This document shows, piece after piece, positions 1 to 64,000 of a stretch of DNA of 64,000 nt. The translations under genes were made by a program, and so were the position numbers. Position 1 is the first letter of the stretch, and the number at the start of each line of letters is the position of its first letter. Source of the DNA: Kineosporiaceae bacterium (GTDB taxonomy: Bacteria > Actinomycetota > Actinomycetes > Actinomycetales > Kineosporiaceae). Below the pieces are notes generated by a model. That model was given only the letters and a program-made list of their open reading frames with translations, did not search any database and had not been told where the DNA came from. Location of the stretch: the NCBI GenBank assembly GCA_046330935.1, contig JAXLRU010000005.1, forward strand, positions 120,096 to 184,095. Reading direction: 5' to 3'.

Positions 1-114
1 ACGTCTCGCGGATCCTCGCGTCGTGACCGCTGCCGCGGCCGGCGCTGCCGGATCCCCGCCCCCGACCGTCCACCCCGCCCGCCGCCGCTGTGGCGGCCGT
101 CCCTACGGAGTCCG

Positions 115-1227
115 GTGAGCGACTACTACGAGGTGCTCGGCGTCTCTCGCGACGCGAGCCCCGAGGAGATCAAGAAGGCCTACCGCAAGCTGGCCCGCAC
201 CTACCACCCCGACGTGAACCCCGGTGCGGACGCCGAGGAGAAGTTCAAGGAGGTCGGGCGCGCCTACGAGGTGCTGTCGGACCCCCAGCGGCGCCAGATG
301 TACGACATGGGCGCCGACCCCTCGGCGTCCGGGGGTGGGTTCGGGCCCGGCTTCGGGTTCACCGACATCTTCGAGACGATCTTCGGCCAGGGGCAGCAGC
401 GAGGGCCCGTCTCCCGAGCCCGTCGGGGCAGCGACGCCCTGGTCCGGATCGAGATCGACCTCGCCGACGCCGCCTTCGGCACGACCCGGGAGATCCAGGT
501 CGACACGGCCGTCGTCTGCCCGGCCTGCGACGGGTCGTGCTGCCGCCCGGGGACGTCGCCGAAGACGTGCGAGCAGTGCCAGGGCCGGGGGCAGGTGCAG
601 CGGGTCGCTCGCTCGTTCCTCGGTCAGGTGATGACCACCCAGGTCTGCCCCGTGTGTTCGGGTGCGGGGTCGATCGTCCCCGACCCGTGCCTGGAGTGCT
701 CCGGTGAAGGGCGCGTGCGCTCGCGCCGCACGCTCACGATCAAGGTGCCGGCAGGCGTCGACACCGGCACCCGCATCCAGCTGACCGGCCAGTCCGAGGT
801 CGGCGTCGCGGGCGGGCCGCCCGGCGACCTCTACGTCGAGATCGTGGAGCGGCCCCACCCCGTCTTCACCCGCCGTGGCGACGACCTGCACTGCACGGTC
901 GAGATCCCGATGACGGCCGCCGCCTTGGGCACCACGCTGGAGATCGAGACGCTCGACGGCACCGAGCAGATCGACGTCAAGCCGGGCACGCAGTCCGGGG
1001 AGACGTTCACCCTGCGCGCACGCGGCATCACGCACCTGCGCGGCATCGGCCGCGGCGACCTCACCGCCCACCTCAGCGTGCTCACCCCGACGCGGCTCGA
1101 CGACGAGCAGGAGGAGCTCCTGCGCAAGCTGGCGGCGCTGCGCGGGGAGGAGCGCCCCTCCGGCCGGATGACCCCGGCGAACCAGGGCGTCTTCTCCAAG
1201 CTGCGCGACAAGTTCGTGGGCCGGTGA
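115..1227 (+). CDS. dnaJ: Molecular chaperone DnaJ (second dnaJ copy; four CxxCxGxG zinc-finger repeats)
   Basis: J-domain [10 protein letters not shown]...HPD at the N-terminus, a Gly/Phe region, four CxxCxGxG repeats and a C-terminal dimerisation region. GTG start at 115. Confidence 0.9.
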
Positions 1228-1967
1228 CCGCACCCCTGTTCCTCCTCCCGGCCGGGGCGCTGGACGGCGTCCGCCCCGGCGAGGAGGTGCTCGTCGACGG
1301 AGCCGAGGGGCGCCATGCCGTCGCCGTGCGGCGGCTGGTGCCCGGCGAGCCCGCCGACGTGGCCGACGGCGTGGGCCGCCTGGTGCGCGGGGAGGTGACC
1401 CGCGCCGAGCGCGACGCCCTGACGGTGCGCGCGCTGGCCGTGGAGGAGGTGCCCGAGCCCGCTCCCCGGTTCGTCCTCGTCCAGGCCCTGGCCAAGGGCG
1501 GGCGCGACGAGCAGGCGGTCGAGACCTGCACCGAGCTGGGCGTCGACGAGGTGCTGCCGTGGGCGGCCGAGCGCAGCGTCGTGCAGTGGCGCGGCGAGCG
1601 CGGCGAGAAGGCGCGCCGGGGGTGGGCCGAGGTCGCGCGAGCGGCGACGAAGCAGTCGCGCCGGCCCCGCCTGCCCGAGGTGGGCCGGGCGGTGGACCTG
1701 CGCGACCTGCTCCGACGGGTCGAGACGTGCGCGCTCGCGGTCGTCCTGCACGAGCAGGCGGCGGACCCGCTGACCCGGCTCCCGGTGCCCGCCTCGGGTG
1801 ACGTCCTGCTCGTCGTCGGCCCCGAAGGCGGGATCAGCGAGCGCGAGCTCGAGCAGCTCAGGGCGGCGGGCGCCCGCACCGCTCGCCTCGGGGCGCACGT
1901 GCTGCGGTCCTCGACCGCGGGGGCGGCGGCGCTCGCGGTGCTCAGCGCCGCCTGCGGCCGCTGGTGA
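1224..1967 (+). CDS. rsmE: 16S rRNA (uracil1498-N3)-methyltransferase RsmE
   Basis: About 247 aa, overlapping the dnaJ stop (GTGA). The sequence has the RsmE-like PUA plus SPOUT-MTase pattern, and dnaJ-rsmE order is conserved. Confidence 0.75.
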
Positions 1968-3125
1968 TCAGCGCACGGTGAAGTCCTTCGAGTCCACGTT
2001 GATCCTGCGCGCCGGTCCCGTGCTCGTGTCCGACATGTCCTCCTCGTAGGCGAGCACGCGGTAGCGCCCGGGGGGAAGGGTGAGCGCGACGGCGAAGTCC
2101 GCGGGCACGCCGTCGCCCCTGGTCGTCACGATCCCTCGGCGAGGGGCGGCGCCGGACCCGTCGAGAGCCGCCACCTCCCAGTGCACCGTGCCCTCGAAGG
2201 CCCAGCCGGAGCCCCGCAGGGTCAGGTCGCGGCCGCTGCGGACGTCGCCCTGCTGCGGATCGATGATCCAGATGGAGGCCCTGGCGGCGGCGTCCCGCCG
2301 GATCAGGTCCGGCAACGGCCCACGGCCCCAGGCGCGGTAGCCGCTGCGGCCGTCCACGCGCAGCCGCACGGTGGTGGAGCCGGGGACCGCCGCCGTCGCG
2401 GTGTAGACGAGCTGCTGCACGGCCAGCCGCGCGGACTCCTCGTCGACGCCGGTGGCGGCGAAGGCGGCGGCGGACACGTCGACGTCGACGACCTGGCGGA
2501 CGCCGGTCCCCGTGACCGAGGCCGACCGGACGCGGGCAGGGCGCCACACCGAGGAGAGGTCCGGGTCGGCGGGGCGTCCCGCCAGCATCGCGGCGACCGC
2601 CGGGCCCGGACCGGGACTGCCCTGGCGGAACTCGCGATACAGGCCGCGCCGGCCGGCGGGCCCGCCCACCCAGTAGGCGGCCACCGCGGCCGTGGCGGCG
2701 ACGGTAGGCTGCGGCGTGGTCGCCTCCTGCGCGGAACGGGTGTCGGCGCTCACGCCGGCCTCGTCCGAGGGTGACGGCGCCACGCTCGCCGCGGGACGCT
2801 TCGCCCTGGGCGCCTCGGTGCCGCCCTCCACCGGCGGCGAAGGGGCCGTCGACGTCGCTTCGGCCGACGGGGACGACGCCTCGGCCATCGGCGCGCGCTC
2901 GGCGGGGCGGGCCCGCAGACCGATCCCCGCGCCCACACCCACCGCGACGACGGCCGCCGCGGCGGCCAGGGGGGCCAGCCGCCGCCACCGCGCCTGGTCC
3001 CGCCGGGGGGCGAGCGGGGTGGGCGCGTGCCACGGCGCCTCGGGGCGCGGGCGTCCTCGCAGCAGGCGCTCGGCCTCGCGGTCGAACACCGCGCGCAGCT
3101 CCCGGGACTCCTGGTCGTCACTCAT
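1968..3125 (-). CDS. Membrane-anchored anti-sigma-like protein with C-terminal GerMN and Gmad2 Ig-like domains
   Basis: Overlaps the ECF sigma gene by 8 nt (ATGAGTGA). It has a short cytoplasmic N-terminus, one TM helix, an Ala/Pro/Ser-rich linker and GerMN-like and Gmad2-like C-terminal regions. Confidence 0.5.
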   Translation of the reverse strand: MSDDQESRELRAVFDREAERLLRGRPRPEAPWHAPTPLAPRRDQARWRRLAPLAAAAAVVAVGVGAGIGLRARPAERAPMAEASSPSAEATSTAPSPPVEGGTEAPRAKRPAASVAPSPSDEAGVSADTRSAQEATTPQPTVAATAAVAAYWVGGPAGRRGLYREFRQGSPGPGPAVAAMLAGRPADPDLSSVWRPARVRSASVTGTGVRQVVDVDVSAAAFAATGVDEESARLAVQQLVYTATAAVPGSTTVRLRVDGRSGYRAWGRGPLPDLIRRDAAARASIWIIDPQQGDVRSGRDLTLRGSGWAFEGTVHWEVAALDGSGAAPRRGIVTTRGDGVPADFAVALTLPPGRYRVLAYEEDMSDTSTGPARRINVDSKDFTVR

Positions 3126-3684
3126 CGCGTGCCTCCCGCCCGTTCGTCAGGTCGCGCCCCGAGGCCGAGCCGTCCCGGCCGTGCGCTGCCGCGAGCACGT
3201 CCCGCAGCGCGGCCATCGCGCGCGCCGAGTGGCTCTTCACCGAGCCGGTGCTGATCCCGAGGGCCGCGGCGATCTCGCGCTCCGACAGGTCGGCCACGAA
3301 GCGCAGGACGACGACCTCCCGCTGACGCCGCGGCAGCGCCCGCACCGCGGCCATCACCTCGGCGTCGCGGGCCGACTGCACGGCGGACTCCTCGGGGCCC
3401 GCGGGCGCCGGGGCGGGCAGCGGCCTGAACCGCTCGACGACGACGCGGTGCCGCAGCGAGGAGCGGGAGGCGTTGACGACGCTCGTGCGCAGGTAGCCGA
3501 CGGCGGCCTCGGGCTCGCGCAGGCGCGACCACGAGGCGTGCAGCCGCACGAAGGACTCCTGGACGATCTCCTCGGCCACGGACGCGTCGCCGGTGAGCAT
3601 CGCCGCAAGACGGACCATCGGCGACCACTGACGCCGGTAGAGGTCCTCGAGGGTGTCCAAGGGCGAGGGGGGTGGCCCGGCCAT
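3118..3684 (-). CDS. ECF-type RNA polymerase sigma-70 family factor
   Basis: Region 2 (LYRRQWSPMVRLAAMLTGD..EEIVQESFVRLH) and region 4 (LPRRQREVVVLRFVADLSEREIAAALGISTGSVKSHSARAM). ATG at 3684; the longer track ORF is an N-terminal frame artefact. Confidence 0.8.
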   Translation of the reverse strand: MAGPPPSPLDTLEDLYRRQWSPMVRLAAMLTGDASVAEEIVQESFVRLHASWSRLREPEAAVGYLRTSVVNASRSSLRHRVVVERFRPLPAPAPAGPEESAVQSARDAEVMAAVRALPRRQREVVVLRFVADLSEREIAAALGISTGSVKSHSARAMAALRDVLAAAHGRDGSASGRDLTNGREARDE

Positions 3685-3903
3685 GAGCTCATCCTCGTGG
3701 GGGAGGAGCGGGCGCGGCCAGGGACACGACGGCACGCGGTCGTGCCGGTGGTCGACGGTCGCCGAGAGGGGCATGACACAGGGACGCCCGGCGCGGGGCC
3801 GAGGTTGTCCTCACGGCGATCGGTAAGGTTTCGCCACGTCGTCGCGCCCGTGGGCGCGCGTGCGGGCCGAGGGTGCGCCCGCCCCGTCCACCCGGAGGTG
3901 TGC

Positions 3904-4245
3904 ATGAGCGAGGAGTGCGTCTTCTGCCGGATCGCGGCGGGCGGGATCCCGGCCGAGGTCGTGCGTGAGGGACAGCGGGTGACCGCGTTCCGCGACCTCA
4001 ACCCGCAGGCCCCGGTGCACGTGCTCGTCATCCCCAAGGACCACCACGCGACCGTCGCCGACCTCGCGGAGGCCGACCCCGAGGCCCTCGCCGAGCTGGT
4101 CGCCGTGGGCGCCGAGGTGGCCGGGGCCGAGGCCGACGGATCGTTCCGCCTCGTCTTCAACACCGGCGAGGCGGCCGGACAGACCGTCCACCACGTGCAC
4201 GGGCACGTCCTGGCCGGGCGCTCCCTGACCTGGCCTCCCGGCTGA
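3904..4245 (+). CDS. HIT family (histidine triad) hydrolase
   Basis: 113 aa with MSEECVFCRI...HVHGHVLAG and a His-x-His-x-His triad. The track ORF 2692..4245 is a long spurious extension. Confidence 0.85.
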   Translation: MSEECVFCRIAAGGIPAEVVREGQRVTAFRDLNPQAPVHVLVIPKDHHATVADLAEADPEALAELVAVGAEVAGAEADGSFRLVFNTGEAAGQTVHHVHGHVLAGRSLTWPPG

Positions 4246-4316
4246 GCCGCCACCGCCGCGAGGCGGTGCACAACCCGGGAGCGTCGCCGGGGCCCTGAGG
4301 TTACGATGACGCCACG

Positions 4317-5429
4317 ATGACCGATCAGATCCCGGGTGGGCCCGATCCCGCCGACGTCGCCGCTGCCGGCGAGGGCGCGCACGTCCCCGCCGGTTCCGCC
4401 GGGGCCCGTCAGGCGACGCACCGCATCGTCGTCCCCGCCGAGGTGGCGATGGTGGCGCTGCTCGGCGCGCGCGACGAGGTGCTGCGCGCGGTGGAGCGCG
4501 CCTTCCCCCGCGCCGACATCCTGGTCCGGGGCAACGAGATCACGGTGACGGGCCCGCACGGGGAGGTCGCCCTGGTCGAGCGCCTCGTCGACGAGCTGCT
4601 CGAGGTGGTCGGGGCCGGGCAGCCGCTGACGCCCGACGCGGTGGAGCGCGCGGTGGGCATGCTGCGCCAGCAGACGCTGGAGCGCCCCGCCGACGTCCTG
4701 ACGCTCAACATCCTGTCCACGCGCGGACGCACCATCCGCCCGAAGACGCTCAACCAGAAGCACTACGTCGACGCGATCGACCAGCACACCGTCGTGTTCG
4801 GAATCGGCCCCGCCGGTACCGGCAAGACGTACCTGGCGATGGCGAAGGCCGTGCAGGCGCTGCAGGCCAAGCGGGTCAACCGGATCATCCTCACCCGTCC
4901 CGCCGTCGAGGCGGGGGAGCGGCTGGGCTTCCTCCCGGGCAGCCTCACCGACAAGATCGACCCGTACCTGCGGCCCCTCTACGACGCGCTGCACGACATG
5001 GTCGACCCCGAGTCGATCCCCCGGCTGATGGCCGCCGGCACGATCGAGGTGGCGCCTCTGGCATACATGCGCGGGCGCACGCTCAACGACGCGTTCATCA
5101 TCCTCGACGAGGCCCAGAACACCTCCCCCGAGCAGATGAAGATGTTCCTCACGCGGCTCGGGTTCGGCGCCAAGATGGTGGTCACCGGCGACGTCACGCA
5201 GGTCGACCTGCCCTCGGGCACGCAGTCGGGCCTGCGGATCGTCCAGGACATCCTCCACGGCATCGAGGACGTCCACTTCGCGCAGCTGACGAGCACCGAC
5301 GTCGTCCGGCACCGCCTGGTCGCCGAGATCGTCGACGCCTACGGCCGGTGGGACGCCTCCCAGGCGCCGCTGCACGAGCGCGGGCGGGCGGCCGACGCCG
5401 ACCAGCGCGCGCGCCGCCGCACCCGGTGA
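4317..5429 (+). CDS. phoH: PhoH-like ATPase (YbeZ)
   Basis: KH-like N-terminus plus P-loop [15 protein letters not shown]. phoH-ybeY-corC-era order is conserved. Confidence 0.9.
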
Positions 5430-5517
5430 ACCCACCACGCCGCTCGGCTCGGGATACTGGTCACGATCGACGTGGCACGCGTGCGTGCCGCCCCCTCCTG
5501 AGCTGGAGCTGCCGCGC

Positions 5518-5979
5518 GTGTCCATCGAGGTGAACAACGAGAGCGGTGTCGAGGTCGACGAGCGCGAGATCGTCGCCCTTGCCCGTCACGTGCTCGACGC
5601 GATGCGGGTGCACCCCCAGGCCGAACTGAGCGTCATGCTCGTCGACGAGGCCGCCATGGAGGTCCTCCACGTGCAGTGGATGGACGAGCCCGGGCCCACC
5701 GACGTGCTGTCCTTCCCCATGGACGAGCTGCGCCCCGGCCGTGACGGCGAGGAGCCCGCCCAGGGCCTCCTGGGCGACCTCGTGGTCTGCCCCCAGGTCG
5801 CCGCGCGGCAGGCGAAGGCGGCCGGGCACAGCCGGGCCGAGGAGATCCTGCTGCTCACCACCCACGGGATCCTGCACCTGCTCGGGTACGACCACGCCGA
5901 ACCCGACGAGGAGAAGGAGATGTTCGAGCTGCAGCGGCGCCTCCTGCTCACCTTCCTCGCGGCGAAGGGCCGCTCGTGA
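5518..5979 (+). CDS. ybeY: rRNA maturation endoribonuclease YbeY
   Basis: HGxLHLxGYDH zinc motif. The likely GTG start at 5518 ([10 protein letters not shown]) matches mycobacterial YbeY N-termini; the track ORF starts at 5485. Confidence 0.85.
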
Positions 5980-7277
5980 CCCTGCCCCTGGTGGAGCTCG
6001 TCGCCACGGCGACCCTGGCGACGGTCGCGGCCAGCGCCCTGGCCGCCGCCGAGGCGTCGCTGAGCCGGATCTCGCGCTCCCGTGCCGCCGAGCTGGCCGC
6101 CGAGGGGCGCCGCGGGGCGAGCGCCGCGCAACGGGTCGCGGAGGACCCCGCGCCCACGCTGAGCGTCACCACCTTCCTCCGGGTGCTCGCCGAGACCGGC
6201 GCGGCGGTCGTCGTCACCACGATCTGGGTCGACCGCGTCGCGCCCTGGTGGCGCGGGGCGGGCATCGCCCTCGCGATCATGACCGCGGTGTCCTTCGTCG
6301 TCGTCCGCGTCGGCCCCCGCACGGTCGGCAGGCAGCAGGCCGACCGGGTCGGGCTCGTCGCCGCCCCCGTCATGCTCGCCGTGGGGCGCCTGTTCGGGCC
6401 CCTGACCCGCCTGCTGGTGCTCCTCGGCAACGCGCTCACCCCCGGCCCCGGCTTCCGCGACGGCCCGTTCGCCTCCGAGGCCGAGCTGCGCGAGCTCGTC
6501 GACATCGCGGGGGAGTCGCAGGTCATCGAGGCCGACGAGCGCGAGATGATCCACTCGGTCTTCGAGCTGGGCGACACGCTGGTCCGCGAGGTGATGGTGC
6601 CGCGGACCGAGATCGTCTCGGTGGAGCGCGACACCCGGCTGCACGCCGCGATGTCACTGTTCCTGAGGTCGGGCTTCTCCCGAGTGCCCGTGGTGGGCGA
6701 CGGGGTGGACGACGTCCTCGGCATGCTCTACCTCAAGGACGTCGCCCGCCGCGTGCACGAGCGCCCCGACGACGCGTGGGCGGTCGAGGTCGACGGCGTC
6801 ATGCGCGAGGCCCGCTTCGTGCCCGACAGCAAGCCGGTGGACTCCCTGCTCCGGCAGATGCAGAAGCAGGCCGGGCACATCGCCGTCGTCGTCGACGAGT
6901 ACGGCGGCACCGCCGGCCTGGTGACGCTGGAGGACCTCGTCGAGGAGGTCATCGGCGACATCTCCGACGAGTACGACCCCGTCACCGACGAGCCGGTCGT
7001 GCCCCTCGGCGAGGAGGAGTTCCGCGTCCGCTCGCGCCTGCACGTCGAGGAGCTGGGCGACCTCTACGGCATCGACCTGCGCGACGAGGAGGTCGACACC
7101 GTCGGAGGCCTCATGGCCAAGCTGCTCGGCCGCGTCCCGATCGCCGGGGCCGAGGTGCGCGTGGGTGATCTGGTGCTGACCGCCGAGCGGTTCGAGGGCC
7201 GCCGCAACCAGCTGGCGACGGTGCTGGTGCGCCGCGAAGCCGCCGGCGACGACGAGGCCGAGGAGGCCGACGACTGA
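5976..7277 (+). CDS. Hemolysin-family/CNNM transporter-associated protein (DUF21 + CBS pair + CorC_HlyC)
   Basis: N-terminal four-TM DUF21 region, a CBS pair and a CorC/HlyC C-terminal domain. Overlaps the ybeY stop (GTGA). Confidence 0.85.
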
Positions 7278-8671
7278 TGGCGCGACGACTCAAGGGTTCC
7301 GCGGGCAAGGGCCGCAAGCCGTCCTCCTCGGCCGGTTCGCCGCGCCAGGACTGGTCCCCCCGCGAGGCGGGCGCCGGCAAGGGCCGCGACGGGCGGCGGG
7401 AGGCCGACCGGGGGCGCACCCAGGACGGCACCGCTGCGCGTCCGGCCGAGGGCTCACCGGCCCTGCCCTCGCGCGTGACCGCCAGCGGCGAGGCCGCCCG
7501 CAGCGGCGGCGCGCGCCGCCAGGGTGGTCCCGCGCGAGCAGGGTCGGGGAAGAAGCCCGCCGGGCCCGCGAAGGAGCAGGCGCAGCGCGGGTCCTACGGC
7601 CGCAAGACCACGGGCTCGGGCGGCGGGTCGGCGACCGGCGGCTCGAAGTCGCGGGTCAGCTCGACGACCCAGCGTCCCGAGCCCGGCAGCGCACCGGGTT
7701 CCGTTCCGGTCGCGCGGGCCGCGGTATCGGCGGTGGGCCTCGTCAGGGCGGGATCGGGGGAGTACCGCTCCGGCTTCGCCTGCTTCGTCGGGCGGCCGAA
7801 CGCCGGCAAGTCGACGCTGACGAACGCGCTGGTCGGGGAGAAGGTGGCGATCACCTCCAACCGGCCGCAGACGACCCGCCGCGCGATCCGCGGCATCGTG
7901 CACCGCCCCGACGCGCAGATCGTCCTCGTGGACACCCCCGGTCTGCACCGCCCCCGGACCCTGCTCGGTCAGCGGCTGAACGACCTGGTGCGCGAGACGC
8001 TGACCGAGGTCGACGTCATCGGGTTCTGTCTGCCCGCCGACCAGAAGATCGGCCCCGGGGACACGTTCATCGCCGCCGAACTCCAAGCGCTCGCCGCCTC
8101 CCGTCGCAAGAAGGTGCCGGTCATCGCCCTGGCCACGAAGGCCGACGCCGTGGACAGGGCACGCCTCGCCGAGCACCTGCTCGCGATCGAGGAGCTCCTG
8201 CCCGACGCCGAGATCGTCCCCGTCTCGGCGGTGGACGGGTTCCAGGTGGACGTCGTCGCCGACCTGATCGTGGCGAACCTCCCCGAGGGGCCGCCCCTGT
8301 ACCCCGACGGTGAGCTGACCGACGAGCCCGAGCAGGTGATGATCGCCGAGCTCGTCCGCGAGGCGGCGCTCGAGGGCGTGCACGACGAGCTGCCCCACAG
8401 CCTCGCCGTCGTCGTCGAGGAGATCACGGCCCGGCCCGAGCGTGAGGGCCTCGACCCCCTGCTCGACGTCCACGTGTGGCTGTACGTGGAGCGGGAGAGC
8501 CAGAAGGGCATCGTGATCGGGCGCGGCGGGGCGCGGCTGCGCGACGTCGGCATCGCCGCACGGCGGCAGATCGAGGCGCTGCTCGGGCAGCGCGTGCACC
8601 TCGACCTGCGGGTGAAGGTGGCCAAGGACTGGCAGCGCGACCCCAAGCAGCTGCAGCGGCTGGGCTTCTGA
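7277..8671 (+). CDS. era: GTPase Era with a roughly 150-aa basic Gly/Ser/Arg-rich N-terminal extension
   Basis: G1 GRPNAGKST, G2 TTR, G3 DTPG, a KH domain at the C-terminus. ATG at 7277 overlaps the upstream stop (TGATGG). Confidence 0.85.
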   Translation: MARRLKGSAGKGRKPSSSAGSPRQDWSPREAGAGKGRDGRREADRGRTQDGTAARPAEGSPALPSRVTASGEAARSGGARRQGGPARAGSGKKPAGPAKEQAQRGSYGRKTTGSGGGSATGGSKSRVSSTTQRPEPGSAPGSVPVARAAVSAVGLVRAGSGEYRSGFACFVGRPNAGKSTLTNALVGEKVAITSNRPQTTRRAIRGIVHRPDAQIVLVDTPGLHRPRTLLGQRLNDLVRETLTEVDVIGFCLPADQKIGPGDTFIAAELQALAASRRKKVPVIALATKADAVDRARLAEHLLAIEELLPDAEIVPVSAVDGFQVDVVADLIVANLPEGPPLYPDGELTDEPEQVMIAELVREAALEGVHDELPHSLAVVVEEITARPEREGLDPLLDVHVWLYVERESQKGIVIGRGGARLRDVGIAARRQIEALLGQRVHLDLRVKVAKDWQRDPKQLQRLGF

Positions 8672-8673
8672 CC

Positions 8674-9159
8674 TCAGGCGCGTCGCGACTCGCGCACGCC
8701 GCCGCCGGGCGTCCAGGATCGGATGACCAGAGTGGAGCGGGCCTCGTCGAGCCCGACGTGCACGGCCTCGCAGATGTCGAGGGCGAAGAGCTCGAAGCCT
8801 CCCTCCGGGATCGGCCCCGCCACCGAGCGGAACCAGGCCATGTCGGCCTCCGTGCTCAACTCCGTGACCGTGCCCGACACCCGCGCGTCCCCCGACCACT
8901 CGTCGGCGTCGTCGGAGGAGGTGTGCAGGGCGTAGCGCGGGTCGCGGCGCAGGTCGGCGAACCGGCGCGCCCCGGGCATGCCGGCCACCAGGAGACGGCC
9001 CCCCAGCAGGCGGATCTCCGTGCCGCACAATCGCGGCGAGCCGTCCGCCCGCAGCGTGGCCATCACGTGGTGGGTGTGGGCACGCAACCGTTCCTCGACC
9101 GCGCCGGCGAGCTCGGGCGCGGCGTCATCGAACTCCTGCCAGGTCGTCACGGCTCGCAT
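8674..9159 (-). CDS. Pyridoxamine 5'-phosphate oxidase family (split-barrel, possibly F420/FMN-binding) protein
   Basis: 161 aa starting MRAVTTWQEFDD with a PNPOx-like split-barrel pattern. The track ORF's N-terminal 48 aa are a probable artefact. Confidence 0.55.
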   Translation of the reverse strand: MRAVTTWQEFDDAAPELAGAVEERLRAHTHHVMATLRADGSPRLCGTEIRLLGGRLLVAGMPGARRFADLRRDPRYALHTSSDDADEWSGDARVSGTVTELSTEADMAWFRSVAGPIPEGGFELFALDICEAVHVGLDEARSTLVIRSWTPGGGVRESRRA

Positions 9160-9260
9160 CCTGCCGCAGCCCGCCGACAGGTCGGACGTCTTCGGCGACC
9201 CCCGCCCCACGGTCGTGCGGGCGCGGCTAGCCTGGACCCGAATACTTACCACCCGGTCGG

Positions 9261-10505
9261 TTGATCCCGGAGGTCCGCGTGCTCCACGCCATCCGCTCGC
9301 CACGCCTGCTCGTGTCGGCGGCCTACCTGGCCTTCGTCCTGATCGGCATCGGTGCAGGCGCCGGGGGCGTGCTCATCGCCTCCCAGGTGAGCGACTACGG
9401 GGTGGGCAAGACGCTGTTCGGCATCACCTTCTTCGGGGGCTCCGCGGGCTTCGCGCTCGCCGGGGTCAGCGCCGGCTGGCTGGACCACCGGGTGGGCCGA
9501 CGGGCGTGCCTCGTGGGTGGCGGCAGTCTCGTGCTGCTGGCCGGCCTCGCCACCGCCTCGCGCCCGCCGTTCTGGGCGTTCGCCGCGCTGACGCTCGTCT
9601 CCGGGTACGGCACCGGCGTGCTCGAGTCGGTGCTCAACACCTGCCTGGCCGAGATGCCCACCTCGGGCACCCTGCTCAACCGGCTGCACGCCTTCTTCGG
9701 CGTGGGGGCGCTGGTCGGGCCCGTGTTCGCCGAGCGGATGCTGCGCGTCACGAGCTGGCAGGTCGTCGTCCTGACCGTCGCCCTGATGCAGATCCCCGTC
9801 AAGGCCGCGCTCGCCGCGGTCCACCCCGACGAGACGCACGCCCGCGCCCAGCGGCACCAGGCCCACGCCGACGCCGGCACCGGCGGGCGGCCGGCGGCCT
9901 CGGCGTGGGCGAGCCCGGCCGTCCGCTGGGCCTGCCTGCTGCTGTCGCTGTACGTCGGTGTCGAGTTGACCACCGGCAACTGGGGCTTCACCCTGCTGCG
10001 CGATGCCCGCGGCCTCCTCGACGCCCCCGCCAGCCTCACGATGAGCGGCTTCTGGCTCGGCCTGACCCTCGGGCGGTTCGTGCTCGCCTCGGCGCTCGCC
10101 CGCGTCGGGATCGGCGTCCCCGGCCTGATGACCGTCTCGATCGTCGGGACGGTGCTGTTCACCGCCGCGCTCGCCGTGCCCGTGACCGCGGTGTCCGTCC
10201 CCGCAGTCGTCCTGCTCGGGTTCTTGCTCGGCCCCGTGTTCCCGACCGCGATGGCGGCGGTGCCCCTGATGGTGCGTCCCTCGCTGGTGCCGGCCGCGAT
10301 CGGCCTGGTCAACGCCGGCTCGACCGTGGGCGCGGCGTTCGTGCCCTGGTTCGGCGGGGTCATCGGGCAGCATGCGGGCATGACCTGGCTGCCGCCGTTC
10401 CTGCTCCTGCTCGCCGCCTGTCAGCTGCTGGCGTGGTGGCGGATGGCGCCGCACCTGCGGCACGGCGAGCCTGCGGTCACGACCGTCGGATCGCCCGCCG
10501 CCTGA
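9261..10505 (+). CDS. MFS transporter
   Basis: Twelve predicted hydrophobic helices. MFS signature G-x-L-x-D-R-x-G-R-R between TM2 and TM3 (LDHRVGRR). Confidence 0.75.
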   Translation: MIPEVRVLHAIRSPRLLVSAAYLAFVLIGIGAGAGGVLIASQVSDYGVGKTLFGITFFGGSAGFALAGVSAGWLDHRVGRRACLVGGGSLVLLAGLATASRPPFWAFAALTLVSGYGTGVLESVLNTCLAEMPTSGTLLNRLHAFFGVGALVGPVFAERMLRVTSWQVVVLTVALMQIPVKAALAAVHPDETHARAQRHQAHADAGTGGRPAASAWASPAVRWACLLLSLYVGVELTTGNWGFTLLRDARGLLDAPASLTMSGFWLGLTLGRFVLASALARVGIGVPGLMTVSIVGTVLFTAALAVPVTAVSVPAVVLLGFLLGPVFPTAMAAVPLMVRPSLVPAAIGLVNAGSTVGAAFVPWFGGVIGQHAGMTWLPPFLLLLAACQLLAWWRMAPHLRHGEPAVTTVGSPAA

Positions 10506-10520
10506 GACGCGGCCGGAGTC

Positions 10521-12098
10521 TCAGCGGCAGGCGCGAGGGACGGGCGTCCCGGCGGGCAGCAGGACGCGGTGACCGGGCAGGTCGACCGTGAGGGGCCAGC
10601 GTTCCTGCAGGCGTTCGAGGGTCCCGGGCAGGCGCAGGGTGAACCGGCCGGGCTTCGCGACGACCGCGCCGACGGAGGACTCGGCGGCCTGCTCGACCTC
10701 GCTGCGGGTCAGGTACCCCGAGAGGATGCGCACGCTCGAGGTGTCGGCGAGCCAGGGCGTGGCGCGCAGCCCGGCCCGTGTGATCAAGGGCTGGTCGTCG
10801 GTCACCACCGGACCCTCCAGGCGCAGTGCCTGCAGGCACTGCACGGCGCGTGAGGTGGGCGCGGGGCGCACCGGCTCGGCGGCGACGGCCACGAGCGTGA
10901 CCAGGCACGTCAGCACCGCGACGGGCGCGAGGACGAGGCGCTCACCCCCGCGCAGCGGGCGCAGCGCCGCACGCAGGACCAGCACGAGGCCGCCCGCCGC
11001 GGCAGCGCAGGACGCGGGCAGGTACAGCAGCAGCTGGTGCATGAACAGTGGCTCGAACCGCAGCGTGAACACGGCCGCGCAGGCGACGGTGAGCGCGGCG
11101 CCGGCCCATGCCGCCGTGCGCACCCGCGCCTCCAGGGCGGTGCTGCGCTGACCGTCGGGACTCGACTCGTCCGCGGCGGCCGGTCGACGTCCTCGCAACC
11201 GCTGCAGGTCCCACACGAGGACGGCGCAGCCGACCAGGCTCCCCGCGACGGCGGCGAGCCAGATCCGCCACAGCCAGACGAAACCCGGCTTGAACAGGAA
11301 AGCCGTCCCCTCCCCGGGAAAGCCGGACTCGGCGGCGTCGGTGTGGAAGCTGACCACCTGGTCCCACATCACCCCGTCGGGCCGGAACGCCGCGACGGCC
11401 AGCAGACCCGCGGCCACCCCGCCCAGCCCGGCCCACCCCAGGGCGGACCATCGGGCCCGGCCGCGGGCGAGGAGCAGCGCGACGACGACGGCGGGGGCCA
11501 GCGTCAGCGCGGACACCTTGACGGCGGTCCCGGCGACGACCAGGACTCCCGCGGCCAGCGCCCAGCCGCGACGCCGGGCGGGCGTCGCGGCATCGATCGC
11601 GGCGAGAGCGGCGAGCAGCGCGAAGGTCCCGGCGGCCGCGGCGGGCACGTCGGCGCCGAGGGTGACGGCGTTGACGCGGTTGAGCGGGACGGCGACGAAG
11701 GCGGCGACGGCGAGCAGCCCGGCGGCGGTGCCGGCGAGACGTCGGGCGAGGAGCCCGGTGCCCACGGCGAGGCAGAGCCAGACCAGGAGCATCGCCGCAC
11801 GTGCACCGCCGAGGCCCGCGCCGAGCCGCACGGGCAGGCTGAACAGGGCGATGAACAGCGGCGGCTGGGCCTGGAACACGTCGTGGTAGAGCCGCTGGCC
11901 GTCTGCCACCGCGAGCAGGGTCTGCCCGTAGACGCCGTCGTCGTAGGAGGCGGCCGCCTGGAAGGGGCTGCTGCGCCACAGGCGCACGACCGCGGCCAGC
12001 GCCGCGACCCCGAGGACGGCCGCGGTGATCGTCGCGGGCCATGGCAGCGGCGCGCGGGCGGTCGAACGGCTCGCCTGTCGAGCACGGGGAGGGGCCAC
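10521..12098 (-). CDS. GT-C fold membrane glycosyltransferase (family 39/ArnT/PMT-like)
   Basis: 525 aa, polytopic. First extracytoplasmic loop has a D-D-x-x-Y motif (YDDGVYGQ). Length and topology fit ArnT-like lipid-linked sugar transferases. Confidence 0.5.
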   Translation of the reverse strand: MAPPRARQASRSTARAPLPWPATITAAVLGVAALAAVVRLWRSSPFQAAASYDDGVYGQTLLAVADGQRLYHDVFQAQPPLFIALFSLPVRLGAGLGGARAAMLLVWLCLAVGTGLLARRLAGTAAGLLAVAAFVAVPLNRVNAVTLGADVPAAAAGTFALLAALAAIDAATPARRRGWALAAGVLVVAGTAVKVSALTLAPAVVVALLLARGRARWSALGWAGLGGVAAGLLAVAAFRPDGVMWDQVVSFHTDAAESGFPGEGTAFLFKPGFVWLWRIWLAAVAGSLVGCAVLVWDLQRLRGRRPAAADESSPDGQRSTALEARVRTAAWAGAALTVACAAVFTLRFEPLFMHQLLLYLPASCAAAAGGLVLVLRAALRPLRGGERLVLAPVAVLTCLVTLVAVAAEPVRPAPTSRAVQCLQALRLEGPVVTDDQPLITRAGLRATPWLADTSSVRILSGYLTRSEVEQAAESSVGAVVAKPGRFTLRLPGTLERLQERWPLTVDLPGHRVLLPAGTPVPRACR

Positions 12099-12162
12099 CG
12101 GCGCACCCTATCCACCCCGGGTGGCGGTGCCGGCGAAGGGCTAGGGCGTGCTCGCGCGCGGG

Positions 12163-12225
12163 GTGTACGGTGGAGCCGTGCGTCTGGCGCAGCTCCTCCT
12201 TCGCCGCCGCGGCGGGGCCCTCTAA
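12163..12225 (+). promoter_or_regulatory. leuA leader peptide (V(YGGAV)RLAQLLLRRRGGAL) with downstream hairpin/U-tract: putative Leu-codon transcription attenuator
   Basis: Short ORF from GTG 12178 (or in-frame GTG 12163) to TAA 12223-12225 containing three consecutive Leu codons CTC CTC CTT. Overlapping GC-rich hairpins at 12209-12247 and GGUUUCU at 12249-12255 sit 70 nt before the leuA ATG. Confidence 0.5.
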
Positions 12226-12313
12226 GAGGCCGGCCCCCCTGCCGCGGAGGTTTCTGCATGCCGGCTGACGATCCCGAGTGCCCCTGCGGGCCGGGACGCA
12301 CCGCAGACCCTGA

Positions 12314-14074
<1,761 letters not shown>

Positions 14075-14140
14075 GGCTCCACCGGCCGGCGGCGGCCGCG
14101 CCTGCGCGTGTGCCGCCGCCTGCCGGGGGAGAATGACGCC

Positions 14141-14869
14141 GTGGCCATCTACCGGGACGAGGGTGTCGTGCTGCGCACCCAGAAGCTCGGCGAGGCCGAC
14201 CGCATCGTCACGCTGCTGACCCGCGACCACGGACGCATCCGCGCCGTCGGCAAGGGCGTGCGGCGCACGAAGAGCCGGATCGGGGCGCGGCTCGAACCGT
14301 TCATGCACGTCGACGTGCAGGTCTACGAGGGCCGCTCCCTCGGCGTGATCAGCCAGGTCGAGACGGTCGCCGCCTACGCCCAGGGCATCGTCGCCGACTA
14401 CGGCCGCTACACCGCGGGCACCGCGATGCTGGAGACGGCCGAGCGGCTGACGGAGACCGAGGACGACCCCGCCCTGCAACAGTTCCTGCTGCTGGCCGCG
14501 GCGTTGCGCTCGCTCGCGGCCGGGGAGCACCCCGCGACCCTGACGCTCGACGCGTACCTGCTGCGCGCCCTCGCCGTCGCCGGGTGGGCCCCCTCGTTCA
14601 CCGACTGCGCGCGTTGCGGGGCCGACGGTCCGCACCGGGCCTTCGCCATCGCGGCCGGCGGTTCCGTGTGCCCGTCCTGCCGGCCGCCCGGCTGCGCCGC
14701 GGTCAACCTGTCGACGTTGGAGCTGCTCGCGGCCCTGCTCAGCGGCGACTGGCCGTGCGCGGAGGCGAGCGAGGAGCCGCGCCGCCGCGAGGCGTCGGGG
14801 CTGGTGGCGGCCTACCTGCAGTGGCACCTGGAGCGACAGGTGCGGTCGTTGAGGATGGTGGAGCGCTGA
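14141..14869 (+). CDS. recO: DNA repair protein RecO
   Basis: The N-terminus [30 protein letters not shown] matches RecO. Zinc-binding CxxC...CxxC at the C-terminus. GTG start at 14141. Confidence 0.85.
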
Positions 14870-15738
14870 TGGTGGGACGTCGTCGGGCCGAGCAGGTGCA
14901 GGCGGGGCGGCCGGTGGCCCCTCCGCCGCACCCCTCGGGGGAGCGGCCGCCCGCGGTGCCCGCCGAGTTCGTGCCCAAGCACGTGGCCGTGGTCATGGAC
15001 GGCAACGGGCGGTGGGCCAACCAGCGGGGCCTGCCTCGCACCGAGGGGCACAAGCGGGGCGAGGCCGCTCTCCTCGACGTCGTGGCCGGGGCGATCGAGA
15101 TCGGGTGCACCCACGTGTCCGCCTACGCGTTCTCGACGGAGAACTGGCGGCGCTCGCCCGACGAGGTGCGCTTCCTGATGGGCTTCAACCGCGACGTCAT
15201 CCGTCGTCGCCGCGACCAGATGCACGAGTGGGGGGTGCGGGTCCGCTGGGCGGGTCGCCGGCCCAAGCTGTGGCGGTCGGTCATCTCCGAGCTGGAGGAG
15301 GCCGAGCGCCTCACCCGCGACAACACCGTGCTCACGCTGACGATGTGCGTGAACTACGGGGGTCGCGCGGAGATCGCCGACGCCGCCCGGGCCATCGCCC
15401 GTGAGGCGGCCGGTGGCCGTCTGGACCCCGAGCGGGTCGACGAGCGGACGGTGGCCCGCTTCCTCGACGAGCCGGACATGCCCGACGTCGACATGTTCCT
15501 TCGCTCCTCCGGGGAGCAGCGCACGTCCAACTTCCTGCTGTGGCAGTCCGCGTACGCGGAGCTGGTGTTCCTCGACGTCCTGTGGCCCGACGTCGACCGC
15601 CGCACGCTGTGGCGGGGGATCGAGGAGTACGCCCGGCGCGACCGCCGCTACGGCGGTGCCGTGGACGCCGCGAGCGAGGCCCGGTCGGCGGCGCCCGCGG
15701 CGGCTCCTAGGGGCACGGGCCTGGGCTGGCCTGCCTGA
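14869..15738 (+). CDS. uppS: Isoprenyl transferase / undecaprenyl diphosphate synthase
   Basis: [13 protein letters not shown] and the ENW..R motifs of cis-prenyltransferases. ATGA overlap with recO. Confidence 0.9.
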
Positions 15739-15782
15739 TCGAGGCCTGACCGGTCGGCGCCCCGGCCACATGGGGCGGCCCC

Positions 15783-16445
15783 ATGCGGGTACGTGCCCAG
15801 CCATGCGACCCGCTCAGACCGCTCCGGCAGGCCCCGTCGACGCCGGACCCGCCGCGGTCGCCGGCCCCGACGACGTTGCGCCGGGGGGGCTCCGAGGCGG
15901 CGCGCCCGCTGGACGTCCTCGCGGCCGCCGCGCACCCGAGGCACGCGCGGCACGTGCGCCGGCTGGGCCGACTGGCGCGCAGCTACGACACCTCAGGGGA
16001 GCGGCCCCTGGTGGGCTACGCCGTCCTGCTGGCCGCCTACGTGGCGTTGTCGGGCGCGGTCCTCGCCGTCCTGCTCCGGCACCGCGACCGCTGGCCCCTG
16101 CCCGGTCGCGACGTGGCGGTCGGGGCGGTCGTGGTCTTCCGGCTCAGCCGCCTGCTCACCAAGGACGCGGTGACCGCGGCGTTGCGGGCGCCCTGGACCG
16201 TCTACGACGGGCCGGGCGACCCCGGGGAGGTCAACGAGCGACCCCGCCGGGGGCCCGTGCGTCACGCCGTGGGCGAGCTGGTCACCTGCCCGTTCTGCCT
16301 CGGGCAGTGGGTCGCCACCGCGTGGCTGGGAGCCGCGGTCGCCGCGCCGGGGTTGACCCGGGTCGGCGGTCAGGCGCTGATGGCCGGCGCGGCCTCCGAC
16401 GTCCTGCAGCAGCTGTGGGCCCGCCTGGCGGCCACCCCGCACTGA
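15783..16445 (+). CDS. DUF1360 domain membrane protein
   Basis: Two TM helices plus the conserved C-terminal pattern VTCPFCLGQW typical of DUF1360. N-terminal extent uncertain. Confidence 0.5.
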   Translation: MRVRAQPCDPLRPLRQAPSTPDPPRSPAPTTLRRGGSEAARPLDVLAAAAHPRHARHVRRLGRLARSYDTSGERPLVGYAVLLAAYVALSGAVLAVLLRHRDRWPLPGRDVAVGAVVVFRLSRLLTKDAVTAALRAPWTVYDGPGDPGEVNERPRRGPVRHAVGELVTCPFCLGQWVATAWLGAAVAAPGLTRVGGQALMAGAASDVLQQLWARLAATPH

Positions 16446-16452
16446 GGGACGG

Positions 16453-16884
16453 TCACCCCCGGCAGTCGCGGCACAGCCCGAAGACCTCCACGAGGTGGTC
16501 GAGCATCGCGTAGCCGTGCTGCTCGGCCACCTGGCGGGCCCAGGCCTCCATCGGCTGCGCGTCCACCTCGATGGTGGCCCGGCAGGAGCGGCAGATGAGG
16601 TGATGGTGGTGCCCGGAGCTGCACCGGCGGTACAGGGCCTCGCCGTCGTCGGTGCGCAGGACGTCGACGTCGCCGTCCTCGGCGAGGGCCTGCAGGGCGC
16701 GGTAGACGGTCGCGAGCCCCACGGCGTCCCCGCCCTCCCGCAGGCGCTGGTGCAGTTCCTGGGCGCTGCGGAACTCGTTCGTGTCGGACAGGGCCTTCCA
16801 CACCGCGGCCCGCTGGCGGGTCTGCCGCTTGGCGGGGGCGCCGCCGGCGTCTGCGGCGGTCGTGGGCTCGGCGGTCCCGGTCAT
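16453..16884 (-). CDS. zur: Fur-family zinc uptake regulator
   Basis: Winged-helix plus HHHH...CxxC..CRxC metal sites. It is the last gene of the znu operon. ATG at 16884; the upstream part of the track ORF is Thr/Ala-rich artefact. Confidence 0.8.
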   Translation of the reverse strand: MTGTAEPTTAADAGGAPAKRQTRQRAAVWKALSDTNEFRSAQELHQRLREGGDAVGLATVYRALQALAEDGDVDVLRTDDGEALYRRCSSGHHHHLICRSCRATIEVDAQPMEAWARQVAEQHGYAMLDHLVEVFGLCRDCRG

Positions 16885-16894
16885 GCCCGCCTCC

Positions 16895-17866
16895 TCAGTG
16901 GTGGTCGTAGTGGGCGCCGTGAGCGGCGTGGCGGTGGCCGTCGTGCAGGTAGTCGACGTGGTCGCCGTGGGGCACGACGGGATGCCCGCAGTCGGGGCCG
17001 TGCTCGTGGCCCGCGTGCTCGGGGTCGTCGAGCCGCACGGGCTGCCGGCGCCGGCCGTGCACGCGCCCGCCGAGGCTGCCGAGGAGCGCCGCAAGCAGGA
17101 ACACCGCGACCGCCAGCAGCACGATCGTGCCGCCGGGAGGGGTGTCGAGGTAGTAGGAGCCCGCCGTGCCGCCCACGCTCACCACGAGGCCGACGGTGAC
17201 GGCCAGGGCGAGGCTCGCGCGGAAGCTGCCGGCCAGCAGCTGCGCCACGGCGTTCGGCAGGATCATGAGCGCGCTGATCAGGAGCAGCCCGACCACGCGC
17301 ATGCTCACGACGACGGTGGTGGCGGTCAGCACGGCGAGCAGCACGTTGAGCCCGAGCACGTTCATGCCGGTGGCGCGCGCGTACTCCTCGTCGTTGCTGA
17401 CGGCGAACAGGTGCCGCCCGAACAGGCCGGTGACGGCGAGCACGGCGATCCCGAGCCCGGCGAACACGGCGAGGTCACGGCCGTCGGTGGTCGTGATCGC
17501 GCCGAACAGGTAGGCGTTGAGGTTGGCGGGGGTCCCGGAGGGCGCGATCCCCATGAGGACGACGCCGCCGGCGATGCCGCCGTAGAACATGACGGCGAGG
17601 GCGATGTCGGCGCTGGCGCGCGCCTTCACCCGGATCACCTCGATGGCCACGGCGCCGGCCACCGCGCAGCCCAGGGCGGTCAGGACCGGAGCGCGGCCGG
17701 TGAGCACGCCGAGCGCGACGCCGGTGAGGGCGACGTGCCCGAGGCCGTCACCGATCAGCGCCAGCCGTCGCTGCACGAGGAACACGCCGACGACGGGTGC
17801 GGTCACGCCGACGAGCACCGCGGCCAGCAGGGCCAGGCGCATGAACTCGTAGTCGAGGAGGCTCAT
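16895..17866 (-). CDS. znuB: Metal (zinc/manganese) ABC transporter permease
   Basis: Polytopic ABC-3 permease starting MSLLDYEFMRLALLAAVLVG. ATGA overlap with znuC. Confidence 0.8.
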   Translation of the reverse strand: MSLLDYEFMRLALLAAVLVGVTAPVVGVFLVQRRLALIGDGLGHVALTGVALGVLTGRAPVLTALGCAVAGAVAIEVIRVKARASADIALAVMFYGGIAGGVVLMGIAPSGTPANLNAYLFGAITTTDGRDLAVFAGLGIAVLAVTGLFGRHLFAVSNDEEYARATGMNVLGLNVLLAVLTATTVVVSMRVVGLLLISALMILPNAVAQLLAGSFRASLALAVTVGLVVSVGGTAGSYYLDTPPGGTIVLLAVAVFLLAALLGSLGGRVHGRRRQPVRLDDPEHAGHEHGPDCGHPVVPHGDHVDYLHDGHRHAAHGAHYDHH

Positions 17867-18672
17867 CGCCGGCCCTCCTGCAGGGGCGGCCACGGGGTGG
17901 CCAGGGGCGTCGGCGTTCCCGGGTTCCCCGGGTGGTCGGGCAGGTGGGCGCAGTCCCCGGGGACGGACAGGCCGCCCGCGCCGGAGGCCGGGACGTCGGC
18001 CACGAGCCGGCCGGCCTCGACCGTGACGACACGGGTGAGGACCGGGGCCAGGGCCTGCAGCTCGTGCGTGACGACGACCAGGGTGAGCCCCTCGGCGACC
18101 AGCCGCTGCAGGGTGGCGGTGAGCCGCTCCTGCTGGGCGTGGTCGACGCCTGCGGTGGGCTCGTCCATGATCAGGACCTCGGGCTGGGAGGCGAGGGCGC
18201 GGGCGATCAGGACCCGTCGCTGCTGCCCGCCCGACAGCGTCGCGACGGTGGCCCGACGCCGGTCGGCGAGGCCCACCGTCTCGATCGCGCCCGCCACCGC
18301 CTCGCGATCGGCGCGGTTGAGCCGGGCCCCCCACCGCTTGCGCGGCAGGCGCCCGCTCGTCACGACCTCCTCGACGGTGGAGGGGACCGCGCCGCCCACC
18401 GAGTGCCGCTGCGGCACGTACCCCAGCCGCCAGCGGTGCCTGAGCTCCGCCCGCGGCACCCCGAACAGCTCCACGGATCCCGCCATGACGGTCGCGAGTC
18501 CCAGGATCCCCTTCACCAGGGTCGACTTGCCCGACCCGTTGGCGCCCACGAGGGCGAGCACCTCGTGCGGGCGGACGTCGAGGTCGACCCCGCGGACGGT
18601 GGGCCGCTCGCCGTAGCCGATCTCGGCGCGCTGGAGGCGGATCACGGGGGTGTCGGCGGCGACGGCGGTCAC
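17863..18672 (-). CDS. znuC: Metal ABC transporter ATP-binding protein
   Basis: Walker A GANGSGKST, signature LSGGQQRR, Walker B LIMDEP. GTGA overlap with znuA. Confidence 0.85.
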   Translation of the reverse strand: MTAVAADTPVIRLQRAEIGYGERPTVRGVDLDVRPHEVLALVGANGSGKSTLVKGILGLATVMAGSVELFGVPRAELRHRWRLGYVPQRHSVGGAVPSTVEEVVTSGRLPRKRWGARLNRADREAVAGAIETVGLADRRRATVATLSGGQQRRVLIARALASQPEVLIMDEPTAGVDHAQQERLTATLQRLVAEGLTLVVVTHELQALAPVLTRVVTVEAGRLVADVPASGAGGLSVPGDCAHLPDHPGNPGTPTPLATPWPPLQEGRR

Positions 18673-19652
18673 GGGCAGGACTGCCCGGCCTTCAGGGCCG
18701 CCAGGTTGGCGCGCATGAGACCAAGGTAGTCGCGCGCCGCGGAGGCGTCCCCGAGGCCTTCGATGGGGTCGAGGACGGCGGTGCGCGCGCCGGTCTCGCG
18801 GGCCACGGTGCGCGCGACGTCGGGGCTCACCAGCGTCTCGTAGTAGATCGTGCCCACGCGGTGCTCCCGCACGAAGTCGGCGACCCTCGCCTGCGTGGCC
18901 GCGTCGGGTTCGGCCTCCGGGCTGAGCCCGGCGATGCCGAGCTGGGTCAGCCCGTAGCGGGCCGCGAGGTAGCCGAAGGCGGTGTGGCTCGTCACGAGGT
19001 CCTTGCTCGCGCACCGGGACAGCCCGTCGCGGAACGCGGTGTCGAGGTCGTCGAGATCCTCGGCCAGCGCGGCGTCGTTGGCCTCGACCACGGAGCGGAT
19101 CTCGGGGTCCGCGGCGATCAGGCCGTCGCGGACGACGCCGGCGACGGCGCGCAGCCGGGTCGGGTCGAGCCAGAAGTGGGGGTCGGTGCCTGCGGCCTCC
19201 AGGCCCGCCTCGTGTCCGGCCCCGTCGTGCTCGCCCTCCTCGCCGTGCTCGTCCAGGCGTAGGTCGAGGCGGGCGGCGGCGGTGACGTCGAGGGCCTTGT
19301 CGCCGGCCTGGGCTGCGACCGCGTCGTCCACGGCGGGCTGGAAGCCCTTGAGGTAGACGGAGAGGTCGGCGTCGGCGAGGGCAGCGGTGTCGCGCGGGGA
19401 GAGCTCGAGGTCGTGGGGTTCGGCGCCGGGACGGGTGAGGTTGACCACGCGCACCCGGTCGCCACCCAGCCGCTCCGTCACGTACTGCAGCGGGTAGAAG
19501 CTCGCGACGACGTCGAGCCGGCCGTCGTCGGAGCCGCCGGTGCCGGACGAGCACCCGGGCAGGGCGAGCGAGGCGAGCAGGAGGGCGGGCAGCAGCGCCG
19601 CGGTGCGTCGGGCGCGGCGGGAGGAGGCGGTGCGAAGCGTCCGGGGGGCCAT
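18669..19652 (-). CDS. znuA: Metal ABC transporter substrate-binding lipoprotein (ZnuA/TroA family, His/Asp/Glu-rich loop)
   Basis: Lipoprotein signal ...ASLALPGCSS and the acidic His-rich loop DEHGEEGEHDGAGHEAG typical of ZnuA. The ATG at 19652 directly abuts a Zur-box-like palindrome. Confidence 0.8.
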   Translation of the reverse strand: MAPRTLRTASSRRARRTAALLPALLLASLALPGCSSGTGGSDDGRLDVVASFYPLQYVTERLGGDRVRVVNLTRPGAEPHDLELSPRDTAALADADLSVYLKGFQPAVDDAVAAQAGDKALDVTAAARLDLRLDEHGEEGEHDGAGHEAGLEAAGTDPHFWLDPTRLRAVAGVVRDGLIAADPEIRSVVEANDAALAEDLDDLDTAFRDGLSRCASKDLVTSHTAFGYLAARYGLTQLGIAGLSPEAEPDAATQARVADFVREHRVGTIYYETLVSPDVARTVARETGARTAVLDPIEGLGDASAARDYLGLMRANLAALKAGQSCP

Positions 19653-19667
19653 GAGAAACATTCTCAA
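19652..19667 (-). promoter_or_regulatory. Zur-box-like operator overlapping the znuA start
   Basis: Minus-strand TTGAGAATGTTTCTCA, about 13 of 16 matches to the actinobacterial Zur consensus TTGAAAATGATTTTCA, embedded in an unusually AT-rich stretch. Confidence 0.55.
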
Positions 19668-19741
19668 TCTCAACTTGGTGCGTGGTCAAATGCGGGCCGC
19701 ACCCGGGTCGCGGCCGCACCGTCGCCGCCTACGCTGTGCCG

Positions 19742-20074
19742 ATGCTCCTCGCGCTCACCCGCTACGACGTCCCCGACGCCGAGGCGGCCGCCTTCCTCCA
19801 GCAGGCCCGCCCCGCCCTCGCCGTCCTGCTGGAACGCCCCGGGTGCCGGGACGCGCAGCTGGCCCGCGCCGTCGACGAGACCGAGGTGTGGGTGATGGCC
19901 TCCCGCTGGGAGTCGGTGGGCGCCTACCGCCGAGCCCTGTCCCACCCCGAGGTCAAGCTCCACGCCGTCCCGCTGATGTACCGATGCCGCGACGAGCCCA
20001 CGAGCTTCGAAGTGCTGCTGGACGGGGAACCGGGCCGCCTCGACGCCCACGCCTCCGACGTGGCAGGCGCGTGA
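19742..20074 (+). CDS. Antibiotic biosynthesis monooxygenase (ABM/Dabb) domain protein
   Basis: About 110 aa ferredoxin-like ABM fold pattern (MLLALTRYDVP...VWVMASRWESVGAYRRALSHPEVK). Confidence 0.55.
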   Translation: MLLALTRYDVPDAEAAAFLQQARPALAVLLERPGCRDAQLARAVDETEVWVMASRWESVGAYRRALSHPEVKLHAVPLMYRCRDEPTSFEVLLDGEPGRLDAHASDVAGA

Positions 20075-21396
20075 GCGAGCAGCCGCTGCGCCGCCGTCGT
20101 GACCGCCGCGCCAACACGCTCGACCAACGGGCGGAGGCTCCGGCCGGCGCCACGAGTGCCTCCGGACACGGCCACCTCCACGCCCACGGCGCTCAGGCGG
20201 GCGGTGCACCTGCCGCGCTGGTCCTGCCGCCGATGGTGCGGCGCGCCCTCGCGGCCGCCGTGGTCCTCGCCGGCCTGACCGCCGTCCTCGCCCTGGCGAT
20301 GACCTGGCCGGACAGGGCGGCGGCGCAACGGCTGACGGCGGCCAACGACGCCTACGGGGACGTCGACTTCGTCGAGGGCAGCATCGTCGGGCTCCGGCTG
20401 AGCCGGTGCGAGGGCGGCACGGGGGAGGACCGACGGCCCGACGGCACGGTCGCGCCCACCGTGGACTGCGCGAAGGCGGAGGTCCGGGTGGACGGGTTGA
20501 GCGGCCCGCTCGAGATCGACGTCCCGGTGCCCGCCACCCGCGCGGGCCTCGGCGTGGGGGATCGGATCCGGCTGAGCCACTACCCGGCCACGGCGGAGCT
20601 GCCCGAGGTCTACGCCTACGCCGCCCTCGCCCGCCGCGGACCGCTGCTCGTGCTGGGCGCCGCGTTCGTCCTGGGCGTCGCCGCCCTCGCCCGGTGGCGG
20701 GGGGTGGTCTCGGTCGTCGGCCTCGCGCTCGCCTACGGGGTCGTCGGGGTGGTGGTCCTGCCCTCCCTGCAGGTGGGCCGGCACCCCGTGGTCACCACCG
20801 CCGGCGCCTGCGTGCTGGTCATGCTGTTCCTCCTGTTCGCCGTGCACGGCCTCAACGGCAAGACCGCGGCAGCCTTCCTCGGCACCGTCGCGGGGCTGGC
20901 CGTGACGACCGTCCTCGCCGTGGGCGCCGCCGCCTACGCGGGGCTCGACGGCCTGGTGGACGAGCAGTCGGTGACGCTGAGCCGGCTCACGACCCACGGC
21001 GGCCTGCGCGACGTCGTCGTGTGCGGCCTGATCATCGGCAGCCTCGGCGTCCTCAACGACGTGACGGTGACGCAGGCCTCGGCCGTCTGGGAGCTGCGCG
21101 CCGCCTCGCCGCTTCGGGCTGGGCAGCTGTTCGTGGCAGGCATGCGCATCGGCCGCGACCACCTCTCCTCGACCGTCTACACCGTGGCCTTCGCCTACGT
21201 CGGCGCGGCGCTGCCCACCCTGCTGCTCGTCGACCTCTACGGGCGGCCCGTGGGCGATCTGCTGCAGTCCAGCGCGGTCGCCGAGGAGATCGTCGGCGTC
21301 GTCGTGGCGGGTCTCGGGCTCGCCGCGTCCATCCCGCTCACCACGCTCGTGGCCGCGCTCGCGGCGTCCGCCGCCCCCCGGCCGACGGCCGCCTAG
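20071..21396 (+). CDS. YibE/F family membrane protein
   Basis: Polytopic protein with conserved YibE/F-like TM blocks and a periplasmic N-terminal domain. GTG at 20071 overlaps the ABM stop. Confidence 0.55.
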
Positions 21397-21559
21397 CCGG
21401 GGTGCCCGCGGCAGCGTGGGCGGGCGTCCGGCCGGAATGGTGGTGGTCCGGGCGAGTAGCCTGGGCGATCGCAGCGCGGCCGCAGGCCGGTCGCGCGCCG
21501 CCCGGGCGTCCGCCCGGCGCCGTCCACCCACCGACACCCAGCCGGATGGAGTTGCCACC

Positions 21560-22954
<1,395 letters not shown>

Positions 22955-22973
22955 GGTCCTCGCCCGCACGTGC

Positions 22974-23010
22974 GAAGGCCCGCGACGGGCAGGACCGGTC
23001 GCGGGCCTTC
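22974..23010. terminator. Bidirectional intrinsic-terminator-like hairpin between glyS (+) and a small minus-strand gene
   Basis: Perfect 13-bp stem GAAGGCCCGCGAC / GTCGCGGGCCTTC with an 11-nt loop. Confidence 0.5.
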
Positions 23011-23029
23011 GGGCTTGAGTCGGCCGCCC

Positions 23030-23257
23030 TCAGGCGGCGTAGCGGGGAAGCGTCCAGTCGGTCGGCACGCGGCGGTCGCTGACCCACAGCTGCAGCTCGG
23101 CGCCCGTGAGGCCGAGGGTCGCCGCCGAGGCTGCGAGGTCTTCGCCCGCGCCGCGCACGGCGGTGGCCAGCGCGTTCTCCTCGAGGAGCGTGGCGTGGCG
23201 GTACGTCGCGGTGCGCCGCCCGTGGGCCTTCTGGGCCGCGGTGGTGATGATGCTCAT
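23030..23257 (-). CDS. Small hypothetical protein (75 aa)
   Basis: Strong RBS AAGGAGACAGCC ATG and clean codon bias. No recognisable domain. Confidence 0.4.
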   Translation of the reverse strand: MSIITTAAQKAHGRRTATYRHATLLEENALATAVRGAGEDLAASAATLGLTGAELQLWVSDRRVPTDWTLPRYAA

Positions 23258-23606
23258 GGCTGTCTCCTTGTCCTGCTCGGCCCTGACGGCTCGGGTGTTC
23301 TCAGAGTCGTCGGACGCGCTCGCGCCTACCTTGACCCTTTCGGGTGCGGGCCGTGCGGGCGAGCGATCGAACCCGGGGAGAACTCTCGGCGAACAGCGGC
23401 CCCGGCGCACGGCGGCGTCGCCTCCCGTGCGCAGGAGCGACGCCGGCGCGCCCGTGATACGGCCGCCGACCGCGTCTTGGGGGACGCTCAGCGCGGGATG
23501 CGCACGCGAACGCTCCCCGAAGCAGCGCGTGCTCGGCGCGGTGGACCGGGGCGTGTCGAGCGGGTCGCGCAGGGGCGCCACGCAGCGGCGACGACGGGAG
23601 CGAACC

Positions 23607-24020
23607 TCAGCCGCGCGTCGTCGCCAGGCGCCGGATGTTCGCCAGGGTCTGGGCGAGGCCCTCCTGGATCGCCTCGGGCTCGTCGTGCTCGGTGTGCAGG
23701 CGGACGTCGACGACGGACGTCGTACCGTCGCCACTGACCTCCAGCTCACCCTCGTAGTGGTGGTCCCCCTCGGCGCCCCAGCGGATCGTCCTGCTGGCCT
23801 CGTCGACGCGGAACCAGGCCTCGCCCCGCACGGTCTGCGGGCCCTCGCCCCCGGTGGCCTCGGGGGGAAGGGACGCCTCGACCTCGACGGCCTCACCGTG
23901 GGCGGGGTGCGCCTGCTGCATCCGGTCGACGTACTTGGGCATGTTCTCGACGTCGGAGAGGAAGTCGAACAGCGCGTCCGCGCCGAGGTCGACGGTCGCG
24001 GAGTCGTGGTAGTCGCCCAT
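23607..24020 (-). CDS. SRPBCC (START/Bet v1-like, polyketide-cyclase fold) family protein
   Basis: 137 aa, RBS GGAGG, composition typical of the SRPBCC ligand-binding fold. Confidence 0.55.
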   Translation of the reverse strand: MGDYHDSATVDLGADALFDFLSDVENMPKYVDRMQQAHPAHGEAVEVEASLPPEATGGEGPQTVRGEAWFRVDEASRTIRWGAEGDHHYEGELEVSGDGTTSVVDVRLHTEHDEPEAIQEGLAQTLANIRRLATTRG

Positions 24021-24186
24021 GGGAGCCTCCTGTCGCGGCGGCGGCACCGGTGCCACCACATCCGCCTCCCAGGCTCGCCCGCCCTGGCGGCCCGGGCGCG
24101 TCGAGACGGCACCCGTGACATCTGTCAGGGGCGGATCGTGACGACCTGCACGGGGACGGGCGGCCCGCTCACGGGAGCGTGGAGCC

Positions 24187-25167
24187 ATGACGACGACGAC
24201 CGGCGCCCCGGCGCTGCAGCTGCACGAGGTGACCAAGAGGTTCGGCGACGTCCTCGCCGTCGACGGCCTCGAGCTCACCGTCACCGCGGGAGAGGTGGTG
24301 GCGGTGCTCGGGCCCAACGGCGCGGGCAAGACCACGACCCTCGACATGGTGCTCGGGCTCGCCAGGCCGACCTCCGGCACCGTCCGCGCCTTCGGCCTGG
24401 ACCCCACCCGCGCCGTCGCCGCCGGGCGGGTCGCCGCGGTGCTGCAGTCCGGGGGGCTGCTGCGCGACCTGACCGTCGGCGAGACGGTCCGGCTGACCGC
24501 GAGCTTCCTGCGCTCCCACCGGCCGGTGGCCGAGGTGCTGGAGCGGGCGGGCATCGCCGACCTCGCCCCACGCCGCGTCGGCACCTGCTCGGGCGGCCAG
24601 CAGCAGCGCGTGCGCTTCGCCCTCGCCCTGCTGCCCGACCCCGACCTGCTGATCCTCGACGAGCCGACCACGGGCATGGACGTCGCGGGCCGCCGCGACT
24701 TCTGGACGGCGATGCGGCAGGACGCGCAGCGCGGCCGCACCGTGGTGTTCGCGACCCACTACCTCGACGAGGCCGACGCCTACGCCGACCGGATCGTCCT
24801 CGTGCGGGCCGGGCGCGTCGTCGCCGACGGCACGCCCGCCCAGATCAAGAACCTGGCTTCGGGTCGCGTGGTCAGCGCGACGTGGCCCGCGCCCGCCGAA
24901 GGGGAGCCCGGGGAGCTGGCGCTGCTCGCCGCGCCGCACGTGCGCGGCGTGGAACGGCGCGGCGACACGGTGCTCGTCACGACCACGGACTCCGACGCGG
25001 TGGCGAGGTACCTGCTCACCGCCACCCCCGCGTGCGACCTGGAGATCACCTCCCACCACCTCGAGGACGCCGTCCTCAGCCTTCTCGACGGCGCCGCGCC
25101 TCCCCTTCCCCTGGACGCCGAGACCGGCGGATCCCGCACCGACGAGCTCGTGAGGAGCACCCGATGA
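24187..25167 (+). CDS. ABC transporter ATP-binding protein (ABC-2/DrrA-like)
   Basis: Walker A GPNGAGKTT, signature CSGGQQQRV, Walker B LILDEPT, plus the C-terminal DrrA-like domain. Confidence 0.85.
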   Translation: MTTTTGAPALQLHEVTKRFGDVLAVDGLELTVTAGEVVAVLGPNGAGKTTTLDMVLGLARPTSGTVRAFGLDPTRAVAAGRVAAVLQSGGLLRDLTVGETVRLTASFLRSHRPVAEVLERAGIADLAPRRVGTCSGGQQQRVRFALALLPDPDLLILDEPTTGMDVAGRRDFWTAMRQDAQRGRTVVFATHYLDEADAYADRIVLVRAGRVVADGTPAQIKNLASGRVVSATWPAPAEGEPGELALLAAPHVRGVERRGDTVLVTTTDSDAVARYLLTATPACDLEITSHHLEDAVLSLLDGAAPPLPLDAETGGSRTDELVRSTR

Positions 25168-25484
25168 GCACCCCCACCCCCGTGGTCCCGACCGGCCCCA
25201 CCGTCGGCGTGCGCGCGGCGTCTCCGCCCGGACTGGGCGGCCTGACCTCCACGTTCCTCGCGATCGAGATCCGTCGCCTGCTGCGCAACCGCCGGATGGT
25301 GATCTTCTCGTTCGTGATGCCCGCCGGGTTCTACCTGCTCTTCGGCAAGGGCCGCCAGGATGCAGGCGACCCGGCGGCCGCCCGGTACGCCCTGGTCAGC
25401 CTCGCCCTCTACGCGGCCATGCTCACCTCGACGGCTGCGGGCGCCACCGTGTCCGTGGAGCGCGCGCAGGGGTGGAGCCGGCGG
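25164..25484 (+). pseudogene. ABC-2 family permease, N-terminal about 107 aa only (truncated after TM2/ERAQGWSR motif)
   Basis: ATGA-coupled to the ATPase. Sequence MVIFSFVMPAGFYLLFG...VSVERAQGWSRR matches ABC-2 permease N-termini, then homology stops. The remaining four to five TM helices are absent. Confidence 0.5.
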
Positions 25485-25581
25485 GCACGGGTTGTCGGGG
25501 TTGCGGGAGCGGGCGGAGGCGGCGGGTGCGGTGCTGCGCGTCGGGCGGGGGCGCGGGCGGGTTCGACGTGCGGGTGACGTG
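25483..25581 (+). pseudogene. Remnant matching the extreme C-terminus (HATPase_c G2 box/tail) of a sensor histidine kinase, in a different frame from the permease fragment
   Basis: Frame +1 translation GGHGLSGLRERAEAAGAVLRVGRGRGRVRRAG resembles the G-x-G-L-x-G-(M/L)-R-E-R-(A/V)-x-x-x-G-G-x-L tail of NarL-family kinases. No HisKA or ATP-lid region is present upstream. Confidence 0.35.
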
Positions 25582-26202
25582 GTGAGCGGGCGCGTGCGGC
25601 TGCTGCTGGCCGACGACCAGGCCCTCGTGCGCGGCGCGCTCGCCACCCTGCTGTCGCTGGAACCCGACCTCGAGGTCGTCGCCGAGGTCGGGCGGGGGGA
25701 CGAGGTGGTCGCGGCGGCCACGCAGGCGGGCGTCGACGTCGCCCTGCTCGACGTCGAGATGCCCGGCATGGACGGCATCGCCGCGACCCGTGCGCTGCTC
25801 GCCGCGATGCCGGCGGTGAAGGTTCTGGTGGTGACCACCTTCGGCCGCCCCGGCTTCCTGCGCCGGGCCTTGGAGGCGGGCGCGAGCGGCTTCGTCGTGA
25901 AGGACACCCCCGCACGGCAGCTCGCCGACGCCGTCCGGCGGGTGCACGCCGGCCTGCGCGTCGTCGACCCGGCGCTGGCAGCCGAGAGCCTCGCCTCGGG
26001 TGCGAGCCCGCTCACCGAGCGGGAGGCCGACGTCCTGCGCGCCGCGCGGGACGGCGGCACCGTCGCCGACGTCGCGAGGGCGGTGCACCTGTCGGAGGGC
26101 ACGGTCCGCAACCACCTGTCCTCGGCGATCGGCAAGACGGGGGCGCGCACCCGCGCCGAGGCGGTCCGGCTGGCCGAGGACGCGGGTTGGCTGCTGGGGT
26201 GA
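25582..26202 (+). CDS. Two-component response regulator, NarL/LuxR family (REC + HTH), apparently orphaned
   Basis: REC domain RVRLLLADDQALVRG with phospho-acceptor Asp in VALLDVEMPGMDG. C-terminal LuxR HTH LTEREADVLRAARDGGTVADVARAVHLSEGTVRNHLSSAIGK. Confidence 0.8.
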   Translation: MSGRVRLLLADDQALVRGALATLLSLEPDLEVVAEVGRGDEVVAAATQAGVDVALLDVEMPGMDGIAATRALLAAMPAVKVLVVTTFGRPGFLRRALEAGASGFVVKDTPARQLADAVRRVHAGLRVVDPALAAESLASGASPLTEREADVLRAARDGGTVADVARAVHLSEGTVRNHLSSAIGKTGARTRAEAVRLAEDAGWLLG

Positions 26203-26240
26203 GGGGGTGTTGCCTCCACGACCCGCGCGTGTACGTGCTC

Positions 26241-26534
26241 ATGTACATGACCGAAGTCGTCTCGGCCGCCGAACTTCGCGCCAACCTCAAGCGGCACCTG
26301 GACAACGTCACGTCGACTCACGAACGCGTCGTCGTCGCTCGTCAGGGCAAGCCGTCGGCGGTGCTCATTTCCCAGGACGACCTCGAGTCGCTCGAGGAGA
26401 CCGTGTCCGTGCTCAGTGATCCTGCCGCCATGGCCGACCTGTCCGGCGCCCAGGACGAGGTCGACCGGGGTGAGGTCTACTCGGCCGACGCCGTCCGGGA
26501 GGAGATGCGCGCCGAAGGTCGGCTCGCGCGGTGA
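26241..26534 (+). CDS. Type II antitoxin, Phd/YefM family
   Basis: MTEVVSAAELRANLKRHLDNVTSTHERVVVARQGKPSAVLISQDDLESLEETVSVL is canonical Phd/YefM. Confidence 0.8.
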   Translation: MYMTEVVSAAELRANLKRHLDNVTSTHERVVVARQGKPSAVLISQDDLESLEETVSVLSDPAAMADLSGAQDEVDRGEVYSADAVREEMRAEGRLAR

Positions 26535-26797
26535 GCTTCGAGGTCGTCCTCTCCCGCACGGCGCGACGAGCGCTGACGGAGACGCTGCCCCATGCCGTGG
26601 CGGCCTCGGCATGGGAGTTCATCGACGGACCGCTTCACGAGAACCCGCGACGCGTGGGCAAGCCGCTGGCCGGGCAACTGGCGGGTCGCTGGTCCGCGCG
26701 CCGTGGCACCTCCCGCATCCTCTCCTCGATCGACGGTGGTCGCCTGACGGTGCTGGTCCTGGACGTGAGGCGTCGCGCGGACGCCCACCGCACCTGA
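26531..26797 (+). CDS. Type II toxin, RelE/ParE family
   Basis: 88 aa. GTGA overlap with the antitoxin. RelE/ParE-like C-terminal segment GRWSARRGTSRILSSIDGGRLTVLVLDVRRRADAHR. Confidence 0.8.
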   Translation: MSFEVVLSRTARRALTETLPHAVAASAWEFIDGPLHENPRRVGKPLAGQLAGRWSARRGTSRILSSIDGGRLTVLVLDVRRRADAHRT

Positions 26798-26834
26798 GGA
26801 CGGCGGCACACACCGCAGCGAGCGCTGCCACACA

Positions 26835-28010
26835 ATGGACGGCGTGACCCTGCGCATCGGACCCCACGTCGTGCCCACCCCCGTGGTGCTGGCACCGATG
26901 GCGGGCATCACCAACCAGGCGTTCCGCCGGCTGTGCCGCGAGCAGATGGCCTCGGCGGGCGGCAAGGGCGTGTTCGTCAGCGAGATGGTCACCTCCCGCG
27001 CGTTGCTGGAGCGCAACGCCGAGTCCATGCGGCTGATCCAGCACGACCCCGACGAGGACCCGCGCAGCGTCCAGCTCTACGGCGTCGACCCGGGCGTCGT
27101 GGGCGCGGCGGTGCGGATGCTCGTGGAGGAGGGCCGGGCCGACCACATCGACCTCAACTTCGGCTGCCCCGTCCCCAAGGTCACCCGCAAGGGCGGCGGG
27201 TCGGCACTGCCGTGGAAGACGGGCCTGTTCGCGGCCGTCGTGGGTGCCGCCGTCCGCCATGCCGCTCCCGCCGGCGTGCCCGTGACCGTGAAGATGCGCA
27301 AGGGCATCGACCCCGACCACCTCACCTACCTGGAGGCGGGCAGGATCGCCGAGGCGCAGGGGGCGGCGGCGGTCGCGCTGCACGCCCGCACGGCCATGGA
27401 GTACTACGGCGGGACGGCCGACTGGTCGGCGATCGCGCGGCTCAAGGAGGTCGTCACCGGCGTGCCCGTGCTGGGCAACGGCGACGTCTGGACGGCCGAG
27501 GACGCGGTGCGGATGATGCGCGAGACGGGCTGCGACGGCGTCGTGGTCGGCCGCGGCTGCCTGGGGCGGCCGTGGCTGTTCGCCGACCTCGCCGCGGCGA
27601 TGGCCGGCAGTGACGCCCGGGTCCACCCCACCCTCGAGGAGGTGCTGGCCGTCATGCGCCGCCACCTCGTCGTCCTCGTCGAGCACTTCTCCGAGCAGTA
27701 CGACGACGCCGAGCGCCGCGGCTGCCGCGACATCCGCAAGCACGTCGCCTGGTACCTCAAGGGCTACGCCGTCGGGCACGACCTGCGCTCCCGCCTCGCC
27801 CTGGTGGAGTCGATCGAGGAGTTCGACGAGCTCGTCGCGGGCGCGGACGGGGACCAGCCCTACCCGGGGGAGGTCGCCGAGGGGCCGCGCGGGCGGACCA
27901 GTTCGGCGCGCGGGGTGAGCCTGCCCGACGGGTGGCTGCGCTCGCGGGACCTGGACGACGCCGAGCTGGCCGGCGTGGGACAGGCGGAACTGTCGGTCTC
28001 GGGCGGTTGA
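26835..28010 (+). CDS. dusB: tRNA-dihydrouridine synthase
   Basis: TIM-barrel Dus motif VLAPMAGITNQAFRRLCRE, catalytic Cys in NFGCPVPKV, and a C-terminal helical domain. Confidence 0.9.
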   Translation: MDGVTLRIGPHVVPTPVVLAPMAGITNQAFRRLCREQMASAGGKGVFVSEMVTSRALLERNAESMRLIQHDPDEDPRSVQLYGVDPGVVGAAVRMLVEEGRADHIDLNFGCPVPKVTRKGGGSALPWKTGLFAAVVGAAVRHAAPAGVPVTVKMRKGIDPDHLTYLEAGRIAEAQGAAAVALHARTAMEYYGGTADWSAIARLKEVVTGVPVLGNGDVWTAEDAVRMMRETGCDGVVVGRGCLGRPWLFADLAAAMAGSDARVHPTLEEVLAVMRRHLVVLVEHFSEQYDDAERRGCRDIRKHVAWYLKGYAVGHDLRSRLALVESIEEFDELVAGADGDQPYPGEVAEGPRGRTSSARGVSLPDGWLRSRDLDDAELAGVGQAELSVSGG

Positions 28011-28019
28011 ATCGCGACG

Positions 28020-29264
28020 ATGACGTACTCCGACGGCGACCGCGCGCGCTGGGTGCCCGAGCCCCCCAAGGATCCGGGTCGGGGCGAGTTCGCCCGCGAC
28101 CGGGCCCGGGTGCTGCACTCCTCCGCGCTGCGCCGCCTCGCCGCGAAGACGCAGGTGGTGGGCCCCGGAAGCGACGACTTCACCCGCACCAGGCTGACCC
28201 ACAGCCTCGAGGTCGCCCAGATCGGTCGTGAGCTGGGTGCCGCGCTGGGCTGCGACCCCGACGTCGTCGACACCGCCTGCCTCTCCCACGACCTCGGCCA
28301 CCCCCCGTTCGGCCACAACGGCGAGACCGCCCTCGACGACCTCGCCGCCGACATCGGCGGGTTCGAGGGCAACGCCCAGACCCTGCGCGTCCTCACCCGG
28401 CTCGAACCCAAGATCGTCGACCCGCGCACGGGTCGCGGGGTGGGGGTCAACCTCACCCGCGCGAGCCTCGACGCCGTCGCGAAGTACCCGTGGCGGCGCG
28501 GGCAGGGCCCGCCGCACACCTCGCCGGCCAAGTACGGCGTGTACGCCGACGACGCCGAGGTGTTCGCCTGGTTGCGGCACGACCCCGACGCCGCGGGGGC
28601 GCGGCGGTGCCTGGAGGCGCAGGTGATGGACGTCGCCGACGACATCGCCTACAGCGTCCACGACGTCGAGGACGCGGTCGTCGCCGGATCCGTCGACCTC
28701 GGCTGGCTGGACTCGCCCGAGGTCCGCGGCCGCGTCGCCGGGCGCGCGCGCAGCTGGTACGACGCGGGGATCACCGACGCCGACGTCGAGGCCACGGTGC
28801 TGCGCCTGTCGACGCTGCCCACCTGGGTGGCCGGATTCGACGGCAGCCTCCGCGCGCTCGCGGCCCTGAAGAACCACACCAGCCAGCTGATCGGACGATT
28901 CACTCGGGCCACGCAGGTCGCCATGCGGGACCGTTACGGGCCCGGCCCGCTCGCCCGCTATCGGGCCGATCTGGTCGTCCCCGAGGCCACGCGCGCCGAG
29001 ATCGTCGTGCTCAAGGCTGTGGCCGCCGAGTTCGTCATGTCCGCGGCGGCCCGTCGCCCCGAGTACGAGCGCCAGCGCGAGGTCCTCGTCGACCTCGTGG
29101 GTCTGCTCACCAAGCACGCCCCCGAAGGGCTCGACCCGATGTTCGCGGACCTGTGGGCGCACGCCCCCGACGACGGCGCGCGGCTGCGGGTCGTCGTCGA
29201 CCAGGTCGCCTCCCTCACCGACGCCAGTGCGGTGCTCCGGCGGGCCAGGCTGCTCACGGCGTGA
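28020..29264 (+). CDS. dgt: dGTP triphosphohydrolase-like HD-domain protein
   Basis: HD motif THSLEVAQIGR...SHDLGHPPFGHNGE. dgt-dnaG adjacency is conserved in Actinobacteria but is interrupted here. Confidence 0.85.
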   Translation: MTYSDGDRARWVPEPPKDPGRGEFARDRARVLHSSALRRLAAKTQVVGPGSDDFTRTRLTHSLEVAQIGRELGAALGCDPDVVDTACLSHDLGHPPFGHNGETALDDLAADIGGFEGNAQTLRVLTRLEPKIVDPRTGRGVGVNLTRASLDAVAKYPWRRGQGPPHTSPAKYGVYADDAEVFAWLRHDPDAAGARRCLEAQVMDVADDIAYSVHDVEDAVVAGSVDLGWLDSPEVRGRVAGRARSWYDAGITDADVEATVLRLSTLPTWVAGFDGSLRALAALKNHTSQLIGRFTRATQVAMRDRYGPGPLARYRADLVVPEATRAEIVVLKAVAAEFVMSAAARRPEYERQREVLVDLVGLLTKHAPEGLDPMFADLWAHAPDDGARLRVVVDQVASLTDASAVLRRARLLTA

Positions 29265-30237
29265 CCGGCGTGACCAGCCCTCCGGCGGCGCGCGCGTAGC
29301 GGTCGGCCAGCTCGGCGCAGGCCGCGGCGAGCTCGGGCGGTCCCACGACCTCGAGGTCGCAGCCGAAGCGGCCGAGGGACGCCGCGAGCCCCTGCCACGA
29401 CCATGAACCGGTCACCATCCGGCAGCGGTCGGGGCCTAGCTCCTGCACCAGCGCGTCCCCGGCGTAACGGGAGACGACGTCGGCCGGCAGGTCCAGGATC
29501 ACCTCACCGCGGCAGGCCCAGCCCGCCCGGCCCCGGAATCGGGCCAGGACGAAGGCGGTCACGTCGCCGCCGGGCAGCTCCCGCGGCGTGAACCGGGCAC
29601 CGTTCGGCGTCCGCAGTCGCATCCGGTCCACGCGGTAGGTCCGCCAGTCCTCGCGGTCGACGTCCCAGGCGAGCAGGTACCAGCGGCCCGCCCAGGTCAG
29701 GAGGTGGTGCGGCTGCGCGCGCCGCCAGGGTGCGCCCGTCGGGGCCGTCCCGCCGTCGTAGTCGAAGCGCAGCTCCTCGTGGTCGCGGACGGCCGACCCG
29801 AGCGCGACGAGCGTCGCCGCGGGAGGGGCCACCTCGGCCCGGCGCCGTGGCGGCCGCACGGCCGTCACCCGGACGGCGTCGACCCTCGAGCGCAACCTCT
29901 CCGGCAGCAGCTGCCGCACGGTGCCCAGGGCGCGGGCCGCCTCCTCCTCGATGCCCGTCCCGGAGTCCGCCGCCAGCTGCAGCGAGACGGCGAGCGCGAC
30001 GGCCTGGTCGTCGTCGAACAGCAGCGGCGGCAGCCGGGCCCCCGCCGCCAGCCGGTAGGCCGCCGCCGGACCGCGTCCGGCGGCGATCGGGTACCCGAGC
30101 TCCCGCAGCCGGTCCACGTCCCGCCGGACGGTGCGGGCGCTGACGTCGAGGCGTGCGGCCAGGTCCGCGGTCGTCCACTCGGGCCGCGCCTGCAGGAGGG
30201 ACAGGACGGCGAGCAGGCGGGACGACGTCGCGGGCAC
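29254..30237 (-). CDS. YafY-family transcriptional regulator (HTH + WYL + WCX domains)
   Basis: N-terminal DeoR-like HTH (SSRLLAVLSLLQARPEWTTADLAARLDVSARTVRRDVDRLRELGY). Central WYL-type region (RFDYDGG...HLLTWAGRWYLLAWDVDREDWRTYRVDRM). GTG start at 30237. Confidence 0.75.
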   Translation of the reverse strand: MPATSSRLLAVLSLLQARPEWTTADLAARLDVSARTVRRDVDRLRELGYPIAAGRGPAAAYRLAAGARLPPLLFDDDQAVALAVSLQLAADSGTGIEEEAARALGTVRQLLPERLRSRVDAVRVTAVRPPRRRAEVAPPAATLVALGSAVRDHEELRFDYDGGTAPTGAPWRRAQPHHLLTWAGRWYLLAWDVDREDWRTYRVDRMRLRTPNGARFTPRELPGGDVTAFVLARFRGRAGWACRGEVILDLPADVVSRYAGDALVQELGPDRCRMVTGSWSWQGLAASLGRFGCDLEVVGPPELAAACAELADRYARAAGGLVTPVTP

Positions 30238-30327
30238 GATCTCGAGGATGCCAGGAGAAGCGGCCAGAAACTGACCGCCACCCGCGGGAGGGTGGTCCCC
30301 GACCCCGTACCGACGGAAGGGCACGTC

Positions 30328-30930
30328 ATGACCACGACCACCACCGCCTCCCCGACCGCCGACCCCGCGCCCGCGCTCGCCCCGGGCTCGGAGAAGGCCG
30401 ACCTGCTCGCCGAGCTGGCCGTGGCGCGCGAGGCGCTCGTCCGCTCCACGCAGGGCCTCGACGACGAGCAGATCGCGCAGCGCCCGACCGTGTCGGCCCT
30501 GTGCCTGGGCGGTCTCGTCAAGCACGTCACCCAGGTCGAGGCGGCCTGGGTGCGGTTCATCGTCGAGGGCACCTCGGCGATGTCGTTCGACCTGCCCGAC
30601 GGGGTCACCTGGGAGGCGCTGTTCAGCGGCACCGCGGCGTCGGTCCCGCAATGGATGGTCGAGCGCCAGGAGGGCTTCGGCGTGCGTCCCGGCGAGACCC
30701 TGGCCTCGATCCTCGCCGCCTACGCCGAGGTCGCCGCACGGACCGAGCAGGTGGTGCGCGAGCTGCGCGACCTGAACGTGGCGCACCGGCTGGCACCGGC
30801 GCCCTGGAACGAGCCCGGCGCCGTGCACACCGCTCGGCGCGTGCTGATCCACGTGATCGCCGAGACCACCCAGCACGCGGGTCACGCCGACCTCCTGCGC
30901 GAGACGATCGACGGGGCGACGGCGACCTGA
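30328..30930 (+). CDS. DinB_2/DUF664 (mycothiol-dependent maleylpyruvate isomerase N-terminal-like) metalloenzyme-fold protein
   Basis: 200 aa with a conserved His triad pattern (HVTQVE...HVIAETTQHAGHADLLRE). Divergent from yafY, a common pairing. Confidence 0.6.
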   Translation: MTTTTTASPTADPAPALAPGSEKADLLAELAVAREALVRSTQGLDDEQIAQRPTVSALCLGGLVKHVTQVEAAWVRFIVEGTSAMSFDLPDGVTWEALFSGTAASVPQWMVERQEGFGVRPGETLASILAAYAEVAARTEQVVRELRDLNVAHRLAPAPWNEPGAVHTARRVLIHVIAETTQHAGHADLLRETIDGATAT

Positions 30931-30956
30931 GCCCACGTCCGTCACCCGGCCCGCTG

Positions 30957-30987
30957 CCCCGGCCACCGCTGCGTGCGGCGGCCGGGG
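30957..30987. terminator. Convergent-gene hairpin (CCCCGGCC ... GGCCGGGG)
   Basis: 8-bp GC stem between the DinB_2 stop and the flotillin stop. No U-tract. Confidence 0.3.
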
Positions 30988-31007
30988 CGACGGTTCCCCG
31001 GGCGTGC

Positions 31008-33011
31008 TCAGGCGAGCGGTGCGGCCGCCGTCGGGGCCGCGCTCCAGCCGCTCAGCCCCGCGGTGAGGGTCGCGGCGAGGCCGGTCAACGCCGAGCCCTC
31101 GGCGCCCGAGACGAGCACGTCGGGGACGATCTTCACCTGGCCCTCGGCCACCGCCGCGGCCACCGCGACCGCCGCCGTCGCCTCGCGACCGAGGGCGGCG
31201 ACCTGGGCCGAGTACCCGGCGGCCCTGGCCACCCCGATCGCCTCGGTCGCTGCGGCGTCGGCGAGGCCCACCGCACGGCGCCGGTCGGCGTCGGCCTGTC
31301 CGGTCATCCGCGTGTACGCGGCCGCGCCCTCCGCCTCCGCCGCGCGGGCGGCGGCCTGCGCGCGCTGGATGTCGACGTTGACGTTGGCCTTCGCGAGGTC
31401 GGCCTGCATGTCGGCCGTTCCGCGGGCCTTCTCCAGGTCGACGCGCACGACCTGCGCGCGCTGCTGCTCCTCGAACGTCGCGCGCTCCTGGTTGGCGATC
31501 TCACGCTGGGTCAGCACGGCGACCAGCTCCGGCGGGAAGCCGACGTCCTGGATGTAGACGCCCTTGGTCTCGACGTCGTAGCGGTCCAGGTAGGAGCGGA
31601 TGTACTCCTCCGCGCGGTGCTGCACGGCGTCCCGCGTCTCGATGAACTCCACGGCGGGCAGGGATTGCAGCGTGTTGCGGAAGTAGTTGCCCACGGCCGA
31701 CTGCAGCACCTCGTTCACGAGGTTCTGCATCGTCCCGACCATCGAGATCACCTTCGGTGCCTTGGAGTCGGGGACGTGGATCTGCACCTGCAGGTCGATG
31801 CCGAACACGAAGCCCTCGCGCGACTTGCCGTCGATGGGATTGAGGCCGGCGTCCAGGGTGTGCGCGAGCGAGACGCTGTTCGCCCAGTTCAGCGTGAGGA
31901 TCGAGGTGGGCACGACCTCGGGGGCGTACAGGCGAGGGTTGATCGGGTACTTGCCGGTGCGCAGCGGCTCACGCCAGATGCCCCGGTGGCCCGGCCGCAC
32001 GATCGAGCCGAACTTGAACTCCTGGCCGGAGGTGTCCACCGTCGGCAGGCCGACGTAGGACTTCACGACGGCGACCTGGCCCTGGCGCACGACGAGCATC
32101 GGCACGAACTCCACCCGCACCAGGAACGGGTTGATCAGGTAGGACCCGTACAGCAGCGGGTCGTGCTGCAGGCCGATCCGGCCGCCGGCGTCGAGGAACG
32201 CCTGGTAGTCCTGGTAGCTGTTGTGGATCTCGTTACGGCTGGCCAGCAGCGCCTCGATGACGGCCGAGTCGGGGCTGCCCTCGTGCTCGCCGTCGCCCTC
32301 CAGCGCCGCGATGTCGCTGTAGCCGCCCAGGCGCGAGGCGATGTCGCCGGCGTCGGGCGCCGGGCCCTCCAGAGTGGTGACGATGCCGACGACGTCCTGT
32401 TCGGCCTGGGGGGCGACGACGACGACGCGCAGCTGCGCCGGGTCGAGGCCGAAGCTCGCGCAGGTGAGCCGGCCGCGCCGGTCGGCGGGCAAAGAGCTGC
32501 TCACCGGCAGGCCGTAGACCCGCCCCGAGGTGAGCACGAGGAAGGCCACGGGGTGCATCGGCAGCAGCGTCCCGGGGGGCAGCACGGGCCGTTGGATGCC
32601 CTTCATGCCGCCGCCCTCGAGGAAGGCCGGCAGGTCGGTGAACGTGCCGTACTCGGTGCGGTAGGTGGCCGTCTTCGCGCCGATGGGCAGCGAGGCGCCC
32701 ACCTGGGAGATCACGACCCCGATCTCACCGGCCGGGACCTGCACCCAGGGGAACTTCTGGACGCCGTACACCGGCCAGAGCTTGAACCGCAGGCCGGGCA
32801 TCAGCAGCTTGGCCTGGTAGCCGGCCTCGCCGTGGAAGGCGAGGGGCTGATCGGCCTTGAGCCGCCGGCCGACGCGCTTGGTGACGAGCCCGACCTCGGT
32901 GGCTCCGACGACGCGCACCGACGCCAGCGCGGCGAGCAGCAGGAGGACGGCGGCGGCCGCCGTCACGAGGAGGCCGATCGGGAAGGGGGACACGGGGGAC
33001 TCCCGGGACAC
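31008..33011 (-). CDS. Flotillin-family SPFH/band-7 membrane scaffold protein (YqiK/FloT-like)
   Basis: N-terminal TM anchor, SPFH domain, long Ala/Glu/Gln-rich coiled-coil (QRAQAAARAAEAEGAAAY..), 667 aa. No NfeD partner adjacent. Confidence 0.8.
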   Translation of the reverse strand: MSRESPVSPFPIGLLVTAAAAVLLLLAALASVRVVGATEVGLVTKRVGRRLKADQPLAFHGEAGYQAKLLMPGLRFKLWPVYGVQKFPWVQVPAGEIGVVISQVGASLPIGAKTATYRTEYGTFTDLPAFLEGGGMKGIQRPVLPPGTLLPMHPVAFLVLTSGRVYGLPVSSSLPADRRGRLTCASFGLDPAQLRVVVVAPQAEQDVVGIVTTLEGPAPDAGDIASRLGGYSDIAALEGDGEHEGSPDSAVIEALLASRNEIHNSYQDYQAFLDAGGRIGLQHDPLLYGSYLINPFLVRVEFVPMLVVRQGQVAVVKSYVGLPTVDTSGQEFKFGSIVRPGHRGIWREPLRTGKYPINPRLYAPEVVPTSILTLNWANSVSLAHTLDAGLNPIDGKSREGFVFGIDLQVQIHVPDSKAPKVISMVGTMQNLVNEVLQSAVGNYFRNTLQSLPAVEFIETRDAVQHRAEEYIRSYLDRYDVETKGVYIQDVGFPPELVAVLTQREIANQERATFEEQQRAQVVRVDLEKARGTADMQADLAKANVNVDIQRAQAAARAAEAEGAAAYTRMTGQADADRRRAVGLADAAATEAIGVARAAGYSAQVAALGREATAAVAVAAAVAEGQVKIVPDVLVSGAEGSALTGLAATLTAGLSGWSAAPTAAAPLA

Positions 33012-33135
33012 AGGGGGGCCGGGTCCCCGCGCGGGGCGGGGCCGGGCCGCTCGCGCGTGGTCCGCGCGACGGCTGCCCTGGACGCTGTGTCCGCGGCCGC
33101 GGTTGCACGCCGTTCCTGTGCCCTGCGCGACGGCC

Positions 33136-33166
33136 TTGACCTTGACGTAACGTCAATCCCTAGCGT
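33136..33166 (+). promoter_or_regulatory. MerR-type promoter: -35 TTGACC, 19-bp spacer containing perfect dyad TTGACGTAACGTCAA, -10 TAGCGT
   Basis: Exact 19-bp spacing with the operator dyad centred in the spacer is the hallmark of MerR-family activated promoters (TipA/MerR/SoxR). It lies 38 nt upstream of the MerR/TipA-like GTG. Confidence 0.7.
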
Positions 33167-33203
33167 CGGGGACGGCGACGGAGAGCCCGTCGCCCGTGAA
33201 GGG

Positions 33204-34007
33204 GTGCACGAGGTGGACGGGCCGCGCGCGGAGACGGACAGCTGGACGGTCGGGCAGGTGGCCCGGCTGTCGGGCCTGACCACCCGGACGCTGCGCCACT
33301 ACGACCGGATCGGCCTGCTGCGGCCGCGGGTGGCGGACAACGGGTACCGCCGCTACGGCGAGCCCGAGCTGCAGCGCCTGCAGCACGTGCTGGTGCTGCG
33401 CGAGGTCGGCCTGCCGCTGGAACGCATCGGCGCCGTCCTCGACGGCGCACTCGACCGGCACGACGCGCTGCGCGAGCACCTGGCGTTGCTGCGCGGCGAG
33501 CGGGACCGCCTGGCCCGCGCCGTGGCCTCGGTGGAGCGCACCCTGGAGCACTGGCAGGAGGGGACGACGATGGACGTCGGGGAGATGTTCGCGGGGTTCG
33601 CGGCCAAGGGGCCGGCCCTGGAGGAGCGGCTGGCCGCCGACCACGGGGACGGCGTGCGCGCCACGTTCGCGACCAGCAGGGCACGGTCGGCGGCGATGAC
33701 CGCGGAGGAGAAGGCCGACGTGGTCGAGCAGTGGCGGGTGGTGGAGGACCGCCTGTTCGACCTGTTCCGGGACGGGCACCGCGCCCTGCCCGACCGGCCG
33801 CTGGACCCGGCGCTGGAGGCGGCGCTGGCCGCCCACCACGCCCAGGTGAGCAGGTTCTGGGCGCCCGACCGAGCCTCGTACACGGGCCTCGGGGAGCTGT
33901 ACGTGGCCGACCCGGAGTTCCGCGCCCGCTACGACGCGCGGGACCCGCACTTCGCCGGGTTCCTCCGCGACGGGGTGGCGGCATGGGCGGCGGCGCACCT
34001 GAGCTGA
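33204..34007 (+). CDS. MerR-family transcriptional regulator with C-terminal TipAS-like antibiotic-recognition domain
   Basis: HTH WTVGQVARLSGLTTRTLRHYDRIGLL, coiled-coil dimerisation helix, and a C-terminal TipAS/Mta-like domain (about 140 aa). Confidence 0.8.
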   Translation: MHEVDGPRAETDSWTVGQVARLSGLTTRTLRHYDRIGLLRPRVADNGYRRYGEPELQRLQHVLVLREVGLPLERIGAVLDGALDRHDALREHLALLRGERDRLARAVASVERTLEHWQEGTTMDVGEMFAGFAAKGPALEERLAADHGDGVRATFATSRARSAAMTAEEKADVVEQWRVVEDRLFDLFRDGHRALPDRPLDPALEAALAAHHAQVSRFWAPDRASYTGLGELYVADPEFRARYDARDPHFAGFLRDGVAAWAAAHLS

Positions 34008-34075
34008 CCGTCCGGCGCGGGCCGTGCTGTGGGTTGCTCGGCGCCTGCAGCACGGCCCCCGCCTAGACTCCGGCC

Positions 34076-35992
34076 GTGAGGATCCGCCGTGAGGACGTCG
34101 AGCACGTCCGTGATCGAGTGCGGATCGAGGACGTCGTGGGCGAGCACGTCACGCTGAAGTCCGCGGGGGTCGGCTCGATGAAGGGGCTGTGCCCCTTCCA
34201 CGACGAGCGGACGCCGTCCTTCCACGTCCGCCCGCCCGTGGGCCTGTGGCACTGCTTCGGCTGCGGCGAGGGCGGGGACGTCATCTCGTTCGTGCAGAAG
34301 CTCGACCACCTGGGCTTCACCGAGGCCGTGGAGCGGCTGGCGGGCCGGATCGGCTACCAGCTGCGCTACGAGGACGACGGCTCGGGGACGGGCGTGCGGC
34401 GCGAGCAGGTGGGCCAGCGCCAGCGCCTGCTGGAGGCCAACCGCGTGGCCGCGCAGTTCTTCGGCGAGCAGCTGGGGGGCGGCGAGGCGATGGCGGCGCG
34501 CACCTTCCTCGCCGAGCGCGGCTTCGACCGCGACGCCGCCGAGCACTTCGGCGTCGGGTTCGCCCCGCGCAGCGGCGAGGCGTTGTTGCGCCACCTGCGG
34601 GGGCGGGCCTTCACCGAGGACGAGCTCGTCGCCAGCGGGCTGGCCGGCCGGGGCCAGCGGGGCCTCTACGACCGGTTCCGGGGCCGCCTGGTCTGGCCGA
34701 TCCGCGACGTGTCGGGGGACGTCGTGGGCTTCGGGGCGCGCCGCCTCTTCGACGACGACCGCATCGATGCCAAGTACCTCAACACCCCCGAGACCGCGCT
34801 GTACAAGAAGTCGCAGGTGCTCTACGGGGTCGACCTTGCCAAGCGCGAGATCGCCAAGCTGCGCCAGGTGGTCGTCGTCGAGGGCTACACCGACGTGATG
34901 GCCTGCCACCTCGCCGGGGTGACGACGGCGGTGGCCACGTGCGGGACGGCGTTCGCGGCCGACCACATCCGCATCGTGCGGCGACTGCTCGGCGACGACG
35001 GGACGCGCGGCGGGGAGGTCGTGTTCACCTTCGACGGCGACGCGGCGGGCCAGAAGGCCGCGATGCGCGCCTTCGAGGAGGACCAGCGCTTCGTCGCGCA
35101 GACGTTCGTCGCCGTCGCGCGCGACGGCATGGATCCCTGCGACCTGCGGCAGTCCCGCGGCGACGAGGCGGTGCGCCAGCTCGTCGCCTCACGGCAGCCG
35201 ATGTTCGAGTTCGCGATCCGCACCACCCTGCGCCAGTTCGACCTGGAGACCGCCGAGGGGCGCGTCGCCGCGCTGCGCCAGGCCGCGCCGACGGTGGCCA
35301 GGATCCGCGACACCAGCCTCAGGCCCGAGTACGGCCGGCTCCTCGCGGGCTGGCTGGGCATGCCGGAGGCCGACGTCTCGCGGGCGGTGCGGGCGGCCTC
35401 GCGCACCGCTGGGGGGCCGGGAGGTCCCTCGGGAGGACCGGGGGAGTCGGGCCGCCCGTCCGGGGGGCAGCCGGTGCCGGAGGACGCCGTCCCGCCGCCG
35501 CCGCGCCTGGACCCCCGTGACCCCGTCGCCCGGGTGGAGCGCGAGACGTTGGAGTGCCTGCTGCAGGTGCCGTCGCTGGTGCCGGTGGCCGACGCCGACG
35601 CGCTGGGCGAGGACGCCTTCCAGATCCCCGCCTACCGGGCGGTGCACTCGGCGATCCGCGCGGCCGGGGGAATCGCCACCGCCGTGGCGGGCAGCCCGGC
35701 GGAGTGGGCTGACCGGGTGCGCCAGGAGGCGCCGTCGACGGTGGCGAACCTCGTGACCGAGCTGGCCGTGACGCCGTTGCCGGCGCTCAACGATGCGCAG
35801 CTGTCCCACTACGCGGTGACGATGGTGCTGCGCATGGTCGAGCTGGAGCTGACCCGGCAGATCGGCGCGCTGCGCAGCCGCGTGCAGCGGCTCGACCCCG
35901 ACGACCCCGCCTACACGGCGACCTACCGCGAGCTGTTCGCCGCGGAGCAGCGCCGCCACGAGCTGAAGGCCCGCGTCGGCGACTCGGCCTAG
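34076..35992 (+). CDS. dnaG: DNA primase
   Basis: Zinc ribbon CPFHDERTPSFHV...CFGCGEGGDV, TOPRIM domain (VVVVEGYTDVM), C-terminal helicase-interaction domain. Confidence 0.95.
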   Translation: MRIRREDVEHVRDRVRIEDVVGEHVTLKSAGVGSMKGLCPFHDERTPSFHVRPPVGLWHCFGCGEGGDVISFVQKLDHLGFTEAVERLAGRIGYQLRYEDDGSGTGVRREQVGQRQRLLEANRVAAQFFGEQLGGGEAMAARTFLAERGFDRDAAEHFGVGFAPRSGEALLRHLRGRAFTEDELVASGLAGRGQRGLYDRFRGRLVWPIRDVSGDVVGFGARRLFDDDRIDAKYLNTPETALYKKSQVLYGVDLAKREIAKLRQVVVVEGYTDVMACHLAGVTTAVATCGTAFAADHIRIVRRLLGDDGTRGGEVVFTFDGDAAGQKAAMRAFEEDQRFVAQTFVAVARDGMDPCDLRQSRGDEAVRQLVASRQPMFEFAIRTTLRQFDLETAEGRVAALRQAAPTVARIRDTSLRPEYGRLLAGWLGMPEADVSRAVRAASRTAGGPGGPSGGPGESGRPSGGQPVPEDAVPPPPRLDPRDPVARVERETLECLLQVPSLVPVADADALGEDAFQIPAYRAVHSAIRAAGGIATAVAGSPAEWADRVRQEAPSTVANLVTELAVTPLPALNDAQLSHYAVTMVLRMVELELTRQIGALRSRVQRLDPDDPAYTATYRELFAAEQRRHELKARVGDSA

Positions 35993-36001
35993 GCTGGCCG
36001 G

Positions 36002-36511
36002 GTGACGTTCCTGTCGCGGCTGCGCCGCTCGCCGTCCCTGCCCGCTGACGTCGCGGGTCGCCTCGACCTGCGAGGGGAGCGAGTGCTCGCGTGGGCCCCG
36101 CTGCGCGGGGAGGGGCACGTCGTCGCCACCGCCGCCCGGCTGCTCGCCGAGGTGGACGGCCGCACGCTCGCCCGGCCCTGGTCGGAGGTCGACCACGCGG
36201 AGTTCGAGAACGAGACCGAGCAGCTCGTCGTGTGGTGGGTCGACGGCGGTCGGGTGGCGACGATGCTCGACCTGGACGGCGCGGGGCGCGTGCCCGAAGT
36301 GGTGCACGAGCGGGTCCGGGCCTCGGTGCTCGCGACCACGCAGATCAGCCTCGGCCCCCGCCGGTACCTGTCCGTGGCGCTGCGTCGCGGGCCCGACGGC
36401 GAACTGACCACGCAGGCCAGCCCCGGCCCCGGGGTGCGGCTGGACGACCCCGAGATCGCCGCCCTGGTGGAGGCGGCATCCCGGCGCCTGAGGGAGGACG
36501 CCGGGCAGTGA
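36002..36511 (+). CDS. Conserved hypothetical protein downstream of dnaG
   Basis: 169 aa, GTG start, coding-like composition, no identifiable domain. Confidence 0.4.
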   Translation: MTFLSRLRRSPSLPADVAGRLDLRGERVLAWAPLRGEGHVVATAARLLAEVDGRTLARPWSEVDHAEFENETEQLVVWWVDGGRVATMLDLDGAGRVPEVVHERVRASVLATTQISLGPRRYLSVALRRGPDGELTTQASPGPGVRLDDPEIAALVEAASRRLREDAGQ

Positions 36512-36590
36512 GGGGCGGCTCGGGGCAGCCTCCGCCAGGGGCAACCGTGTCGAGAGCACCCCCCGATGCCTGCTATGGTTTTCCCGCCGA

Positions 36591-36663
36591 TCCCGCATAG
36601 CTCAATTGGCAGAGCAGCCGGCTGTTAACCGGCAGGTTACTGGTTCGAGTCCAGTTGCGGGAG
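36591..36663 (+). tRNA. tRNA-Asn (anticodon GTT)
   Basis: Cloverleaf: acceptor TCCCGCA/TGCGGGA, D-arm GCTC..GAGC, anticodon loop CTGTTAA, T-arm CTGG TTCGAGT CCAG. No encoded CCA. Confidence 0.9.
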
Positions 36664-36678
36664 CTGTGGACAAGCCCT

Positions 36679-36704
36679 CGGGAGTCTCCTCCCGGGGGCT
36701 TTCT
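36679..36704 (+). terminator. Intrinsic terminator after tRNA-Asn
   Basis: CGGGAG-TCTC-CTCCCG hairpin followed by GGGGCTTTCT. Confidence 0.5.
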
Positions 36705-36793
36705 GCTGCTCGGAGGACACCGCCGCGCGGGCGCTGTCGGCCTGAGCGGGCGGCTGCAGGCTCGACGCGATCTTCAGGCTTGCGCTGGTTAGG

Positions 36794-38260
36794 GTGGACT
36801 TGCCCGCTCGGCGGCCGACGACGGCCGATCGAGCCCCACCCGCAGCGCACCAGGAGCCGTCCTTGGCCTCGACCAGCCCCGGCTACTCGATCACCCTCCG
36901 CGTCTCGACGTCGACGCATCCGGGGGCCACGGCGTCCCTGTCCGCCGCCGTCGCGCAGGCGGGAGGCCGGCTTACCGCCCTCGACATCGCCGAGTCCCGC
37001 CACGACCGCCTCATCGTCGACCTGTCCTGCGACGCCAGCGACGTCGACCACGCCGAGGCCATCCGGGCGGGCATCGAGCAGCTCGACGGCGTCGAGGTCC
37101 AGCGGGTGTCGGACCGCACGTTCCTGCTGCACCTCGGCGGGAAGCTGGAGGTGCGCTCGAAGGTGCGCCTGCGCCACCGCGACGATCTCGCGCGCGCCTA
37201 CACCCCGGGTGTGGCCCGGGTCTGCCAGGCGATCGCGGCCAACCCCGACGACGCACGTCGGCTCACCATCAAGCGCAACACCGTGGCGGTCGTCACGGAC
37301 GGGTCGGCCGTGCTCGGCCTGGGCAACCTGGGGCCGGCAGCCGCACTGCCGGTGATGGAGGGCAAGGCCGCCCTGTTCAAGCGGTTCGCCGACGTCGACG
37401 CCTGGCCGGTGTGCCTGGACACGCAGGACACCGAGCAGATCATCGCGATCGTCAAGGCGCTGGCGCCGGTCTACGGGGGGATCAACCTCGAGGACATCGC
37501 CGCCCCCCGATGCTTCGAGATCGAGGCCCGGTTGAAGGCCGAGCTGGACATCCCGGTCTTCCACGACGACCAGCACGGGACGGCCATCGTCGTCCTCGCC
37601 GCCCTGATCAACGCGCTGCGGCTGGCGGGCAAGGAGCTGCCCGAGGTCCGCATCGTCGTCAGCGGTGCCGGCGCCGCCGGCCAGGCGATCATCCGACTGC
37701 TGCTCGCGCAGGGCGCCCGGCACGTCGTGGCCTTCGACAGCCGGGGGGCGGTGCACACCGGGCGTGAGGGGCTCGACCCGTTCAAGACCTGGATCGCCGA
37801 GAACACCAACCCCGATGCCGTCACCTGCACGCTGCGCGAGGGGATCGCGGGAGCGGACGTGTTCATCGGCGTCTCCGCGCCCGACCTGCTCGGCGAGGAG
37901 GACGTCGCCACCATGGCCGACGCCGCGATCGTCCTCGCGCTGTCCAACCCCGACCCCGAGGTCGACCCGATCGCCGCTGCCCGCCACGCGCTCGTCGTCG
38001 GCACCGGGCGCAGCGACTTCCCCAACCAGATCAACAACGTGCTGGCGTTCCCCGGGATGTTCCGGGGGCTGCTCGACGCCGGAGCGCGCGACATCACCGA
38101 CGAGATGCTCGTGGCGGCGGCCACCGCGATCGCCGACTGCGTGCACCCCGACGAGCTCAACCCCAACTTCATCGTCCCCAGCGTGTTCGACCCCGAGGTG
38201 TCCCCGGCCGTCGCGGGCGCGGTGGCGGGTGTCGCCGGGCGGGCCGGCGGCGGGAGGTGA
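36794..38260 (+). CDS. NAD(P)-dependent malic enzyme with N-terminal ACT-like domain
   Basis: Malic-enzyme dinucleotide-binding GSGAAG motif region ([13 protein letters not shown]), catalytic Y/K region and an ACT-like N-terminus. Confidence 0.85.
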
Positions 38261-38346
38261 GCGAGCACCCCGACGGGCGCGACCGTCCCGCCACGGGCCG
38301 CTACCCGCAGCCCGAGTCGTTGCCGGAGTGGCTCGAGGGCGTGCCC

Positions 38347-38799
38347 ATGGCTCGCCCCGCCACGGCGGCCGGTGCGTTGCTGCGCGACGGGAGCGGGCGG
38401 CTGCTGCTCGTCGATCCCGTCTACAAGGACGGCCTGGACCTGCCCGGCGGCATCCTGGAGCCGGGGGAGACCCCGACCCAGGGGCTGGTGCGTGAGCTGG
38501 GGGAGGAGTTGGGGGTGGCCCTGCCCGTCGGTCGGCTCCTGGTGGTCGACTGGTGCCCCGACCCGGTGGTGGGGGACAAGCTGCTCTGGGTCTTCGACGT
38601 CGGCGTGCTCGACCCCGCCCTCGAACGCGACCTGCACGTGGACCCGGCCGAACTCGCGGGGTGGGAGTGGGTGGAGCCCGCCGCCGTGGCCGACCGCTGC
38701 CCCCGTGCCCTGGCCCGCCGGATCGCCCTCGCGGTGGCCGCTCTCGGCGCTGGGCGGACGGCGTACGCGGAGTTCGGCGAGCCGCTGCCGGGCGAGTGA
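38347..38799 (+). CDS. NUDIX hydrolase
   Basis: Nudix box GGILEPGETPTQGLVRELGEELGV. An alternative in-frame GTG start is at 38341. Confidence 0.7.
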   Translation: MARPATAAGALLRDGSGRLLLVDPVYKDGLDLPGGILEPGETPTQGLVRELGEELGVALPVGRLLVVDWCPDPVVGDKLLWVFDVGVLDPALERDLHVDPAELAGWEWVEPAAVADRCPRALARRIALAVAALGAGRTAYAEFGEPLPGE

Positions 38800-38857
38800 G
38801 AAACGCCACCTTCACGCGGGAAACACTGGCGAAACATCCACGGAATCCCCGAGTAAC
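38800..38857 (+). promoter_or_regulatory. GlnR-box-like repeat array upstream of amt-glnK (GAAAC-n6-TTCAC-n4-GAAAC-n6-GAAAC ... GTAAC)
   Basis: Three GAAAC b-site-like pentamers and TTCAC/GTAAC a-site-like pentamers spaced about 6 nt apart, located 120-175 nt upstream of the amt ATG. Confidence 0.4.
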
Positions 38858-38974
38858 CGAAAGCCGTCAGGGTGTGCCCCCGGCCGCATCGCTACGCCGT
38901 GCGGCCGGGGCGTCGCGGCCGCGGGCGCCCCTCCAGGTCGCGCCCGCCCGGCGCCCGAGGACCAGGGACGGGTC

Positions 38975-40608
<1,634 letters not shown>

Positions 40609-40669
40609 TCGGCACACCGACGGCGACCCGGCGGCCGGTACGCTGGCGCCGGTCGCCGTCGGCGTCCAG

Positions 40670-40743
40670 GGGGCGGTAGCTCAGCCGGTCAGAGCAGAGG
40701 GCTCATAACCCTTGGGTCCTGGGTTCGAACCCCAGCCGCCCTA
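40670..40743 (+). tRNA. tRNA with CAT anticodon (Met; elongator/initiator/Ile2 identity not resolvable)
   Basis: Acceptor GGGGCGG/CCGCCCT (G1-U72), D-arm GCTC AGCCGGTCA GAGC, anticodon stem with three GC pairs GGG-CTCATAA-CCC, T-arm CTGGG TTCGAAC CCCAG. Confidence 0.8.
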
Positions 40744-41031
40744 CCCCCGCGCGTGGCCTCCCGAGGCGGCCACGGGCCAGCTCTCCCGCCATGTGATGAG
40801 CCGGTCGACGAACTGGTCGACGCCGCAGCGCCACGGCTGCACGCCCCAGTGGTCCTCGAGGTGGTCCCAGACCAGCTCGCTGAGTTCGGCGCGGCTGAGC
40901 TGCTGCAGCAGTGCCGCGCGCAGCGGCCGCACGAGCTCCCCGTACTCCGGCAGTCCCGGCTCGGCCGCCTGCAGCGGGTCCCACGCCTCGACCTGCCCCC
41001 GCAGGGCCGCCTCGAGCGCCTCGTCGTCCAT
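40741..41031 (-). CDS. Hypothetical small protein (96 aa)
   Basis: MDDEALEAALRGQVEAWDPLQ... with coding-like third-position GC. No recognisable domain. Its stop overlaps the tRNA-Met 3' end by 3 nt on the opposite strand. Confidence 0.4.
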   Translation of the reverse strand: MDDEALEAALRGQVEAWDPLQAAEPGLPEYGELVRPLRAALLQQLSRAELSELVWDHLEDHWGVQPWRCGVDQFVDRLITWRESWPVAASGGHARG

Positions 41032-41096
41032 CTGCGGGGTGTCGGCCACCCGGGGCCCGGGGTTCACCGGCCGTCCGGGGGACATGCCCTCAGCGG

Positions 41097-41642
41097 TCAG
41101 CCCTGGCCGCCGAAGTGCCGCAGGAGCCCGCGGCGCCGACCCTGGGCGAGCGCGTCGGGGTGCGGCTTGGGCACGGGGGTGAACTGCACGCGCGGGCAGT
41201 CCGCCAGCGTGATGTCGCCGAAGCTCAGCGCCTCGTTGCACAGGCTCTGCACGGTCCAGCCCAGCTGGGACCCGACGGTCGTGATGGTGACCCGGTAGAT
41301 GGTGATCTCGTACCGGGTGGGGGTGCCGTACGCCACCTGGATCGTGCCGAGCAGCTTGGCCTCGCCGGGGCCGTCGCCGTCGCTCCACGGCCGGTCGTAG
41401 CGGTTCCAGCGGCTCGGCTCCGCCACCCACAGCCCCTCCGCGGTGGCGCTGTTGAGGGACATCTCGACGAGGATGGCGCGGCAGGCGTCCTCGGGGACCA
41501 CGGCCGCCGGCCGGATCACCTCGCTGATCACCCCGGTGTCGTAGGCCTCGTCGTAGGTGTCGGCGCGGTCCTCGCCGTCCGCGGGCCCGGACCTGCCGGA
41601 GCGACCACTCGGGAGGCTGCGACCGTTTCCGTCGGGGGACAT
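41097..41642 (-). CDS. Hypothetical protein (181 aa; disordered Gly/Ser/Arg N-terminus, about 130-aa globular C-terminal domain)
   Basis: The sequence DACRAILVEM...YEITIYRVTITTVGSQLGWTVQSLCNEALSFGDITLADCPRVQF has mixed, protein-like composition. No family assignable by eye. Confidence 0.45.
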   Translation of the reverse strand: MSPDGNGRSLPSGRSGRSGPADGEDRADTYDEAYDTGVISEVIRPAAVVPEDACRAILVEMSLNSATAEGLWVAEPSRWNRYDRPWSDGDGPGEAKLLGTIQVAYGTPTRYEITIYRVTITTVGSQLGWTVQSLCNEALSFGDITLADCPRVQFTPVPKPHPDALAQGRRRGLLRHFGGQG

Positions 41643-41941
41643 CTCGTGGCACCTCCCGCGCCGCGCCAGGGCAGCGGTCGGTCCGCTTCGTGGCGTCAGC
41701 CCTGTATCGGCCGCTGGCGTGCGGTTCTGGAGCCGATGCCAGGCCCTACCCGCCGCACGCACCTCTCGGCGACCGGTGATTGACTCCACCGGGCCCAGGG
41801 ACCAGGATTCCCGCCCGGAGCCCGCTGCCGGCGCGCCGTCGGCGGGTCGCTGCCCCGTGCCCCCGTCCCACCCGTTCGAAGCTCCGTCCCCTGTGGCTGC
41901 TTCCCGCCTGAGGGGGACCCGTCGATGTCGAGGCCCCCGCC

Positions 41942-44449
41942 ATGTCACTGTCGTCCCGCCGGTCGCGGATGGTCGGCGTCGCCACCGCCGGCGCCCTGGC
42001 CGCAGTCGCCCTCGTCGGGCCCCTCGGCTCGCCCGCGCAGGCCGCCACGTACAACTACACCGAGGCCCTGCAGAAGTCGATCATGTTCTACGAGGCGCAG
42101 CAGTCGGGGCGCCTGCCGTCGTGGAACCGGGTGCAGTGGCGCGGCGACGCGACCGTCAACGACGGTAAGGCCGCCGGGGTGGACCTGTCGGGCGGCTGGT
42201 ACGACGCGGGCGACCACGTGAAGTTCGGCTTCCCGATGGCGTTCGCGACGACGATGCTCGCGTGGGGCCTGGAGCACAACCGGGCCGGCTTCGTCTCGTC
42301 CAAGCAGCTCACCCCGATGGTGAACAACCTGCGCTGGGCCACCGACTACCTGATCGCGGCGCACCCGAGTCCGAACACCCTGTACGTGCAGGTCGGCGAC
42401 GGCAGCGTCGACCACGCGTACTGGGGTCCGCCGGAGGTCATCGACAAGCTGGGTCAGGCACGCCCGGTGGCCAAGATCGACACCACGTGCCGGGGAACCG
42501 ACGTCGCGGCCGAGACGGCCGCGTCGATGGCCGCCTCCGCCGTCGCGCTGCGCCCCTACGACGCCGCCTACGCCGACAAGCTCGTCACGCACGCCCAGCA
42601 GCTGATGGGGCTGGCCGAGACGCCGACGAACGTGGACGGCAAGGAGAACGCGTACGTCAACTGCGTGAAGGCGGCGCAGGGCTACTACACCTCGACCTTC
42701 GAGGGCGGGACCGCCAACCCGGGGGCCACCAAGATGTACTGGGACGAGCTGGCATGGGGTTCCCTGTGGCTCTACCGGGCGACGAACGACTCGTCGTGGC
42801 TGACCAAGGCCAAGGGTTACTACCCCAAGATGGGCACCGAGTCCCCGCCCGGGGGCGGCTGGAGTGATCAGGTGCCTGCCTACTCCTTCGGACTCGGCTG
42901 GAACGACAAGGAGTACGGCGTCTACGTGCTCATGGCCGCGCTGACCGGTGAGCAGCAGTACCGGACCGACGCCCAGCGGTACCTCGACTACTGGACGGTC
43001 GGGTACAACGGCAAGAAGGGCAAGTACACCCCCGGCGGCCTCGCGTTCATCTTCTACTGGGCTTCCCTGCGGATGTCCGCAGGCACCTCCTGGGCGGCCC
43101 TGGTCTACGCCGACTACCTCGGCAAGGACGACCCGCTCTATGCCCGGTACCACGACTTCGCGAAGCGCCAGATCGACTACGCCCTGGGTGACAACCCGGC
43201 CAAGCGCAGCTACATGGTCGGTTTCGGCGTGAACCCGCCCACGCACGTGCACCACCGTGCGGCCAGCGGCCAGTCGCTGGGGTACATGTCCGACCCCTCG
43301 GGCCCCAACCGTCACACCATCTACGGTGCTCTCGCGGGGGGACCCGACGACACCGACGGCTACGTCGACGACCGCAGCGACTACCAGCGCAACGAGGTCG
43401 CTGTCGACTACAACAGCAGCTTCACGGCGGCCCTGGCCCGGCTGGCCGCCGAGTACGGCGGTTCCCCGGTACCGGACTCCGCCCTGGTGGACCCCCAGCG
43501 GGACGCCGAGATGTCGGTGGGGCTGCTCAAGGACTTCTCCGGGCCCGACGGCTCGTCTTACCGCCTGCAGATCACCAACATGTCGGGCTGGCCACCGCGG
43601 ATCCTCTCCAAGGCGTCCCTGCGCTTCTACATCACCCTCGACGGCTCGACCACCGCCTCGCAGGTGTCGGTCACCTCGGGCCAGGACGCGTGCAAGACCG
43701 GCCCGCTCCAGCAGTACAAGGGCGCCGTCTGGTACGCGAACCTCGACTGCTCGGGGCTGGAGATCTACCCGGGCAGCACCTCCACCTACCAGAAGACGAC
43801 CTCGGTCAACTTCAAGGTGACCGGCGGCGCGGCCTGGGACCCGGCCAACGACTGGTCGGCCGGCGGGTCCGAGAAGGTGCAGCTGTTCGACGACGGCGTG
43901 CTCGTGTGGGGCTCCGACCCCGACGGGACGACGCCGAAGCCGACGACGTCCTCGCCGCGCCCCACCACGACCACCCCGGTGCCGACGACGACGAGCCCCG
44001 AGCCCACGACCAGCTCGCCGACGACGACTAAGAAGTCGAGCACCAAGAAGTCCTCGACGAGGAAGACCTCGCCGAAGAAGACGTCGACGAAGAAGAAGAC
44101 GTCCAAGAAGAAGTCGACCAAGAAGAAGACCACCAAGCGCACGCGCAACGCCGCCGGCCAGGCGTGCGAGGCGGAGCTCGTGGTGACCGACAGCTGGGGC
44201 ACCGGGTACCGGGCCCAGATCAGCGTCACGGCCCTGCGCTCGCTCACCGGCTGGGCGGTCAGCGCGCCGGCGACCGGGACCGCGCTCACCCAGTCGTGGG
44301 GCGGCTCCGTCGTCCTCGACGGCGGCTCACTGTCGGTCCGCCCGGCCTCGGCGGTCGCCGCTCGGGGCGCCGGCACCACGGCGGTCGTCGGCTTCACCGC
44401 CACGGGCGACGCCTCCGCTGCGCCCACCGCCCTGGCCTGTCAGGGCTGA
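41942..44449 (+). CDS. Secreted GH9 endoglucanase: signal peptide - GH9 catalytic domain - CBM3c-like domain - Thr/Pro then polylysine linker - CBM2
   Basis: Signal peptide ending AQA. GH9 signatures ([20 protein letters not shown]; HRAASG; catalytic D/E in the DYQRNEVA region). C-terminal CBM2 with Cys bracket and conserved Trp. Linker [37 protein letters not shown]. Confidence 0.9.
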
Positions 44450-44468
44450 TCCACCGGTCCACGCGGGC

Positions 44469-44495
44469 GGGGCCCGGCTCCTGCCGGGCCCCGTT
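44469..44495 (+). terminator. Intrinsic-terminator-like hairpin after the GH9 gene
   Basis: GGGGCCCGGC-TCCT-GCCGGGCCCC 10-bp stem followed by GTTCGCGTG. Confidence 0.45.
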
Positions 44496-44655
44496 CGCGT
44501 GCATCTGCTCTGGCGGGACCCGTCCCGCGTCGGGCAGAATGCCGACGAACGAGCACGACGCGTCACATCCGTGACGGATGAACAGATCCGCCCTTTGCCC
44601 GGTCTCGCAGGTCGTTGGGGAAGACGAACCTCGAACCCGGCCAAGGAGGTCTGTC

Positions 44656-45159
44656 ATGTCCGACGGCATGACCCGCGGAGTGCTGTTCGTGCACTCGGCG
44701 CCGCGCGCGCTGTGCCCGCACATCGAGTGGGCCGCCGGCGGCGCCCTCGGCGTGCGCGTGTCCCTGGACTGGACCGCGCAGCCCGCCGCGCCGTCGGCGC
44801 TGCGCGCCGAGCTGTCCTGGCAGGGAGCCCCCGGAACCGGTGCACGGCTGACGTCGGCGCTGCGCGGCTGGGCGCACCTGCGCTACGAGGTGACCGAGGA
44901 GCCCAGCGCGGGCGTCGACGGTGCCCGCTGGCTGCACACCCCCGACCTCGGGGTCTTCCACGCCGTCATGGACGTGCACGGCAACACGCTGGTCCCCGAG
45001 GACCGGGTGCGTGCCGCGATGGTCGACCACGCAGGCGACCCCGCGCGGCTGACCTCGGCCCTGCACGTGGCGCTCGGCAGCGCCTGGGACGACGAGCTCG
45101 AGCCCTTCCGCTACGCCGGTGAGGGCGCCCCCGTGCGCTGGCTGCACCGCGTCGGCTGA
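44656..45159 (+). CDS. DUF3145 domain protein (actinobacterial, FAS-II neighbourhood)
   Basis: MTRGVLFVHSAPRALCPHIEWAAGGALG is the conserved DUF3145 N-terminus. RBS AAGGAGG. Confidence 0.7.
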   Translation: MSDGMTRGVLFVHSAPRALCPHIEWAAGGALGVRVSLDWTAQPAAPSALRAELSWQGAPGTGARLTSALRGWAHLRYEVTEEPSAGVDGARWLHTPDLGVFHAVMDVHGNTLVPEDRVRAAMVDHAGDPARLTSALHVALGSAWDDELEPFRYAGEGAPVRWLHRVG

Positions 45160-45237
45160 CCCGCCGGACGACGACAGGGCCCGAACCCACCGTGCCGGTG
45201 AGGTCGGGCCCCGCGGACGCCGGACGTGCAGGAGCGG

Positions 45238-46491
45238 TCAGTCGACGGTCGCGAAGAGCAGCGCGGCGTTGTGCCCGCCGAAGCCGAAGGAGTTGTTGAG
45301 GGCCACGAGGTGACCCTCGCCGAGGGGACGCGGGTCCTTGCGCACCACGTCGAGCTCGACGGCCGGGTCGAGATCCTCGATGTTGATGGTGGGCGGGGCC
45401 TGGCGCTCGTGCAGCGCGAGCACCGTGAACAGGCTCTCGAGCGCGCCCGCCGCTCCGAGCAGGTGGCCCGTCGCCGACTTCGTCGCGGACACGGCGATCG
45501 AGTCCACGGCGTCCCCGAGCGCCCGCCGCAGCGACGTCGCCTCGGCGACGTCCCCCGCGGGGGTGGACGTGGCGTGCGCATTGACGTGGACGATGTCGCC
45601 GGGCGTCAGACCGGCCTGGCGCAGGGCGCCCTCGATGGCGCGGGCGGCTCCGGCGCCCTCGGGGTCGGGCGCGGCGATGTGGTAGGCGTCGGACGTGAGG
45701 GCGGCACCGACCAGCTCGGCATAGATCGTGGCGCCGCGGGCCTTGGCGTGCTCGTACTCCTCGAGGACCAGCAGGCACGCGCCCTCGCCCAGGACGAAGC
45801 CGTCGCGGGTCGTGTCGTAGGGGCGGGAGGCCGTCTCGGGGGTGTCGTTGCGCGTCGACAGCGCCTGCATCGCGGCGAAGCCCGCGATCGGGAGGGGGTG
45901 GATGGCCGCCTCGGTGCCGCCCGCGAGGACGACGTCGGCGTTGTCGGCGCGGATCATGTCGGCGCCGTAGGCGATCGCCTCGGCGCCGGAGGCGCAGGCC
46001 GAGACGGTGGTGTGCACGCCGGCCTTGGCACCGATCTCGAGGCTCACCGCCGCCGCGGGGCCGTTGGGCATCAGCATCGGGACGGTCAGCGGGAACACCC
46101 GCCGGGCGCCCTTCTCCTTGAGCGTGTCGTAGGCGGTGAGCAGCGTCCACACCCCGCCGATGCCGGAGGCGCACACGACGCCGATCCGCTCGGGCTCGGC
46201 CTGGACGTCCCCTGCGTGGGCCCACGCCTCGCGGGCCGCCACCAGCGCGTACTGGCCCGACGGGTCGAGCCGGCGCGTCTCCACCTTGGTGAGGACCTCC
46301 GACGCGGGCACCGCCAGCTCACCCGCGAACGTCACCGGGACGTCGAAGGTCTCCAGCCACGGCTGCTGGATCGGCGCGATCCCCGAGCGGCCGGCGAGCA
46401 GGGCCTGCCAGCTGCTGGAGGCGTCGCCGCCCAGCGGGCTCGTGGCGCCGAACCCGGTGACGACGACCCGACGGGACGTGGCGGATGCCAT
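45238..46491 (-). CDS. kasA: Beta-ketoacyl-ACP synthase II (KasA/FabF)
   Basis: Active-site Cys in VCASGIGG..., HTTVSACASG, His-His pair (HATSTPAGD; NSFGFGGHNAALLF). 417 aa. Confidence 0.9.
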   Translation of the reverse strand: MASATSRRVVVTGFGATSPLGGDASSSWQALLAGRSGIAPIQQPWLETFDVPVTFAGELAVPASEVLTKVETRRLDPSGQYALVAAREAWAHAGDVQAEPERIGVVCASGIGGVWTLLTAYDTLKEKGARRVFPLTVPMLMPNGPAAAVSLEIGAKAGVHTTVSACASGAEAIAYGADMIRADNADVVLAGGTEAAIHPLPIAGFAAMQALSTRNDTPETASRPYDTTRDGFVLGEGACLLVLEEYEHAKARGATIYAELVGAALTSDAYHIAAPDPEGAGAARAIEGALRQAGLTPGDIVHVNAHATSTPAGDVAEATSLRRALGDAVDSIAVSATKSATGHLLGAAGALESLFTVLALHERQAPPTINIEDLDPAVELDVVRKDPRPLGEGHLVALNNSFGFGGHNAALLFATVD

Positions 46492-46604
46492 GGTGATCGC
46501 TGCTCCTCGTGGGGCGGTGTGCGGTCGGACGGCGGGGCGCAGCGCCCCTGGATGACGAGCGCCGTGGGGCGCGGCCTTCTCGACCGCGCCCTCGGCGTCG
46601 CGGC

Positions 46605-46853
46605 TCAGCCCTGGGCGGACTGGATGTAGGAGACGGCGTCGCCCACGGTCTTGAGGTTCTTGACGTCGTCGTCGGGGATCCGGACGCCGAACTTCTCCTC
46701 CGCGTTCACGACGATCGTCATCATCGACAGCGAGTCGATGTCGAGGTCGTCGGTGAAGGACTTGTCGAGCTGGACGTCGTCGGCCGGCACGCCCGTCTCT
46801 TCGTTGACGATCTCCGCCAGACCGCTGAGGATCTCCTGCTCGCTCAGTGCCAT
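46605..46853 (-). CDS. acpM: Acyl carrier protein (meromycolate-type AcpM-like)
   Basis: DSL phosphopantetheine motif in DLDIDSLSMM. 82 aa from MALSEQEIL. Confidence 0.9.
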   Translation of the reverse strand: MALSEQEILSGLAEIVNEETGVPADDVQLDKSFTDDLDIDSLSMMTIVVNAEEKFGVRIPDDDVKNLKTVGDAVSYIQSAQG

Positions 46854-46956
46854 TGCCACGTGCTCCTTCGAGATGTCGGTGCTCACCCGGCCGAGGCCGG
46901 CGCGGGGGGTTTCGGGGACCGCCGCGGGGGCGGTCAGGGGCGGGGATCAGCGTAGG

Positions 46957-47952
46957 TCACGGCAACCGCACCACCTGCGCGGCGTACACGAGCCCGGCGC
47001 CGAACCCGATCATCAGGGCGAGCCCGCCGGAGGGGGCCAGGCCCTCGGCGAGCATCCGGTCCATCGCCAGCGGGATCGACGCGGCCGAGGTGTTGCCCGA
47101 GTCGACGATGTCGCGGGCCACGGGGACCGAGGCGGGCAGCTGCAGCTGCTTGACCATCGCGTCGACGATGCGGATGTTGGCCTGGTGGGGGATGAAGGCC
47201 GCCAGCTCCTCGGCGGCCACGCCCGCGGCGTCCAGCGCCTTGCGGGCCACGGGCGCCATCTGCCACACGGCCCAGCGGAACACCGTCTGGCCGGCCATGG
47301 TCAGGGCGGGCCAGGTCGGGTCGCCGTCGCGCACCTCCAGCCACGAGCGGGAGTTGCGGATCGCCTCCCACTGGGCCCCGTCGCTGCCGGCGATCGTCGG
47401 TCCGATCCCCGGCTCGTCGGAGGGGCCCACCACGACCGCTCCCGCACCGTCGCCGAACAGGAAGGCGGTCGAGCGGTCCGTGGGGTCGGTGAAGTCGCTG
47501 AGCTTCTCCACGCCGACGACGAGCACGTGCCGCGCGCTGCCGGCGCGCACCATGTCGGAGGCGAGGCTGACGCCGTAGCAGAAGCCGGCGCAGGCAGCGG
47601 AGAGGTCGGCCGCGGCGGCGGGGGTGGCGCCGATCCGGTCGGTGAGGATCGCCGCCGCCGACGGCGTCTGGTACGGGTGGGTGACCGACGCCACGAGCAC
47701 GGCGTCGACGTCCTGGGGGGACAGCCCCGCGCGCTCGATCGCCTGCAGGGCCGCGTGCTCGGCCATGTCGACGACGCTCTCCTCGGGCGCGGCCCGGCGC
47801 CGCGTCACGATGCCGGAGCGTTCCCGGATCCACTCGTCGGAGCTGTCGATGTGGCGGCAGATCTCCTCGTTGGTGACGACGCGCTGCGGGCGGTAGGCCC
47901 CGACGGAGAGGATCCGCGCGTGCGGGACGGCGGTGGGCGACTGCAGGCTCAC
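46957..47952 (-). CDS. fabH: Beta-ketoacyl-ACP synthase III
   Basis: Active Cys in AACAGFCYG, His/Asn (HQANIRI; GNTSAASIPLA). 331 aa. Confidence 0.9.
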   Translation of the reverse strand: MSLQSPTAVPHARILSVGAYRPQRVVTNEEICRHIDSSDEWIRERSGIVTRRRAAPEESVVDMAEHAALQAIERAGLSPQDVDAVLVASVTHPYQTPSAAAILTDRIGATPAAAADLSAACAGFCYGVSLASDMVRAGSARHVLVVGVEKLSDFTDPTDRSTAFLFGDGAGAVVVGPSDEPGIGPTIAGSDGAQWEAIRNSRSWLEVRDGDPTWPALTMAGQTVFRWAVWQMAPVARKALDAAGVAAEELAAFIPHQANIRIVDAMVKQLQLPASVPVARDIVDSGNTSAASIPLAMDRMLAEGLAPSGGLALMIGFGAGLVYAAQVVRLP

Positions 47953-48911
47953 CGGGCAGCCCCGGCCTCGTGGAGGGCCGCGCGCGCGGCGTCCAGCTGC
48001 TCGGGGCCCTTCAGGGCGATGGCGGCGACGCCGGGCAGCGCGCGCTTGGCGAGGTTGGCGAGCGTCCCCGCCGGTGCGGGCTCCACCACGGTGGCGACCC
48101 CGAGGGCGGCCAGGCGCTGCTGGCAGAGGTCCCAGCGCACCGGGTTGCTCACCTGCGACACCAGGCGGGCCAGGGCGTCGGCGCCGTCGGTGACCACCTC
48201 GCCGTCGGCGTTCGACAGCAGCGGTAGCTGCGGGTCCTTCGCGGGCACCTGCTCCGCCGCCGCAGCCAGGACGGGCACCGCGGGCGCCATCGTCGCGGTG
48301 TGGAAGGCTCCGGCGACCTGCAGCGGGATGACCCGGGCGCGGGCCGGGGCGGCGGCGGCGAGCGCGTCGAGCGCCGCGCGCGGGCCGGCGGCGACCACCT
48401 GCCCGGCACCGTTGACGTTGGCGGGGGTGAGGCCCAGCGTGGACAGGGCCGCCAGCACCTCGTCGGGGTCACCGCCCAACACCGCCGCCATGCCCGTGTC
48501 CTCGGCGGCCGCCGCCTGCGCCATCGCGCGGCCCCGCGTGGCCACGAGCGAGACGGCCTGCGTGCCGGTGAGCACCCCTGCCGCGGCCGCGGCCGCGAAC
48601 TCGCCCACCGAGTGCCCCGCGACCGCGCCGACGCCGGCGGCGGCCAGGCGCGCGTCGAGGTCGTCCAGCCGCAGGCTCGCGCCGTCGTCCACCAGGGCGG
48701 CCAGGCAGAGCAGGGACGTCGCCGTGATCAGCGGCTGGGCGACGGAGGTGTCGCGGATGGTGTCGGCGTCGCTGGTCGTCCCGTGGGCGGCGAGGTCGAG
48801 CCCCGCAGCGGCCGAGAGGGCCTCGATCAGGTCCGCGGCACCGGGCAGCTCCAGCCACGGCGCGAGCATTCCGGGGGTCTGAGAGCCCTGACCCGGGCAC
48901 AGGATCGCCAG
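47949..48911 (-). CDS. fabD: ACP S-malonyltransferase
   Basis: GQGSQ motif and active Ser in GHSVGE. GTG start at 48911 chosen by homology to mycobacterial FabD N-termini; the track ORF extends to 48947. Confidence 0.85.
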   Translation of the reverse strand: MAILCPGQGSQTPGMLAPWLELPGAADLIEALSAAAGLDLAAHGTTSDADTIRDTSVAQPLITATSLLCLAALVDDGASLRLDDLDARLAAAGVGAVAGHSVGEFAAAAAAGVLTGTQAVSLVATRGRAMAQAAAAEDTGMAAVLGGDPDEVLAALSTLGLTPANVNGAGQVVAAGPRAALDALAAAAPARARVIPLQVAGAFHTATMAPAVPVLAAAAEQVPAKDPQLPLLSNADGEVVTDGADALARLVSQVSNPVRWDLCQQRLAALGVATVVEPAPAGTLANLAKRALPGVAAIALKGPEQLDAARAALHEAGAAR

Positions 48912-48992
48912 CACGTCACCAGCCTCGCCATGCGGGGCGGCGAGCACCGCCGACGCCAGGCACGAACTGCTCTTCCCAGGATTGGAGGGTTC

Positions 48993-50198
48993 CTACAAGG
49001 CGGCCGTGGCCTGCGCGGAGACCGTCTCGCGGGCGCCCCGGCGACCCGCCCGGCTCAGCCTGCCGACGGCGATCGCCACCTGCAGGACGAAGGCCTCGCG
49101 CGGCTCCGTCGGGTCCCACCCGCTGACGTCGGCGACGCGCTTGAGGCGGTAGCGGACGGTGTTGGGGTGCACGAACAACGCCCTCGCCGTGGCCTCCAGG
49201 GACCGCCCGAGGTCGAGATAGGTCGCGGCGGTCTCCAGCAGCGGCGCGTCGACGTCGGCCAGCCGCTGGTAGGCGCGCTCCACGAGCTCCTGCCTCGCGG
49301 CGTCGTCGCCGCACATCAGCCGCTCCGGGAGCAGGTCGTCGGCGGCGACGGGGCGCGGGGCGGCGGGCCAGGCCGGGGCGGCGGCGAGCCCGGCCAGGGC
49401 CGCCTGCGCCGAGCGCCCGGCCTCGTCGAGGTGGGGCACGACCGGCCCGGTGACGACCGGGCCGGGGCCGAACAGCGAGGTCAGGTGCGCCGCCAGGGCG
49501 GTGGGGTCGACGTGGCGGCCCACCACCGCGACGACGCGGTCGCCCTGCACGCCCACCAGCGCGTCCCCGCCCTTGGCGCGGGCCGCGCGACGCAGGTCCT
49601 CGACGACGGCCGCGACGGTGCCGACGGGGGAGGAGCCCGCCACCACGAGCAGCGGGGAGTCGCCGGGCCAGCCGAGGGCGGCGGCGCGCGAGCGGACGCC
49701 GTCGTCGGCCTCGCCGCGCACGAGGGCGTCGACGACGAGGGCCTCCAACCGCGCGTCCCACGCCCCGCGCGCCTCGGCCGCCTGCGCGTAGATCATGGCG
49801 GCCGCGAAGGCGACCTCGCGGCTGTAGCGCAGCACCGACTCGCGCACCATCTGCTCGGCGCCGGGCTCGGAGATCTCCTCGACGTGGTCCTCCACGACGT
49901 CGACGACCACCCGCACCAGCTCCAGCGTCTGCTGCAGGGAGATCGACCGGGTCAGCTCGCGGGGGGCGGTGCCGAACACGTCGGACGTCACGGCCGGCAC
50001 CGTGCCCGGCTTCTCGAACCACGAGATGAAGGCGGCGATGCCGGCCTGGGCGACCAGCCCCACCCAGGACCGGTCCTGCGCGCTCTTTGCCCGGAACCAC
50101 GGCAGCGACTCGTCCATCCGCTGTGCCGCGGCCGTCGCCAGCTTGCCGCTGTTGCGTCGCAGTCGCAGCAGGGCCGCATCGGGTTCGGCGTGGGTCAT
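48993..50198 (-). CDS. PucR-family transcriptional regulator (MabR/FasR-like, upstream of FAS-II genes)
   Basis: C-terminal PucR HTH (LETAATYLDLGRSLEATARALFVHPNTVRYRLKRVADVSGWDP) plus an N-terminal GGDEF-like/PucR sensor region. Positioned as Rv2242 relative to fabD-acpM-kasA. Confidence 0.7.
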   Translation of the reverse strand: MTHAEPDAALLRLRRNSGKLATAAAQRMDESLPWFRAKSAQDRSWVGLVAQAGIAAFISWFEKPGTVPAVTSDVFGTAPRELTRSISLQQTLELVRVVVDVVEDHVEEISEPGAEQMVRESVLRYSREVAFAAAMIYAQAAEARGAWDARLEALVVDALVRGEADDGVRSRAAALGWPGDSPLLVVAGSSPVGTVAAVVEDLRRAARAKGGDALVGVQGDRVVAVVGRHVDPTALAAHLTSLFGPGPVVTGPVVPHLDEAGRSAQAALAGLAAAPAWPAAPRPVAADDLLPERLMCGDDAARQELVERAYQRLADVDAPLLETAATYLDLGRSLEATARALFVHPNTVRYRLKRVADVSGWDPTEPREAFVLQVAIAVGRLSRAGRRGARETVSAQATAAL

Positions 50199-50297
50199 GA
50201 CGGCGAGCGTACCCAGCGCGCGCGGGCGCGGACGCCCGGGTTTGTGTTCACCCCACAAACGGGTGCCGACGGCGAGGTGGACGGCGCGCCGGCGCCG

Positions 50298-51155
50298 TCA
50301 GTCGCGCCCGCGGGCCGCGAGCTCCTCGGCCACCGGCGGCACCTGCGTGAACAGCTCGCGCGGGGGGCGCTGGTAGTCGGGTGCGGGAGGTCGGGGCGGC
50401 AGCTCCAGCGACATCCTCGACGGCGCCTCGTAGGGCAGCGTGGACAACAGGTGGCTGATCATGTTGATCCGCGCGTGGCGCTTCACGTCGGCCTCGACCG
50501 TGTACCAGGGCGCCTCGGGGATGTCGGTGTGCACGAACATCTCGTCCTTGGCGCGCGAGAAGTCGACCCACTTGTCGCGCGTGCGCAGGTCGTTCTCCGA
50601 GAACTTCCAGCGCCGCAGCGGGTCCTCCAACCGGGACCGGAAACGGCGCTCCTGCTCCTCGTCGCTGACCGAGAACCAGTACTTGCGAAGGAGGATGCCG
50701 TCCTGCACCAGCATCCGCTCGAACAGCGGGCACTGGCGCAGGAAGAGCCGGTACTGCTCCGGCGTGCAGTAGCCCATGACGCGCTCGACCCCGGCGCGGT
50801 TGTACCAGGAGCGGTCGAGCAGCACGATCTCGCCCGCCGCCGGCAGGTGGGCGACGTAGCGCTGGAAGTACCACTGCGTCTGCTCGCGCTCCGTCGGCGT
50901 CGGCAGCGCCACGATCCGCGCCACGCGCGGGTTGAGGAACTCGGTGATGCGCTTGATCGTGCTGCCCTTGCCCGCGGCGTCGCGGCCCTCGAACACGACC
51001 ACGAGGCGCTGGCCGGTGGCCTTCACCCATTCCTGGACGGCGACCAGCTCGCCCTGCAGCCGGCGTAGCTCGGCCTCGTACCCCTTGCGGGACAGCCGGG
51101 GGCCCGTGGACTCGGCGGATCGGTCGCGGTCGTGCGCGGAGTGTGCGGCGGACAT
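50298..51155 (-). CDS. ppk2: Polyphosphate kinase 2 family (polyP:nucleotide phosphotransferase)
   Basis: Walker A FEGRDAAGKGSTIKR and Walker B/lid region. 285 aa single-domain PPK2. Confidence 0.85.
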   Translation of the reverse strand: MSAAHSAHDRDRSAESTGPRLSRKGYEAELRRLQGELVAVQEWVKATGQRLVVVFEGRDAAGKGSTIKRITEFLNPRVARIVALPTPTEREQTQWYFQRYVAHLPAAGEIVLLDRSWYNRAGVERVMGYCTPEQYRLFLRQCPLFERMLVQDGILLRKYWFSVSDEEQERRFRSRLEDPLRRWKFSENDLRTRDKWVDFSRAKDEMFVHTDIPEAPWYTVEADVKRHARINMISHLLSTLPYEAPSRMSLELPPRPPAPDYQRPPRELFTQVPPVAEELAARGRD

Positions 51156-51364
51156 GGCCCCACTCCACCGTCGGGCCGCCCTCCGGCGCAAGGCGGACAT
51201 GCCCCCGATCAGGACCCGATGTCCGGCTACGCCATGATTGCCCCGATCCGGCGCACGGGGCGCGGCGGCTGGTCGCTCCTGACGGGTGCCGGGGCTATGG
51301 TCGAGAGGCCGGGTGAGGCGCACGCAGCACCAGGGCGCGCTGAACCCGGGGGAGGAGGACGGCA

Positions 51365-52075
51365 ATGCCGCTGTGGAGCCGTTGGGACAGGCTGAGGCGG
51401 CGCCTTGCCGCGCCCTCGGCACCCGCCGTGCCGACCGATGCCCCGTCGGAGACGGCGCTGCGCGCCCGGCTGAACGCCGATCCGAACGACGTGGCCGCGT
51501 TCGCCACCCTGGCCGAGGTGGTCCGCACCCGCGCCCACGACTCCGCCGAGCGTCCGGCCTACCCGCGCCGCGCCCGCTCGGCCGACCCGGGTCGCGAGGC
51601 GGACGACGCTGTCTGGGCGCTCGCCGAGGAACTCGCCCACTCGCCTCGTGCCTGGTTCCCCCTCATCGAGATGGCGCGCCTGTCCATCGACGACGACCGC
51701 GGGGGCGCCATGCGCCGCCTCGGCACGGCGGCGGAACGCGACCCCAGCGGTGAGGCGCTCGTCGAGGGGGTGGCCATGCTCCGCCGGGCCGGGCACCCCA
51801 CGGATGCACTCAACCTCGGCGTCGGGCATTGGCGCCCTCGCGAGCACACCCCAGCCGTGGGCCGGCACCTCGTCGAGGCGGCCCTGGAGACCGGTCGCGC
51901 CCCCGAGGCGCGCCGCCATCTCGCCGCGCTCGCCGGGCGCGAGGACGCCGCCGAGCTGCGCGGCCTGCTGGAGGAGCTCGAGCAGCAGATCAAGCGCGTG
52001 GACCGTGGGCGGACGATCGACCTGCGCACCGCCAACGAGCAGGTCGGCGAGGGCCGCCCGGGTCGCGACCGCTGA
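51365..52075 (+). CDS. Hypothetical protein (helical, TPR-like?)
   Basis: RBS GGAGGA 8 nt upstream of the ATG. Coding-like third-position GC bias. The opposite-strand ORF looks like an artefact. Confidence 0.4.
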   Translation: MPLWSRWDRLRRRLAAPSAPAVPTDAPSETALRARLNADPNDVAAFATLAEVVRTRAHDSAERPAYPRRARSADPGREADDAVWALAEELAHSPRAWFPLIEMARLSIDDDRGGAMRRLGTAAERDPSGEALVEGVAMLRRAGHPTDALNLGVGHWRPREHTPAVGRHLVEAALETGRAPEARRHLAALAGREDAAELRGLLEELEQQIKRVDRGRTIDLRTANEQVGEGRPGRDR

Positions 52076-52142
52076 GCCCGGCCCCACGCGAGGACGCCCC
52101 CGGCACCTGGGGTGCCGGGGGCGTCGTGCGTGAGGGCGGTGC

Positions 52143-54905
52143 TCAGGCCTCGCCGCCCGCGCTGCCGGTGGTGCCGGCGGTGACGTCGAGCAGGCGGTAC
52201 TTCTCGACGGCCTCCGAGGCCGCCTCGGCGCGGTACTCCCCGCGACGGCCCAGCTGCTGCAGCACGGCCGTCACGATCGACGGGCTGTCGATCAGGAAGT
52301 GGCGGCGCGCTGCGGCCCGGGTGTCGGACAGGCCGAAGCCGTCGGCACCGAGGGAGCGGAAGTCCTGCGGCACCCACTGGCGGATCTGGTCGGGAACCGC
52401 GCGCATGTAGTCGGAGACGGCCACGACCGGCCCGGGGGCCCCGGACAGGCGCTGGGTGACGTAGGGCACCGGCACCGGCTCCGTCGGGTGCGTCAGGGCC
52501 AGGTCGTCGCAGTGCAGGCCGTCGCGGCGCAGCTCGTTCCAGCTGGTGACGCTCCACACGTCGGCGGCCACGCCCCAGTCGGCGGCGAGCATCTCCTGAG
52601 CCTCCAGCGCCCAGGGCAACGAGACGCCCGAGGCGAGGATCTGGGCCCGCGGACCCGTGGCCCCCGCCTCGGCGGCACCCGGCAGGGCCGCGGCGGGGCG
52701 CAGGAGGTACATGCCCTTGAGCAGGCCGTCCACGTCGAGCCCCTCGGGCTCGGCAGGCTGGACGATCGGCTCGTTGTAGACGGTGAGGTAGTAGTACACG
52801 TTCTCGGGCGACTCGCCGTACATGCGGCGCAGGCCGTCCTTGACGATGTGGGCGATCTCGTACCCGTAGGCCGGGTCGTAGGCCACCACCGCGGGGTTGG
52901 TCGAGGCCAGCAGCGGCGAGTGCCCGTCGGCGTGCTGCAGGCCCTCGCCGGTGAGCGTCGTGCGGCCCGCGGTGGCGCCGACGACGAACCCGCGGCTCAT
53001 CTGGTCGGCCGCCGCCCACATGGCGTCGCCCGTCCGCTGGAACCCGAACATCGAGTAGAAGATGTAGACGGGGACGGTCGGCTCGCCGTGCGTGGCGTAG
53101 GACGAGCCGGCGGCGGTGAAGGCCGCCAGCGAACCCGCCTCGTTGATCCCCACGTGCAGGATCTGACCCGAGGTCGACTCCTTGTAGGCCAGCATGAGCT
53201 CGCGGTCGACCGAGGTGTACTGCTGACCGTGCGGGTTGTAGATCTTCGCCGTCGGGAAGAACGAGTCCATCCCGAAGGTGCGCGCCTCGTCGGGGATGAT
53301 CGGCACGATCCGCTTGCCGAACTCCTTGTCGCGCATGAGGTCCTTGAGCAGGCGGACGAAGGCCATCGTGGTGGCGATCGACTGCTTGCCCGAGCCCTTG
53401 CGCATGCCCTCGTAGGCCGACGCCTCGGGCAGCTTCAGCTGGTTGCCCGCGACGCGCCGCTGCGGCAGCGAGCCGCCGAGCTTGCGGCGGTGCTCGCGCA
53501 GGTACTGGATCGAGGGGTCGGCCTCGCCGGGATGGTAGTACGGCGGGGCGTAGGGGTCGGCCTCGAGCTGGGCGTCGCTGATCGGGATGCGCAGCCGGTC
53601 GCGCAGGGCCTTGAGGTCCTCCAGCGTCAGCTTCTTCATCTGGTGCGTCGCGTTGCGGCCCGCGAACGACGGCCCCAGCGACCAGCCCTTGATGGTCTTG
53701 GCGAGGATGACCGTCGGCTGCCCCGTGTGCTCGGTGGCGGCCTTGTAGGCGGCGAAGACCTTGCGGTAGTCGTGACCACCGCGGCGCAGCGACCAGATCT
53801 CGTCGTCGGTCATGTTCTCGACCAGCGCGCGGGTGCGCGGGTCCCGGCCGAAGAAGTTCTCGCGGATGAACCCGCCGTTCTCGGCGCGGAAGGTCTGGTA
53901 GTCGCCGTCCGGAGTGGCGTTCATCAGGTTGACCAGCGCGTGGTCGCGGTCGGCGGCCAGCAGCGGGTCCCACTCGCGGCCCCAGACCACCTTGATGACG
54001 TTCCAGCCCGCGCCGCGGAAGAACGCCTCCAGCTCCTGGATGATCTTGCCGTTGCCGCGGACGGGGCCGTCGAGGCGCTGCAGGTTGCAGTTCACGACGA
54101 ACGTGAGGTTGTCGAGCTCCTCGTAGGCGGCCAGCTGCAGCGCGCCGCGGCTCTCGGGCTCGTCCATCTCGCCGTCGCCGAGGAACGCCCACACCCGCTG
54201 CTGGGAGGTGTCCTTGATGCCACGCCCCTGCAGGTACTTGTTGAACTGCGCCTGGTAGATGGCGTTGATCGGACCCAGGCCCATGGAGACCGTGGGGAAC
54301 TCCCAGAAGTCGGGCATGAGCCGGGGGTGCGGGTAGGACGACAGCCCGCCGCCGGCGTGGGAGACCTCCTGGCGGAAGCCGTCCATCTGCGACTCGGTGA
54401 GGCGCCCCTCGAGGAACGCGCGGGCGTACATGCCGGGGGAGGCGTGGCCCTGGAAGAAGACCTGGTCGCCTCCGCCGGGGTGGTCCTTGCCGCGGAAGAA
54501 GTGGTTGAAGCCGACCTCGTACAGCGTGGCCGAGGAGGCGTAGGTCGAGATGTGCCCGCCGACACCGATGCCGGGCCGCTGGGCGCGGTGCACCATGACC
54601 GCGGCGTTCCAGCGCAGCCAGCGGCGGTAGGCGCGCTCGGCGTCCTCGTCGCCGGGGAACCAGGGTTCGGCCTCCGGCGGGATGGTGTTGATGTAGTCGG
54701 TCTGGGCGAGGCTCGGCACGCCCACACCGCGCTCGCGCGCCCGCTGCAGGAGGGCGAGCATGAGGTAGCGGGCCCGGACCCGGCCGCGGTGGTCGACGGC
54801 CGCGTCGAGGGAGTCCAGCCATTCGCCGGTCTCGTCGGGGTCGATGTCGGGAAGCTGGCTCGGGAGCCCGTTGAGGATGGGTCCCGCCTCCTCGCGTCCT
54901 GCCAC
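52143..54905 (-). CDS. aceE: Pyruvate dehydrogenase E1 component (homodimeric AceE type)
   Basis: ThDP motif [10 protein letters not shown]...N, transketolase-like domains, 920 aa from GTG 54905 (RBS GAGAGGAA). The track ORF has a 48-aa spurious extension. Confidence 0.9.
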
Positions 54906-55325
54906 GTCGCGGTTCCTCTCTTCTGCGTGCCGCTGGTGGCGGCGAGGCCTGCCTGAGGCCGACCGAGGTCGCCTCGGGTGCCGCCCGCACCTGTGGGTGG
55001 GGCGATGCGTGCCGGGTGGGGCGGCGGCGACGGGGCTGCGGCCTGGCACCCGGGTCTCGGCCGCTGGCGGCCGTCGTGGGGGCCATCCTGTCGTGAGTGA
55101 GGCCCATCGTCACATCTACCGAGCGGTAACCACCACCCGGGGTCGGCTGCGCCCCCGGATGAGGTTGACCAGCGGCGCAGGGGCGCCCAAGGTGGGCGGA
55201 AGTCGCCTGACGCGCCGCGCAACGGTTGCACGTGGCAGGCGATGTCTAGTGCACTAGCGTGACGAGTCAACCGAGGAGCCGCGCCGCAGTCGCGGCAGGG
55301 CTCCCACGACGGAGGAGGCACACGG

Positions 55326-55754
55326 GTGGGCGCGACCGCGGAGTCCGCGGCGGAGAAGTCCAAGGCCGGCCGATTCGGGCTGAAGCCCGGGCAGGTCGTC
55401 CAGGAGTTCGGCTACGACGAGGACGTCGACGGCGAGCTGCGGGCGGCGATCGAGGACGTCACCGGCAGTGAGATCGTCGACGAGGACGGCCAGGACGTCG
55501 TCGACGCCGTCCTCCTGTGGTGGCGTGACGGGGACGGCGATCTCGTCGACGCCCTGGTCGACGCCCTGACCAACCTCGCCGACGGCGGGGTGATCTGGCT
55601 CCTGACGCCGAAGTCGGGCCGCGACGGGCACGTGGAGCCCAGTGACATCGAGGACGCGGCCCCCACGGCGGGCCTGCATGCGACCTCGACGATCAGCGCC
55701 TGCGCGGAGTGGACGGGCACGCGCCTGGCGAGCCCCCGCAGCGGCCGTCGCTGA
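55326..55754 (+). CDS. DUF3052 domain protein (Rv2239c-like)
   Basis: Conserved synteny between aceE and ahpE. Acidic 142-aa protein. Confidence 0.6.
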   Translation: MGATAESAAEKSKAGRFGLKPGQVVQEFGYDEDVDGELRAAIEDVTGSEIVDEDGQDVVDAVLLWWRDGDGDLVDALVDALTNLADGGVIWLLTPKSGRDGHVEPSDIEDAAPTAGLHATSTISACAEWTGTRLASPRSGRR

Positions 55755-55809
55755 GTAGTGTGATCTTCGTCACGTCCCATCACGTCCCGTCGCCACCCCC
55801 GGAGGACTC

Positions 55810-56280
55810 GTGACCGTGCCCCCCGTCGGCTCGCCGGCGCCCGGGTTCACCCTGCCCGACCAGGACGGCAACGCCGTGTCGCTGTCGTCCTTCGCGGGCG
55901 GTGCGGGGGTGGCCCTCGTGTTCTACCCCTTCGCCTTCTCGGGGATCTGCACGGCGGAGCTGTGCGCGCTGCGCGACGACCCGGCCGTGTTCGGGGATGC
56001 GGGGGTCGAGGTGCTGGCGATCTCGTGCGACCCGCGCTGGAGCCTCAAGGCCTACGCGCAGGCTCAGGGGTACGCGTTCCGGCTGCTGAGCGACTTCTGG
56101 CCGCACGGCGAGGTCGCCTCCGCCTACGGGGTCTTCGACCCCGACGCGGGGCGGGCGCAACGCGGTACCTTCCTGGTGGACTCCGAGGGGACGATCCGCT
56201 GGAGCGTCGTCAACCCGCCCGGGCAGGCGCGAGCCCTCGAGGAGTACCGCGCGGCCGTCGCCGAGCTCGTCGGCGGCTGA
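55810..56280 (+). CDS. ahpE: Peroxiredoxin (AhpE-like 1-Cys Prx)
   Basis: Peroxidatic Cys in FYPFAFSGICTAEL. Thioredoxin fold. 156 aa. Confidence 0.8.
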   Translation: MTVPPVGSPAPGFTLPDQDGNAVSLSSFAGGAGVALVFYPFAFSGICTAELCALRDDPAVFGDAGVEVLAISCDPRWSLKAYAQAQGYAFRLLSDFWPHGEVASAYGVFDPDAGRAQRGTFLVDSEGTIRWSVVNPPGQARALEEYRAAVAELVGG

Positions 56281-56285
56281 TCCGC

Positions 56286-56358
56286 GGGCCTGTAGCTCAG
56301 TTGGTAGAGCACCGCGCTTACACCGCGGCTGTCGTCGGTTCGAGTCCGGCCGGGCCCA
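56286..56358 (+). tRNA. tRNA-Val (anticodon TAC)
   Basis: Acceptor GGGCCTG/CGGGCCC, D-arm GCTC AGTTGGTA GAGC, anticodon stem-loop CCGCG CTTACAC CGCGG, T-arm GTCGG TTCGAGT CCGGC. Confidence 0.9.
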
Positions 56359-56479
56359 CTGCCGCCTCACCGCGCCGCGTCGGCGCGGCCTGACGGCGAC
56401 GTCCCTCCCCTCACGTGCCGCAGTTGTGGCCCGGGCCAGGCCCGGACCACCCCTGCGGCGCGTCGGTACCTCCCCAGGA

Positions 56480-58687
56480 TCAGCGCAGGGTGCAGCTCAG
56501 CCGCGAGGGTGAGGCCGCGCCGGCCACGACGACCGGAACCGCCGCCGACGCGCCTGCCGCGATCGGCGTCGTCGCGGTCAGCGTCACGCCCGGAGCCGCC
56601 GTCACCGCCAGGGTGCCCGCCTGCGTCACGTCGGTGCCCTCGGGCATCCCGACCGACCAGCCCGTCGCTGCCGCCGTTGCCGTGAGGGTGAGGACGCCCG
56701 CCGAACCGGAGCCCCACGCCGAGGTGAGGCGGTAGGTCACGGTGCAGCCGGGCCCCTCCCCGACGACGAGGGCGGCAGCGGGAGCCAGGGCCCGCGGGCG
56801 GGTGGTCTTCTTCTTCGTGGTCTTCTTCTTCGTGGTCTTCTTCTTGGTCGTCTTCTTCTTCGTGGTCTTCTTGGTGGGCTTCTTCGTGGTGCCGGGCTTG
56901 CTGGTGACCGGCTTCGAGGTGACCGGCTTCGTCGTCACGGGGGGAGTCGTGCCCGGCGCCGACGTCGTCGGCTTGGGGGAGGTGCCCGGCGTCGTCTGCG
57001 TGGGGGTGGGGGTGGTGGCCCCGCCCCAGCCGGCCGCGGAGTCGAGCCAGGAGGCCCGGGCGTGCATCCAGGTGGACAGCGCCGAGACCTGCCCCTGCCA
57101 GGTGGGTTCCGTGGACGTCTGGAAGAAGCCGATCGTGGCCTGGGACAGGTTGGGCCACTGCGTGAAGTTGCGCCCCGCCGCGTTCACCAGCGGAGCCGTC
57201 AGCGCCGCGACCTTCGCGTCGAGCGCGGCATCGGACAGCACGCCGCGGCGCAGCTCCTGCCAGCGCGCCCGCACCTGGTTGGCAAAGGCGGGGTCGGCCA
57301 TCAGCAGCGGGATCCAGTCGGTGGCCATGGGGGTGCGCTGGGAGATCTGCTGGTACTGCCAGCCCGAGGTCTGGTTGTTGCCGAAGAACCCGCCGACGCC
57401 GAAGGTCAGGTCGTAGTCCCAGCCCGGCCCGGAGGTGAGCAGGCCGCCGCGGTCCTTGGAGAAGTAGGCGCTGCGGACGTAGGCGTCCATGTCGCGGCTG
57501 AGCTCGTTGAGGACGACCGTGTCGACGAAGGAGCCCACATCGATGAACGCGCGGTACCCGGTGGCGGGGTCGCCGATGTCGGGCTGGTGCAGCCGGGCGT
57601 GGAACCGGGTGAGGTAGTCCCGGATGTAGGCGAGCTGCTCGGGTGCCGCGTCGTCGGGGTCGGCCAGCTCGACGTAGGTGAAGCAGGGGGAGACCCCGGA
57701 GCAGGTGATCAGCGTGCCGTCGGCCGCCATCCACTCGACCTTCACGATGTAGCCGCCCTCGACGTCGGGGGCCTGCAGGTCGGTCGACTTGAGCTTCTTG
57801 AGGTTCAGCCGGTCCTTCTGGTTCTTGATCGTCTCCATCATCATGTAGACGCCCCGGTAGTCCTCGGGTCCGACCGTCCCGTCGGCCACGTTGAGGTACA
57901 GCTCCACGAACCGGTAGCGCGGGGCGTAGCGGCCCATGTCCCGGGCGAGGTCGAACATCAGGGCGTTGCGGATGAGCGACTTGTCGGTGAAGGGCCCGCG
58001 CAGCACCCAGTCGGACTCGGCCGGCATCCCGAGGACGGGCAGGTCGACGTCGTCGTCGAGGTTGTCCCGCAGCTCGACCTTGTACTGCGCCTTGTCGAAC
58101 GTGGCCGAGGACTGCCCCCGCAGGTGGAAGCCGACGCGCGAGGTGAGGGTCGGGCGCCCCGACGGCGTCACCGTGCCGGTGCCCTCGAACGTCATCAGGG
58201 CGGCGTCCAGGTAGGGGTCCTTCGCCGGTTTGCCCTTGCCGAAGTCGTCGAGGACCACGACCGGCAGGTCGTGCTGCTGCGTGACGGCCTGCTTGAGGTA
58301 GAACGCCGAGGACGGGGCGCCCACCGGCGTGGACCCCGAGAACGCCTGGGCGCGCAGGCGGGTGCTCGTCGTCACGGTCAGGGCGCCCGACGCGGCCGGC
58401 GAGGAGGCCGAGGGCAGGCTCCCGTCGGTGGTGTAGCGGACGCTCGCCCCGGCCTGGGTCGTCGTCAGCGAGACCTGCAGGGACCCCGAGAACGTCTGAC
58501 TCGGCACCGAGAACGCGACGTCCCCGAGCATCGGGTCGGTCTCGGCCGCCTTCGCGGGCGACACGCGCTGCGCGGTGGCGGCGGCTCCACCCGTTGCCTC
58601 GGCGGGGACGAGCACCGTGGCCGACAGCGGCAGGGCGAGCGCGAGACCGACCGCGAGGAGGGCGGGACGCGTGCGGCGCAGGGACAT
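56480..58687 (-). CDS. Secreted CotH kinase-family protein: signal peptide - chitobiase/Fn3-like N-domain - CotH domain - Thr/Pro then (KKKTT)n linker - CBM2-like domain (copy 1)
   Basis: Signal peptide MSLRRTRPALLAVGLALALPLSA. CotH core (WVLRGPFTDKSLIRNALMFDLARDMGRYAPRYRFVELYLN...YRGVYMMMETIKNQ). C-terminal CxxxY...W...W...C CBM2-like module. Confidence 0.75.
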   Translation of the reverse strand: MSLRRTRPALLAVGLALALPLSATVLVPAEATGGAAATAQRVSPAKAAETDPMLGDVAFSVPSQTFSGSLQVSLTTTQAGASVRYTTDGSLPSASSPAASGALTVTTSTRLRAQAFSGSTPVGAPSSAFYLKQAVTQQHDLPVVVLDDFGKGKPAKDPYLDAALMTFEGTGTVTPSGRPTLTSRVGFHLRGQSSATFDKAQYKVELRDNLDDDVDLPVLGMPAESDWVLRGPFTDKSLIRNALMFDLARDMGRYAPRYRFVELYLNVADGTVGPEDYRGVYMMMETIKNQKDRLNLKKLKSTDLQAPDVEGGYIVKVEWMAADGTLITCSGVSPCFTYVELADPDDAAPEQLAYIRDYLTRFHARLHQPDIGDPATGYRAFIDVGSFVDTVVLNELSRDMDAYVRSAYFSKDRGGLLTSGPGWDYDLTFGVGGFFGNNQTSGWQYQQISQRTPMATDWIPLLMADPAFANQVRARWQELRRGVLSDAALDAKVAALTAPLVNAAGRNFTQWPNLSQATIGFFQTSTEPTWQGQVSALSTWMHARASWLDSAAGWGGATTPTPTQTTPGTSPKPTTSAPGTTPPVTTKPVTSKPVTSKPGTTKKPTKKTTKKKTTKKKTTKKKTTKKKTTRPRALAPAAALVVGEGPGCTVTYRLTSAWGSGSAGVLTLTATAAATGWSVGMPEGTDVTQAGTLAVTAAPGVTLTATTPIAAGASAAVPVVVAGAASPSRLSCTLR

Positions 58688-58777
58688 CGGAGGTCCTTTC
58701 CGGCGGCCCCGTCGCCGCCATCGGCGAGGGAGCGCGCTCATGCAGGGGAGCGGAGGGATCGCCGTGGTGCTCGCCGG

Positions 58778-60985
58778 TCAGTTCAGGCGGCACCCGATGC
58801 CGTCGGGCGGGCCGGGCTCACCCGAGACGAGCGAGATCGTGACGCTGTCGCCGGCCGCGAGTCCGGGGCCGGCCGCGGGTGACCTCAACGTCAGCGCCGG
58901 GGTCCGGGCCACGTCCGCCCCCGACACCTGGGTGACGTCGCTGCCATCGGGGAGGACGACGGCCCACCCCGACGCGGGCGCGTCGGCGGTCAGCGTCACC
59001 AGGGCCTGGGAGCCCGACGGCCACGCCGACACCAGGCGGTAGCTCACGGTGCACCCGGGTCCGCTCCCGAGCAGGCTCGCGGGGACCGCCGCCGCCCGGG
59101 TGGTCTTCTTGCGGGTCGTCTTCCTCGTGGTGGTCTTCTTGCGCGTCGACTTCTTCCGGGTGGTCTTCTTCTTGCTGGTCGACTTCCTGGTCGTGGGCTT
59201 CTTCGAGGTGACCGGCTTGGTCGTCGTCGGCGGCGTGCTCGTGGGGGGCTTCGTGGTCGTGCCCGGGGTGGTCCGGGTCGGCGTCGGCGTGGTGGCCCCG
59301 CCCCAGCCGGCCGTGGAGTCCAGCCAGGCGGCGCGCTGGTGCATCCAGGTCTTCATGACGCCGACCTGGCCCTGCCACGTCGGCTCCGTCGACGTCTTGA
59401 AGCGGTAGATGCCGAGGACGGGCGTCGTGAGGTAGTCCCAGCGCTGGAAGTTGCGTCCCGCGGCGTTCGCCAGCGGCGCGGTGATCGAGGCCACCTTCGC
59501 GTCCAGCGCGGCGTCCGACAGCGGGCCGCGGCGCAGTTCCTGCCAGCGTGCCCGCACCTGGTTGGCGAAGGCGGGGTCGGCCATGAGCACCGGGAACCAG
59601 TCGGCGGCGACAGGCTGGTGCGCGGCGACCTGGTCGTACTGCCAGCCGGAGATCTGGTCGTTGCTGTAGGTCCCGCCGGTGGAGAACGTGAGGTCCCAGT
59701 CCCAGCCGGGCCCGGACGTGATCAGGCCGCCGCGGTCCTTGGAGAAGTAGGCGCTGCGGACGTAGGCGTCCTGGTTGCGGCTGAATTCCTCGAGGATCAC
59801 CGTGTCGACGAAGGAGCCGACGTCGATCCACGAGGGGTAGCCGTTGGTCGGGTCGGCGATGTTCGTCCCGTGCAGGCGCGCGTGGAACCGCGAGAGATGG
59901 TCGCTGATCCAGGCGAGCTGGGCCGGGACGGCGTCATCGGGGTCGTACAGCTCGACGTCGTTGAAGCAGGGCGTGGTCCCGGTGCAGCTGATGATCGGCT
60001 GTTCCGCCGCCCGCCACTCGACCTTGAAGATGTACCCGCCCTCGATCGCCGGGGCGGTGACGTCGTCCTCCTTCAGCTTCTTCAGGTCGAGTCGGTCCTT
60101 CTGGTTCTTGATCGTCTCCATCATCATGTAGACGCCCACGTAGTCCTCGGGCCCGACCACGCCGTCCCCGGTGTTCAGGTACAGCTCGACGAACCGGTAC
60201 CGCGGCGCGTACCGGCCCAGGTCCCGGGCCAGGTCGAACATGAGGGCGTTGCGCACCAGCGACTTGTCGGCGTAGGGGCCGCGCAGCACCCAGTCGGATT
60301 CGGCGGGCATCCCGAGCACGGGCAGGTCGACGTCGTCGTCGGCGTTGTCGCGCAGCTCGAGGCGGTACTGGGGCTTGTCGAACATCGACGAGGACTGCCC
60401 GCGCAGCTTGAACCCCGCTCGCGTGGTGAGGGTGGGCACCCCCGAGGGCGTCACGGTGCCCGCACCTTCGAAGACCATCAGCGCGGCGTCGACGTAGGAC
60501 TGCTTGGTCGGCTTGCCCTTGCCGAAGTCGTCCATCACGACCACCGGCAGGTCGTGCTGCTGGGTCACGGCCTGGCGCAGGTAGAACGCCGAGGACGGCG
60601 CACCGGCTGCCGTGCTGCCCGCAAAGGCCTGCGCCCGCAGGCGGGTCGTGGCCGTGAGGGTGAGCGCGCCGGTGGCGGCGGGCGAGGACGCCGTGGGGGC
60701 GCTCCCGTCGGTCGTGTACCGGACGGTGGCTCCCGCCTGCGTCGTCGAGAGGGTCACCTGCAGCGAGCCGGTGAACGTCTGGCTCGGCACGGAGAAGGCG
60801 ACGTCCCCCAGCATCGGGTCTTCCTCGGCCTCCTTGGCGGGCGACGCCTGGCCGTCGGGGGCGGTCACGGCCGCGCGAGCGTTACCGCCGACGGCCTCGG
60901 CGGGGACCAGGACGACCGCGGACAGGGGCAGCGCCAGTGCGAGGCCGACCGCGAGGAGGGCAGGGCGGGTGCGGCGCAGCGACAT
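58778..60985 (-). CDS. Secreted CotH kinase-family protein with K-rich linker and CBM2-like C-terminus (copy 2, tandem paralogue)
   Basis: Near-identical signal peptide and CotH core to copy 1, roughly 75% identity by eye. More divergent linker/CBM. RBS-ATG at 60985. Confidence 0.75.
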   Translation of the reverse strand: MSLRRTRPALLAVGLALALPLSAVVLVPAEAVGGNARAAVTAPDGQASPAKEAEEDPMLGDVAFSVPSQTFTGSLQVTLSTTQAGATVRYTTDGSAPTASSPAATGALTLTATTRLRAQAFAGSTAAGAPSSAFYLRQAVTQQHDLPVVVMDDFGKGKPTKQSYVDAALMVFEGAGTVTPSGVPTLTTRAGFKLRGQSSSMFDKPQYRLELRDNADDDVDLPVLGMPAESDWVLRGPYADKSLVRNALMFDLARDLGRYAPRYRFVELYLNTGDGVVGPEDYVGVYMMMETIKNQKDRLDLKKLKEDDVTAPAIEGGYIFKVEWRAAEQPIISCTGTTPCFNDVELYDPDDAVPAQLAWISDHLSRFHARLHGTNIADPTNGYPSWIDVGSFVDTVILEEFSRNQDAYVRSAYFSKDRGGLITSGPGWDWDLTFSTGGTYSNDQISGWQYDQVAAHQPVAADWFPVLMADPAFANQVRARWQELRRGPLSDAALDAKVASITAPLANAAGRNFQRWDYLTTPVLGIYRFKTSTEPTWQGQVGVMKTWMHQRAAWLDSTAGWGGATTPTPTRTTPGTTTKPPTSTPPTTTKPVTSKKPTTRKSTSKKKTTRKKSTRKKTTTRKTTRKKTTRAAAVPASLLGSGPGCTVSYRLVSAWPSGSQALVTLTADAPASGWAVVLPDGSDVTQVSGADVARTPALTLRSPAAGPGLAAGDSVTISLVSGEPGPPDGIGCRLN

Positions 60986-61087
60986 GGGTGTGTCCTTTCC
61001 GGCGGCTTCGCTGCCGTCGGGTCGCAGGGTGCTCGGGCGGGGCGGGAGGACCTCGGGTGGGGCGGGCAAGGAGCTTGGATCGACGCC

Positions 61088-61882
61088 TCAGGGGATGGCG
61101 AAGTGACGCCGCAGGGTCCGGCGCCAGGGGGCGTTCGGCAGGTCGGGACGCAGCGCCGCCAGGCCGGTGGCGTACTTGGAGATGCGGGTCGGCCGCACCC
61201 CGTGGGCCCACAGCAGCCGGTCGACGGGGGAGGCGCCGCCCGCGGACTTGGTCTCCACCACGGCGAGGAACGGCGCCCTCGCGGTGCCGGCGCTGCACCG
61301 CCACGTCAGGTCGGTGTCGACGGTGAGGCGGCTGTCGCACTCCTCGACGAGGAGCGTGGTGCGCCGGTAGGTGCCGAACATGACCGGCTGCAGGCTGGCG
61401 GCGCAGGGGCAGATGCCGTGGTCGGCCAGCGTGCCGTCGACGAAGTCGTGCGCCCCCTCCAGCATGTAGCGGTCGGTCAGGGGGTGCGGTTGGCGGGTCT
61501 TGACCGTGGCGCCCCGGGGGCCGCGGGTCTTGACCTCCAGCCAGCACTGGCCGGCGTCGAGGTAGCTGCGCGTGCGGACCTTGAACCGGCGGCGACGACG
61601 GGTGGCCGCCAGGCGGTACCCGAGGAAGTCCTCCGTGTCGAAGTACACCGATTCGTACGTGAAGGACCGCAAAGCGTCGATCTGCAGGACGCGCAGGTCG
61701 AGCTTCGCGCCCGACAGGACGGCGGCGGCCTGGTCGACGGTCAGGACGTACTTGCGGTCGATCCGGGTCTGCAGGGCCGCCCGCTCGTTGAGCTGGTCGA
61801 GGCCGACCGCGGGCAGTCCCGCGGCCCAGTCGGCGAGGGTCAGGCCCCAGACCGGGGCGATGGACGTCGTGATCGTGCTCAC
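61088..61882 (-). CDS. VTC-domain (CYTH-like polyphosphate polymerase domain) protein
   Basis: The N-terminal pattern RIDRKYVLTVDQ...LRVLQIDALRSFTYESVYFDTEDF matches the E-x-K-Y...Y-x-S-x-Y-F-D opening of VTC/CYTH tunnel domains. GTG start overlaps the DUF4956 stop (GTGA). Confidence 0.65.
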   Translation of the reverse strand: MSTITTSIAPVWGLTLADWAAGLPAVGLDQLNERAALQTRIDRKYVLTVDQAAAVLSGAKLDLRVLQIDALRSFTYESVYFDTEDFLGYRLAATRRRRRFKVRTRSYLDAGQCWLEVKTRGPRGATVKTRQPHPLTDRYMLEGAHDFVDGTLADHGICPCAASLQPVMFGTYRRTTLLVEECDSRLTVDTDLTWRCSAGTARAPFLAVVETKSAGGASPVDRLLWAHGVRPTRISKYATGLAALRPDLPNAPWRRTLRRHFAIP

Positions 61883-62481
61883 CGGCGGGCCCCCTCACGG
61901 AGGTTCACGTCGCGGGTGAGAGAGGGCAGCCCCGCCGGGGCGGCCGAGTACAGGACGTCCACCACGGTGGTGTCGTTGACGAGGTCGAGGCGCTGGACGC
62001 TGGCCCGGTGCACGGTGCCGCCGAGCAGTTGCTCGAGCGTCGCCTGCAGGGTCTCGGGGGCGGCGACGGCCTGGTCGAGGATGACGACCTGGCGGCGGTA
62101 CCCCGCACCCCAGCGGGGGTGGTCGCCGATGTAGAGCACGAGCAGGAGCAGCGCCATGAGCGAGGCGGGTACCCAGGGCTGGGCGGCGCCGAGGGCCCCG
62201 ATGACGCCGAGGGCGAGGGCCGCGAAGTAGTAGGCGACCTCGTGGTGGTCGAGTTCGGTGGAGCGCAGCCGGATGATCGACAGCACGCCGAGGAGGCCGA
62301 GGCCGAGCCCGAAGCCGGCCGAGGAACTCACCGAGCTGAGCGACGTGGTGACCGCCAGGACGCCGCAGTTGACGCCGAGGAATGCGAGGACGAGATCGCG
62401 CCGACGATGGCGGGGAAGATAGATCCCGAAAACGAGGACGAGGACGGCCACGACGTCCAGGGCGAACAGGACCGCTTGCAC
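61879..62481 (-). CDS. DUF4956-like small polytopic membrane protein (first gene of the CotH/VTC operon)
   Basis: 200 aa with three to four TM helices, then a soluble C-terminal tail. RBS GGAGG before the GTG. Family assignment is from memory of the DUF4956-VTC-CotH gene triad. Confidence 0.45.
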   Translation of the reverse strand: MQAVLFALDVVAVLVLVFGIYLPRHRRRDLVLAFLGVNCGVLAVTTSLSSVSSSAGFGLGLGLLGVLSIIRLRSTELDHHEVAYYFAALALGVIGALGAAQPWVPASLMALLLLVLYIGDHPRWGAGYRRQVVILDQAVAAPETLQATLEQLLGGTVHRASVQRLDLVNDTTVVDVLYSAAPAGLPSLTRDVNLREGARR

Positions 62482-62851
62482 GGGACACCTCCGAGGGACT
62501 GCCTGGCCGTGGATGGAAGTTAACGCGGGGTGACGTCACTCTTAACGTTGGGCGGGCGGCAGTGAAACGGGGTGACGGAGCAGTGTCAAGGGGCACGTTG
62601 TCACCACTGAACCGATCTCAGAAACGCACATGCTTTTCGGGGGGTCGTTCGATCGGGGAGAGCTGCGGTGGCTTTCGGCTAATCGGTTCAGTGACAGGAA
62701 TTCACGTCGAACCGCTTCCGGGCGCCGCGATCCGGCGCGCGCGGGTTCCCGGGAAGCCGTGACGGGGCGCCGACGGACGGCGACGCGCGGTCGGCGACCA
62801 ATCGGCGTGGAGCGAAGACGGCAACCGCCTGTGCCCGCTAGGGTGCGCCCC

Positions 62852-64000
62852 GTGACCACCGATGTGACAGTTCCCACCCTGGCCGACGTCGTCCGGGTGC
62901 TGGAAGGGCTGTACGACCCCGCCTGGGCGCGCGACTGGGACGCCGTGGGCCTGGTCTGCGGCGACCCGTCCGCTCCCGTGCGCCGGGTCCTGCTGGCCGT
63001 GGACCCCTCGCCCGCCGTCGTCGAGGAGGCGCTCGCCCTGCAGGCGGGCCTCCTGCTCACCCACCACCCCCTGCTGCTGCGGCCCGTGCACGGGGTGGCG
63101 GCGACCACGTCCAAGGGCCGACGCGTGCACCAGCTGATCAAGGCGGGCTGCGCGCTCTACACGGCGCACACCAACGCCGACGTCGCCGCGCCCGGGGTGT
63201 CCGACGCCCTCGCGCGCGTGCTGGGACTGACCGACCTCGTGCCCCTGTCCGGGGACCCGAGCGACCCGGTCGACAAGATCGTCACCTTCGCGCCCGAGGT
63301 CGCCGCCGAGCAGATCGTCGACGCCCTCACGGCGGCGGGGGCGGGCGACATCGGTGCCTACCACCGGTGTGCTTTCGTCGGATCCGGGTCGGGCACGTTC
63401 GAACCCGGCCCTGAGGCCTCGCCCGTGCCGGGGGAGCGCGGCAAGCGCGAGACGCTGCCCGAGGTGCGCATCGAGATGGTCTTCCCGCGCCACCGCCGCA
63501 CCGAGCTGGTCGCCGCCCTCTACCAGGCGCACCCCTACGAGCAGCCCGCCTTCGACGTCTACCAGCTCGCCTCGTGGTCGGGGCCGCGCGGCACGGGCAG
63601 GGTGGGGCGCCTGTCCCAGCCCACCACCGTCCGCGACTTCGCCATGCTCGTGGCCGAGGCGCTGCCCAGCACCACGCAGGGGGTGCGGATCGCGGGCGAC
63701 CCGAACGCGACGGTCAGCCGCGTCGCCGTCTGCGGCGGGGCGGGGGACTCCCTGCTCGCGGCGGCCCGCGCGGCCGACGTCGACGTCTACGTCACCGCCG
63801 ACCTGCGCCACCACCCTGCGCTGGAGCTGCGCGAGGAGGCCGGCGACGGCGGCCCGCACCTCATCGACGTCGCCCACTGGGCCAGCGAGTGGCCGTGGCT
63901 GGCGGGGGTGTCCAACCGGCTCGCGGGCATCCTGGAGGACGCCGGGACGCCGGTGGAGGTGCACGTGTCCACGCGGTGCACCGACCCGTGGACCTTCCGC
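62852..64000 (+). CDS. Nif3-like dinuclear metal-centre protein (GTP cyclohydrolase I type 2 / YqfO family), 3' end outside window
   Basis: LYDPAWARDWDAVGLVCGDP and the HHP...H metal motifs. Reads open to the window end (383 codons, no stop). Confidence 0.8.
   Translation, partial: MTTDVTVPTLADVVRVLEGLYDPAWARDWDAVGLVCGDPSAPVRRVLLAVDPSPAVVEEALALQAGLLLTHHPLLLRPVHGVAATTSKGRRVHQLIKAGCALYTAHTNADVAAPGVSDALARVLGLTDLVPLSGDPSDPVDKIVTFAPEVAAEQIVDALTAAGAGDIGAYHRCAFVGSGSGTFEPGPEASPVPGERGKRETLPEVRIEMVFPRHRRTELVAALYQAHPYEQPAFDVYQLASWSGPRGTGRVGRLSQPTTVRDFAMLVAEALPSTTQGVRIAGDPNATVSRVAVCGGAGDSLLAAARAADVDVYVTADLRHHPALELREEAGDGGPHLIDVAHWASEWPWLAGVSNRLAGILEDAGTPVEVHVSTRCTDPWTFR

What the first reader, a model, noticed from the sequence alone, without database searches (positions are those of the whole stretch)
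25164..25581. Deletion scar inside an ABC-transporter / two-component module leaves an orphan response regulator
The canonical actinobacterial four-gene unit (ABC ATPase, ABC-2 permease, HisKA_3 sensor kinase, LuxR response regulator) is present only as ATPase (intact), permease N-terminal 107 aa, then about 25 codons matching only the final G2-box/tail of a histidine kinase (GHGLSGLRERAEAAGAVLRVGRG, frame +1), then an intact regulator. The permease homology ends at the conserved ERAQGWSR motif around 25480 and the kinase-tail similarity starts within a few nucleotides in another frame. This is the signature of a roughly 1.5-2 kb internal deletion. The regulator would be uncoupled from its sensor, either constitutively off or cross-talking. 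A Phd/RelE TA pair sits immediately downstream.
Basis: partly seen in the sequence, partly recalled or inferred. Interest (0 to 1): 0.55.

Follow-up and report, generated by a model that had tools for sequence, protein, structure and literature searches.

The report
Deletion-gutted transporter/sensor operon, orphan regulator
A four-gene drug-pump-plus-sensor operon common in actinobacteria has lost about 1.5 kb from its middle in this uncultured Kineosporiaceae genome, which kills the pump and the sensor kinase and leaves an intact regulator; this is ordinary gene decay, correctly spotted.

Summary
The window comes from a Kineosporiaceae MAG. In 68 of 68 related actinobacterial loci, the module is ABC ATPase, ABC-2 permease (about 261-268 aa in the loci read in detail), HisKA_3 kinase (about 380-410 aa) and NarL-type regulator. 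There, 1.93-2.56 kb separate the ATPase from the regulator start. In the window the same interval is 0.5 kb.

- **Permease remnant:** homology runs to codon 106 (…ERAQGWSR, 25458-25481).
- **Kinase remnant:** within a few bases the last ~35 codons of the kinase begin (GHGLSGLRERAEAAG…). A kinase-tail profile hits only here in the 64 kb (E 5e-6; 2e-10 after frame correction).
a +1 G in a G5 run (25547-25551) splits the kinase tail over two frames.

The ATPase, the regulator (D11/D12/D57/T85/K107) and a conserved upstream palindrome (TGACAnnTGTCA, 24116-24127) are intact, so the deletion looks recent. Four Kineosporiaceae relatives carry unrelated cargo between glyS and dus and no module, so the slot is in flux.

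The main rival is a MAG assembly or consensus artefact, which cannot be tested without reads. This is ordinary pseudogenisation and of low interest.

The parts
24116..24127 (.). Palindrome TGACATCTGTCA (within CCCGTGACATCTGTCAGGGG), 60-71 nt upstream of the ATPase start codon. It is the putative operator of the module.
   Evidence: This is the only match to TGACANNTGTCA (<=1 mismatch) in the 64 kb window. The same palindrome lies within 300 nt upstream of the ATPase in 68/68 orthologous loci, against 11 hits in 1.35 Mb of background. Which protein binds it is inferred, not shown.
24187..25167 (+). ABC transporter ATP-binding subunit, intact, 326 aa (NCBI MFN8076141.1).
   Evidence: ABC_tran E 1.8e-29. 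DrrA-subfamily-like but below the curated cut-off. It is 66-72% identical to orthologues. It deviates at only 6 of 150 conserved columns, mostly conservative changes (one is G251H).
25164..25481 (+). ABC-2 permease remnant: codons 1-106 of about 261-268, containing two hydrophobic segments and ending at ERAQGWSR.
   Evidence: Alignment A1 with five full-length permeases. tblastn of intact permeases covers only their residues about 2-107 (E 1e-24 to 1e-26). The orthologues are PF01061 ABC2_membrane.
25164..25577 (+). The 137-aa ORF annotated as a hypothetical protein (U0Q15_12070, MFN8076142.1). It is the permease N-terminus followed by 31 out-of-frame residues read through the kinase remnant. 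Its TGA stop is at 25575-25577, 4 nt before the regulator start.
   Evidence: It has no Pfam ABC-2 hit.
25477..25485 (.). Deletion junction. Permease homology ends at 25481 and firm kinase homology (G-H-G-L) starts at 25483. Bases 25477-25481 fit both sides, so microhomology is possible.
   Evidence: Codon-by-codon reading, with alignments. No repeat or mobile-element remnant was found at the junction.
25483..25551 (+). Histidine-kinase C-terminal remnant, part 1 (G2 box and following): GHGLSGLRERAEAAGAVLRVGRG.
   Evidence: The kinase-tail HMM hits only here in the window, E 4.8e-6. Alignment A2 is. tblastn with the Luteipulveratus kinase gives 68% identity over 25 aa, E 2e-4.
25547..25551 (+). 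G5 homopolymer carrying a +1 frameshift inside the kinase remnant.
   Evidence: Removing one G puts the whole tail in one frame (…VGRGAGGFDVRVTW*) and raises the HMM score from 27.2 to 36.3 bits.
25550..25585 (+). Kinase remnant, part 2: GAGGFDVRVTW plus the TGA stop, which overlaps the regulator start (GTGA).
   Evidence: Orthologous kinases show the same C-terminal GGF-x-L/V-x-V motif and, in several loci read, a stop that overlaps the regulator start.
25582..26202 (+). NarL/LuxR-type response regulator, intact, 206 aa, now without an adjacent kinase.
   Evidence: Response_reg 2e-22 and GerE 9.8e-12. It is 71-85% identical to orthologues. D11, D12, D57, T85 and K107 are present (read). It has four conservative deviations at 120 conserved columns.
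26241..26797 (+). YefM/Phd antitoxin (26241-26534) and RelE-family toxin (26531-26797), inserted between the regulator and dus. They are a neighbour, not part of the module.
   Evidence: PhdYeFM 4.7e-18. The toxin matches PDB 3g5o (Rv2866) at E 6.8e-16. The pair is absent from most Cellulomonas loci, where dus follows the regulator within about 70-90 nt.

Best explanation
This is a decayed copy of a widespread actinobacterial four-gene module: operator, ABC ATPase, ABC-2 permease, HisKA_3 sensor kinase and NarL-type regulator. In several orders the module occupies the slot between glyS and dus.

In this Kineosporiaceae MAG a single deletion of about 1.5 kb removed three things:
- permease codons from about 107 to the end, which in the Jiangellales orthologue is about 156 of 263 residues, so at most the two N-terminal hydrophobic segments remain;
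- the short intergenic spacer;
- about 354 of about 390 kinase codons, covering the sensor, the DHp/HisKA_3 domain and most of the ATP-binding domain.

The break joined the two genes out of frame. A +1 G then also broke the remaining kinase tail. The exporter and the sensor are therefore null.

Inferred consequences. The ATPase has no membrane partner. The regulator can no longer be phosphorylated or dephosphorylated by its own kinase. If, as in AbrA1/A2, the phosphorylated regulator activates its own operon promoter, the most likely state is basal, unresponsive expression: the regulator becomes a silent passenger awaiting loss. A minority possibility is stimulus-independent activity through cross-phosphorylation.

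The ATPase, the regulator and the operator are undamaged, which suggests the deletion is evolutionarily recent.
For: Shown:
- All 68 related loci have 1.93-2.56 kb between the ATPase and the regulator, against 0.5 kb in the window. In the loci read in detail that space holds a 261-268 aa ABC2_membrane permease and a 380-409 aa HisKA_3 kinase.
- Thirteen loci share the glyS…dus flanks.
- Permease homology stops at codon 106.
- The kinase-tail profile hits uniquely at 25477-25551 (E 4.8e-6) and at 2.2e-10 after removing one G.
- No other copy of the missing parts, and no other HisKA_3 kinase, is present in the window.
- The regulator and ATPase are not accelerated relative to inter-order comparisons. 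ATPase identity is 66-70% against 68-73%, and regulator identity is 75-83% against 72-80%. Few conserved columns are changed.
- The palindrome is conserved in 68/68 loci and is perfect in the window.
- Four Kineosporiaceae relatives carry unrelated cargo in the glyS-dus slot (three loci) or immediately upstream of dus (L081) and no module there, so the module is dispensable in this family.

Precedent for the functional inferences comes from the S. coelicolor abrA operon (SCO1742-45). It is positively autoregulated, and AbrA2 appears to be phosphorylated without AbrA1, probably by cross-talk (PMC4193843).
Against: - The sequence is a single MAG with no reads available. No genome closer than 72% (ATPase) carries the module, so the intact ancestral state in this lineage is inferred from distant orthologues.
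- The slot is a hotspot, so the module could have arrived by transfer already truncated.
- The intact ATPase and regulator are equally compatible with an assembly artefact or with continued function.
- Nothing about expression or phosphorylation was measured.
- Which protein binds the palindrome is not shown.
Confidence: 0.8

Rival explanations
1. Assembly or consensus artefact. The organism, or most of its population, has an intact module, and the MAG contig carries a mis-join or a minority deletion variant. The G5 run would then be a homopolymer miscall.
For: The source is a MAG. No reads are available. None of four exact-sequence look-ups of the window's products (ATPase, regulator, the 137-aa ORF, DusB) found them in any other assembly. 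The flanking ATPase and regulator are perfectly intact, as expected if nothing is really missing. The extra base sits in a homopolymer.
Against: - There is no repeat at the junction that could collapse an assembly graph.
- The break falls at arbitrary points inside two genes and out of frame.
- The rest of the window tiles into 60 apparently unbroken genes at 90% coding density. There are 143 homopolymer runs of >=5 inside 40 long ORFs that tile without an obvious break; their intactness was judged from the tiling, not by comparison with homologues, so frequent indel errors look unlikely rather than excluded.
- Relatives show that the module is readily lost from this slot.
Confidence: 0.1
2. 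The remnant is functional in a new form. The truncated permease (two hydrophobic segments) is a small membrane protein that works with the regulator. Alternatively, if the true run is G4, the locus encodes a single 345-aa membrane-anchored permease'-regulator fusion.
For: - The 137-aa ORF keeps its start, overlapping the ATPase stop, and ends 4 nt before the regulator start, so translational coupling is preserved.
- Deleting one G gives an uninterrupted 345-aa fusion in the regulator's frame.
- The operator, ATPase and regulator are all intact.
Against: - No homologue of such a short form or fusion was found: 2 hits in 5.8 billion proteins, one being the ORF itself and the other a 105-aa sequence (56% identical) from a 1,960-nt contig.
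- The ORF's last 31 residues are a Gly/Ala/Arg-rich out-of-frame read-through.
- The permease N-terminus is somewhat more diverged than in comparable inter-order pairs (48-58% against 54-68%).
- The sequence as given has G5.
Confidence: 0.05
3. Chance resemblance. The 'kinase tail' is only GC-rich Gly/Arg/Ala low complexity, and the locus never held a kinase.
For: The region is G-rich. Pfam finds no domain in the 74-aa or 34-aa translations. Single-sequence tblastn E-values are modest (2e-4 to 5e-3).
Against: - The profile hit is unique in 1,056 six-frame peptides (E 4.8e-6, next best 0.4) and improves to 2e-10 when the frames are joined.
- It sits where a kinase C-terminus should, and ends in a TGA that overlaps the regulator's GTG by four bases, as in several orthologous loci.
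- All 68 orthologous loci have the full ~2 kb spacing between ATPase and regulator, and a HisKA_3 kinase was read there in the loci examined.
Confidence: 0.02

Closest known systems
Streptomyces coelicolor abrA operon, SCO1742-SCO1745 (ABC ATPase, permease, kinase AbrA1, regulator AbrA2)
   Same: It has the same four-gene order, transcribed from a promoter upstream of the ABC genes. That promoter is positively autoregulated. Phosphorylated AbrA2 is inferred to arise without AbrA1 by cross-talk, and the kinase also sets the dephosphorylation rate (PMC4193843). This is the best experimental guide to what an orphaned regulator of this type does.
   Different: Orthology to the window's module was not tested, because no SCO sequence was available here. 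The abrA operon is intact, whereas the window's copy lacks the permease C-terminus and nearly all of the kinase.
Bacillus subtilis LnrJK-LnrLMN (YfiJKLMN) polyene/linearmycin-sensing module
   Same: A two-component system sits next to the ABC exporter genes and controls them from a dedicated promoter. The transporter feeds back negatively on signalling (PMC7472640). This is the same functional logic of sensing a compound and inducing a pump.
   Different: It is from Firmicutes, the gene order is TCS first, and it has two permease genes. It was not compared by sequence here. It is a functional analogue, not a shown relative.
Long-standing orphan response regulators of Actinobacteria (e.g. GlnR, NnaR)
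   Same: They are regulator genes without an adjacent kinase (PMC10235972 and PMC6277429, listed).
   Different: Those are ancient, conserved orphans with dedicated regulons. This one is a fresh orphan with the deletion scar of its kinase still visible next to it, and its orthologues are all paired.
RelBE/YefM-type type II toxin-antitoxin pairs (M. tuberculosis Rv2865-Rv2866)
   Same: The downstream pair has a YefM/Phd antitoxin followed by a RelE-family toxin with a 4-nt overlap. The toxin matches Rv2866 (PDB 3g5o) at E 7e-16.
   Different: It is a neighbour only and has no link to the deletion. It is absent from most of the orthologous Cellulomonas loci.

Membership tests
ABC-2 exporter + HisKA_3/NarL two-component four-gene module (actinobacterial glyS-dus type) | ABC ATPase with ABC_tran domain as the first gene | tested here: met
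   PF00005 E 1.8e-29. It is 66-72% identical to the ATPases of 68 loci.
ABC-2 exporter + HisKA_3/NarL two-component four-gene module (actinobacterial glyS-dus type) | Full-length ABC2_membrane permease (about 260 aa) | tested here: not met
   Only residues 1-106 remain. The window ORF has no PF01061 hit, whereas the orthologues hit it at 1e-14 to 1e-18.
ABC-2 exporter + HisKA_3/NarL two-component four-gene module (actinobacterial glyS-dus type) | Sensor kinase with HisKA_3 dimerisation/phospho-acceptor domain and ATP-binding domain | tested here: not met
   Only about 35 C-terminal codons remain, split over two frames. There is no HisKA_3 match anywhere in the window. The orthologues hit PF07730 at 1e-17 to 4e-19.
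ABC-2 exporter + HisKA_3/NarL two-component four-gene module (actinobacterial glyS-dus type) | NarL/LuxR-type regulator (receiver + GerE HTH) as the last gene, with its start overlapping the kinase stop | tested here: met
   (Response_reg, GerE). The GTGA overlap at 25582-25585 is visible.
ABC-2 exporter + HisKA_3/NarL two-component four-gene module (actinobacterial glyS-dus type) | Conserved palindrome TGACAnnTGTCA upstream of the ATPase | tested here: met
   Position 24116-24127, a perfect match and the only one in the window. It is present in 68/68 loci.
ABC-2 exporter + HisKA_3/NarL two-component four-gene module (actinobacterial glyS-dus type) | Position between glyS and dus | tested here: met
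   The flanks are shared with 13 loci from Cellulomonas, Geodermatophilaceae and a Jiangellales MAG (in the last, dus lies upstream of the module); Luteipulveratus L072 shares the dus side only.
AbrA1/A2 (SCO1742-45) orthologue | Sequence orthology to SCO1742-1745 | not tested
   No S. coelicolor sequence was retrievable with these tools. The resemblance is architectural only.
Orphan response regulator | No cognate kinase gene adjacent | tested here: met
   There is no intact kinase next to the regulator and none within the 64 kb window.
Orphan response regulator | No cognate kinase elsewhere in the genome | not testable with these tools
   Only the 64 kb window of the MAG is available.
Type II toxin-antitoxin, YefM/Phd-RelE | Antitoxin with Phd/YefM domain followed by an overlapping RelE-fold toxin | tested here: met
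   PF02604 4.7e-18. The toxin matches Rv2866/RelE structures at E 7e-16 and 1.5e-15. The 4-nt overlap is at 26531-26534.

The most novel reading that the evidence does not exclude
The regulator is not a doomed passenger but a retained, working orphan. On this reading the deletion alone (with the ancestral G4 run) would have fused the permease N-terminus in frame to the regulator, giving a 345-aa membrane-anchored protein. The +1 G in the kinase remnant would then be a compensatory second-site change. It terminates the upstream ORF 4 nt before the regulator's start codon and so restores a free, translationally coupled regulator. That regulator would still act at the perfectly conserved TGACAnnTGTCA operator, through cross-phosphorylation by another kinase.
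Probability: 0.08. Interest if true: 0.45.

Novelty: new member of a known kind. Interest (0 to 1): 0.18.

Why it matters
The main value is practical and modest.

- **Annotation:** the 137-aa 'hypothetical protein' U0Q15_12070 is a pseudogene fragment, and the adjacent ATPase and regulator should not be counted as a working transporter or two-component system when this MAG's physiology is reconstructed.
- **Natural knock-out:** if the deletion is real, it is a natural kinase and permease knock-out of a module that is otherwise strongly conserved, operator included, across several actinobacterial orders and appears not to have been studied experimentally in these lineages.
- **By-products:** the comparison turned up the conserved palindromic operator and showed that the glyS-dus interval is a cargo-swapping hotspot in Kineosporiaceae. 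Both may be more useful than the scar itself.

Tried and rejected
- **Exact-sequence look-ups** of the window's ATPase, regulator, 137-aa ORF and DusB found no other assembly carrying them. No independent copy of the locus could be checked.
- **Searches for closer relatives.** The best non-self ATPase is 72% identical. The best non-self permease N-terminus is 56% identical, a 105-aa sequence from a 1,960-nt contig.
- **DusB-based relatives.** The closest relative found through DusB (94% protein, 83% DNA identity; L081) and three family-level relatives lack the module altogether. They cannot show an intact version in this lineage.
- **Second copy in the window.** Looking for a translocated or inverted copy of the missing permease or kinase parts found nothing.
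- **Repeats at the junction.** The direct and inverted repeat search gave only GC-rich noise.
- **Promoters and terminators.** The sigma-70 promoter and terminator scan found nothing. It is uninformative for this organism.
- **Gene calling.** A first GC3-based gene caller picked antisense shadow ORFs and was discarded. It was replaced by a codon log-likelihood caller.
- **Linking the palindrome to the regulator.** Comparing loci without an adjacent regulator was inconclusive: most still have the motif, and two lack it.
- **Literature.** A search for 'ragABKR' returned nothing, so that comparator, recalled from memory, is not used.
- **PADLOC** finds no defence-system match for the TA pair.
Full report
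**What is in the sequence**

The + strand around the finding reads as follows:
- glyS (21560-22954);
- two small minus-strand genes: a 75-aa ORF at 23030-23257 and an SRPBCC/polyketide-cyclase-like protein at 23607-24020;
- an intact ABC ATPase (24187-25167; ABC_tran E 1.8e-29);
- an ORF that starts at ATG 25164, overlapping the ATPase stop;
- an intact NarL/LuxR-type response regulator (GTG 25582 to 26202; Response_reg 2e-22, GerE 1e-11);
- a YefM/Phd antitoxin (26241-26534) and a RelE-family toxin (26531-26797; PDB 3g5o Rv2866, E 7e-16);
- dus (26835-28010) and dgt (28020-29264).

The sequence comes from a MAG labelled Kineosporiaceae bacterium. The ATPase is NCBI MFN8076141.1. The 137-aa ORF at 25164-25577 is annotated as hypothetical protein U0Q15_12070 (MFN8076142.1). 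Both are singletons in a collection of about 15 billion proteins.

**Check of the observation**

A three-frame translation shows the permease-like product up to …VSVERAQGWSR (25458-25481), followed by Gly/Ala/Arg-rich sequence to a TGA at 25575-25577. In the next frame, GHGLSGLRERAEAAGAVLRVGRG runs from 25483 to 25551. In the third frame, GAGGFDVRVTW is followed by a TGA at 25583-25585 that overlaps the regulator's GTG (GTGA).

I fetched 80 loci that encode relatives of the ATPase. In 68 of them the ATPase, the permease N-terminus and the regulator lie in this order. In the seven loci read gene by gene, an ABC2_membrane permease of 261-268 aa and, in four of them, a HisKA_3 kinase of 380-409 aa were read as clean ORFs; the genes are tightly packed or overlap.

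The distance from the ATPase (query residue 299) to the regulator start is 1,933-2,556 nt in the 68 loci. In the window it is 499 nt. Alignment with five full-length permeases shows homology through window residue 106, after which the orthologues continue QLRLTPL… for about 155 more residues. Alignment with four kinases places the window's fragment on their last ~35 residues, from the G2 box onward.

By the Jiangellales orthologue's coordinates, the missing piece is about 468 nt of permease, its stop, a 7-nt spacer and about 1,062 nt of kinase. That totals about 1.54 kb.

**Is the kinase tail chance?**

A profile built from the last 60 residues of the orthologous kinases was searched, with filters off, against all 1,056 six-frame peptides of the window. 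It hits only 25477-25551 (E 4.8e-6). The next best hit has E 0.4.

Joining the two frames by removing one G from the G5 run at 25547-25551 raises the score from 27.2 to 36.3 bits (E 2.2e-10). The position and the stop/start overlap with the regulator are also as expected. The similarity is therefore real.

**Is the missing DNA elsewhere in the window?**

tblastn with intact permeases and kinases, and a full-length kinase profile, find no other copy and no other HisKA_3 kinase in the 64 kb. No direct repeats or mobile-element remnants flank the junction. Bases 25477-25481 can be read as either permease or kinase, so a few bases of microhomology are possible. This cannot be proved without the ancestral sequence.

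**State of the survivors**

- **Regulator.** It keeps D11, D12, D57, T85 and K107. It differs at only 4 of 120 strongly conserved columns, and all four changes are conservative.
- **ATPase.** It differs at 6 of 150 conserved columns, mostly conservatively (one change is G251H).
- **Divergence.** Against loci from other orders, the window's ATPase (66-70% identity) and regulator (75-83%) are about as similar as those orders are to each other (68-73% and 72-80%). The permease stub is somewhat more diverged (48-58% against 54-68%).

There is thus no clear sign of long neutral decay in the flanking genes. This fits a recent deletion, continued use of the regulator, or an artefact.

**A conserved operator**

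Upstream of the ATPase lies CCCGTGACATCTGTCAGGGG (24112-24131). The core TGACANNTGTCA, with at most one mismatch, occurs within 300 nt upstream of the ATPase in 68 of 68 loci:
- about -67 in Micromonospora;
- -102 in Cellulomonas;
- about -105 to -136 in most Nocardia loci (-75 in a few);
- -126 in a Jiangellales MAG.

Only 11 hits occur in the other 1.35 Mb of those loci. The window has exactly one hit, at 24116-24127. By analogy with NarL-type regulators and the autoregulated abrA operon (PMC4193843), I infer that this is the regulator's operator. The binder was not shown, and loci without an adjacent regulator did not settle the question.

**Context in closer relatives**

Searching with DusB found a contig with 94% identical DusB (L081; 83% DNA identity over dus-dgt-WYL regulator) and three family-level Kineosporiaceae assemblies at 76-77%. 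None has the module.
- L081 carries a DUF7657/GT2/DUF2304 cassette upstream of dus.
- L084 carries a MimR_N regulator plus a flavin monooxygenase between glyS and dus.
- L086 carries a DUF6636 protein there.
- L087 carries three rhodanese genes there.

In 13 loci from Cellulomonas, Geodermatophilaceae and a Jiangellales MAG the module lies next to both glyS and dus (between them in the first two groups), and the Luteipulveratus locus shares the dus side. The slot is therefore a cargo-swapping hotspot in this family, and the module is evidently dispensable. A half-deleted copy is what one expects to catch in such a place.

It also means that I cannot show an intact copy in a near relative. The possibility that the module arrived already truncated stays open.

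**How it most likely works**

*Shown:* the permease lacks more than half of its length, the kinase lacks everything except its last ~35 codons, and those are frameshifted.

*Inferred:* the exporter and the sensor are null, and the ATPase has no membrane partner. The regulator has lost both its phospho-donor and its phosphatase.

In the S. coelicolor abrA operon, which has the same gene order, the operon promoter is positively autoregulated. AbrA2 appears to be phosphorylated in the absence of AbrA1, probably by cross-talk, with toxic effects when in excess (PMC4193843). In B. subtilis LnrJK-LnrLMN, induction strictly needs the two-component system (PMC7472640).

My best estimate is that the operon here idles at basal level and the regulator is a silent passenger (about 55-60% of the weight within the 'real deletion' scenario). 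Kinase-independent activity through cross-talk is a minority alternative.

As assembled, the truncated ORF stops 4 nt before the regulator's start, so translational coupling is preserved. With a G4 run instead of G5, the ORF would run in frame into the regulator and give a 345-aa fusion. I note this as a curiosity and as the basis of the low-probability 'compensatory frameshift' reading.

**Rivals**

The serious rival is a MAG assembly or consensus artefact. Against it:
- there is no repeat at the junction;
- the break is arbitrary and out of frame;
- a second independent lesion lies inside the remnant;
- the rest of the window tiles into 60 apparently unbroken genes at 90% coding density, with 143 homopolymer runs of five or more inside 40 long ORFs that tile without an obvious break. 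I did not check each ORF against homologues, so this argues against a high indel error rate but does not exclude errors.

I give this rival about 10%. Chance similarity is effectively excluded. A neo-functional small protein or fusion gets about 5%.

**Comparison with known systems, and novelty**

Architecturally this is the actinobacterial 'ABC-2 exporter + HisKA_3/NarL' module, whose studied example is abrA (SCO1742-45). Its functional analogue in Firmicutes is LnrJK-LnrLMN. Membership of the module family is met for the ATPase, regulator, operator and genomic position. It is not met for the permease and kinase, because the locus is a remnant of a member, not a working member.

Pseudogenisation by internal deletion and the resulting orphan regulators are well known. 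The locus is a new instance of a known kind, and interest is low (0.18). The practical outcomes are an annotation correction for U0Q15_12070, the conserved operator, and the hotspot nature of the glyS-dus interval.

Noticed in passing
window 24116-24127; loci L001-L075 upstream of the ATPase: The palindrome TGACAnnTGTCA is conserved upstream of the ABC ATPase in 68/68 orthologous loci from Micromonospora, Nocardia, Cellulomonas, Geodermatophilaceae, Luteipulveratus and Jiangellales. Background is 11 hits in 1.35 Mb. There is a single perfect copy in the window. It is a putative operator of an uncharacterised but widely conserved module.
   Followed up: yes
window 22955-26834; L081, L084, L086, L087: The interval between glyS and dus holds different cargo in every Kineosporiaceae relative examined: a DUF7657/GT2/DUF2304 cassette, MimR_N plus flavin monooxygenase, DUF6636, or three rhodanese genes. 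Several other actinobacterial orders keep the ABC/TCS module there. The interval is a gene-swapping hotspot inside the conserved glyS-dus-dgt-dnaG neighbourhood.
   Followed up: partly
window 25547-25551: A G5 run carries a +1 frameshift inside the kinase remnant. With G4 the kinase tail is in one frame, and the truncated permease ORF would fuse in frame to the regulator (345 aa).
   Followed up: yes
window 26241-26797: A YefM/Phd-RelE toxin-antitoxin pair is inserted between the regulator and dus (the toxin is similar to M. tuberculosis Rv2866). It is absent from most Cellulomonas loci, where dus follows the regulator within about 70-90 nt. Some other loci (L044, L048, L063, L073) have unexamined insertions of 0.7-1.5 kb at the same point.
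   Followed up: partly
window 23030-23394; L081 1407-1765: A small 75-aa minus-strand gene with no Pfam hit is 86% identical at the DNA level to the closest relative's contig, although the genes on both sides of it differ between the two genomes.
   Followed up: no
window 56480-58687 and 58778-60985 (minus strand); 61088-62481: Two tandem 735-aa paralogues (68% identical) each have a signal-peptide-like N-terminus, a CHB_HEX_C/Fn3-associated domain, a CotH kinase domain and a Lys/Thr-rich linker. They lie next to a VTC-domain protein and a DUF4956 protein.
   Followed up: partly
window 29254-34007: Between dgt and dnaG lie a WYL-domain HTH regulator (minus strand), a 667-aa SPFH/Band-7 protein (minus strand) and a TipA-like MerR regulator. 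In relatives L084 and L087 this interval is different or shorter.
   Followed up: no
L086 2144-2984: In a related MAG the undecaprenyl-diphosphate-synthase-like gene (Prenyltransf) is split into 188-aa and 111-aa ORFs, which looks like a frameshift. This suggests indel errors in that assembly. The crude gene tiling of the window showed no obvious split of this kind.
   Followed up: no

Follow-up and report, generated by a model that had tools for sequence, protein, structure and literature searches.

RESULTS

A GH9 endoglucanase and two CotH kinases carry lysine-rich tracts

The window, by which we mean the whole 64-kb stretch of DNA that was analysed, contains a GH9 endoglucanase gene and, about 12 kb from it, two CotH kinase genes with genes for a VTC-domain protein and a DUF4956 membrane protein upstream of them. 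The genes and their features are located as follows.

41942..44449, plus strand: GH9 endoglucanase gene, 835 aa (ORF and Pfam; NCBI MFN8076160)
43922..44023, plus strand: uncharged Pro/Thr/Ser spacer of GH9, aa 661-694 (88% identity to the orthologue; dN/dS 0.19)
44024..44146, plus strand: polycationic K/S/T tract of GH9, aa 695-735 (17 K and 3 R, net charge +20)
44165..44446, plus strand: CBM2-like beta-sandwich of GH9, aa 742-835 (Pfam CBM_2, 34.9 bits; AF2)
56480..58741, minus strand: CotH kinase 1 (CotH1) gene, 735 aa from the annotated start (P0001; ORF and Pfam)
56483..56746, minus strand: degenerate CBM2-like domain of CotH1 (CBM_2, 17.7 bits; positional homology to the bona fide CBM2 of CotH homologues)
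56792..56935, minus strand: polycationic K/T tract of CotH1, aa 603-650 (19 K and 2 R, net charge +21, including four KKKTT units)
58778..61069, minus strand: CotH kinase 2 (CotH2) gene, 735 aa from the annotated start (P0002; ORF and Pfam)
58781..59053, minus strand: degenerate CBM2-like domain of CotH2 (CBM_2, 21.2 bits; alignment)
59096..59224, minus strand: polycationic K/R/T/S tract of CotH2, aa 616-658 (14 K and 6 R, net charge +20)
61088..61882, minus strand: VTC-domain gene, immediately upstream of the CotH pair (Pfam)
61879..62481, minus strand: DUF4956 membrane-protein gene, upstream of the CotH pair (Pfam)

The endoglucanase is identical to protein P0121 of a MAG designated Kineosporiaceae bacterium. 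It consists of a signal peptide, the GH9 domain, a CBM3, a Pro/Thr spacer, the lysine-rich tract and the CBM2-like domain, and Pfam detected Glyco_hydro_9 (465 bits), CBM_3 and CBM_2. CotH1 is built of a signal peptide, CHB_HEX_C, the CotH domain, a Pro/Thr spacer, the tract and the CBM2-like domain. In both kinases Pfam found CHB_HEX_C and CotH (PF08757), the latter with 200.4 bits for CotH1 and 199.4 bits for CotH2. A phmmer search of the PDB with CotH1 gave no match, and profiles matched B. cereus CotH (5jd9) weakly. In this weak alignment (E = 0.029), no substitution is seen at the Asp residues that align with the FDG and WDYD motifs of this structure; these residues probably correspond to D228 and D251 of B. 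subtilis. A promoter and terminator scan of the CotH operon yielded nothing above chance.

A six-frame scan of the window with a cut-off of at least 9 Lys per 30 amino acids returned exactly three segments, which belong to GH9, CotH1 and CotH2. A sequence-only reading of this DNA had described lysine runs in these three proteins, and they are found at the places claimed. In each protein, the tract sits between a proximal Pro/Thr spacer and the distal, C-terminal CBM2-like domain. The uncharged Pro/Thr/Ser composition is confined to the proximal spacer and the distal tract departs from it. The tracts are 41-48 amino acids long and not 40-80 residues, as had been claimed. They contain no Asp or Glu, and Lys and Arg make up 42-49% and Ser and Thr 40-49% of their residues. 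Outside the tracts, Lys accounts for 2.6-3.5% of the residues. All Lys codons of the tracts are AAG, and the longest Lys run is KKK. In the AF2 model, the GH9 tract is without secondary structure (pLDDT 56-68).

TRF detected a 15-bp period, corresponding to a 5-aa repeat, in all three tracts. In CotH1 it found 4.7 copies of the 15-bp unit with a 92% match. The four perfect 15-bp repeats reported earlier for this gene are indeed four KKKTT units, but only two of them are identical in DNA. AAGAAGAAG occurs eight times, always within the three tracts, where 0.03 occurrences were expected from shuffles. Likewise, the interval that had been assigned to the GH9 linker (43905..44160) contains the tract, but it also takes in the ordinary Pro/Thr spacer (about 43922..44023).

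Frame errors or sequencing artefacts had been feared as a cause of the lysine runs. These can be excluded, because the domains that Pfam detected on either side of each tract share its reading frame and because an independently assembled GH9 orthologue of another sample (P0122, locus L005; 86% identical) carries the same in-frame tract. Shadow ORFs opposite the tracts (43786..44427 on the minus strand and 56742..57416 on the plus strand) were rejected because their products are runs of Phe and Val.

The CBM2-like domains have lost aromatic residues of the binding face

All three proteins had been described as CBM2 proteins. With a gathering score of 24 bits for PF00553 (CBM_2), this assignment stands for the GH9 tail, but the matches of CotH1 and CotH2 lie below the threshold. 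AF2 predicts the CBM2-like domain of GH9 confidently as a beta-sandwich (pLDDT 82-95), and the best Foldseek matches of this tail are the C. fimi CBM2 structures 6qfs and 1exg (target-normalised TM 0.69-0.77). A profile made from five K-linked tails also matches 1exg (E = 3.5e-10). Both Cys residues and the equivalent of W17 (Cex numbering) are kept in GH9, CotH1 and CotH2. The W54 equivalent is kept in GH9 and lost in both kinases, and none of the five aligned K-linked tails (GH9, CotH1, CotH2, P0122 and P0217) has retained an equivalent of W72; ordinary homologues have W, Y or H at this position. None of the three tails thus presents the three coplanar surface aromatics (W17, W54 and W72) of a CBM2a. 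The aromatic binding face appears to be decaying, or it may instead be retargeted, since the domain is still predicted to fold and the disulfide Cys are kept.

Comparison of the GH9 gene with its orthologue gave a dN/dS of 0.18 for the catalytic region, 0.19 for the spacer, 0.41 for the tract and 0.91 for the CBM2-like domain (1.18 for its second half). Between the CotH paralogues, the values were 0.34 for the core, 0.47 for the tract and 0.62 for the CBM2-like domain; in both comparisons, the tract values are taken from 30-43 codons each in a low-complexity alignment. Between orthologues, the tract is under stronger constraint than the CBM2-like domain behind it. The GH9 tract differs from that of the orthologue by a 12-aa in-frame indel, and its cationic character is kept. 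The net charge of the three tracts is nearly constant (+20, +21 and +20) despite differing repeat sequences.

The tract recurs within one MAG and is rare among homologues

We examined 240 homologues, 120 of CotH and 120 of GH9. In 113 of the CotH and 117 of the GH9 homologues, no 30-aa window contained more than six Lys. A Lys-rich linker was present in four CotH and three GH9 homologues. With 7 of 240 sequences, the view that such linkers are unusual for actinobacterial CBM proteins was confirmed. At least six secreted proteins of a single MAG carry the tract, namely two GH9 enzymes, two AA10 LPMOs and two CotH kinases; their assignment to the same MAG was judged by consecutive MFN807xxxx accessions, with part of the genome visible. 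Tracts are also carried by GH9 and LPMO genes on other contigs of this MAG. The trait is specific to this Kineosporiaceae lineage.

The tracts of the LPMOs of the same MAG contain few Ser or Thr (6 of 30 residues in P0390) and are predicted to include a Cys-stapled hairpin. A Cys-loop motif is conserved within the tracts of relatives. Scanning the metagenome for DNA encoding the Cys loop CKTGKNGK gave 65 matches, which were taken as chance because none lies in a Lys-rich high-GC context. In two metagenomic CotH relatives (P0003 and P0004) the CBM2 is absent and a Lys-rich C-terminal tail is kept. Two further relatives (P0123 and P0350) have Thr-rich linkers with an occasional K or R. The comparison of the tail profile with cluster representatives covers the best 150 of 2447, and tract-bearing members of 50% clusters are hidden there behind tractless representatives.

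The repeat pattern of the tracts, KK[ST][ST]KKK[ST][ST]K, was found elsewhere in high-GC bacteria, among the matches listed, almost only in the tails of nucleic-acid-binding proteins (TopA, HU-like and ribosomal proteins). No CBM2 context for this pattern was seen among the matches listed from the genome collection. Being typical of nucleic-acid-binding tails, the repeat can be regarded as a generic polyanion-binding sequence. The open-access literature contained nothing relevant on Lys-rich linkers of CBM2 proteins or cellulases, an absence that is weak evidence.

Sequence comparisons do not support module exchange between the cellulase and the kinases

It had been suggested that the cellulase and the kinases recently exchanged a cassette of linker and CBM2, and an alignment of these regions at the DNA level had been put forward as a test of shared ancestry. 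The identical order of Pro/Thr spacer, tract and CBM2-like domain in all three proteins agrees with this idea, as does an NJ tree that places the K-linked CBM2 domains near one another. However, the bootstrap value of any K-linked clade is only 11-30%, and the branches of these domains are long. The tails of GH9 and the CotH proteins are 30-37% identical, which is not above their identity to ordinary CBM2s; the mean identity of the CBM2-like domains of K-linked proteins is 33% among themselves and 31.5% to ordinary CBM2s. Likeness within the tracts at the DNA level reflects composition only. CotH1 and CotH2 are tandem paralogues (68% identity over the full length), so that their shared tail stems from gene duplication, and this duplication accounts for their likeness. 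Furthermore, CotH with CBM2 and GH9 with CBM3 and CBM2, each with Pro/Thr linkers, are widespread among actinobacterial homologues, and the dS of the GH9 tail is close to that of the remainder of the gene, which speaks against a swapped cassette. The sequence comparisons therefore appear to refute recent shuffling for the most part, and we regard it as highly improbable.

VTC and DUF4956 are general partners of CotH

The DUF4956, VTC and CotH genes are adjacent and co-directional on the minus strand (56480..62481). Cellulomonas flavigena has the same DUF4956-VTC-CotH-CBM2 gene order with a plain Pro/Thr linker, and a comparable triad of CotH, a VTC-like protein and a 4-TM membrane protein adjoins the pel genes of Streptococcus intermedius (bioRxiv 10.1101/2024.04.20.589940). 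These two cases indicate that adjacency to VTC does not co-vary with the tract. VTC and DUF4956 are generic CotH operon partners and not specific to the lysine-rich tracts.

The sequence-only reading had connected the tracts with polyphosphate from the adjacent VTC enzyme. Polyphosphate, putatively exported via DUF4956, would then be bound by Lys non-covalently. Tested bacterial polyphosphate binders have 9 Lys in 20 aa and non-binders 5-7 (PMC12077175). The maximum is 11 for GH9 and 12 for CotH1, so that both reach the Lys count for lysine polyphosphate modification (KPM) or polyphosphate binding by this sequence measure, but it is 8 for CotH2. The CotH pair is directly preceded by the VTC and DUF4956 genes, and a PPK2 gene is 5 kb away. 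On the other hand, the gene order is shared with the uncharged C. flavigena protein and the triad occurs even in Streptococcus, tracts are also present on GH9 and LPMO genes of other contigs, and the VTC protein has no signal peptide. A resemblance to PASK segments had also been noted. PASK requires that D/E/S/K make up at least 75% of a 20-aa window, with at least one K and a poly-acidic context (PMC12077175). The GH9 tract does reach exactly 75% in a 20-aa window, though with no acidic residue, whereas CotH1 and CotH2 reach 60%; acidic residues are absent from every tract, and the definition applies to none of the three. The proposed link to VTC and polyphosphate is weak, and we consider binding of polyphosphate from this source very unlikely.

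DISCUSSION

It is physically certain that the tracts, with their net charge of +20 or +21, attract polyanions, as the earlier description of them as polycationic tethers had suggested. Because it follows the Pro/Thr spacer and directly precedes the C-terminal binding module, the tract would belong to the end with which the protein binds. We favour, tentatively and at slightly less than an even chance, that it acts as a sticky tail: a disordered polycation of about +20, in which K or R alternates with S or T in repeats of about 5 aa, may hold the secreted enzyme non-specifically on an anionic surface. It would supplement a CBM2 whose aromatic face is decaying, and may replace the CBM2 in some relatives. 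This surface could be weakly anionic cellulose or plant-wall material, envelope polymers of the producer or eDNA of the matrix; sequence alone cannot choose between these ligands. A positively supercharged CBM2a of T. fusca bound crystalline cellulose with a more than 3-fold lower Kd (bioRxiv 10.1101/2023.09.09.557007). The tail may have arisen in this Kineosporiaceae lineage within the distal portion of a normal Thr-rich linker, by mutation of Thr ACG to Lys AAG and subsequent replication slippage. It counts against a tether that about 20 positive charges would have to be moved, at a cost, across an energised membrane.

Part of these observations could also be explained if the tract were a neutral, slippage-driven variant of a Thr-rich linker with no role other than that of a flexible, self-repelling spacer. 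Near-identical units among the 15-bp tandem repeats point to recent slippage, the tract length varies between orthologues, a single base change converts Thr ACG to Lys AAG, and the relatives P0123 and P0350 show Thr-rich linkers with occasional K or R. Such drift does not readily account for a tract that six or more proteins of a single genome share and that is nearly missing from 240 homologues, nor for a constant net charge with complete exclusion of acidic residues. In addition, the dN/dS of the tract (0.41-0.47) is lower than that of the adjacent domain and a Cys-loop motif is conserved inside the tracts of relatives. The ordinary Pro/Thr spacer is still present upstream, so that the tract has been added to it rather than put in its place. 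A neutral linker variant therefore seems rather unlikely to us.

The presence of two kinases among the carriers suggests, by analogy with Bacillus CotG and CotB, that the tracts could be SKR-like CotH substrates. Ser and Thr would then be phosphorylated in cis in CotH1 and CotH2 and in trans in GH9 and the LPMOs, and phosphorylation would neutralise or invert the +20 charge and make the tether switchable. To our knowledge, the only known CotH substrates are basic Ser-rich repeats that are very similar to the tracts. Validated substrates consist of tandem, Ser/Lys/Arg-rich and acid-free repeats that are predicted to be disordered (PMC7821199, PMC9765600), and the SKR region of CotB bears 30 or more pSer (PMC7821199). 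The repeat region of CotG comprises 126 aa with 53.9% positive and no negative residues in 19 repeats of 6-7 aa; gene elongation gave rise to this region, whose charge is offset by the phosphate groups that CotH adds (PMC9765600). The tracts show the features of this type, with a 5-aa period within the 5-7 aa range, close to 50% basic residues (42-49% K and R), no D or E, 40-49% Ser and Thr, predicted disorder and association with cotH, two of them being fused to the kinases. Both kinases match CotH at about 200 bits and keep the Asp residues aligned, weakly (E = 0.029), to 5jd9.

Nevertheless, plain Pro/Thr linkers are found in the CotH-CBM2 proteins of other actinobacteria, so that such tracts are dispensable for CotH function, and the tracts go with CBM2 proteins and not with CotH specifically. 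The Ser/Thr-poor LPMO tracts with their predicted Cys-stapled hairpin fit a structural cation better than an array of acceptors. The CotH1 tract has only Thr, whereas known CotH sites are mostly Ser, and for these secreted kinases there is no evident extracellular source of ATP. A role as CotH substrates is therefore unlikely in our opinion. The fuller proposal, in which the tracts are the actinobacterial SKR counterpart and are multiply phosphorylated by secreted, CBM2-tethered CotH with a donor that might be linked to VTC/DUF4956, we would rate slightly lower still. If it were true, phosphorylation would control a charge switch for surface attachment and release of the cellulolytic secretome (GH9, LPMOs and kinases), and a first hint of the substrate would be at hand for the widespread CotH-VTC-DUF4956 module outside sporulation.

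Linkers and CBMs decide how cellulases find their substrate and stay on it. If the tract is an electrostatic tether, the whole cellulolytic toolkit of one lineage (GH9, LPMO and CotH) would have acquired a +20 tail while the aromatic face of its CBM2 erodes. The locus would be a natural case of what has been engineered, where added positive charge makes a CBM2a bind cellulose more tightly and the attached enzyme more active. The tract is also a ready-made peptide for tests of electrostatic targeting, and as two of the carriers are CotH kinases, it yields a concrete and testable idea of what the substrates of the secreted, little understood CotH-VTC-DUF4956 module may be. As a neutral linker variant, it would be a mere curiosity of low-complexity evolution.

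Among known systems, the PT-box linkers of Cellulomonas fimi Cex and CenA occupy the same place before a C-terminal CBM2 and are likewise of low complexity, Thr/Ser-rich and predicted to be disordered. Such linkers are uncharged in nearly all of the 240 homologues, whereas here the distal 41-48 residues contain 42-49% Lys and Arg with a net charge of about +20. With the CBM2a of C. fimi Cex (1exg), the CBM2-like domains have the beta-sandwich, the terminal disulfide Cys and the W17 equivalent in common, but all three have lost the W72 equivalent and both CotH proteins that of W54, and dN/dS is near 1. Lys-repeat tails, such as the C-terminus of topoisomerase I and HU/H1-like proteins, have the same kind of KKKTT/KKKST repeats encoded by AAG and ACS/TCS codons. 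Such tails occur in cytoplasmic DNA- or RNA-binding proteins, while the tracts belong to CAZymes and kinases with signal peptides and adjoin a CBM2. In Lys density, GH9 and CotH1 (11-12 in 20 aa) exceed the positive bacterial KPM targets (9 in 20), but the known KPM targets are intracellular and the tract proteins are secreted.

The SKR regions of CotG and CotB share with the tracts short tandem repeats that are about 50% basic, acid-free, hydroxyl-rich, disordered and associated with CotH. However, CotG and CotB are separate spore-coat proteins, whereas the tracts are fused to secreted enzymes and kinases, contain at least as much Thr as Ser and come from an organism that is not a Bacillus-type spore former. 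The mycobacterial HBHA differs in its KKAAPA-type repeats, in the absence of a CBM or CAZyme context and in its role in host adhesion. It is, on the other hand, a surface-exposed actinobacterial protein whose C-terminal Lys/Ala/Pro repeats bind anionic glycans electrostatically, as we propose for the tracts.

Lysine-rich tracts in a cellulase and two CotH kinases

Six-frame scanning of the 64-kb window for at least 9 Lys per 30 residues returned exactly three segments, one each in the ORFs of the GH9 cellulase (41942..44449, +), CotH1 (56480..58741, -) and CotH2 (58778..61069, -). The Lys-rich runs that the sequence-only reading had reported ahead of the CBM2 in these proteins are thereby confirmed. 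The tracts (K-tracts) and the GH9 spacer are located as follows.

about 43922..44023, +, ordinary Pro/Thr spacer of GH9
44024..44146, +, GH9 K-tract, 41 aa, 17 K + 3 R, net charge +20
56792..56935, -, CotH1 K-tract, 48 aa, 19 K + 2 R, net charge +21
59096..59224, -, CotH2 K-tract, 43 aa, 14 K + 6 R, net charge +20

The interval first assigned to the GH9 linker (43905..44160) contains the K-tract but also takes in the ordinary spacer. Asp and Glu are absent from all three tracts, Ser and Thr make up 40-49% of their residues, and Lys accounts for 2.6-3.5% of residues in the rest of the same proteins. A 15-bp (5-aa) tandem period is found in each. CotH1 had been credited with about four perfect 15-bp repeats; four KKKTT units are present, but only two are identical in DNA. 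The nonamer AAGAAGAAG occurs in eight copies, all within the three K-tracts, compared to 0.03 expected from dinucleotide-preserving shuffles.

Frame mistakes had been named as a possible source of the Lys runs. Pfam domains flank each tract in frame (GH9: Glyco_hydro_9, 465 bits, CBM_3, and CBM_2, 34.9 bits; CotH1 and CotH2: CHB_HEX_C, CotH, ~200 bits, and a weak CBM_2, 17.7 and 21.2 bits at a gathering score of 24). Since a GH9 orthologue of 86% identity, assembled independently, carries the tract in the same frame, such errors are excluded. By inspection, all three proteins have signal-peptide-like N-termini.

The GH9 gene lies among housekeeping genes, with amt/glnB-like ORFs upstream (inspection) and DUF3145 (Pfam) followed by fatty-acid synthesis-like ORFs (inspection) downstream. 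A tRNA-Met (40670..40745, +) is located upstream of this region, and two predicted ORFs just upstream of the gene, 40741..41652 (-) and 41097..41948 (-), overlap each other. Neither these nor the predicted ORF 51365..52075 (+) gave a Pfam match (236-303 aa). A tRNA-Val (56286..56359, +) is directly downstream of CotH1; a putative tRNA-like sequence occupies the matching position in L001, the locus of the metagenomic CotH relative P0003.

Distribution of the tract

The domain orders CHB_HEX_C-CotH-linker-CBM2 and GH9-CBM3-linker-CBM2 are both common in actinobacteria, among them Micromonospora, Cellulomonas and Nonomuraea. A Lys-rich linker was found in only 4 of the 120 best CotH homologues (CotH1, CotH2 and the metagenomic relatives P0003 and P0004) and in 3 of the 120 best GH9 homologues (the window GH9, its orthologue P0122, and P0217, a second GH9 from a Kineosporiaceae MAG), which bears out the claim that these linkers are unusual for actinobacterial CBM proteins. 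An exhaustive profile search with five tails added, among the best 150 of 2447 matches, two AA10 LPMOs (P0276, and P0390 via its cluster), a fragment and one further protein. GH9, CotH1 and CotH2 are identical to NCBI entries from the MAG 'Kineosporiaceae bacterium'. The MFN807xxxx accessions (MFN8076160, window GH9; MFN8076868 and MFN8076869, adjacent LPMOs; MFN8077727, second GH9) point to one assembly, and thus to an order of Pro/Thr spacer, Lys-rich tract and CBM2-like domain common to at least six secreted proteins of one genome.

Within the tracts of the LPMOs, the second GH9 and P0003/P0004 lies a conserved Cys loop, e.g. CKTGKNGKKTCKT. It takes the form CKTGKNGK[KP]TCKT or CRTNKKGVK[ST]CKT in P0217 (aa ~705-730), P0276, P0390 and P0241 and in the C-termini of P0003 (L001) and P0004. 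AF2 models it with moderate confidence (pLDDT 66-75, from a shallow four-sequence alignment) as a cationic beta-hairpin, probably stapled by a disulfide. Scanning metagenomes with the Cys-loop DNA gave no match in a Lys-rich high-GC context, and the matches found were taken as chance.

The AAG-encoded repeat KK[ST][ST]KKK[ST][ST]K, searched in one genome per species, occurs at 117 loci or more. Judged by their N-termini, nearly all loci listed encode tails of high-GC bacterial proteins that bind polyanions in the cytoplasm, such as topoisomerase I, HU/H1-like and ribosomal proteins, and none of the matches listed has a CBM2 context. Its presence in such proteins marks the repeat as a generic polyanion-binding tail; the unusual feature here is such a tail in signal-peptide-bearing CAZymes. 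Searches of the open-access literature turned up no account of Lys-rich linkers for CBM2 or cellulases. T. fusca CBM2a engineered to carry a positive supercharge binds crystalline cellulose with a more than 3-fold lower Kd (bioRxiv 10.1101/2023.09.09.557007).

Evolution of the tract and of the CBM2-like domain

In the AF2 model of the GH9 tail, the K-tract has no secondary structure (pLDDT 56-68) and the CBM2-like part is a confident beta-sandwich (pLDDT 82-95), best matched in the PDB by the CBM2s of C. fimi Cex (6qfs, 1exg), EngD and ScLPMO10C. Aligned with 1exg and the canonical CBM2s of homologues, the K-linked tails retain both the structural Trp and the equivalent of W17. The W54 equivalent is present in GH9 and absent in CotH1 and CotH2, and that of W72 is absent from every K-linked tail examined.

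Amino acid identity between GH9 and its orthologue is 86% in the catalytic domain and CBM3, 88% in the Pro/Thr spacer, 65% in the K-tract, which has an in-frame indel of 12 aa, and about 36% in the CBM2-like domain; the corresponding NG86 dN/dS values are 0.18, 0.19, 0.41 and 0.91. Within the CBM2-like domain (44165..44446, +), dN/dS reaches 1.18 over the second half, which may reflect relaxed or diversifying selection. In the CotH1/CotH2 comparison, the core has a value of 0.34, the K-tract 0.47 and the CBM2-like domain 0.62. The lower values in the tract indicate more constraint on it than on the domain behind, which, on these rates, appears to be either near-neutral in evolution or being retargeted. 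The paralogues P0003 (L001 19..1995) and P0004 both end in ...TPWLAGR, exactly at the expected CBM2 start, suggesting that CBM2 was lost and the Lys-rich tail retained; an assembly effect is a lesser possibility, as a 10-N scaffold gap follows the L001 stop codon, although the two proteins end alike.

The best-supported reading, which we put forward tentatively, is that the K-tract is a disordered polycationic tether, specific to the lineage and maintained by selection. It would belong to the end by which the cellulolytic secretome binds, and would supplement a CBM2 whose aromatic face is partly lost. That it is a neutral linker variant seems rather unlikely.

Origin of the tracts

Recent shuffling of a linker-CBM2 cassette between the cellulase and the kinases, proposed from the sequence, is scarcely credible. 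K-linked CBM2-like domains do group in an NJ tree, but on long branches and with bootstrap values of only 11-30%. Their mean identity among themselves is 33%, compared to 31.5% with ordinary CBM2s, which share 46% with one another. Aligning the linker and CBM regions as DNA had been proposed as a test of recent shared ancestry; the nucleotide likeness within the tracts comes from composition (AAG combined with ACS/TCS codons). Tandem duplication accounts for the tail that CotH1 and CotH2 share, since the two are neighbours and 68% identical from end to end. Along the GH9 gene, dS between the orthologues stays at similar levels (0.49 for the catalytic portion, 0.72-0.75 for the tail), favouring in-situ divergence over tail replacement. 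The most economical origin would be that Thr-rich linkers were converted in parallel in their distal part, in which case one base change turns Thr ACG into Lys AAG and slippage then amplifies the unit.

Tail types are shared within a genome and not across orthologues: P0003 and P0004 are alike, and CotH1 and CotH2 are alike in another type. In the core, apparent orthologous CotH pairs are 76-78% identical, whilst CotH1 and CotH2 share 76.5% and P0003 and P0004 share 67%. These sequence patterns hint at concerted evolution or gene conversion between tandem CotH copies.

Polyphosphate and CotH phosphorylation as possible roles

Upstream of CotH2, two further genes continue a co-directional run (56480..62481, -).

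61088..61882, -, VTC gene (Pfam)
61879..62481, -, DUF4956 gene (Pfam)

DUF4956-VTC-CotH is a conserved co-directional module (also in L003, 4442..8109), with CotH duplicated in the window. The VTC protein lacks a signal peptide; the DUF4956 protein has several hydrophobic segments. From the adjacency of VTC it had been suggested that the K-tracts could bind polyP, which we consider very improbable as their role. Cellulomonas flavigena has the identical DUF4956-VTC-CotH-CBM2 order with a plain Pro/Thr linker in CotH, and a comparable triad of CotH, a VTC-like protein and a 4-TM membrane protein adjoins the pel genes of Streptococcus intermedius (bioRxiv 10.1101/2024.04.20.589940). VTC adjacency is thus general to CotH genes and does not co-vary with the K-tract, which is also borne by GH9 and LPMO genes at other sites of the genome. 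On the other hand, GH9 and CotH1 carry 11-12 Lys per 20 aa, compared to 9 in bacterial proteins shown to bind polyP non-covalently (PMC12077175), and at this density their tracts are likely to bind polyP in vitro. Of the supposed PASK likeness, the missing acidic residues were rightly noted; the tracts depart from the PASK definition in spirit, and CotH1 and CotH2 come to no more than 60% D/E/S/K. A PPK2 gene (50298..51422, -; Pfam PPK2, 346.7 bits) is a second polyP-related enzyme near the CotH-VTC-DUF4956 cluster, at ~5 kb.

Another reading, by analogy, is that the K-tracts are substrates of the CotH kinases. Two of the three are fused to such kinases, and in a weak alignment CotH1 and CotH2 retain Asp residues matching the FDG and WDYD motifs of B. 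cereus CotH. However, tracts of this kind are missing from CotH-CBM2 proteins elsewhere, those of the LPMOs are poor in Ser/Thr and contain the predicted hairpin, and the kinases are extracellular, with no evident ATP source outside the cell. We therefore judge this reading improbable; the tracts would be of greater interest if it were true. B. subtilis CotG and CotB, the substrates validated for the founding CotH kinase, have tandem Ser/Lys/Arg repeats predicted to be disordered, with at least 30 pSer in the CotB repeat region (PMC7821199). The CotG repeat region (126 aa, 53.9% basic, no acidic residues) is made up of units of 6-7 aa generated through gene elongation, and its charge is balanced through phosphorylation by CotH (PMC9765600). 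In composition and periodicity, the K-tracts are like these CotG and CotB repeats.

What the first reader, a model, noticed from the sequence alone, without database searches (positions are those of the whole stretch)
56480..62481. Uncharacterised four-gene operon: DUF4956 membrane protein - VTC polyphosphate-polymerase domain - two secreted CotH kinases tagged with CBM2
All four genes are on the minus strand and tightly linked; DUF4956 and VTC overlap by GTGA. VTC/CYTH tunnel domains are the catalytic core of the eukaryotic vacuolar polyphosphate polymerase. CotH proteins are atypical protein kinases (Bacillus spore-coat kinase; also cellulosome-associated in clostridia). Here the CotH proteins carry Sec signal peptides, an N-terminal chitobiase/Fn3-like domain and a C-terminal CBM2-like cellulose/chitin-binding module, so they are targeted to extracellular polysaccharide. 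A membrane protein plus a polyP-polymerase-like enzyme plus exported carbohydrate-anchored kinases suggests a cell-surface phosphorylation or polyphosphate system. To my knowledge it has no described function. In a cellulolytic actinobacterium it may act on the cell wall, on secreted cellulases, or on the substrate.
Basis: partly seen in the sequence, partly recalled or inferred. Interest (0 to 1): 0.8.

Follow-up and report, generated by a model that had tools for sequence, protein, structure and literature searches.

The report
Polyphosphate-polymerase operon with secreted CotH kinases
A conserved actinobacterial operon links a membrane protein and a yeast-type polyphosphate polymerase to secreted CotH kinases, which may explain how a kinase gets a phosphate donor outside the cell; its function is untested.

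Summary
Four co-oriented minus-strand genes encode DUF4956 (61879-62481), a VTC domain protein (61088-61882) and two secreted CotH paralogs (58778-60985 and 56480-58687).

- **VTC protein:** its closest solved relative by sequence profile and by fold is yeast Vtc4. The N-terminal tunnel residues are conserved.
- **CotH copies:** both keep the two catalytic aspartates.
- **Conservation:** the pattern scan recovered at least 594 relatives in species-representative genomes. In the best 80 loci, DUF4956 and VTC are adjacent in 79, and CotH follows in 67.
- **No pel genes:** the window holds only housekeeping genes and one cellulase. This contrasts with the published pel-linked form of the trio, whose authors could not find it outside pel loci.

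- The trio is already described, though its function is not.
- The window's "CBM2" modules are degenerate. They score below the Pfam cut-off and have lost two of three cellulose-binding tryptophans.
- The window copies carry lineage-specific Lys/Thr repeat linkers that resemble known CotH substrates.
- Neither test run here showed a Vtc1-like channel in DUF4956.

Best mechanism (inferred, about 0.4): polyphosphate is made at the membrane and handed outward as the phosphate donor for the extracellular CotH kinases. I rate this a new variant of a known, uncharacterised module.

The parts
61879..62481 (-). DUF4956 membrane protein, 200 aa. Five predicted TM helices plus a C-terminal cytoplasmic beta-alpha-beta-beta domain. 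Conserved basic cytoplasmic loops: PRHRRRD and IIRLRSTE.
   Evidence: Pfam PF16316, E 5e-57. GTG start with a GGAGG ribosome-binding site. AlphaFold model pLDDT 66, helices 2-24, 28-50, 53-73, 79-96 and 103-120, strands 129-180. Invariant residues from a 37-sequence alignment.
61088..61882 (-). VTC-domain (Vtc4-like triphosphate-tunnel) protein, 264 aa. Soluble, with no TM or SPX domain; a putative polyphosphate polymerase.
   Evidence: Pfam PF09359, E 1e-23. Profile hit to yeast Vtc4 3G3Q, E 2e-4, with K44/R103/R105/K118/R174/R185 aligned to Vtc4 K200/R264/R266/K281/R361/R373. Model pLDDT 88. Foldseek top hits are Vtc4 8i6v_E, 3g3r and 7ytj.
61879..61882 (-). GTGA overlap of the DUF4956 stop codon and the VTC start codon, implying translational coupling.
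   Evidence: Sequence read directly. The same overlap geometry is seen in Micromonospora and Saccharothrix loci.
58778..60985 (-). CotH-B, 735 aa: signal peptide, CHB_HEX_C_1/Fn3-associated domain, CotH kinase domain, Lys/Thr/Arg-rich linker, degenerate CBM2-like module.
   Evidence: Pfam. NCBI model P0121 is 100% identical. ATG with a GGAAAGGA ribosome-binding site. Catalytic Asp pair aligned to B. cereus CotH 5JD9.
56480..58687 (-). CotH-A, 735 aa: a paralogue of CotH-B (70% identity) with the same architecture.
   Evidence: Pfam. NCBI model P0122. ATG with a GGAAAGGA ribosome-binding site. dN/dS 0.36 against CotH-B.
59321..60409 (-). CotH kinase domain of CotH-B.
   Evidence: Pfam PF08757, residues 221-583 of the long ORF. 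Invariant ..DAYVRS.. and ..WDxD.. motifs.
57044..58126 (-). CotH kinase domain of CotH-A.
   Evidence: Pfam PF08757, residues 206-566 of the long ORF. Same invariant motifs as CotH-B.
59096..59254 (-). Polybasic Thr/Ser/Lys/Arg-rich linker of CotH-B, encoded by imperfect 15-nt tandem repeats.
   Evidence: Translation. Repeat family D1. Absent from most orthologues.
56792..56932 (-). Polybasic linker of CotH-A: (KKKTT)n, encoded by 15-nt tandem repeats.
   Evidence: Translation. Repeat family D1.
58781..59068 (-). Degenerate CBM2-derived C-terminal module of CotH-B.
   Evidence: Pfam CBM_2 21.2 bits, below the cut-off of 24. Cys pair and the W17 equivalent are kept; the W54 and W72 equivalents are lost.
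56483..56761 (-). Degenerate CBM2-derived C-terminal module of CotH-A.
   Evidence: Pfam CBM_2 17.7 bits, below the cut-off of 24. Alignment with Cex CBM2a. dN/dS 0.62 in this module.
62482..62600 (-). 5' region of the operon, divergent from the NIF3 gene. It holds a TTGACA-N17-TTCACT promoter-like element and GTTAAG/GTTAAC repeats that are conserved in relatives.
   Evidence: Sequence. Alignment with L089 and L091. The consensus sigma-70 scan found nothing.
56361..56463 (-). Two GC-rich hairpins between the CotH-A stop and the convergent tRNA-Val; the likely end of the transcript.
   Evidence: RNA fold -81.8 kcal/mol, z -5.1. tRNA-Val at 56286-56359.

Best explanation
This is a free-standing, pel-independent form of the CotH / VTC / DUF4956 module, carried by many Actinomycetota.

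Proposed mechanism:
1. The soluble Vtc4-like tunnel enzyme sits at the cytoplasmic face of the membrane on the five-helix DUF4956 protein. The two are made in fixed proportion through overlapping stop and start codons.
2. The enzyme polymerises polyphosphate from ATP.
3. The polymer is handed through or along DUF4956 to the outside of the cell.
4. Outside, the Sec-exported CotH kinases have no ATP available, so they use polyphosphate as phosphoryl donor or as a bound cofactor.
5. In most orthologues a true CBM2 anchors the kinase to cellulose or chitin, close to secreted plant-cell-wall enzymes.
6. In this Kineosporiaceae lineage the kinase gene was duplicated, the CBM2 decayed, and a Lys/Thr repeat linker was gained. 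That linker resembles the Ser/Lys/Arg repeats that Bacillus CotH phosphorylates, so the two paralogues probably phosphorylate each other's or their own linkers.

Shown here: gene structure, family membership, conservation of the N-terminal tunnel residues of VTC and of the two catalytic aspartates of CotH, and conservation of the gene trio. Inferred: polymerase activity, the VTC-DUF4956 complex, polyphosphate export, use of polyphosphate as donor, and the identity of the targets.
For: **Gene linkage**
- Four co-oriented genes, a GTGA overlap, and no internal minus-strand terminator-like site.

**VTC protein**
- Pfam VTC.
- Profile hit to Vtc4, with K200/R264/R266/K281/R361/R373 equivalents invariant in 30 orthologues.
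- High-confidence model whose best PDB matches are Vtc4 and Vtc2/3, ranked ahead of YgiF and other CYTH enzymes.

**DUF4956**
- Five TM helices. Invariant Arg/His loops and the C-terminal domain fall on the cytoplasmic side by the positive-inside rule.

**Census**
- DUF4956 and VTC are adjacent in 79 of 80 loci, and CotH follows in 67 of 80.
- Only these three genes are conserved; the flanking genes vary.

**CotH**
- Pfam E 1e-58. Equivalents of B. subtilis D228 and D251 are invariant.
- Signal-peptide-like N-termini.
- Both paralogues are under purifying selection.

**Link to extracellular polysaccharide**
- The orthologues' CBM2 matches Cex CBM2a at E 4e-21.
- Where CotH is missing, the gene after the DUF4956-VTC pair can encode another carbohydrate-binding protein, Cthe_2159.
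- Neighbours are often secreted CAZymes: GH10, GH11, CE15-CBM2, GH12-CBM2.

**Literature**
- Extracellular CotH has no defined function, and kinase activity outside the cell is called unexpected (PMC12774918).
- Deleting the S. intermedius CotH and the 4-TM gene I take to be the DUF4956 homologue alters an extracellular polymer phenotype.
- Known CotH substrates are Ser/Lys/Arg or Thr repeats, which the window's linkers resemble.
Against: - No activity is shown for any bacterial VTC, DUF4956 or secreted CotH protein.
- In S. intermedius, deleting the VTC gene (SIR_1593) gave no phenotype, while deleting CotH and DUF4956 did. That argues against a strict VTC to DUF4956 to CotH pathway, at least in that organism.
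- The TM helices of DUF4956 carry no conserved basic residues inside the membrane.
- No natural DUF4956-VTC fusions were found among the longest family members.
- The C-terminal catalytic residues of Vtc4 (E426, K458) could not be aligned with the tools.
- 10 of the 77 loci with at least 2.5 kb of sequence downstream of VTC lack CotH.
- Characterised CotH enzymes use ATP. Use of polyphosphate as donor has never been reported for this fold (own knowledge).
- The catalytic-loop Asn of B. cereus CotH is Ser here.
Confidence: 0.4

Rival explanations
1. The targets are glycans rather than proteins. The CBM-anchored CotH enzymes phosphorylate a polysaccharide, either the substrate (cellulose, xylan, chitin) or the cell's own exopolysaccharide. 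The VTC-DUF4956 pair still supplies the donor. This differs from the best explanation only in the target.
For: - Orthologues carry true CBM2 and a chitobiase-type N-terminal domain.
- In Firmicutes the trio is embedded in pel polysaccharide loci, and its deletion changes Pel levels.
- CotH is distantly related to the Fam20 secretory-pathway kinases. Own knowledge: that group includes sugar kinases.
- CAZyme genes are frequent neighbours.
Against: - Every characterised CotH is a protein Ser/Thr kinase.
- In this window the CBM2 has lost its binding strip, while a substrate-like protein linker was gained.
- No phosphorylated cellulose or xylan is known from these bacteria (own knowledge).
Confidence: 0.15
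2. The DUF4956-VTC pair acts only inside the cell, for example as a membrane-tethered polyphosphate or triphosphate enzyme regulated through the ACT-like C-terminal domain. CotH is co-regulated with the pair but is energised or used in another way. It could be a non-catalytic adhesin or binding protein, or it could use another donor.
For: - The DUF4956-VTC pair occurs without CotH in 10 of the 77 loci with at least 2.5 kb of sequence downstream.
- There is no evidence of a pore in DUF4956.
- The authors of the S. intermedius study suggested that the polyphosphate may remain in the cytoplasm.
- The VTC deletion does not phenocopy the CotH deletion.
- Own knowledge: Mucorales CotH proteins act as invasins, not as known kinases.
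Against: - The third gene of the cassette is almost always an exported, carbohydrate-binding protein: CotH in 67 of 80 loci, and Cthe_2159 in one of the two D-V-only loci with an adjacent downstream gene that was annotated. That is hard to explain if the pair's product never leaves the cell.
- The catalytic aspartates of CotH are invariant and under purifying selection, so CotH is unlikely to be a mere adhesin.
Confidence: 0.25
3. The VTC protein is not a polymerase. It is another kind of triphosphate-tunnel enzyme, such as a tripolyphosphatase or polyphosphatase, or part of an uptake route for external polyphosphate. On this view the module scavenges or senses phosphate.
For: - The tunnel fold is shared with triphosphatases such as YgiF and ThTPase, which are also significant fold matches.
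- The Vtc4 residues held to be specific for polymerisation (K458 region) could not be confirmed by alignment.
- Use of external polyphosphate by microbes is known, but its mechanism is unexplained.
Against: - Vtc4, Vtc2 and Vtc3 rank clearly above all hydrolase-type tunnel enzymes by both sequence profile and fold.
- The match is to Pfam's VTC model specifically.
- No phosphate-regulon box was found in the promoter, and no phosphate transporter genes lie alongside.
Confidence: 0.15
4. The adjacency is a coincidence or an annotation artefact, with no functional unit behind it.
For: None beyond the lack of experimental data.
Against: - The same order and strand recur in 66 of 80 loci from many genera, with otherwise unrelated flanking genes.
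- Stop and start codons overlap.
- The same trio occurs independently in Firmicutes and bifidobacteria.
Confidence: 0.02

Closest known systems
Accessory genes of Gram-positive pel loci (cotH, polyphosphate polymerase, DUF4956, DUF4832), e.g. S. intermedius SIR_1594/1593/1592/1591 (PMC7112168; PMC12345266)
   Same: The same three protein families sit side by side, including a secreted CotH, a soluble VTC-type enzyme with catalytic residues, and a multi-pass membrane protein with a small C-terminal cytoplasmic domain. The function is unknown there too.
   Different: - No pel genes occur in the 64-kb window; the neighbours are NIF3, tRNA-Val, a peroxiredoxin, DUF3052 and AceE.
- There is no DUF4832 hydrolase.
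- The gene order is reversed: DUF4956, VTC, CotH.
- CotH carries CHB_HEX_C_1 and CBM2 rather than a C-terminal FN3, and it is duplicated here.
- The authors of the 2025 paper reported that they could not find the trio outside pel loci.
Yeast vacuolar transporter chaperone (VTC) complex, Vtc4/Vtc3/Vtc1 (PDB 3G3Q, 7YTJ, 8I6V)
   Same: The catalytic tunnel domain is the closest solved relative by sequence profile and by fold, with the N-terminal basic tunnel residues conserved. The enzyme is obligately paired with a membrane component.
   Different: - There is no SPX domain and no fused DUF202 transmembrane domain.
- The membrane partner is a separate five-helix DUF4956 protein with no detectable relation to Vtc1.
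- The topology would deliver polymer to the outside of a bacterial cell rather than into a vacuole.
- Activity is untested.
Bacillus subtilis CotH-CotG-CotB spore-coat phosphorylation module (PMC7821199; structure 5JD9)
   Same: Both belong to the CotH Pfam family, and both catalytic aspartates (D228/D251 equivalents) are kept. The window's Lys/Thr repeat linkers resemble the Ser/Lys/Arg repeat substrates.
   Different: - Sequence similarity is very distant (profile E 0.004).
- These proteins are exported from a vegetative cell instead of acting in the mother cell, where ATP is available.
- The catalytic-loop Asn is replaced by Ser.
- Extra carbohydrate-related domains are present, and the genes are linked to VTC and DUF4956.
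Cellulosomal CotH proteins (C. thermocellum CseP/Cthe_0044, R. cellulolyticum Ccel_1101, anaerobic fungi)
   Same: These are extracellular CotH-domain proteins targeted to the plant-cell-wall degradation machinery, with no defined function.
   Different: Targeting is by dockerin rather than CBM2. Whether they are linked to VTC and DUF4956 was not examined here.
Clostridium perfringens NELoc-2 cluster: VTC, 'tubulin/FtsZ-like' membrane protein, CotH (PMC2879425)
   Same: VTC-domain genes are each followed by a cytoplasmic-membrane protein of about 225 aa, and a CotH gene lies beside them.
   Different: That cluster is on a pathogenicity locus in a Firmicute, next to a glycosyltransferase. Identifying its membrane protein as DUF4956 is my inference and was not tested.

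Membership tests
VTC domain / Vtc4-like polyphosphate polymerase (PF09359) | Match to the Pfam VTC model above the gathering score, over the whole domain | tested here: met
   84.6 bits against a cut-off of 23; profile positions 2-234 of 235.
VTC domain / Vtc4-like polyphosphate polymerase (PF09359) | Triphosphate-tunnel fold, closer to Vtc4 than to other CYTH/TTM enzymes | tested here: met
   Model pLDDT 88. Foldseek ranks 1-13 are Vtc4/Vtc3/Vtc2 (E 6e-13 to 4e-10); YgiF and the others follow.
VTC domain / Vtc4-like polyphosphate polymerase (PF09359) | Basic tunnel residues of Vtc4: K200, R264, R266, K281, R361, R373 | tested here: met
   They align with K44, R103, R105, K118, R174 and R185, all invariant in 30 orthologues.
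VTC domain / Vtc4-like polyphosphate polymerase (PF09359) | Equivalents of Vtc4 E426 and the catalytic K458 | tested here: inconclusive
   Invariant E210-T-K212 and S235-K236-Y237 are candidates, and from memory they resemble the Vtc4 motifs. C-terminal profiles did not align to Vtc4.
VTC domain / Vtc4-like polyphosphate polymerase (PF09359) | Polyphosphate synthesis from ATP | not testable with these tools
   Needs biochemistry.
Eukaryotic VTC complex subunit | SPX domain and a fused three-helix DUF202 membrane domain, or a Vtc1-type partner | tested here: not met
   VTC is the only Pfam domain in the 264-aa protein. DUF4956 shows no DUF202 signal and no Vtc1 fold match.
CotH kinase family (PF08757) | Full-length match to the Pfam CotH model | tested here: met
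   200.4 and 199.4 bits; profile positions 2-322 of 322.
CotH kinase family (PF08757) | Catalytic Asp and metal-binding Asp (B. subtilis D228 and D251; B. cereus D224 and D247) | tested here: met
   The profile alignment to 5JD9 places ..qDAYVRS.. and ..WDwD.. on these residues. Both are invariant in the orthologues.
CotH kinase family (PF08757) | Catalytic-loop Asn five residues after the catalytic Asp, as in B. cereus CotH | tested here: not met
   Ser is found at that position, invariant in this clade. The significance is unknown.
CotH kinase family (PF08757) | Protein kinase activity | not testable with these tools
   Needs biochemistry.
DUF4956 (PF16316) | Full-length match to the Pfam model | tested here: met
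   192.7 bits; profile positions 1-169 of 169.
CBM2 cellulose/chitin-binding module (PF00553) | Pfam gathering score | tested here: not met
   17.7 and 21.2 bits against a cut-off of 24. The precomputed Pfam annotation of P0121 and P0122 lacks PF00553, whereas nearly all orthologues have it.
CBM2 cellulose/chitin-binding module (PF00553) | Three exposed aromatic residues (Cex W17, W54, W72) | tested here: not met
   W17 is kept. W54 is replaced by S (CotH-B) or G (CotH-A), and W72 by A or T. The terminal Cys pair is kept.
pel-associated accessory module (Whitfield et al. 2020) | cotH, polyphosphate polymerase gene and DUF4956 co-located | tested here: met
pel-associated accessory module (Whitfield et al. 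2020) | Contiguous with pelDEADAFG and accompanied by DUF4832 or a GGDEF-EAL gene | tested here: not met
   Flanks are NIF3 on one side and tRNA-Val, AhpC/TSA, DUF3052 and AceE on the other. The other window genes that were annotated are housekeeping genes plus a GH9 cellulase. The Micromonospora and Saccharothrix loci also lack pel genes.

The most novel reading that the evidence does not exclude
Bacteria have a two-protein counterpart of the eukaryotic VTC machine. A Vtc4-like polymerase docked on DUF4956 makes polyphosphate and expels it across the cytoplasmic membrane. The exported polymer is the phosphoryl donor that lets CotH-family kinases work outside the cell, on plant-cell-wall-bound proteins or glycans. 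This would be a general answer to how extracellular and cellulosomal CotH kinases are energised.
Probability: 0.3. Interest if true: 0.9.

Novelty: new variant of a known kind. Interest (0 to 1): 0.62.

Why it matters
Three open points meet in this operon.

1. **Polyphosphate synthesis.** Current accounts assign bacterial polyphosphate synthesis to PPK1 and PPK2, and VTC4 to eukaryotes. A widespread bacterial Vtc4-like enzyme with an obligate membrane partner would be a third bacterial route, and possibly an export route.
2. **Extracellular CotH.** CotH proteins are recurrent but unexplained components of bacterial and fungal cellulosomes. A kinase outside the cell is considered odd because no ATP is available there. 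Fixed genetic linkage to a polyphosphate enzyme gives a concrete, testable answer.
3. **Independence from pel.** The published trio was thought to be confined to pel biofilm loci. The free-standing, CBM2-tagged actinobacterial form shows that the module is an independent unit. It also offers culturable organisms in which to test it: Cellulomonas flavigena, Micromonospora and Saccharothrix.

Tried and rejected
- **Single-sequence PDB searches.** phmmer of VTC and CotH-B found nothing useful; profiles were needed.
- **C-terminal VTC profiles.** Two profiles meant to align Vtc4 E426/K458 failed.
- **NCBIfam and PADLOC.** No hits, so the operon has no curated name and is not a known defence system.
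- **Natural DUF4956-VTC fusions as evidence of a complex.** None were found among the ten longest of the top 150 representatives.
- **Phosphate-regulon (PHO-box-like) direct repeats in the promoter.** No match there; the only hit in the window lies at the PhoH-like gene.
- **Consensus sigma-70 promoter scan.** Nothing found.
- **Rfam.** Only tRNAs.
- **10-bp palindrome GTGACGTCAC upstream of DUF4956.** It is not conserved in relatives, so I dropped it as an operator candidate.
- **Polybasic linker as a general feature of the family.** Rejected: it occurs only in the window's two proteins and their two closest relatives.
- **Recent island insertion at tRNA-Val.** Rejected: relatives with 74% VTC identity hold the cassette at the same NIF3 / DUF3052 position, and base composition is unremarkable.

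Full report
**Source and setting.** The window is about 74% G+C. Its VTC protein is identical to NCBI MFN8076174.1, [quoted passage not shown], so the source is in Actinomycetota, order Kineosporiales. The annotated part of the window is a housekeeping region:
- PhoH-like protein, LeuA, RecO, glycyl-tRNA synthetase-like protein, Dus, a dGTPase-like HD protein, DnaG, malic enzyme and AceE.
- One GH9-CBM3-CBM2 cellulase at 41912-44449.

The operon is flanked upstream by a divergent NIF3/DUF34 gene. Downstream lie a convergent tRNA-Val (56286-56359), an AhpC/TSA peroxiredoxin and DUF3052. No pel or other exopolysaccharide genes were seen.

**Checking the observation.** The four minus-strand ORFs exist as described, and Pfam confirms every family assignment:

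| Gene | Family | E-value |
|---|---|---|
| 61879-62481 | DUF4956 | 5e-57 |
| 61088-61882 | VTC | 1e-23 |
| 58778-61069 | CotH | 1e-58 |
| 56480-58741 | CotH | 7e-59 |

- Both CotH proteins also carry CHB_HEX_C_1 (about 1e-13 to 1e-14).
- The DUF4956 stop and the VTC start overlap as GTGA.
- The CotH genes more likely start at ATG 60985 and ATG 58687. Each start is preceded by GGAAAGGA and gives a 735-aa product that matches NCBI's models. This leaves gaps of 102 and 90 nt.
- No terminator-like site lies on the minus strand inside the operon.
- The 121 nt after the last stop codon fold into two strong GC hairpins (-81.8 kcal/mol, z -5.1).
- Co-transcription is therefore plausible but not shown.

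**The VTC protein.** A single-sequence search of the PDB found nothing. A 30-sequence profile hit only yeast Vtc4, Vtc3 and Vtc2; the best was 3G3Q at E 2e-4.
- The alignment places K44, R103, R105, K118, Y172/R174 and R185 on Vtc4 K200, R264, R266, K281, Y359/R361 and R373. All are invariant among the orthologues.
- The AlphaFold model is confident (pLDDT 88, pTM 0.85).
- Its best Foldseek matches in the PDB are Vtc4 chains (8i6v_E at 6e-13, then 3g3r and 7ytj), followed by Vtc3 and Vtc2. YgiF and other tunnel enzymes come only after those.
- The protein has no SPX or transmembrane domain.
- Invariant E210-T-K212 and S235-K236-Y237 look like the Vtc4 E426 and K458 motifs as I remember them. 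Two attempts to align this part with the tools failed, so this point remains open.

**DUF4956.** The model has moderate confidence (pLDDT 66). It shows five helices of transmembrane length followed by a beta-alpha-beta-beta domain.
- Invariant positions cluster in two loops, P23-R-H-x-R-R and S68-I-I-R-L-R-S-T-E...H-E. A D120-H121 pair follows helix 5.
- By the positive-inside rule, these loops and the C-terminal domain face the cytoplasm, which is where the VTC protein would be.
- The family is modest in size: 1,617 50%-identity representatives at E 1e-3 or better with this profile.
- I found no fusions to VTC.

**The CotH proteins.** The architecture is:
1. signal-peptide-like N-terminus;
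2. CHB_HEX_C_1/Fn3-associated domain;
3. CotH domain;
4. Pro/Thr linker;
5. C-terminal module.

A domain-only profile aligns weakly but specifically with B. cereus CotH 5JD9 (E 0.004). It places the invariant Asp of "DAYVRS" and the first Asp of "WDxD" on B. cereus D224 and D247. These correspond to B. subtilis D228 and D251, the residues whose mutation inactivates CotH. The catalytic-loop Asn is Ser in this clade.

The two paralogues are 70% identical. Overall dN/dS is 0.36, rising to 0.62 in the C-terminal module. The closest metagenomic relatives split into a B-type (P0123: 78% to CotH-B against 69% to CotH-A) and an A-type (P0124: 76% to CotH-A against 71% to CotH-B). The duplication is therefore older than those lineages. 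None of the other 80 loci surveyed has two CotH genes.

**The "CBM2" tag.** Orthologues from Micromonospora, Cellulomonas (including C. flavigena DSM 20109), Saccharothrix, Actinosynnema, Actinoplanes, Microbispora and others carry a genuine CBM2. Their profile matches Cex CBM2a (1EXG) at 4e-21.

The window's two copies score below Pfam's cut-off. In a direct alignment they keep the Cys pair and W17, but W54 is replaced by S or G and W72 by A or T. Binding to crystalline cellulose is therefore doubtful in this organism.

Instead, both copies have gained a polybasic linker: (KKKTT)n in CotH-A and a T/S/K/R-rich equivalent in CotH-B. The linkers are encoded by 15-nt tandem repeats. Only P0123 and P0124 share such a region, and those two have lost the CBM2 altogether.

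These linkers resemble known CotH substrates:
- the Ser/Lys/Arg repeats of CotB and CotG;
- the Thr repeats of ExsB;
- detection of the Bacillus substrates with an antibody against a basic-residue-flanked (PKC-type) phosphosite.

That the linkers are substrates in cis or in trans is my inference.

**Conservation.** I searched the best 80 loci with HMMs built here:

| Arrangement in the locus | Loci (of 80) |
|---|---|
| DUF4956, VTC, CotH on one strand | 66 (61 with CBM2) |
| VTC and CotH only | 1 |
| DUF4956 and VTC, no CotH | 13 (10 with at least 2.5 kb of sequence downstream) |

- Clustering of all neighbouring ORFs showed that only these three genes are shared. No other family occurs in more than 11 loci.
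- Many of the lineage-specific neighbours are secreted plant-cell-wall enzymes: GH10, GH11, CE15-CBM2, Pel9A-like with CBM6/35, GH53 and GH12-CBM2. These counts are not phylogenetically independent.
- In two loci without CotH, the gene after VTC encodes something else. One is a Cthe_2159 carbohydrate-binding protein. The other is a periplasmic-binding-domain GGDEF-EAL protein, which recalls the bifidobacterial pel-linked arrangement.
- Relatives with 74% VTC identity hold the cassette at the same place, next to NIF3, and the A-type CotH is followed by DUF3052. In this lineage the cassette is inherited vertically.

**What is already known.**
- Whitfield et al. 2020 listed cotH, a polyphosphate polymerase gene, DUF4956 and DUF4832 as accessory genes contiguous with pelDEADAFG in streptococci and clostridia. 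In bifidobacteria a GGDEF-EAL gene takes the place of DUF4832.
- In S. intermedius, deleting the CotH gene or the 4-TM gene changed Pel levels and aggregation, while deleting the VTC gene did not. I equate the 4-TM gene with DUF4956 from its position and architecture. The authors stated that they could not find the three-gene synteny outside pel loci.
- C. perfringens NELoc-2 holds VTC genes, membrane-protein genes and cotH side by side.
- Cellulosomal CotH proteins are known but have "no defined function", and kinase activity outside the cell is called unexpected.
- DUF4956 appears in only five papers of the library, always as a list entry.
- A 2026 paper still assigns VTC4 to eukaryotes and PPK1/PPK2 to bacteria.

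**Interpretation.** The invariant core is the DUF4956-VTC pair. The usual third partner is an exported, carbohydrate-anchored CotH.

The simplest mechanism that explains why an exported kinase is welded to a cytoplasmic polyphosphate enzyme and a membrane protein is that the pair supplies the kinase with a phosphoanhydride donor outside the cell. I hold this at about 0.4. The points against it are:
- every enzymatic step is untested;
- DUF4956 shows no recognisable pore;
- the streptococcal VTC mutant had no phenotype.

The rivals differ in three ways. One proposes a glycan rather than a protein as target. Another keeps the pair's function inside the cell. A third makes the VTC protein a hydrolase or part of a scavenging route. 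All are listed with their tests.

**Verdict.** This is a real, strongly conserved module and a new variant of a known but uncharacterised kind. It is free-standing, independent of pel, and CBM2-tagged across Actinomycetota. The window carries a lineage-specific twist: a duplicated kinase gene, decayed CBM2 modules and substrate-like polybasic linkers.

Noticed in passing
window 41912-44449 (+): GH9 cellulase with CBM3 and a bona fide CBM2 (34.9 bits), about 12 kb from the operon. The organism therefore has true CBM2 modules elsewhere, while those on its CotH proteins have decayed.
   Followed up: partly
window 56792-56932 and 59096-59254 (-): The Lys/Thr linkers are encoded by 15-nt tandem repeats (pentapeptide KKKTT). 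On the opposite strand they create long, high-GC3 'ORFs' (56736-57416 + and 59043-59408 +) that are artefacts, not genes.
   Followed up: yes
P0123 and P0124 (metagenomic relatives); L087 19-1995: The sister-lineage CotH paralogues have no CBM2 at all. They end in a shared Lys/Thr/Arg-rich tail with a Cys pair (..CRTNKKGVKxCK..) and the C-terminus SQTPWLAGR. The role of this tail is unknown.
   Followed up: partly
L022 10758-12500 (+); L032 10902-14099 (+): In genomes where the DUF4956-VTC pair lacks CotH, the next gene can encode a Cthe_2159-type carbohydrate-binding protein, or a periplasmic-binding-domain GGDEF-EAL protein. This suggests that the third partner is interchangeable.
   Followed up: partly
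window 62482-62600 (-); L089 about 9300-9410; L091 about 890-998: The upstream region conserves TTGACA-N17-TTCACT, followed by GTTAAGA and GTTNACTTC motifs that stand out as AT-rich in a 74% G+C genome. A perfect palindrome, GTGACGTCAC (62530-62539), is present only in the window. No regulator was identified.
   Followed up: partly
window 4305-4321 (-): The only match in the window to a two-unit PHO-box-like direct repeat (GTCATCGTGGCGTCATC) lies at the start of the PhoH-like gene (4299-5429). About 0.1 matches are expected by chance.
   Followed up: no
window 56361-56463 (-): Two very stable GC-rich hairpins without a U-tract lie between the CotH-A stop and the convergent tRNA-Val. They probably act as a two-way terminator.
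   Followed up: partly
L003, L005, L014, L016, L025, L029, L033, L047 and others: In Micromonospora, Saccharothrix and Actinosynnema, the cassette sits among secreted plant-cell-wall enzymes: GH10, GH11, GH12-CBM2, GH43, GH53, CE15 glucuronoyl esterase-CBM2, and Pel9A-like with CBM6/35. The enrichment was not tested with phylogenetic correction.
   Followed up: partly
window 48993-50297 (-): A PucR-type regulator with a GGDEF-like domain lies next to an acyltransferase gene (47949-48992). It has no evident connection to the operon.
   Followed up: no
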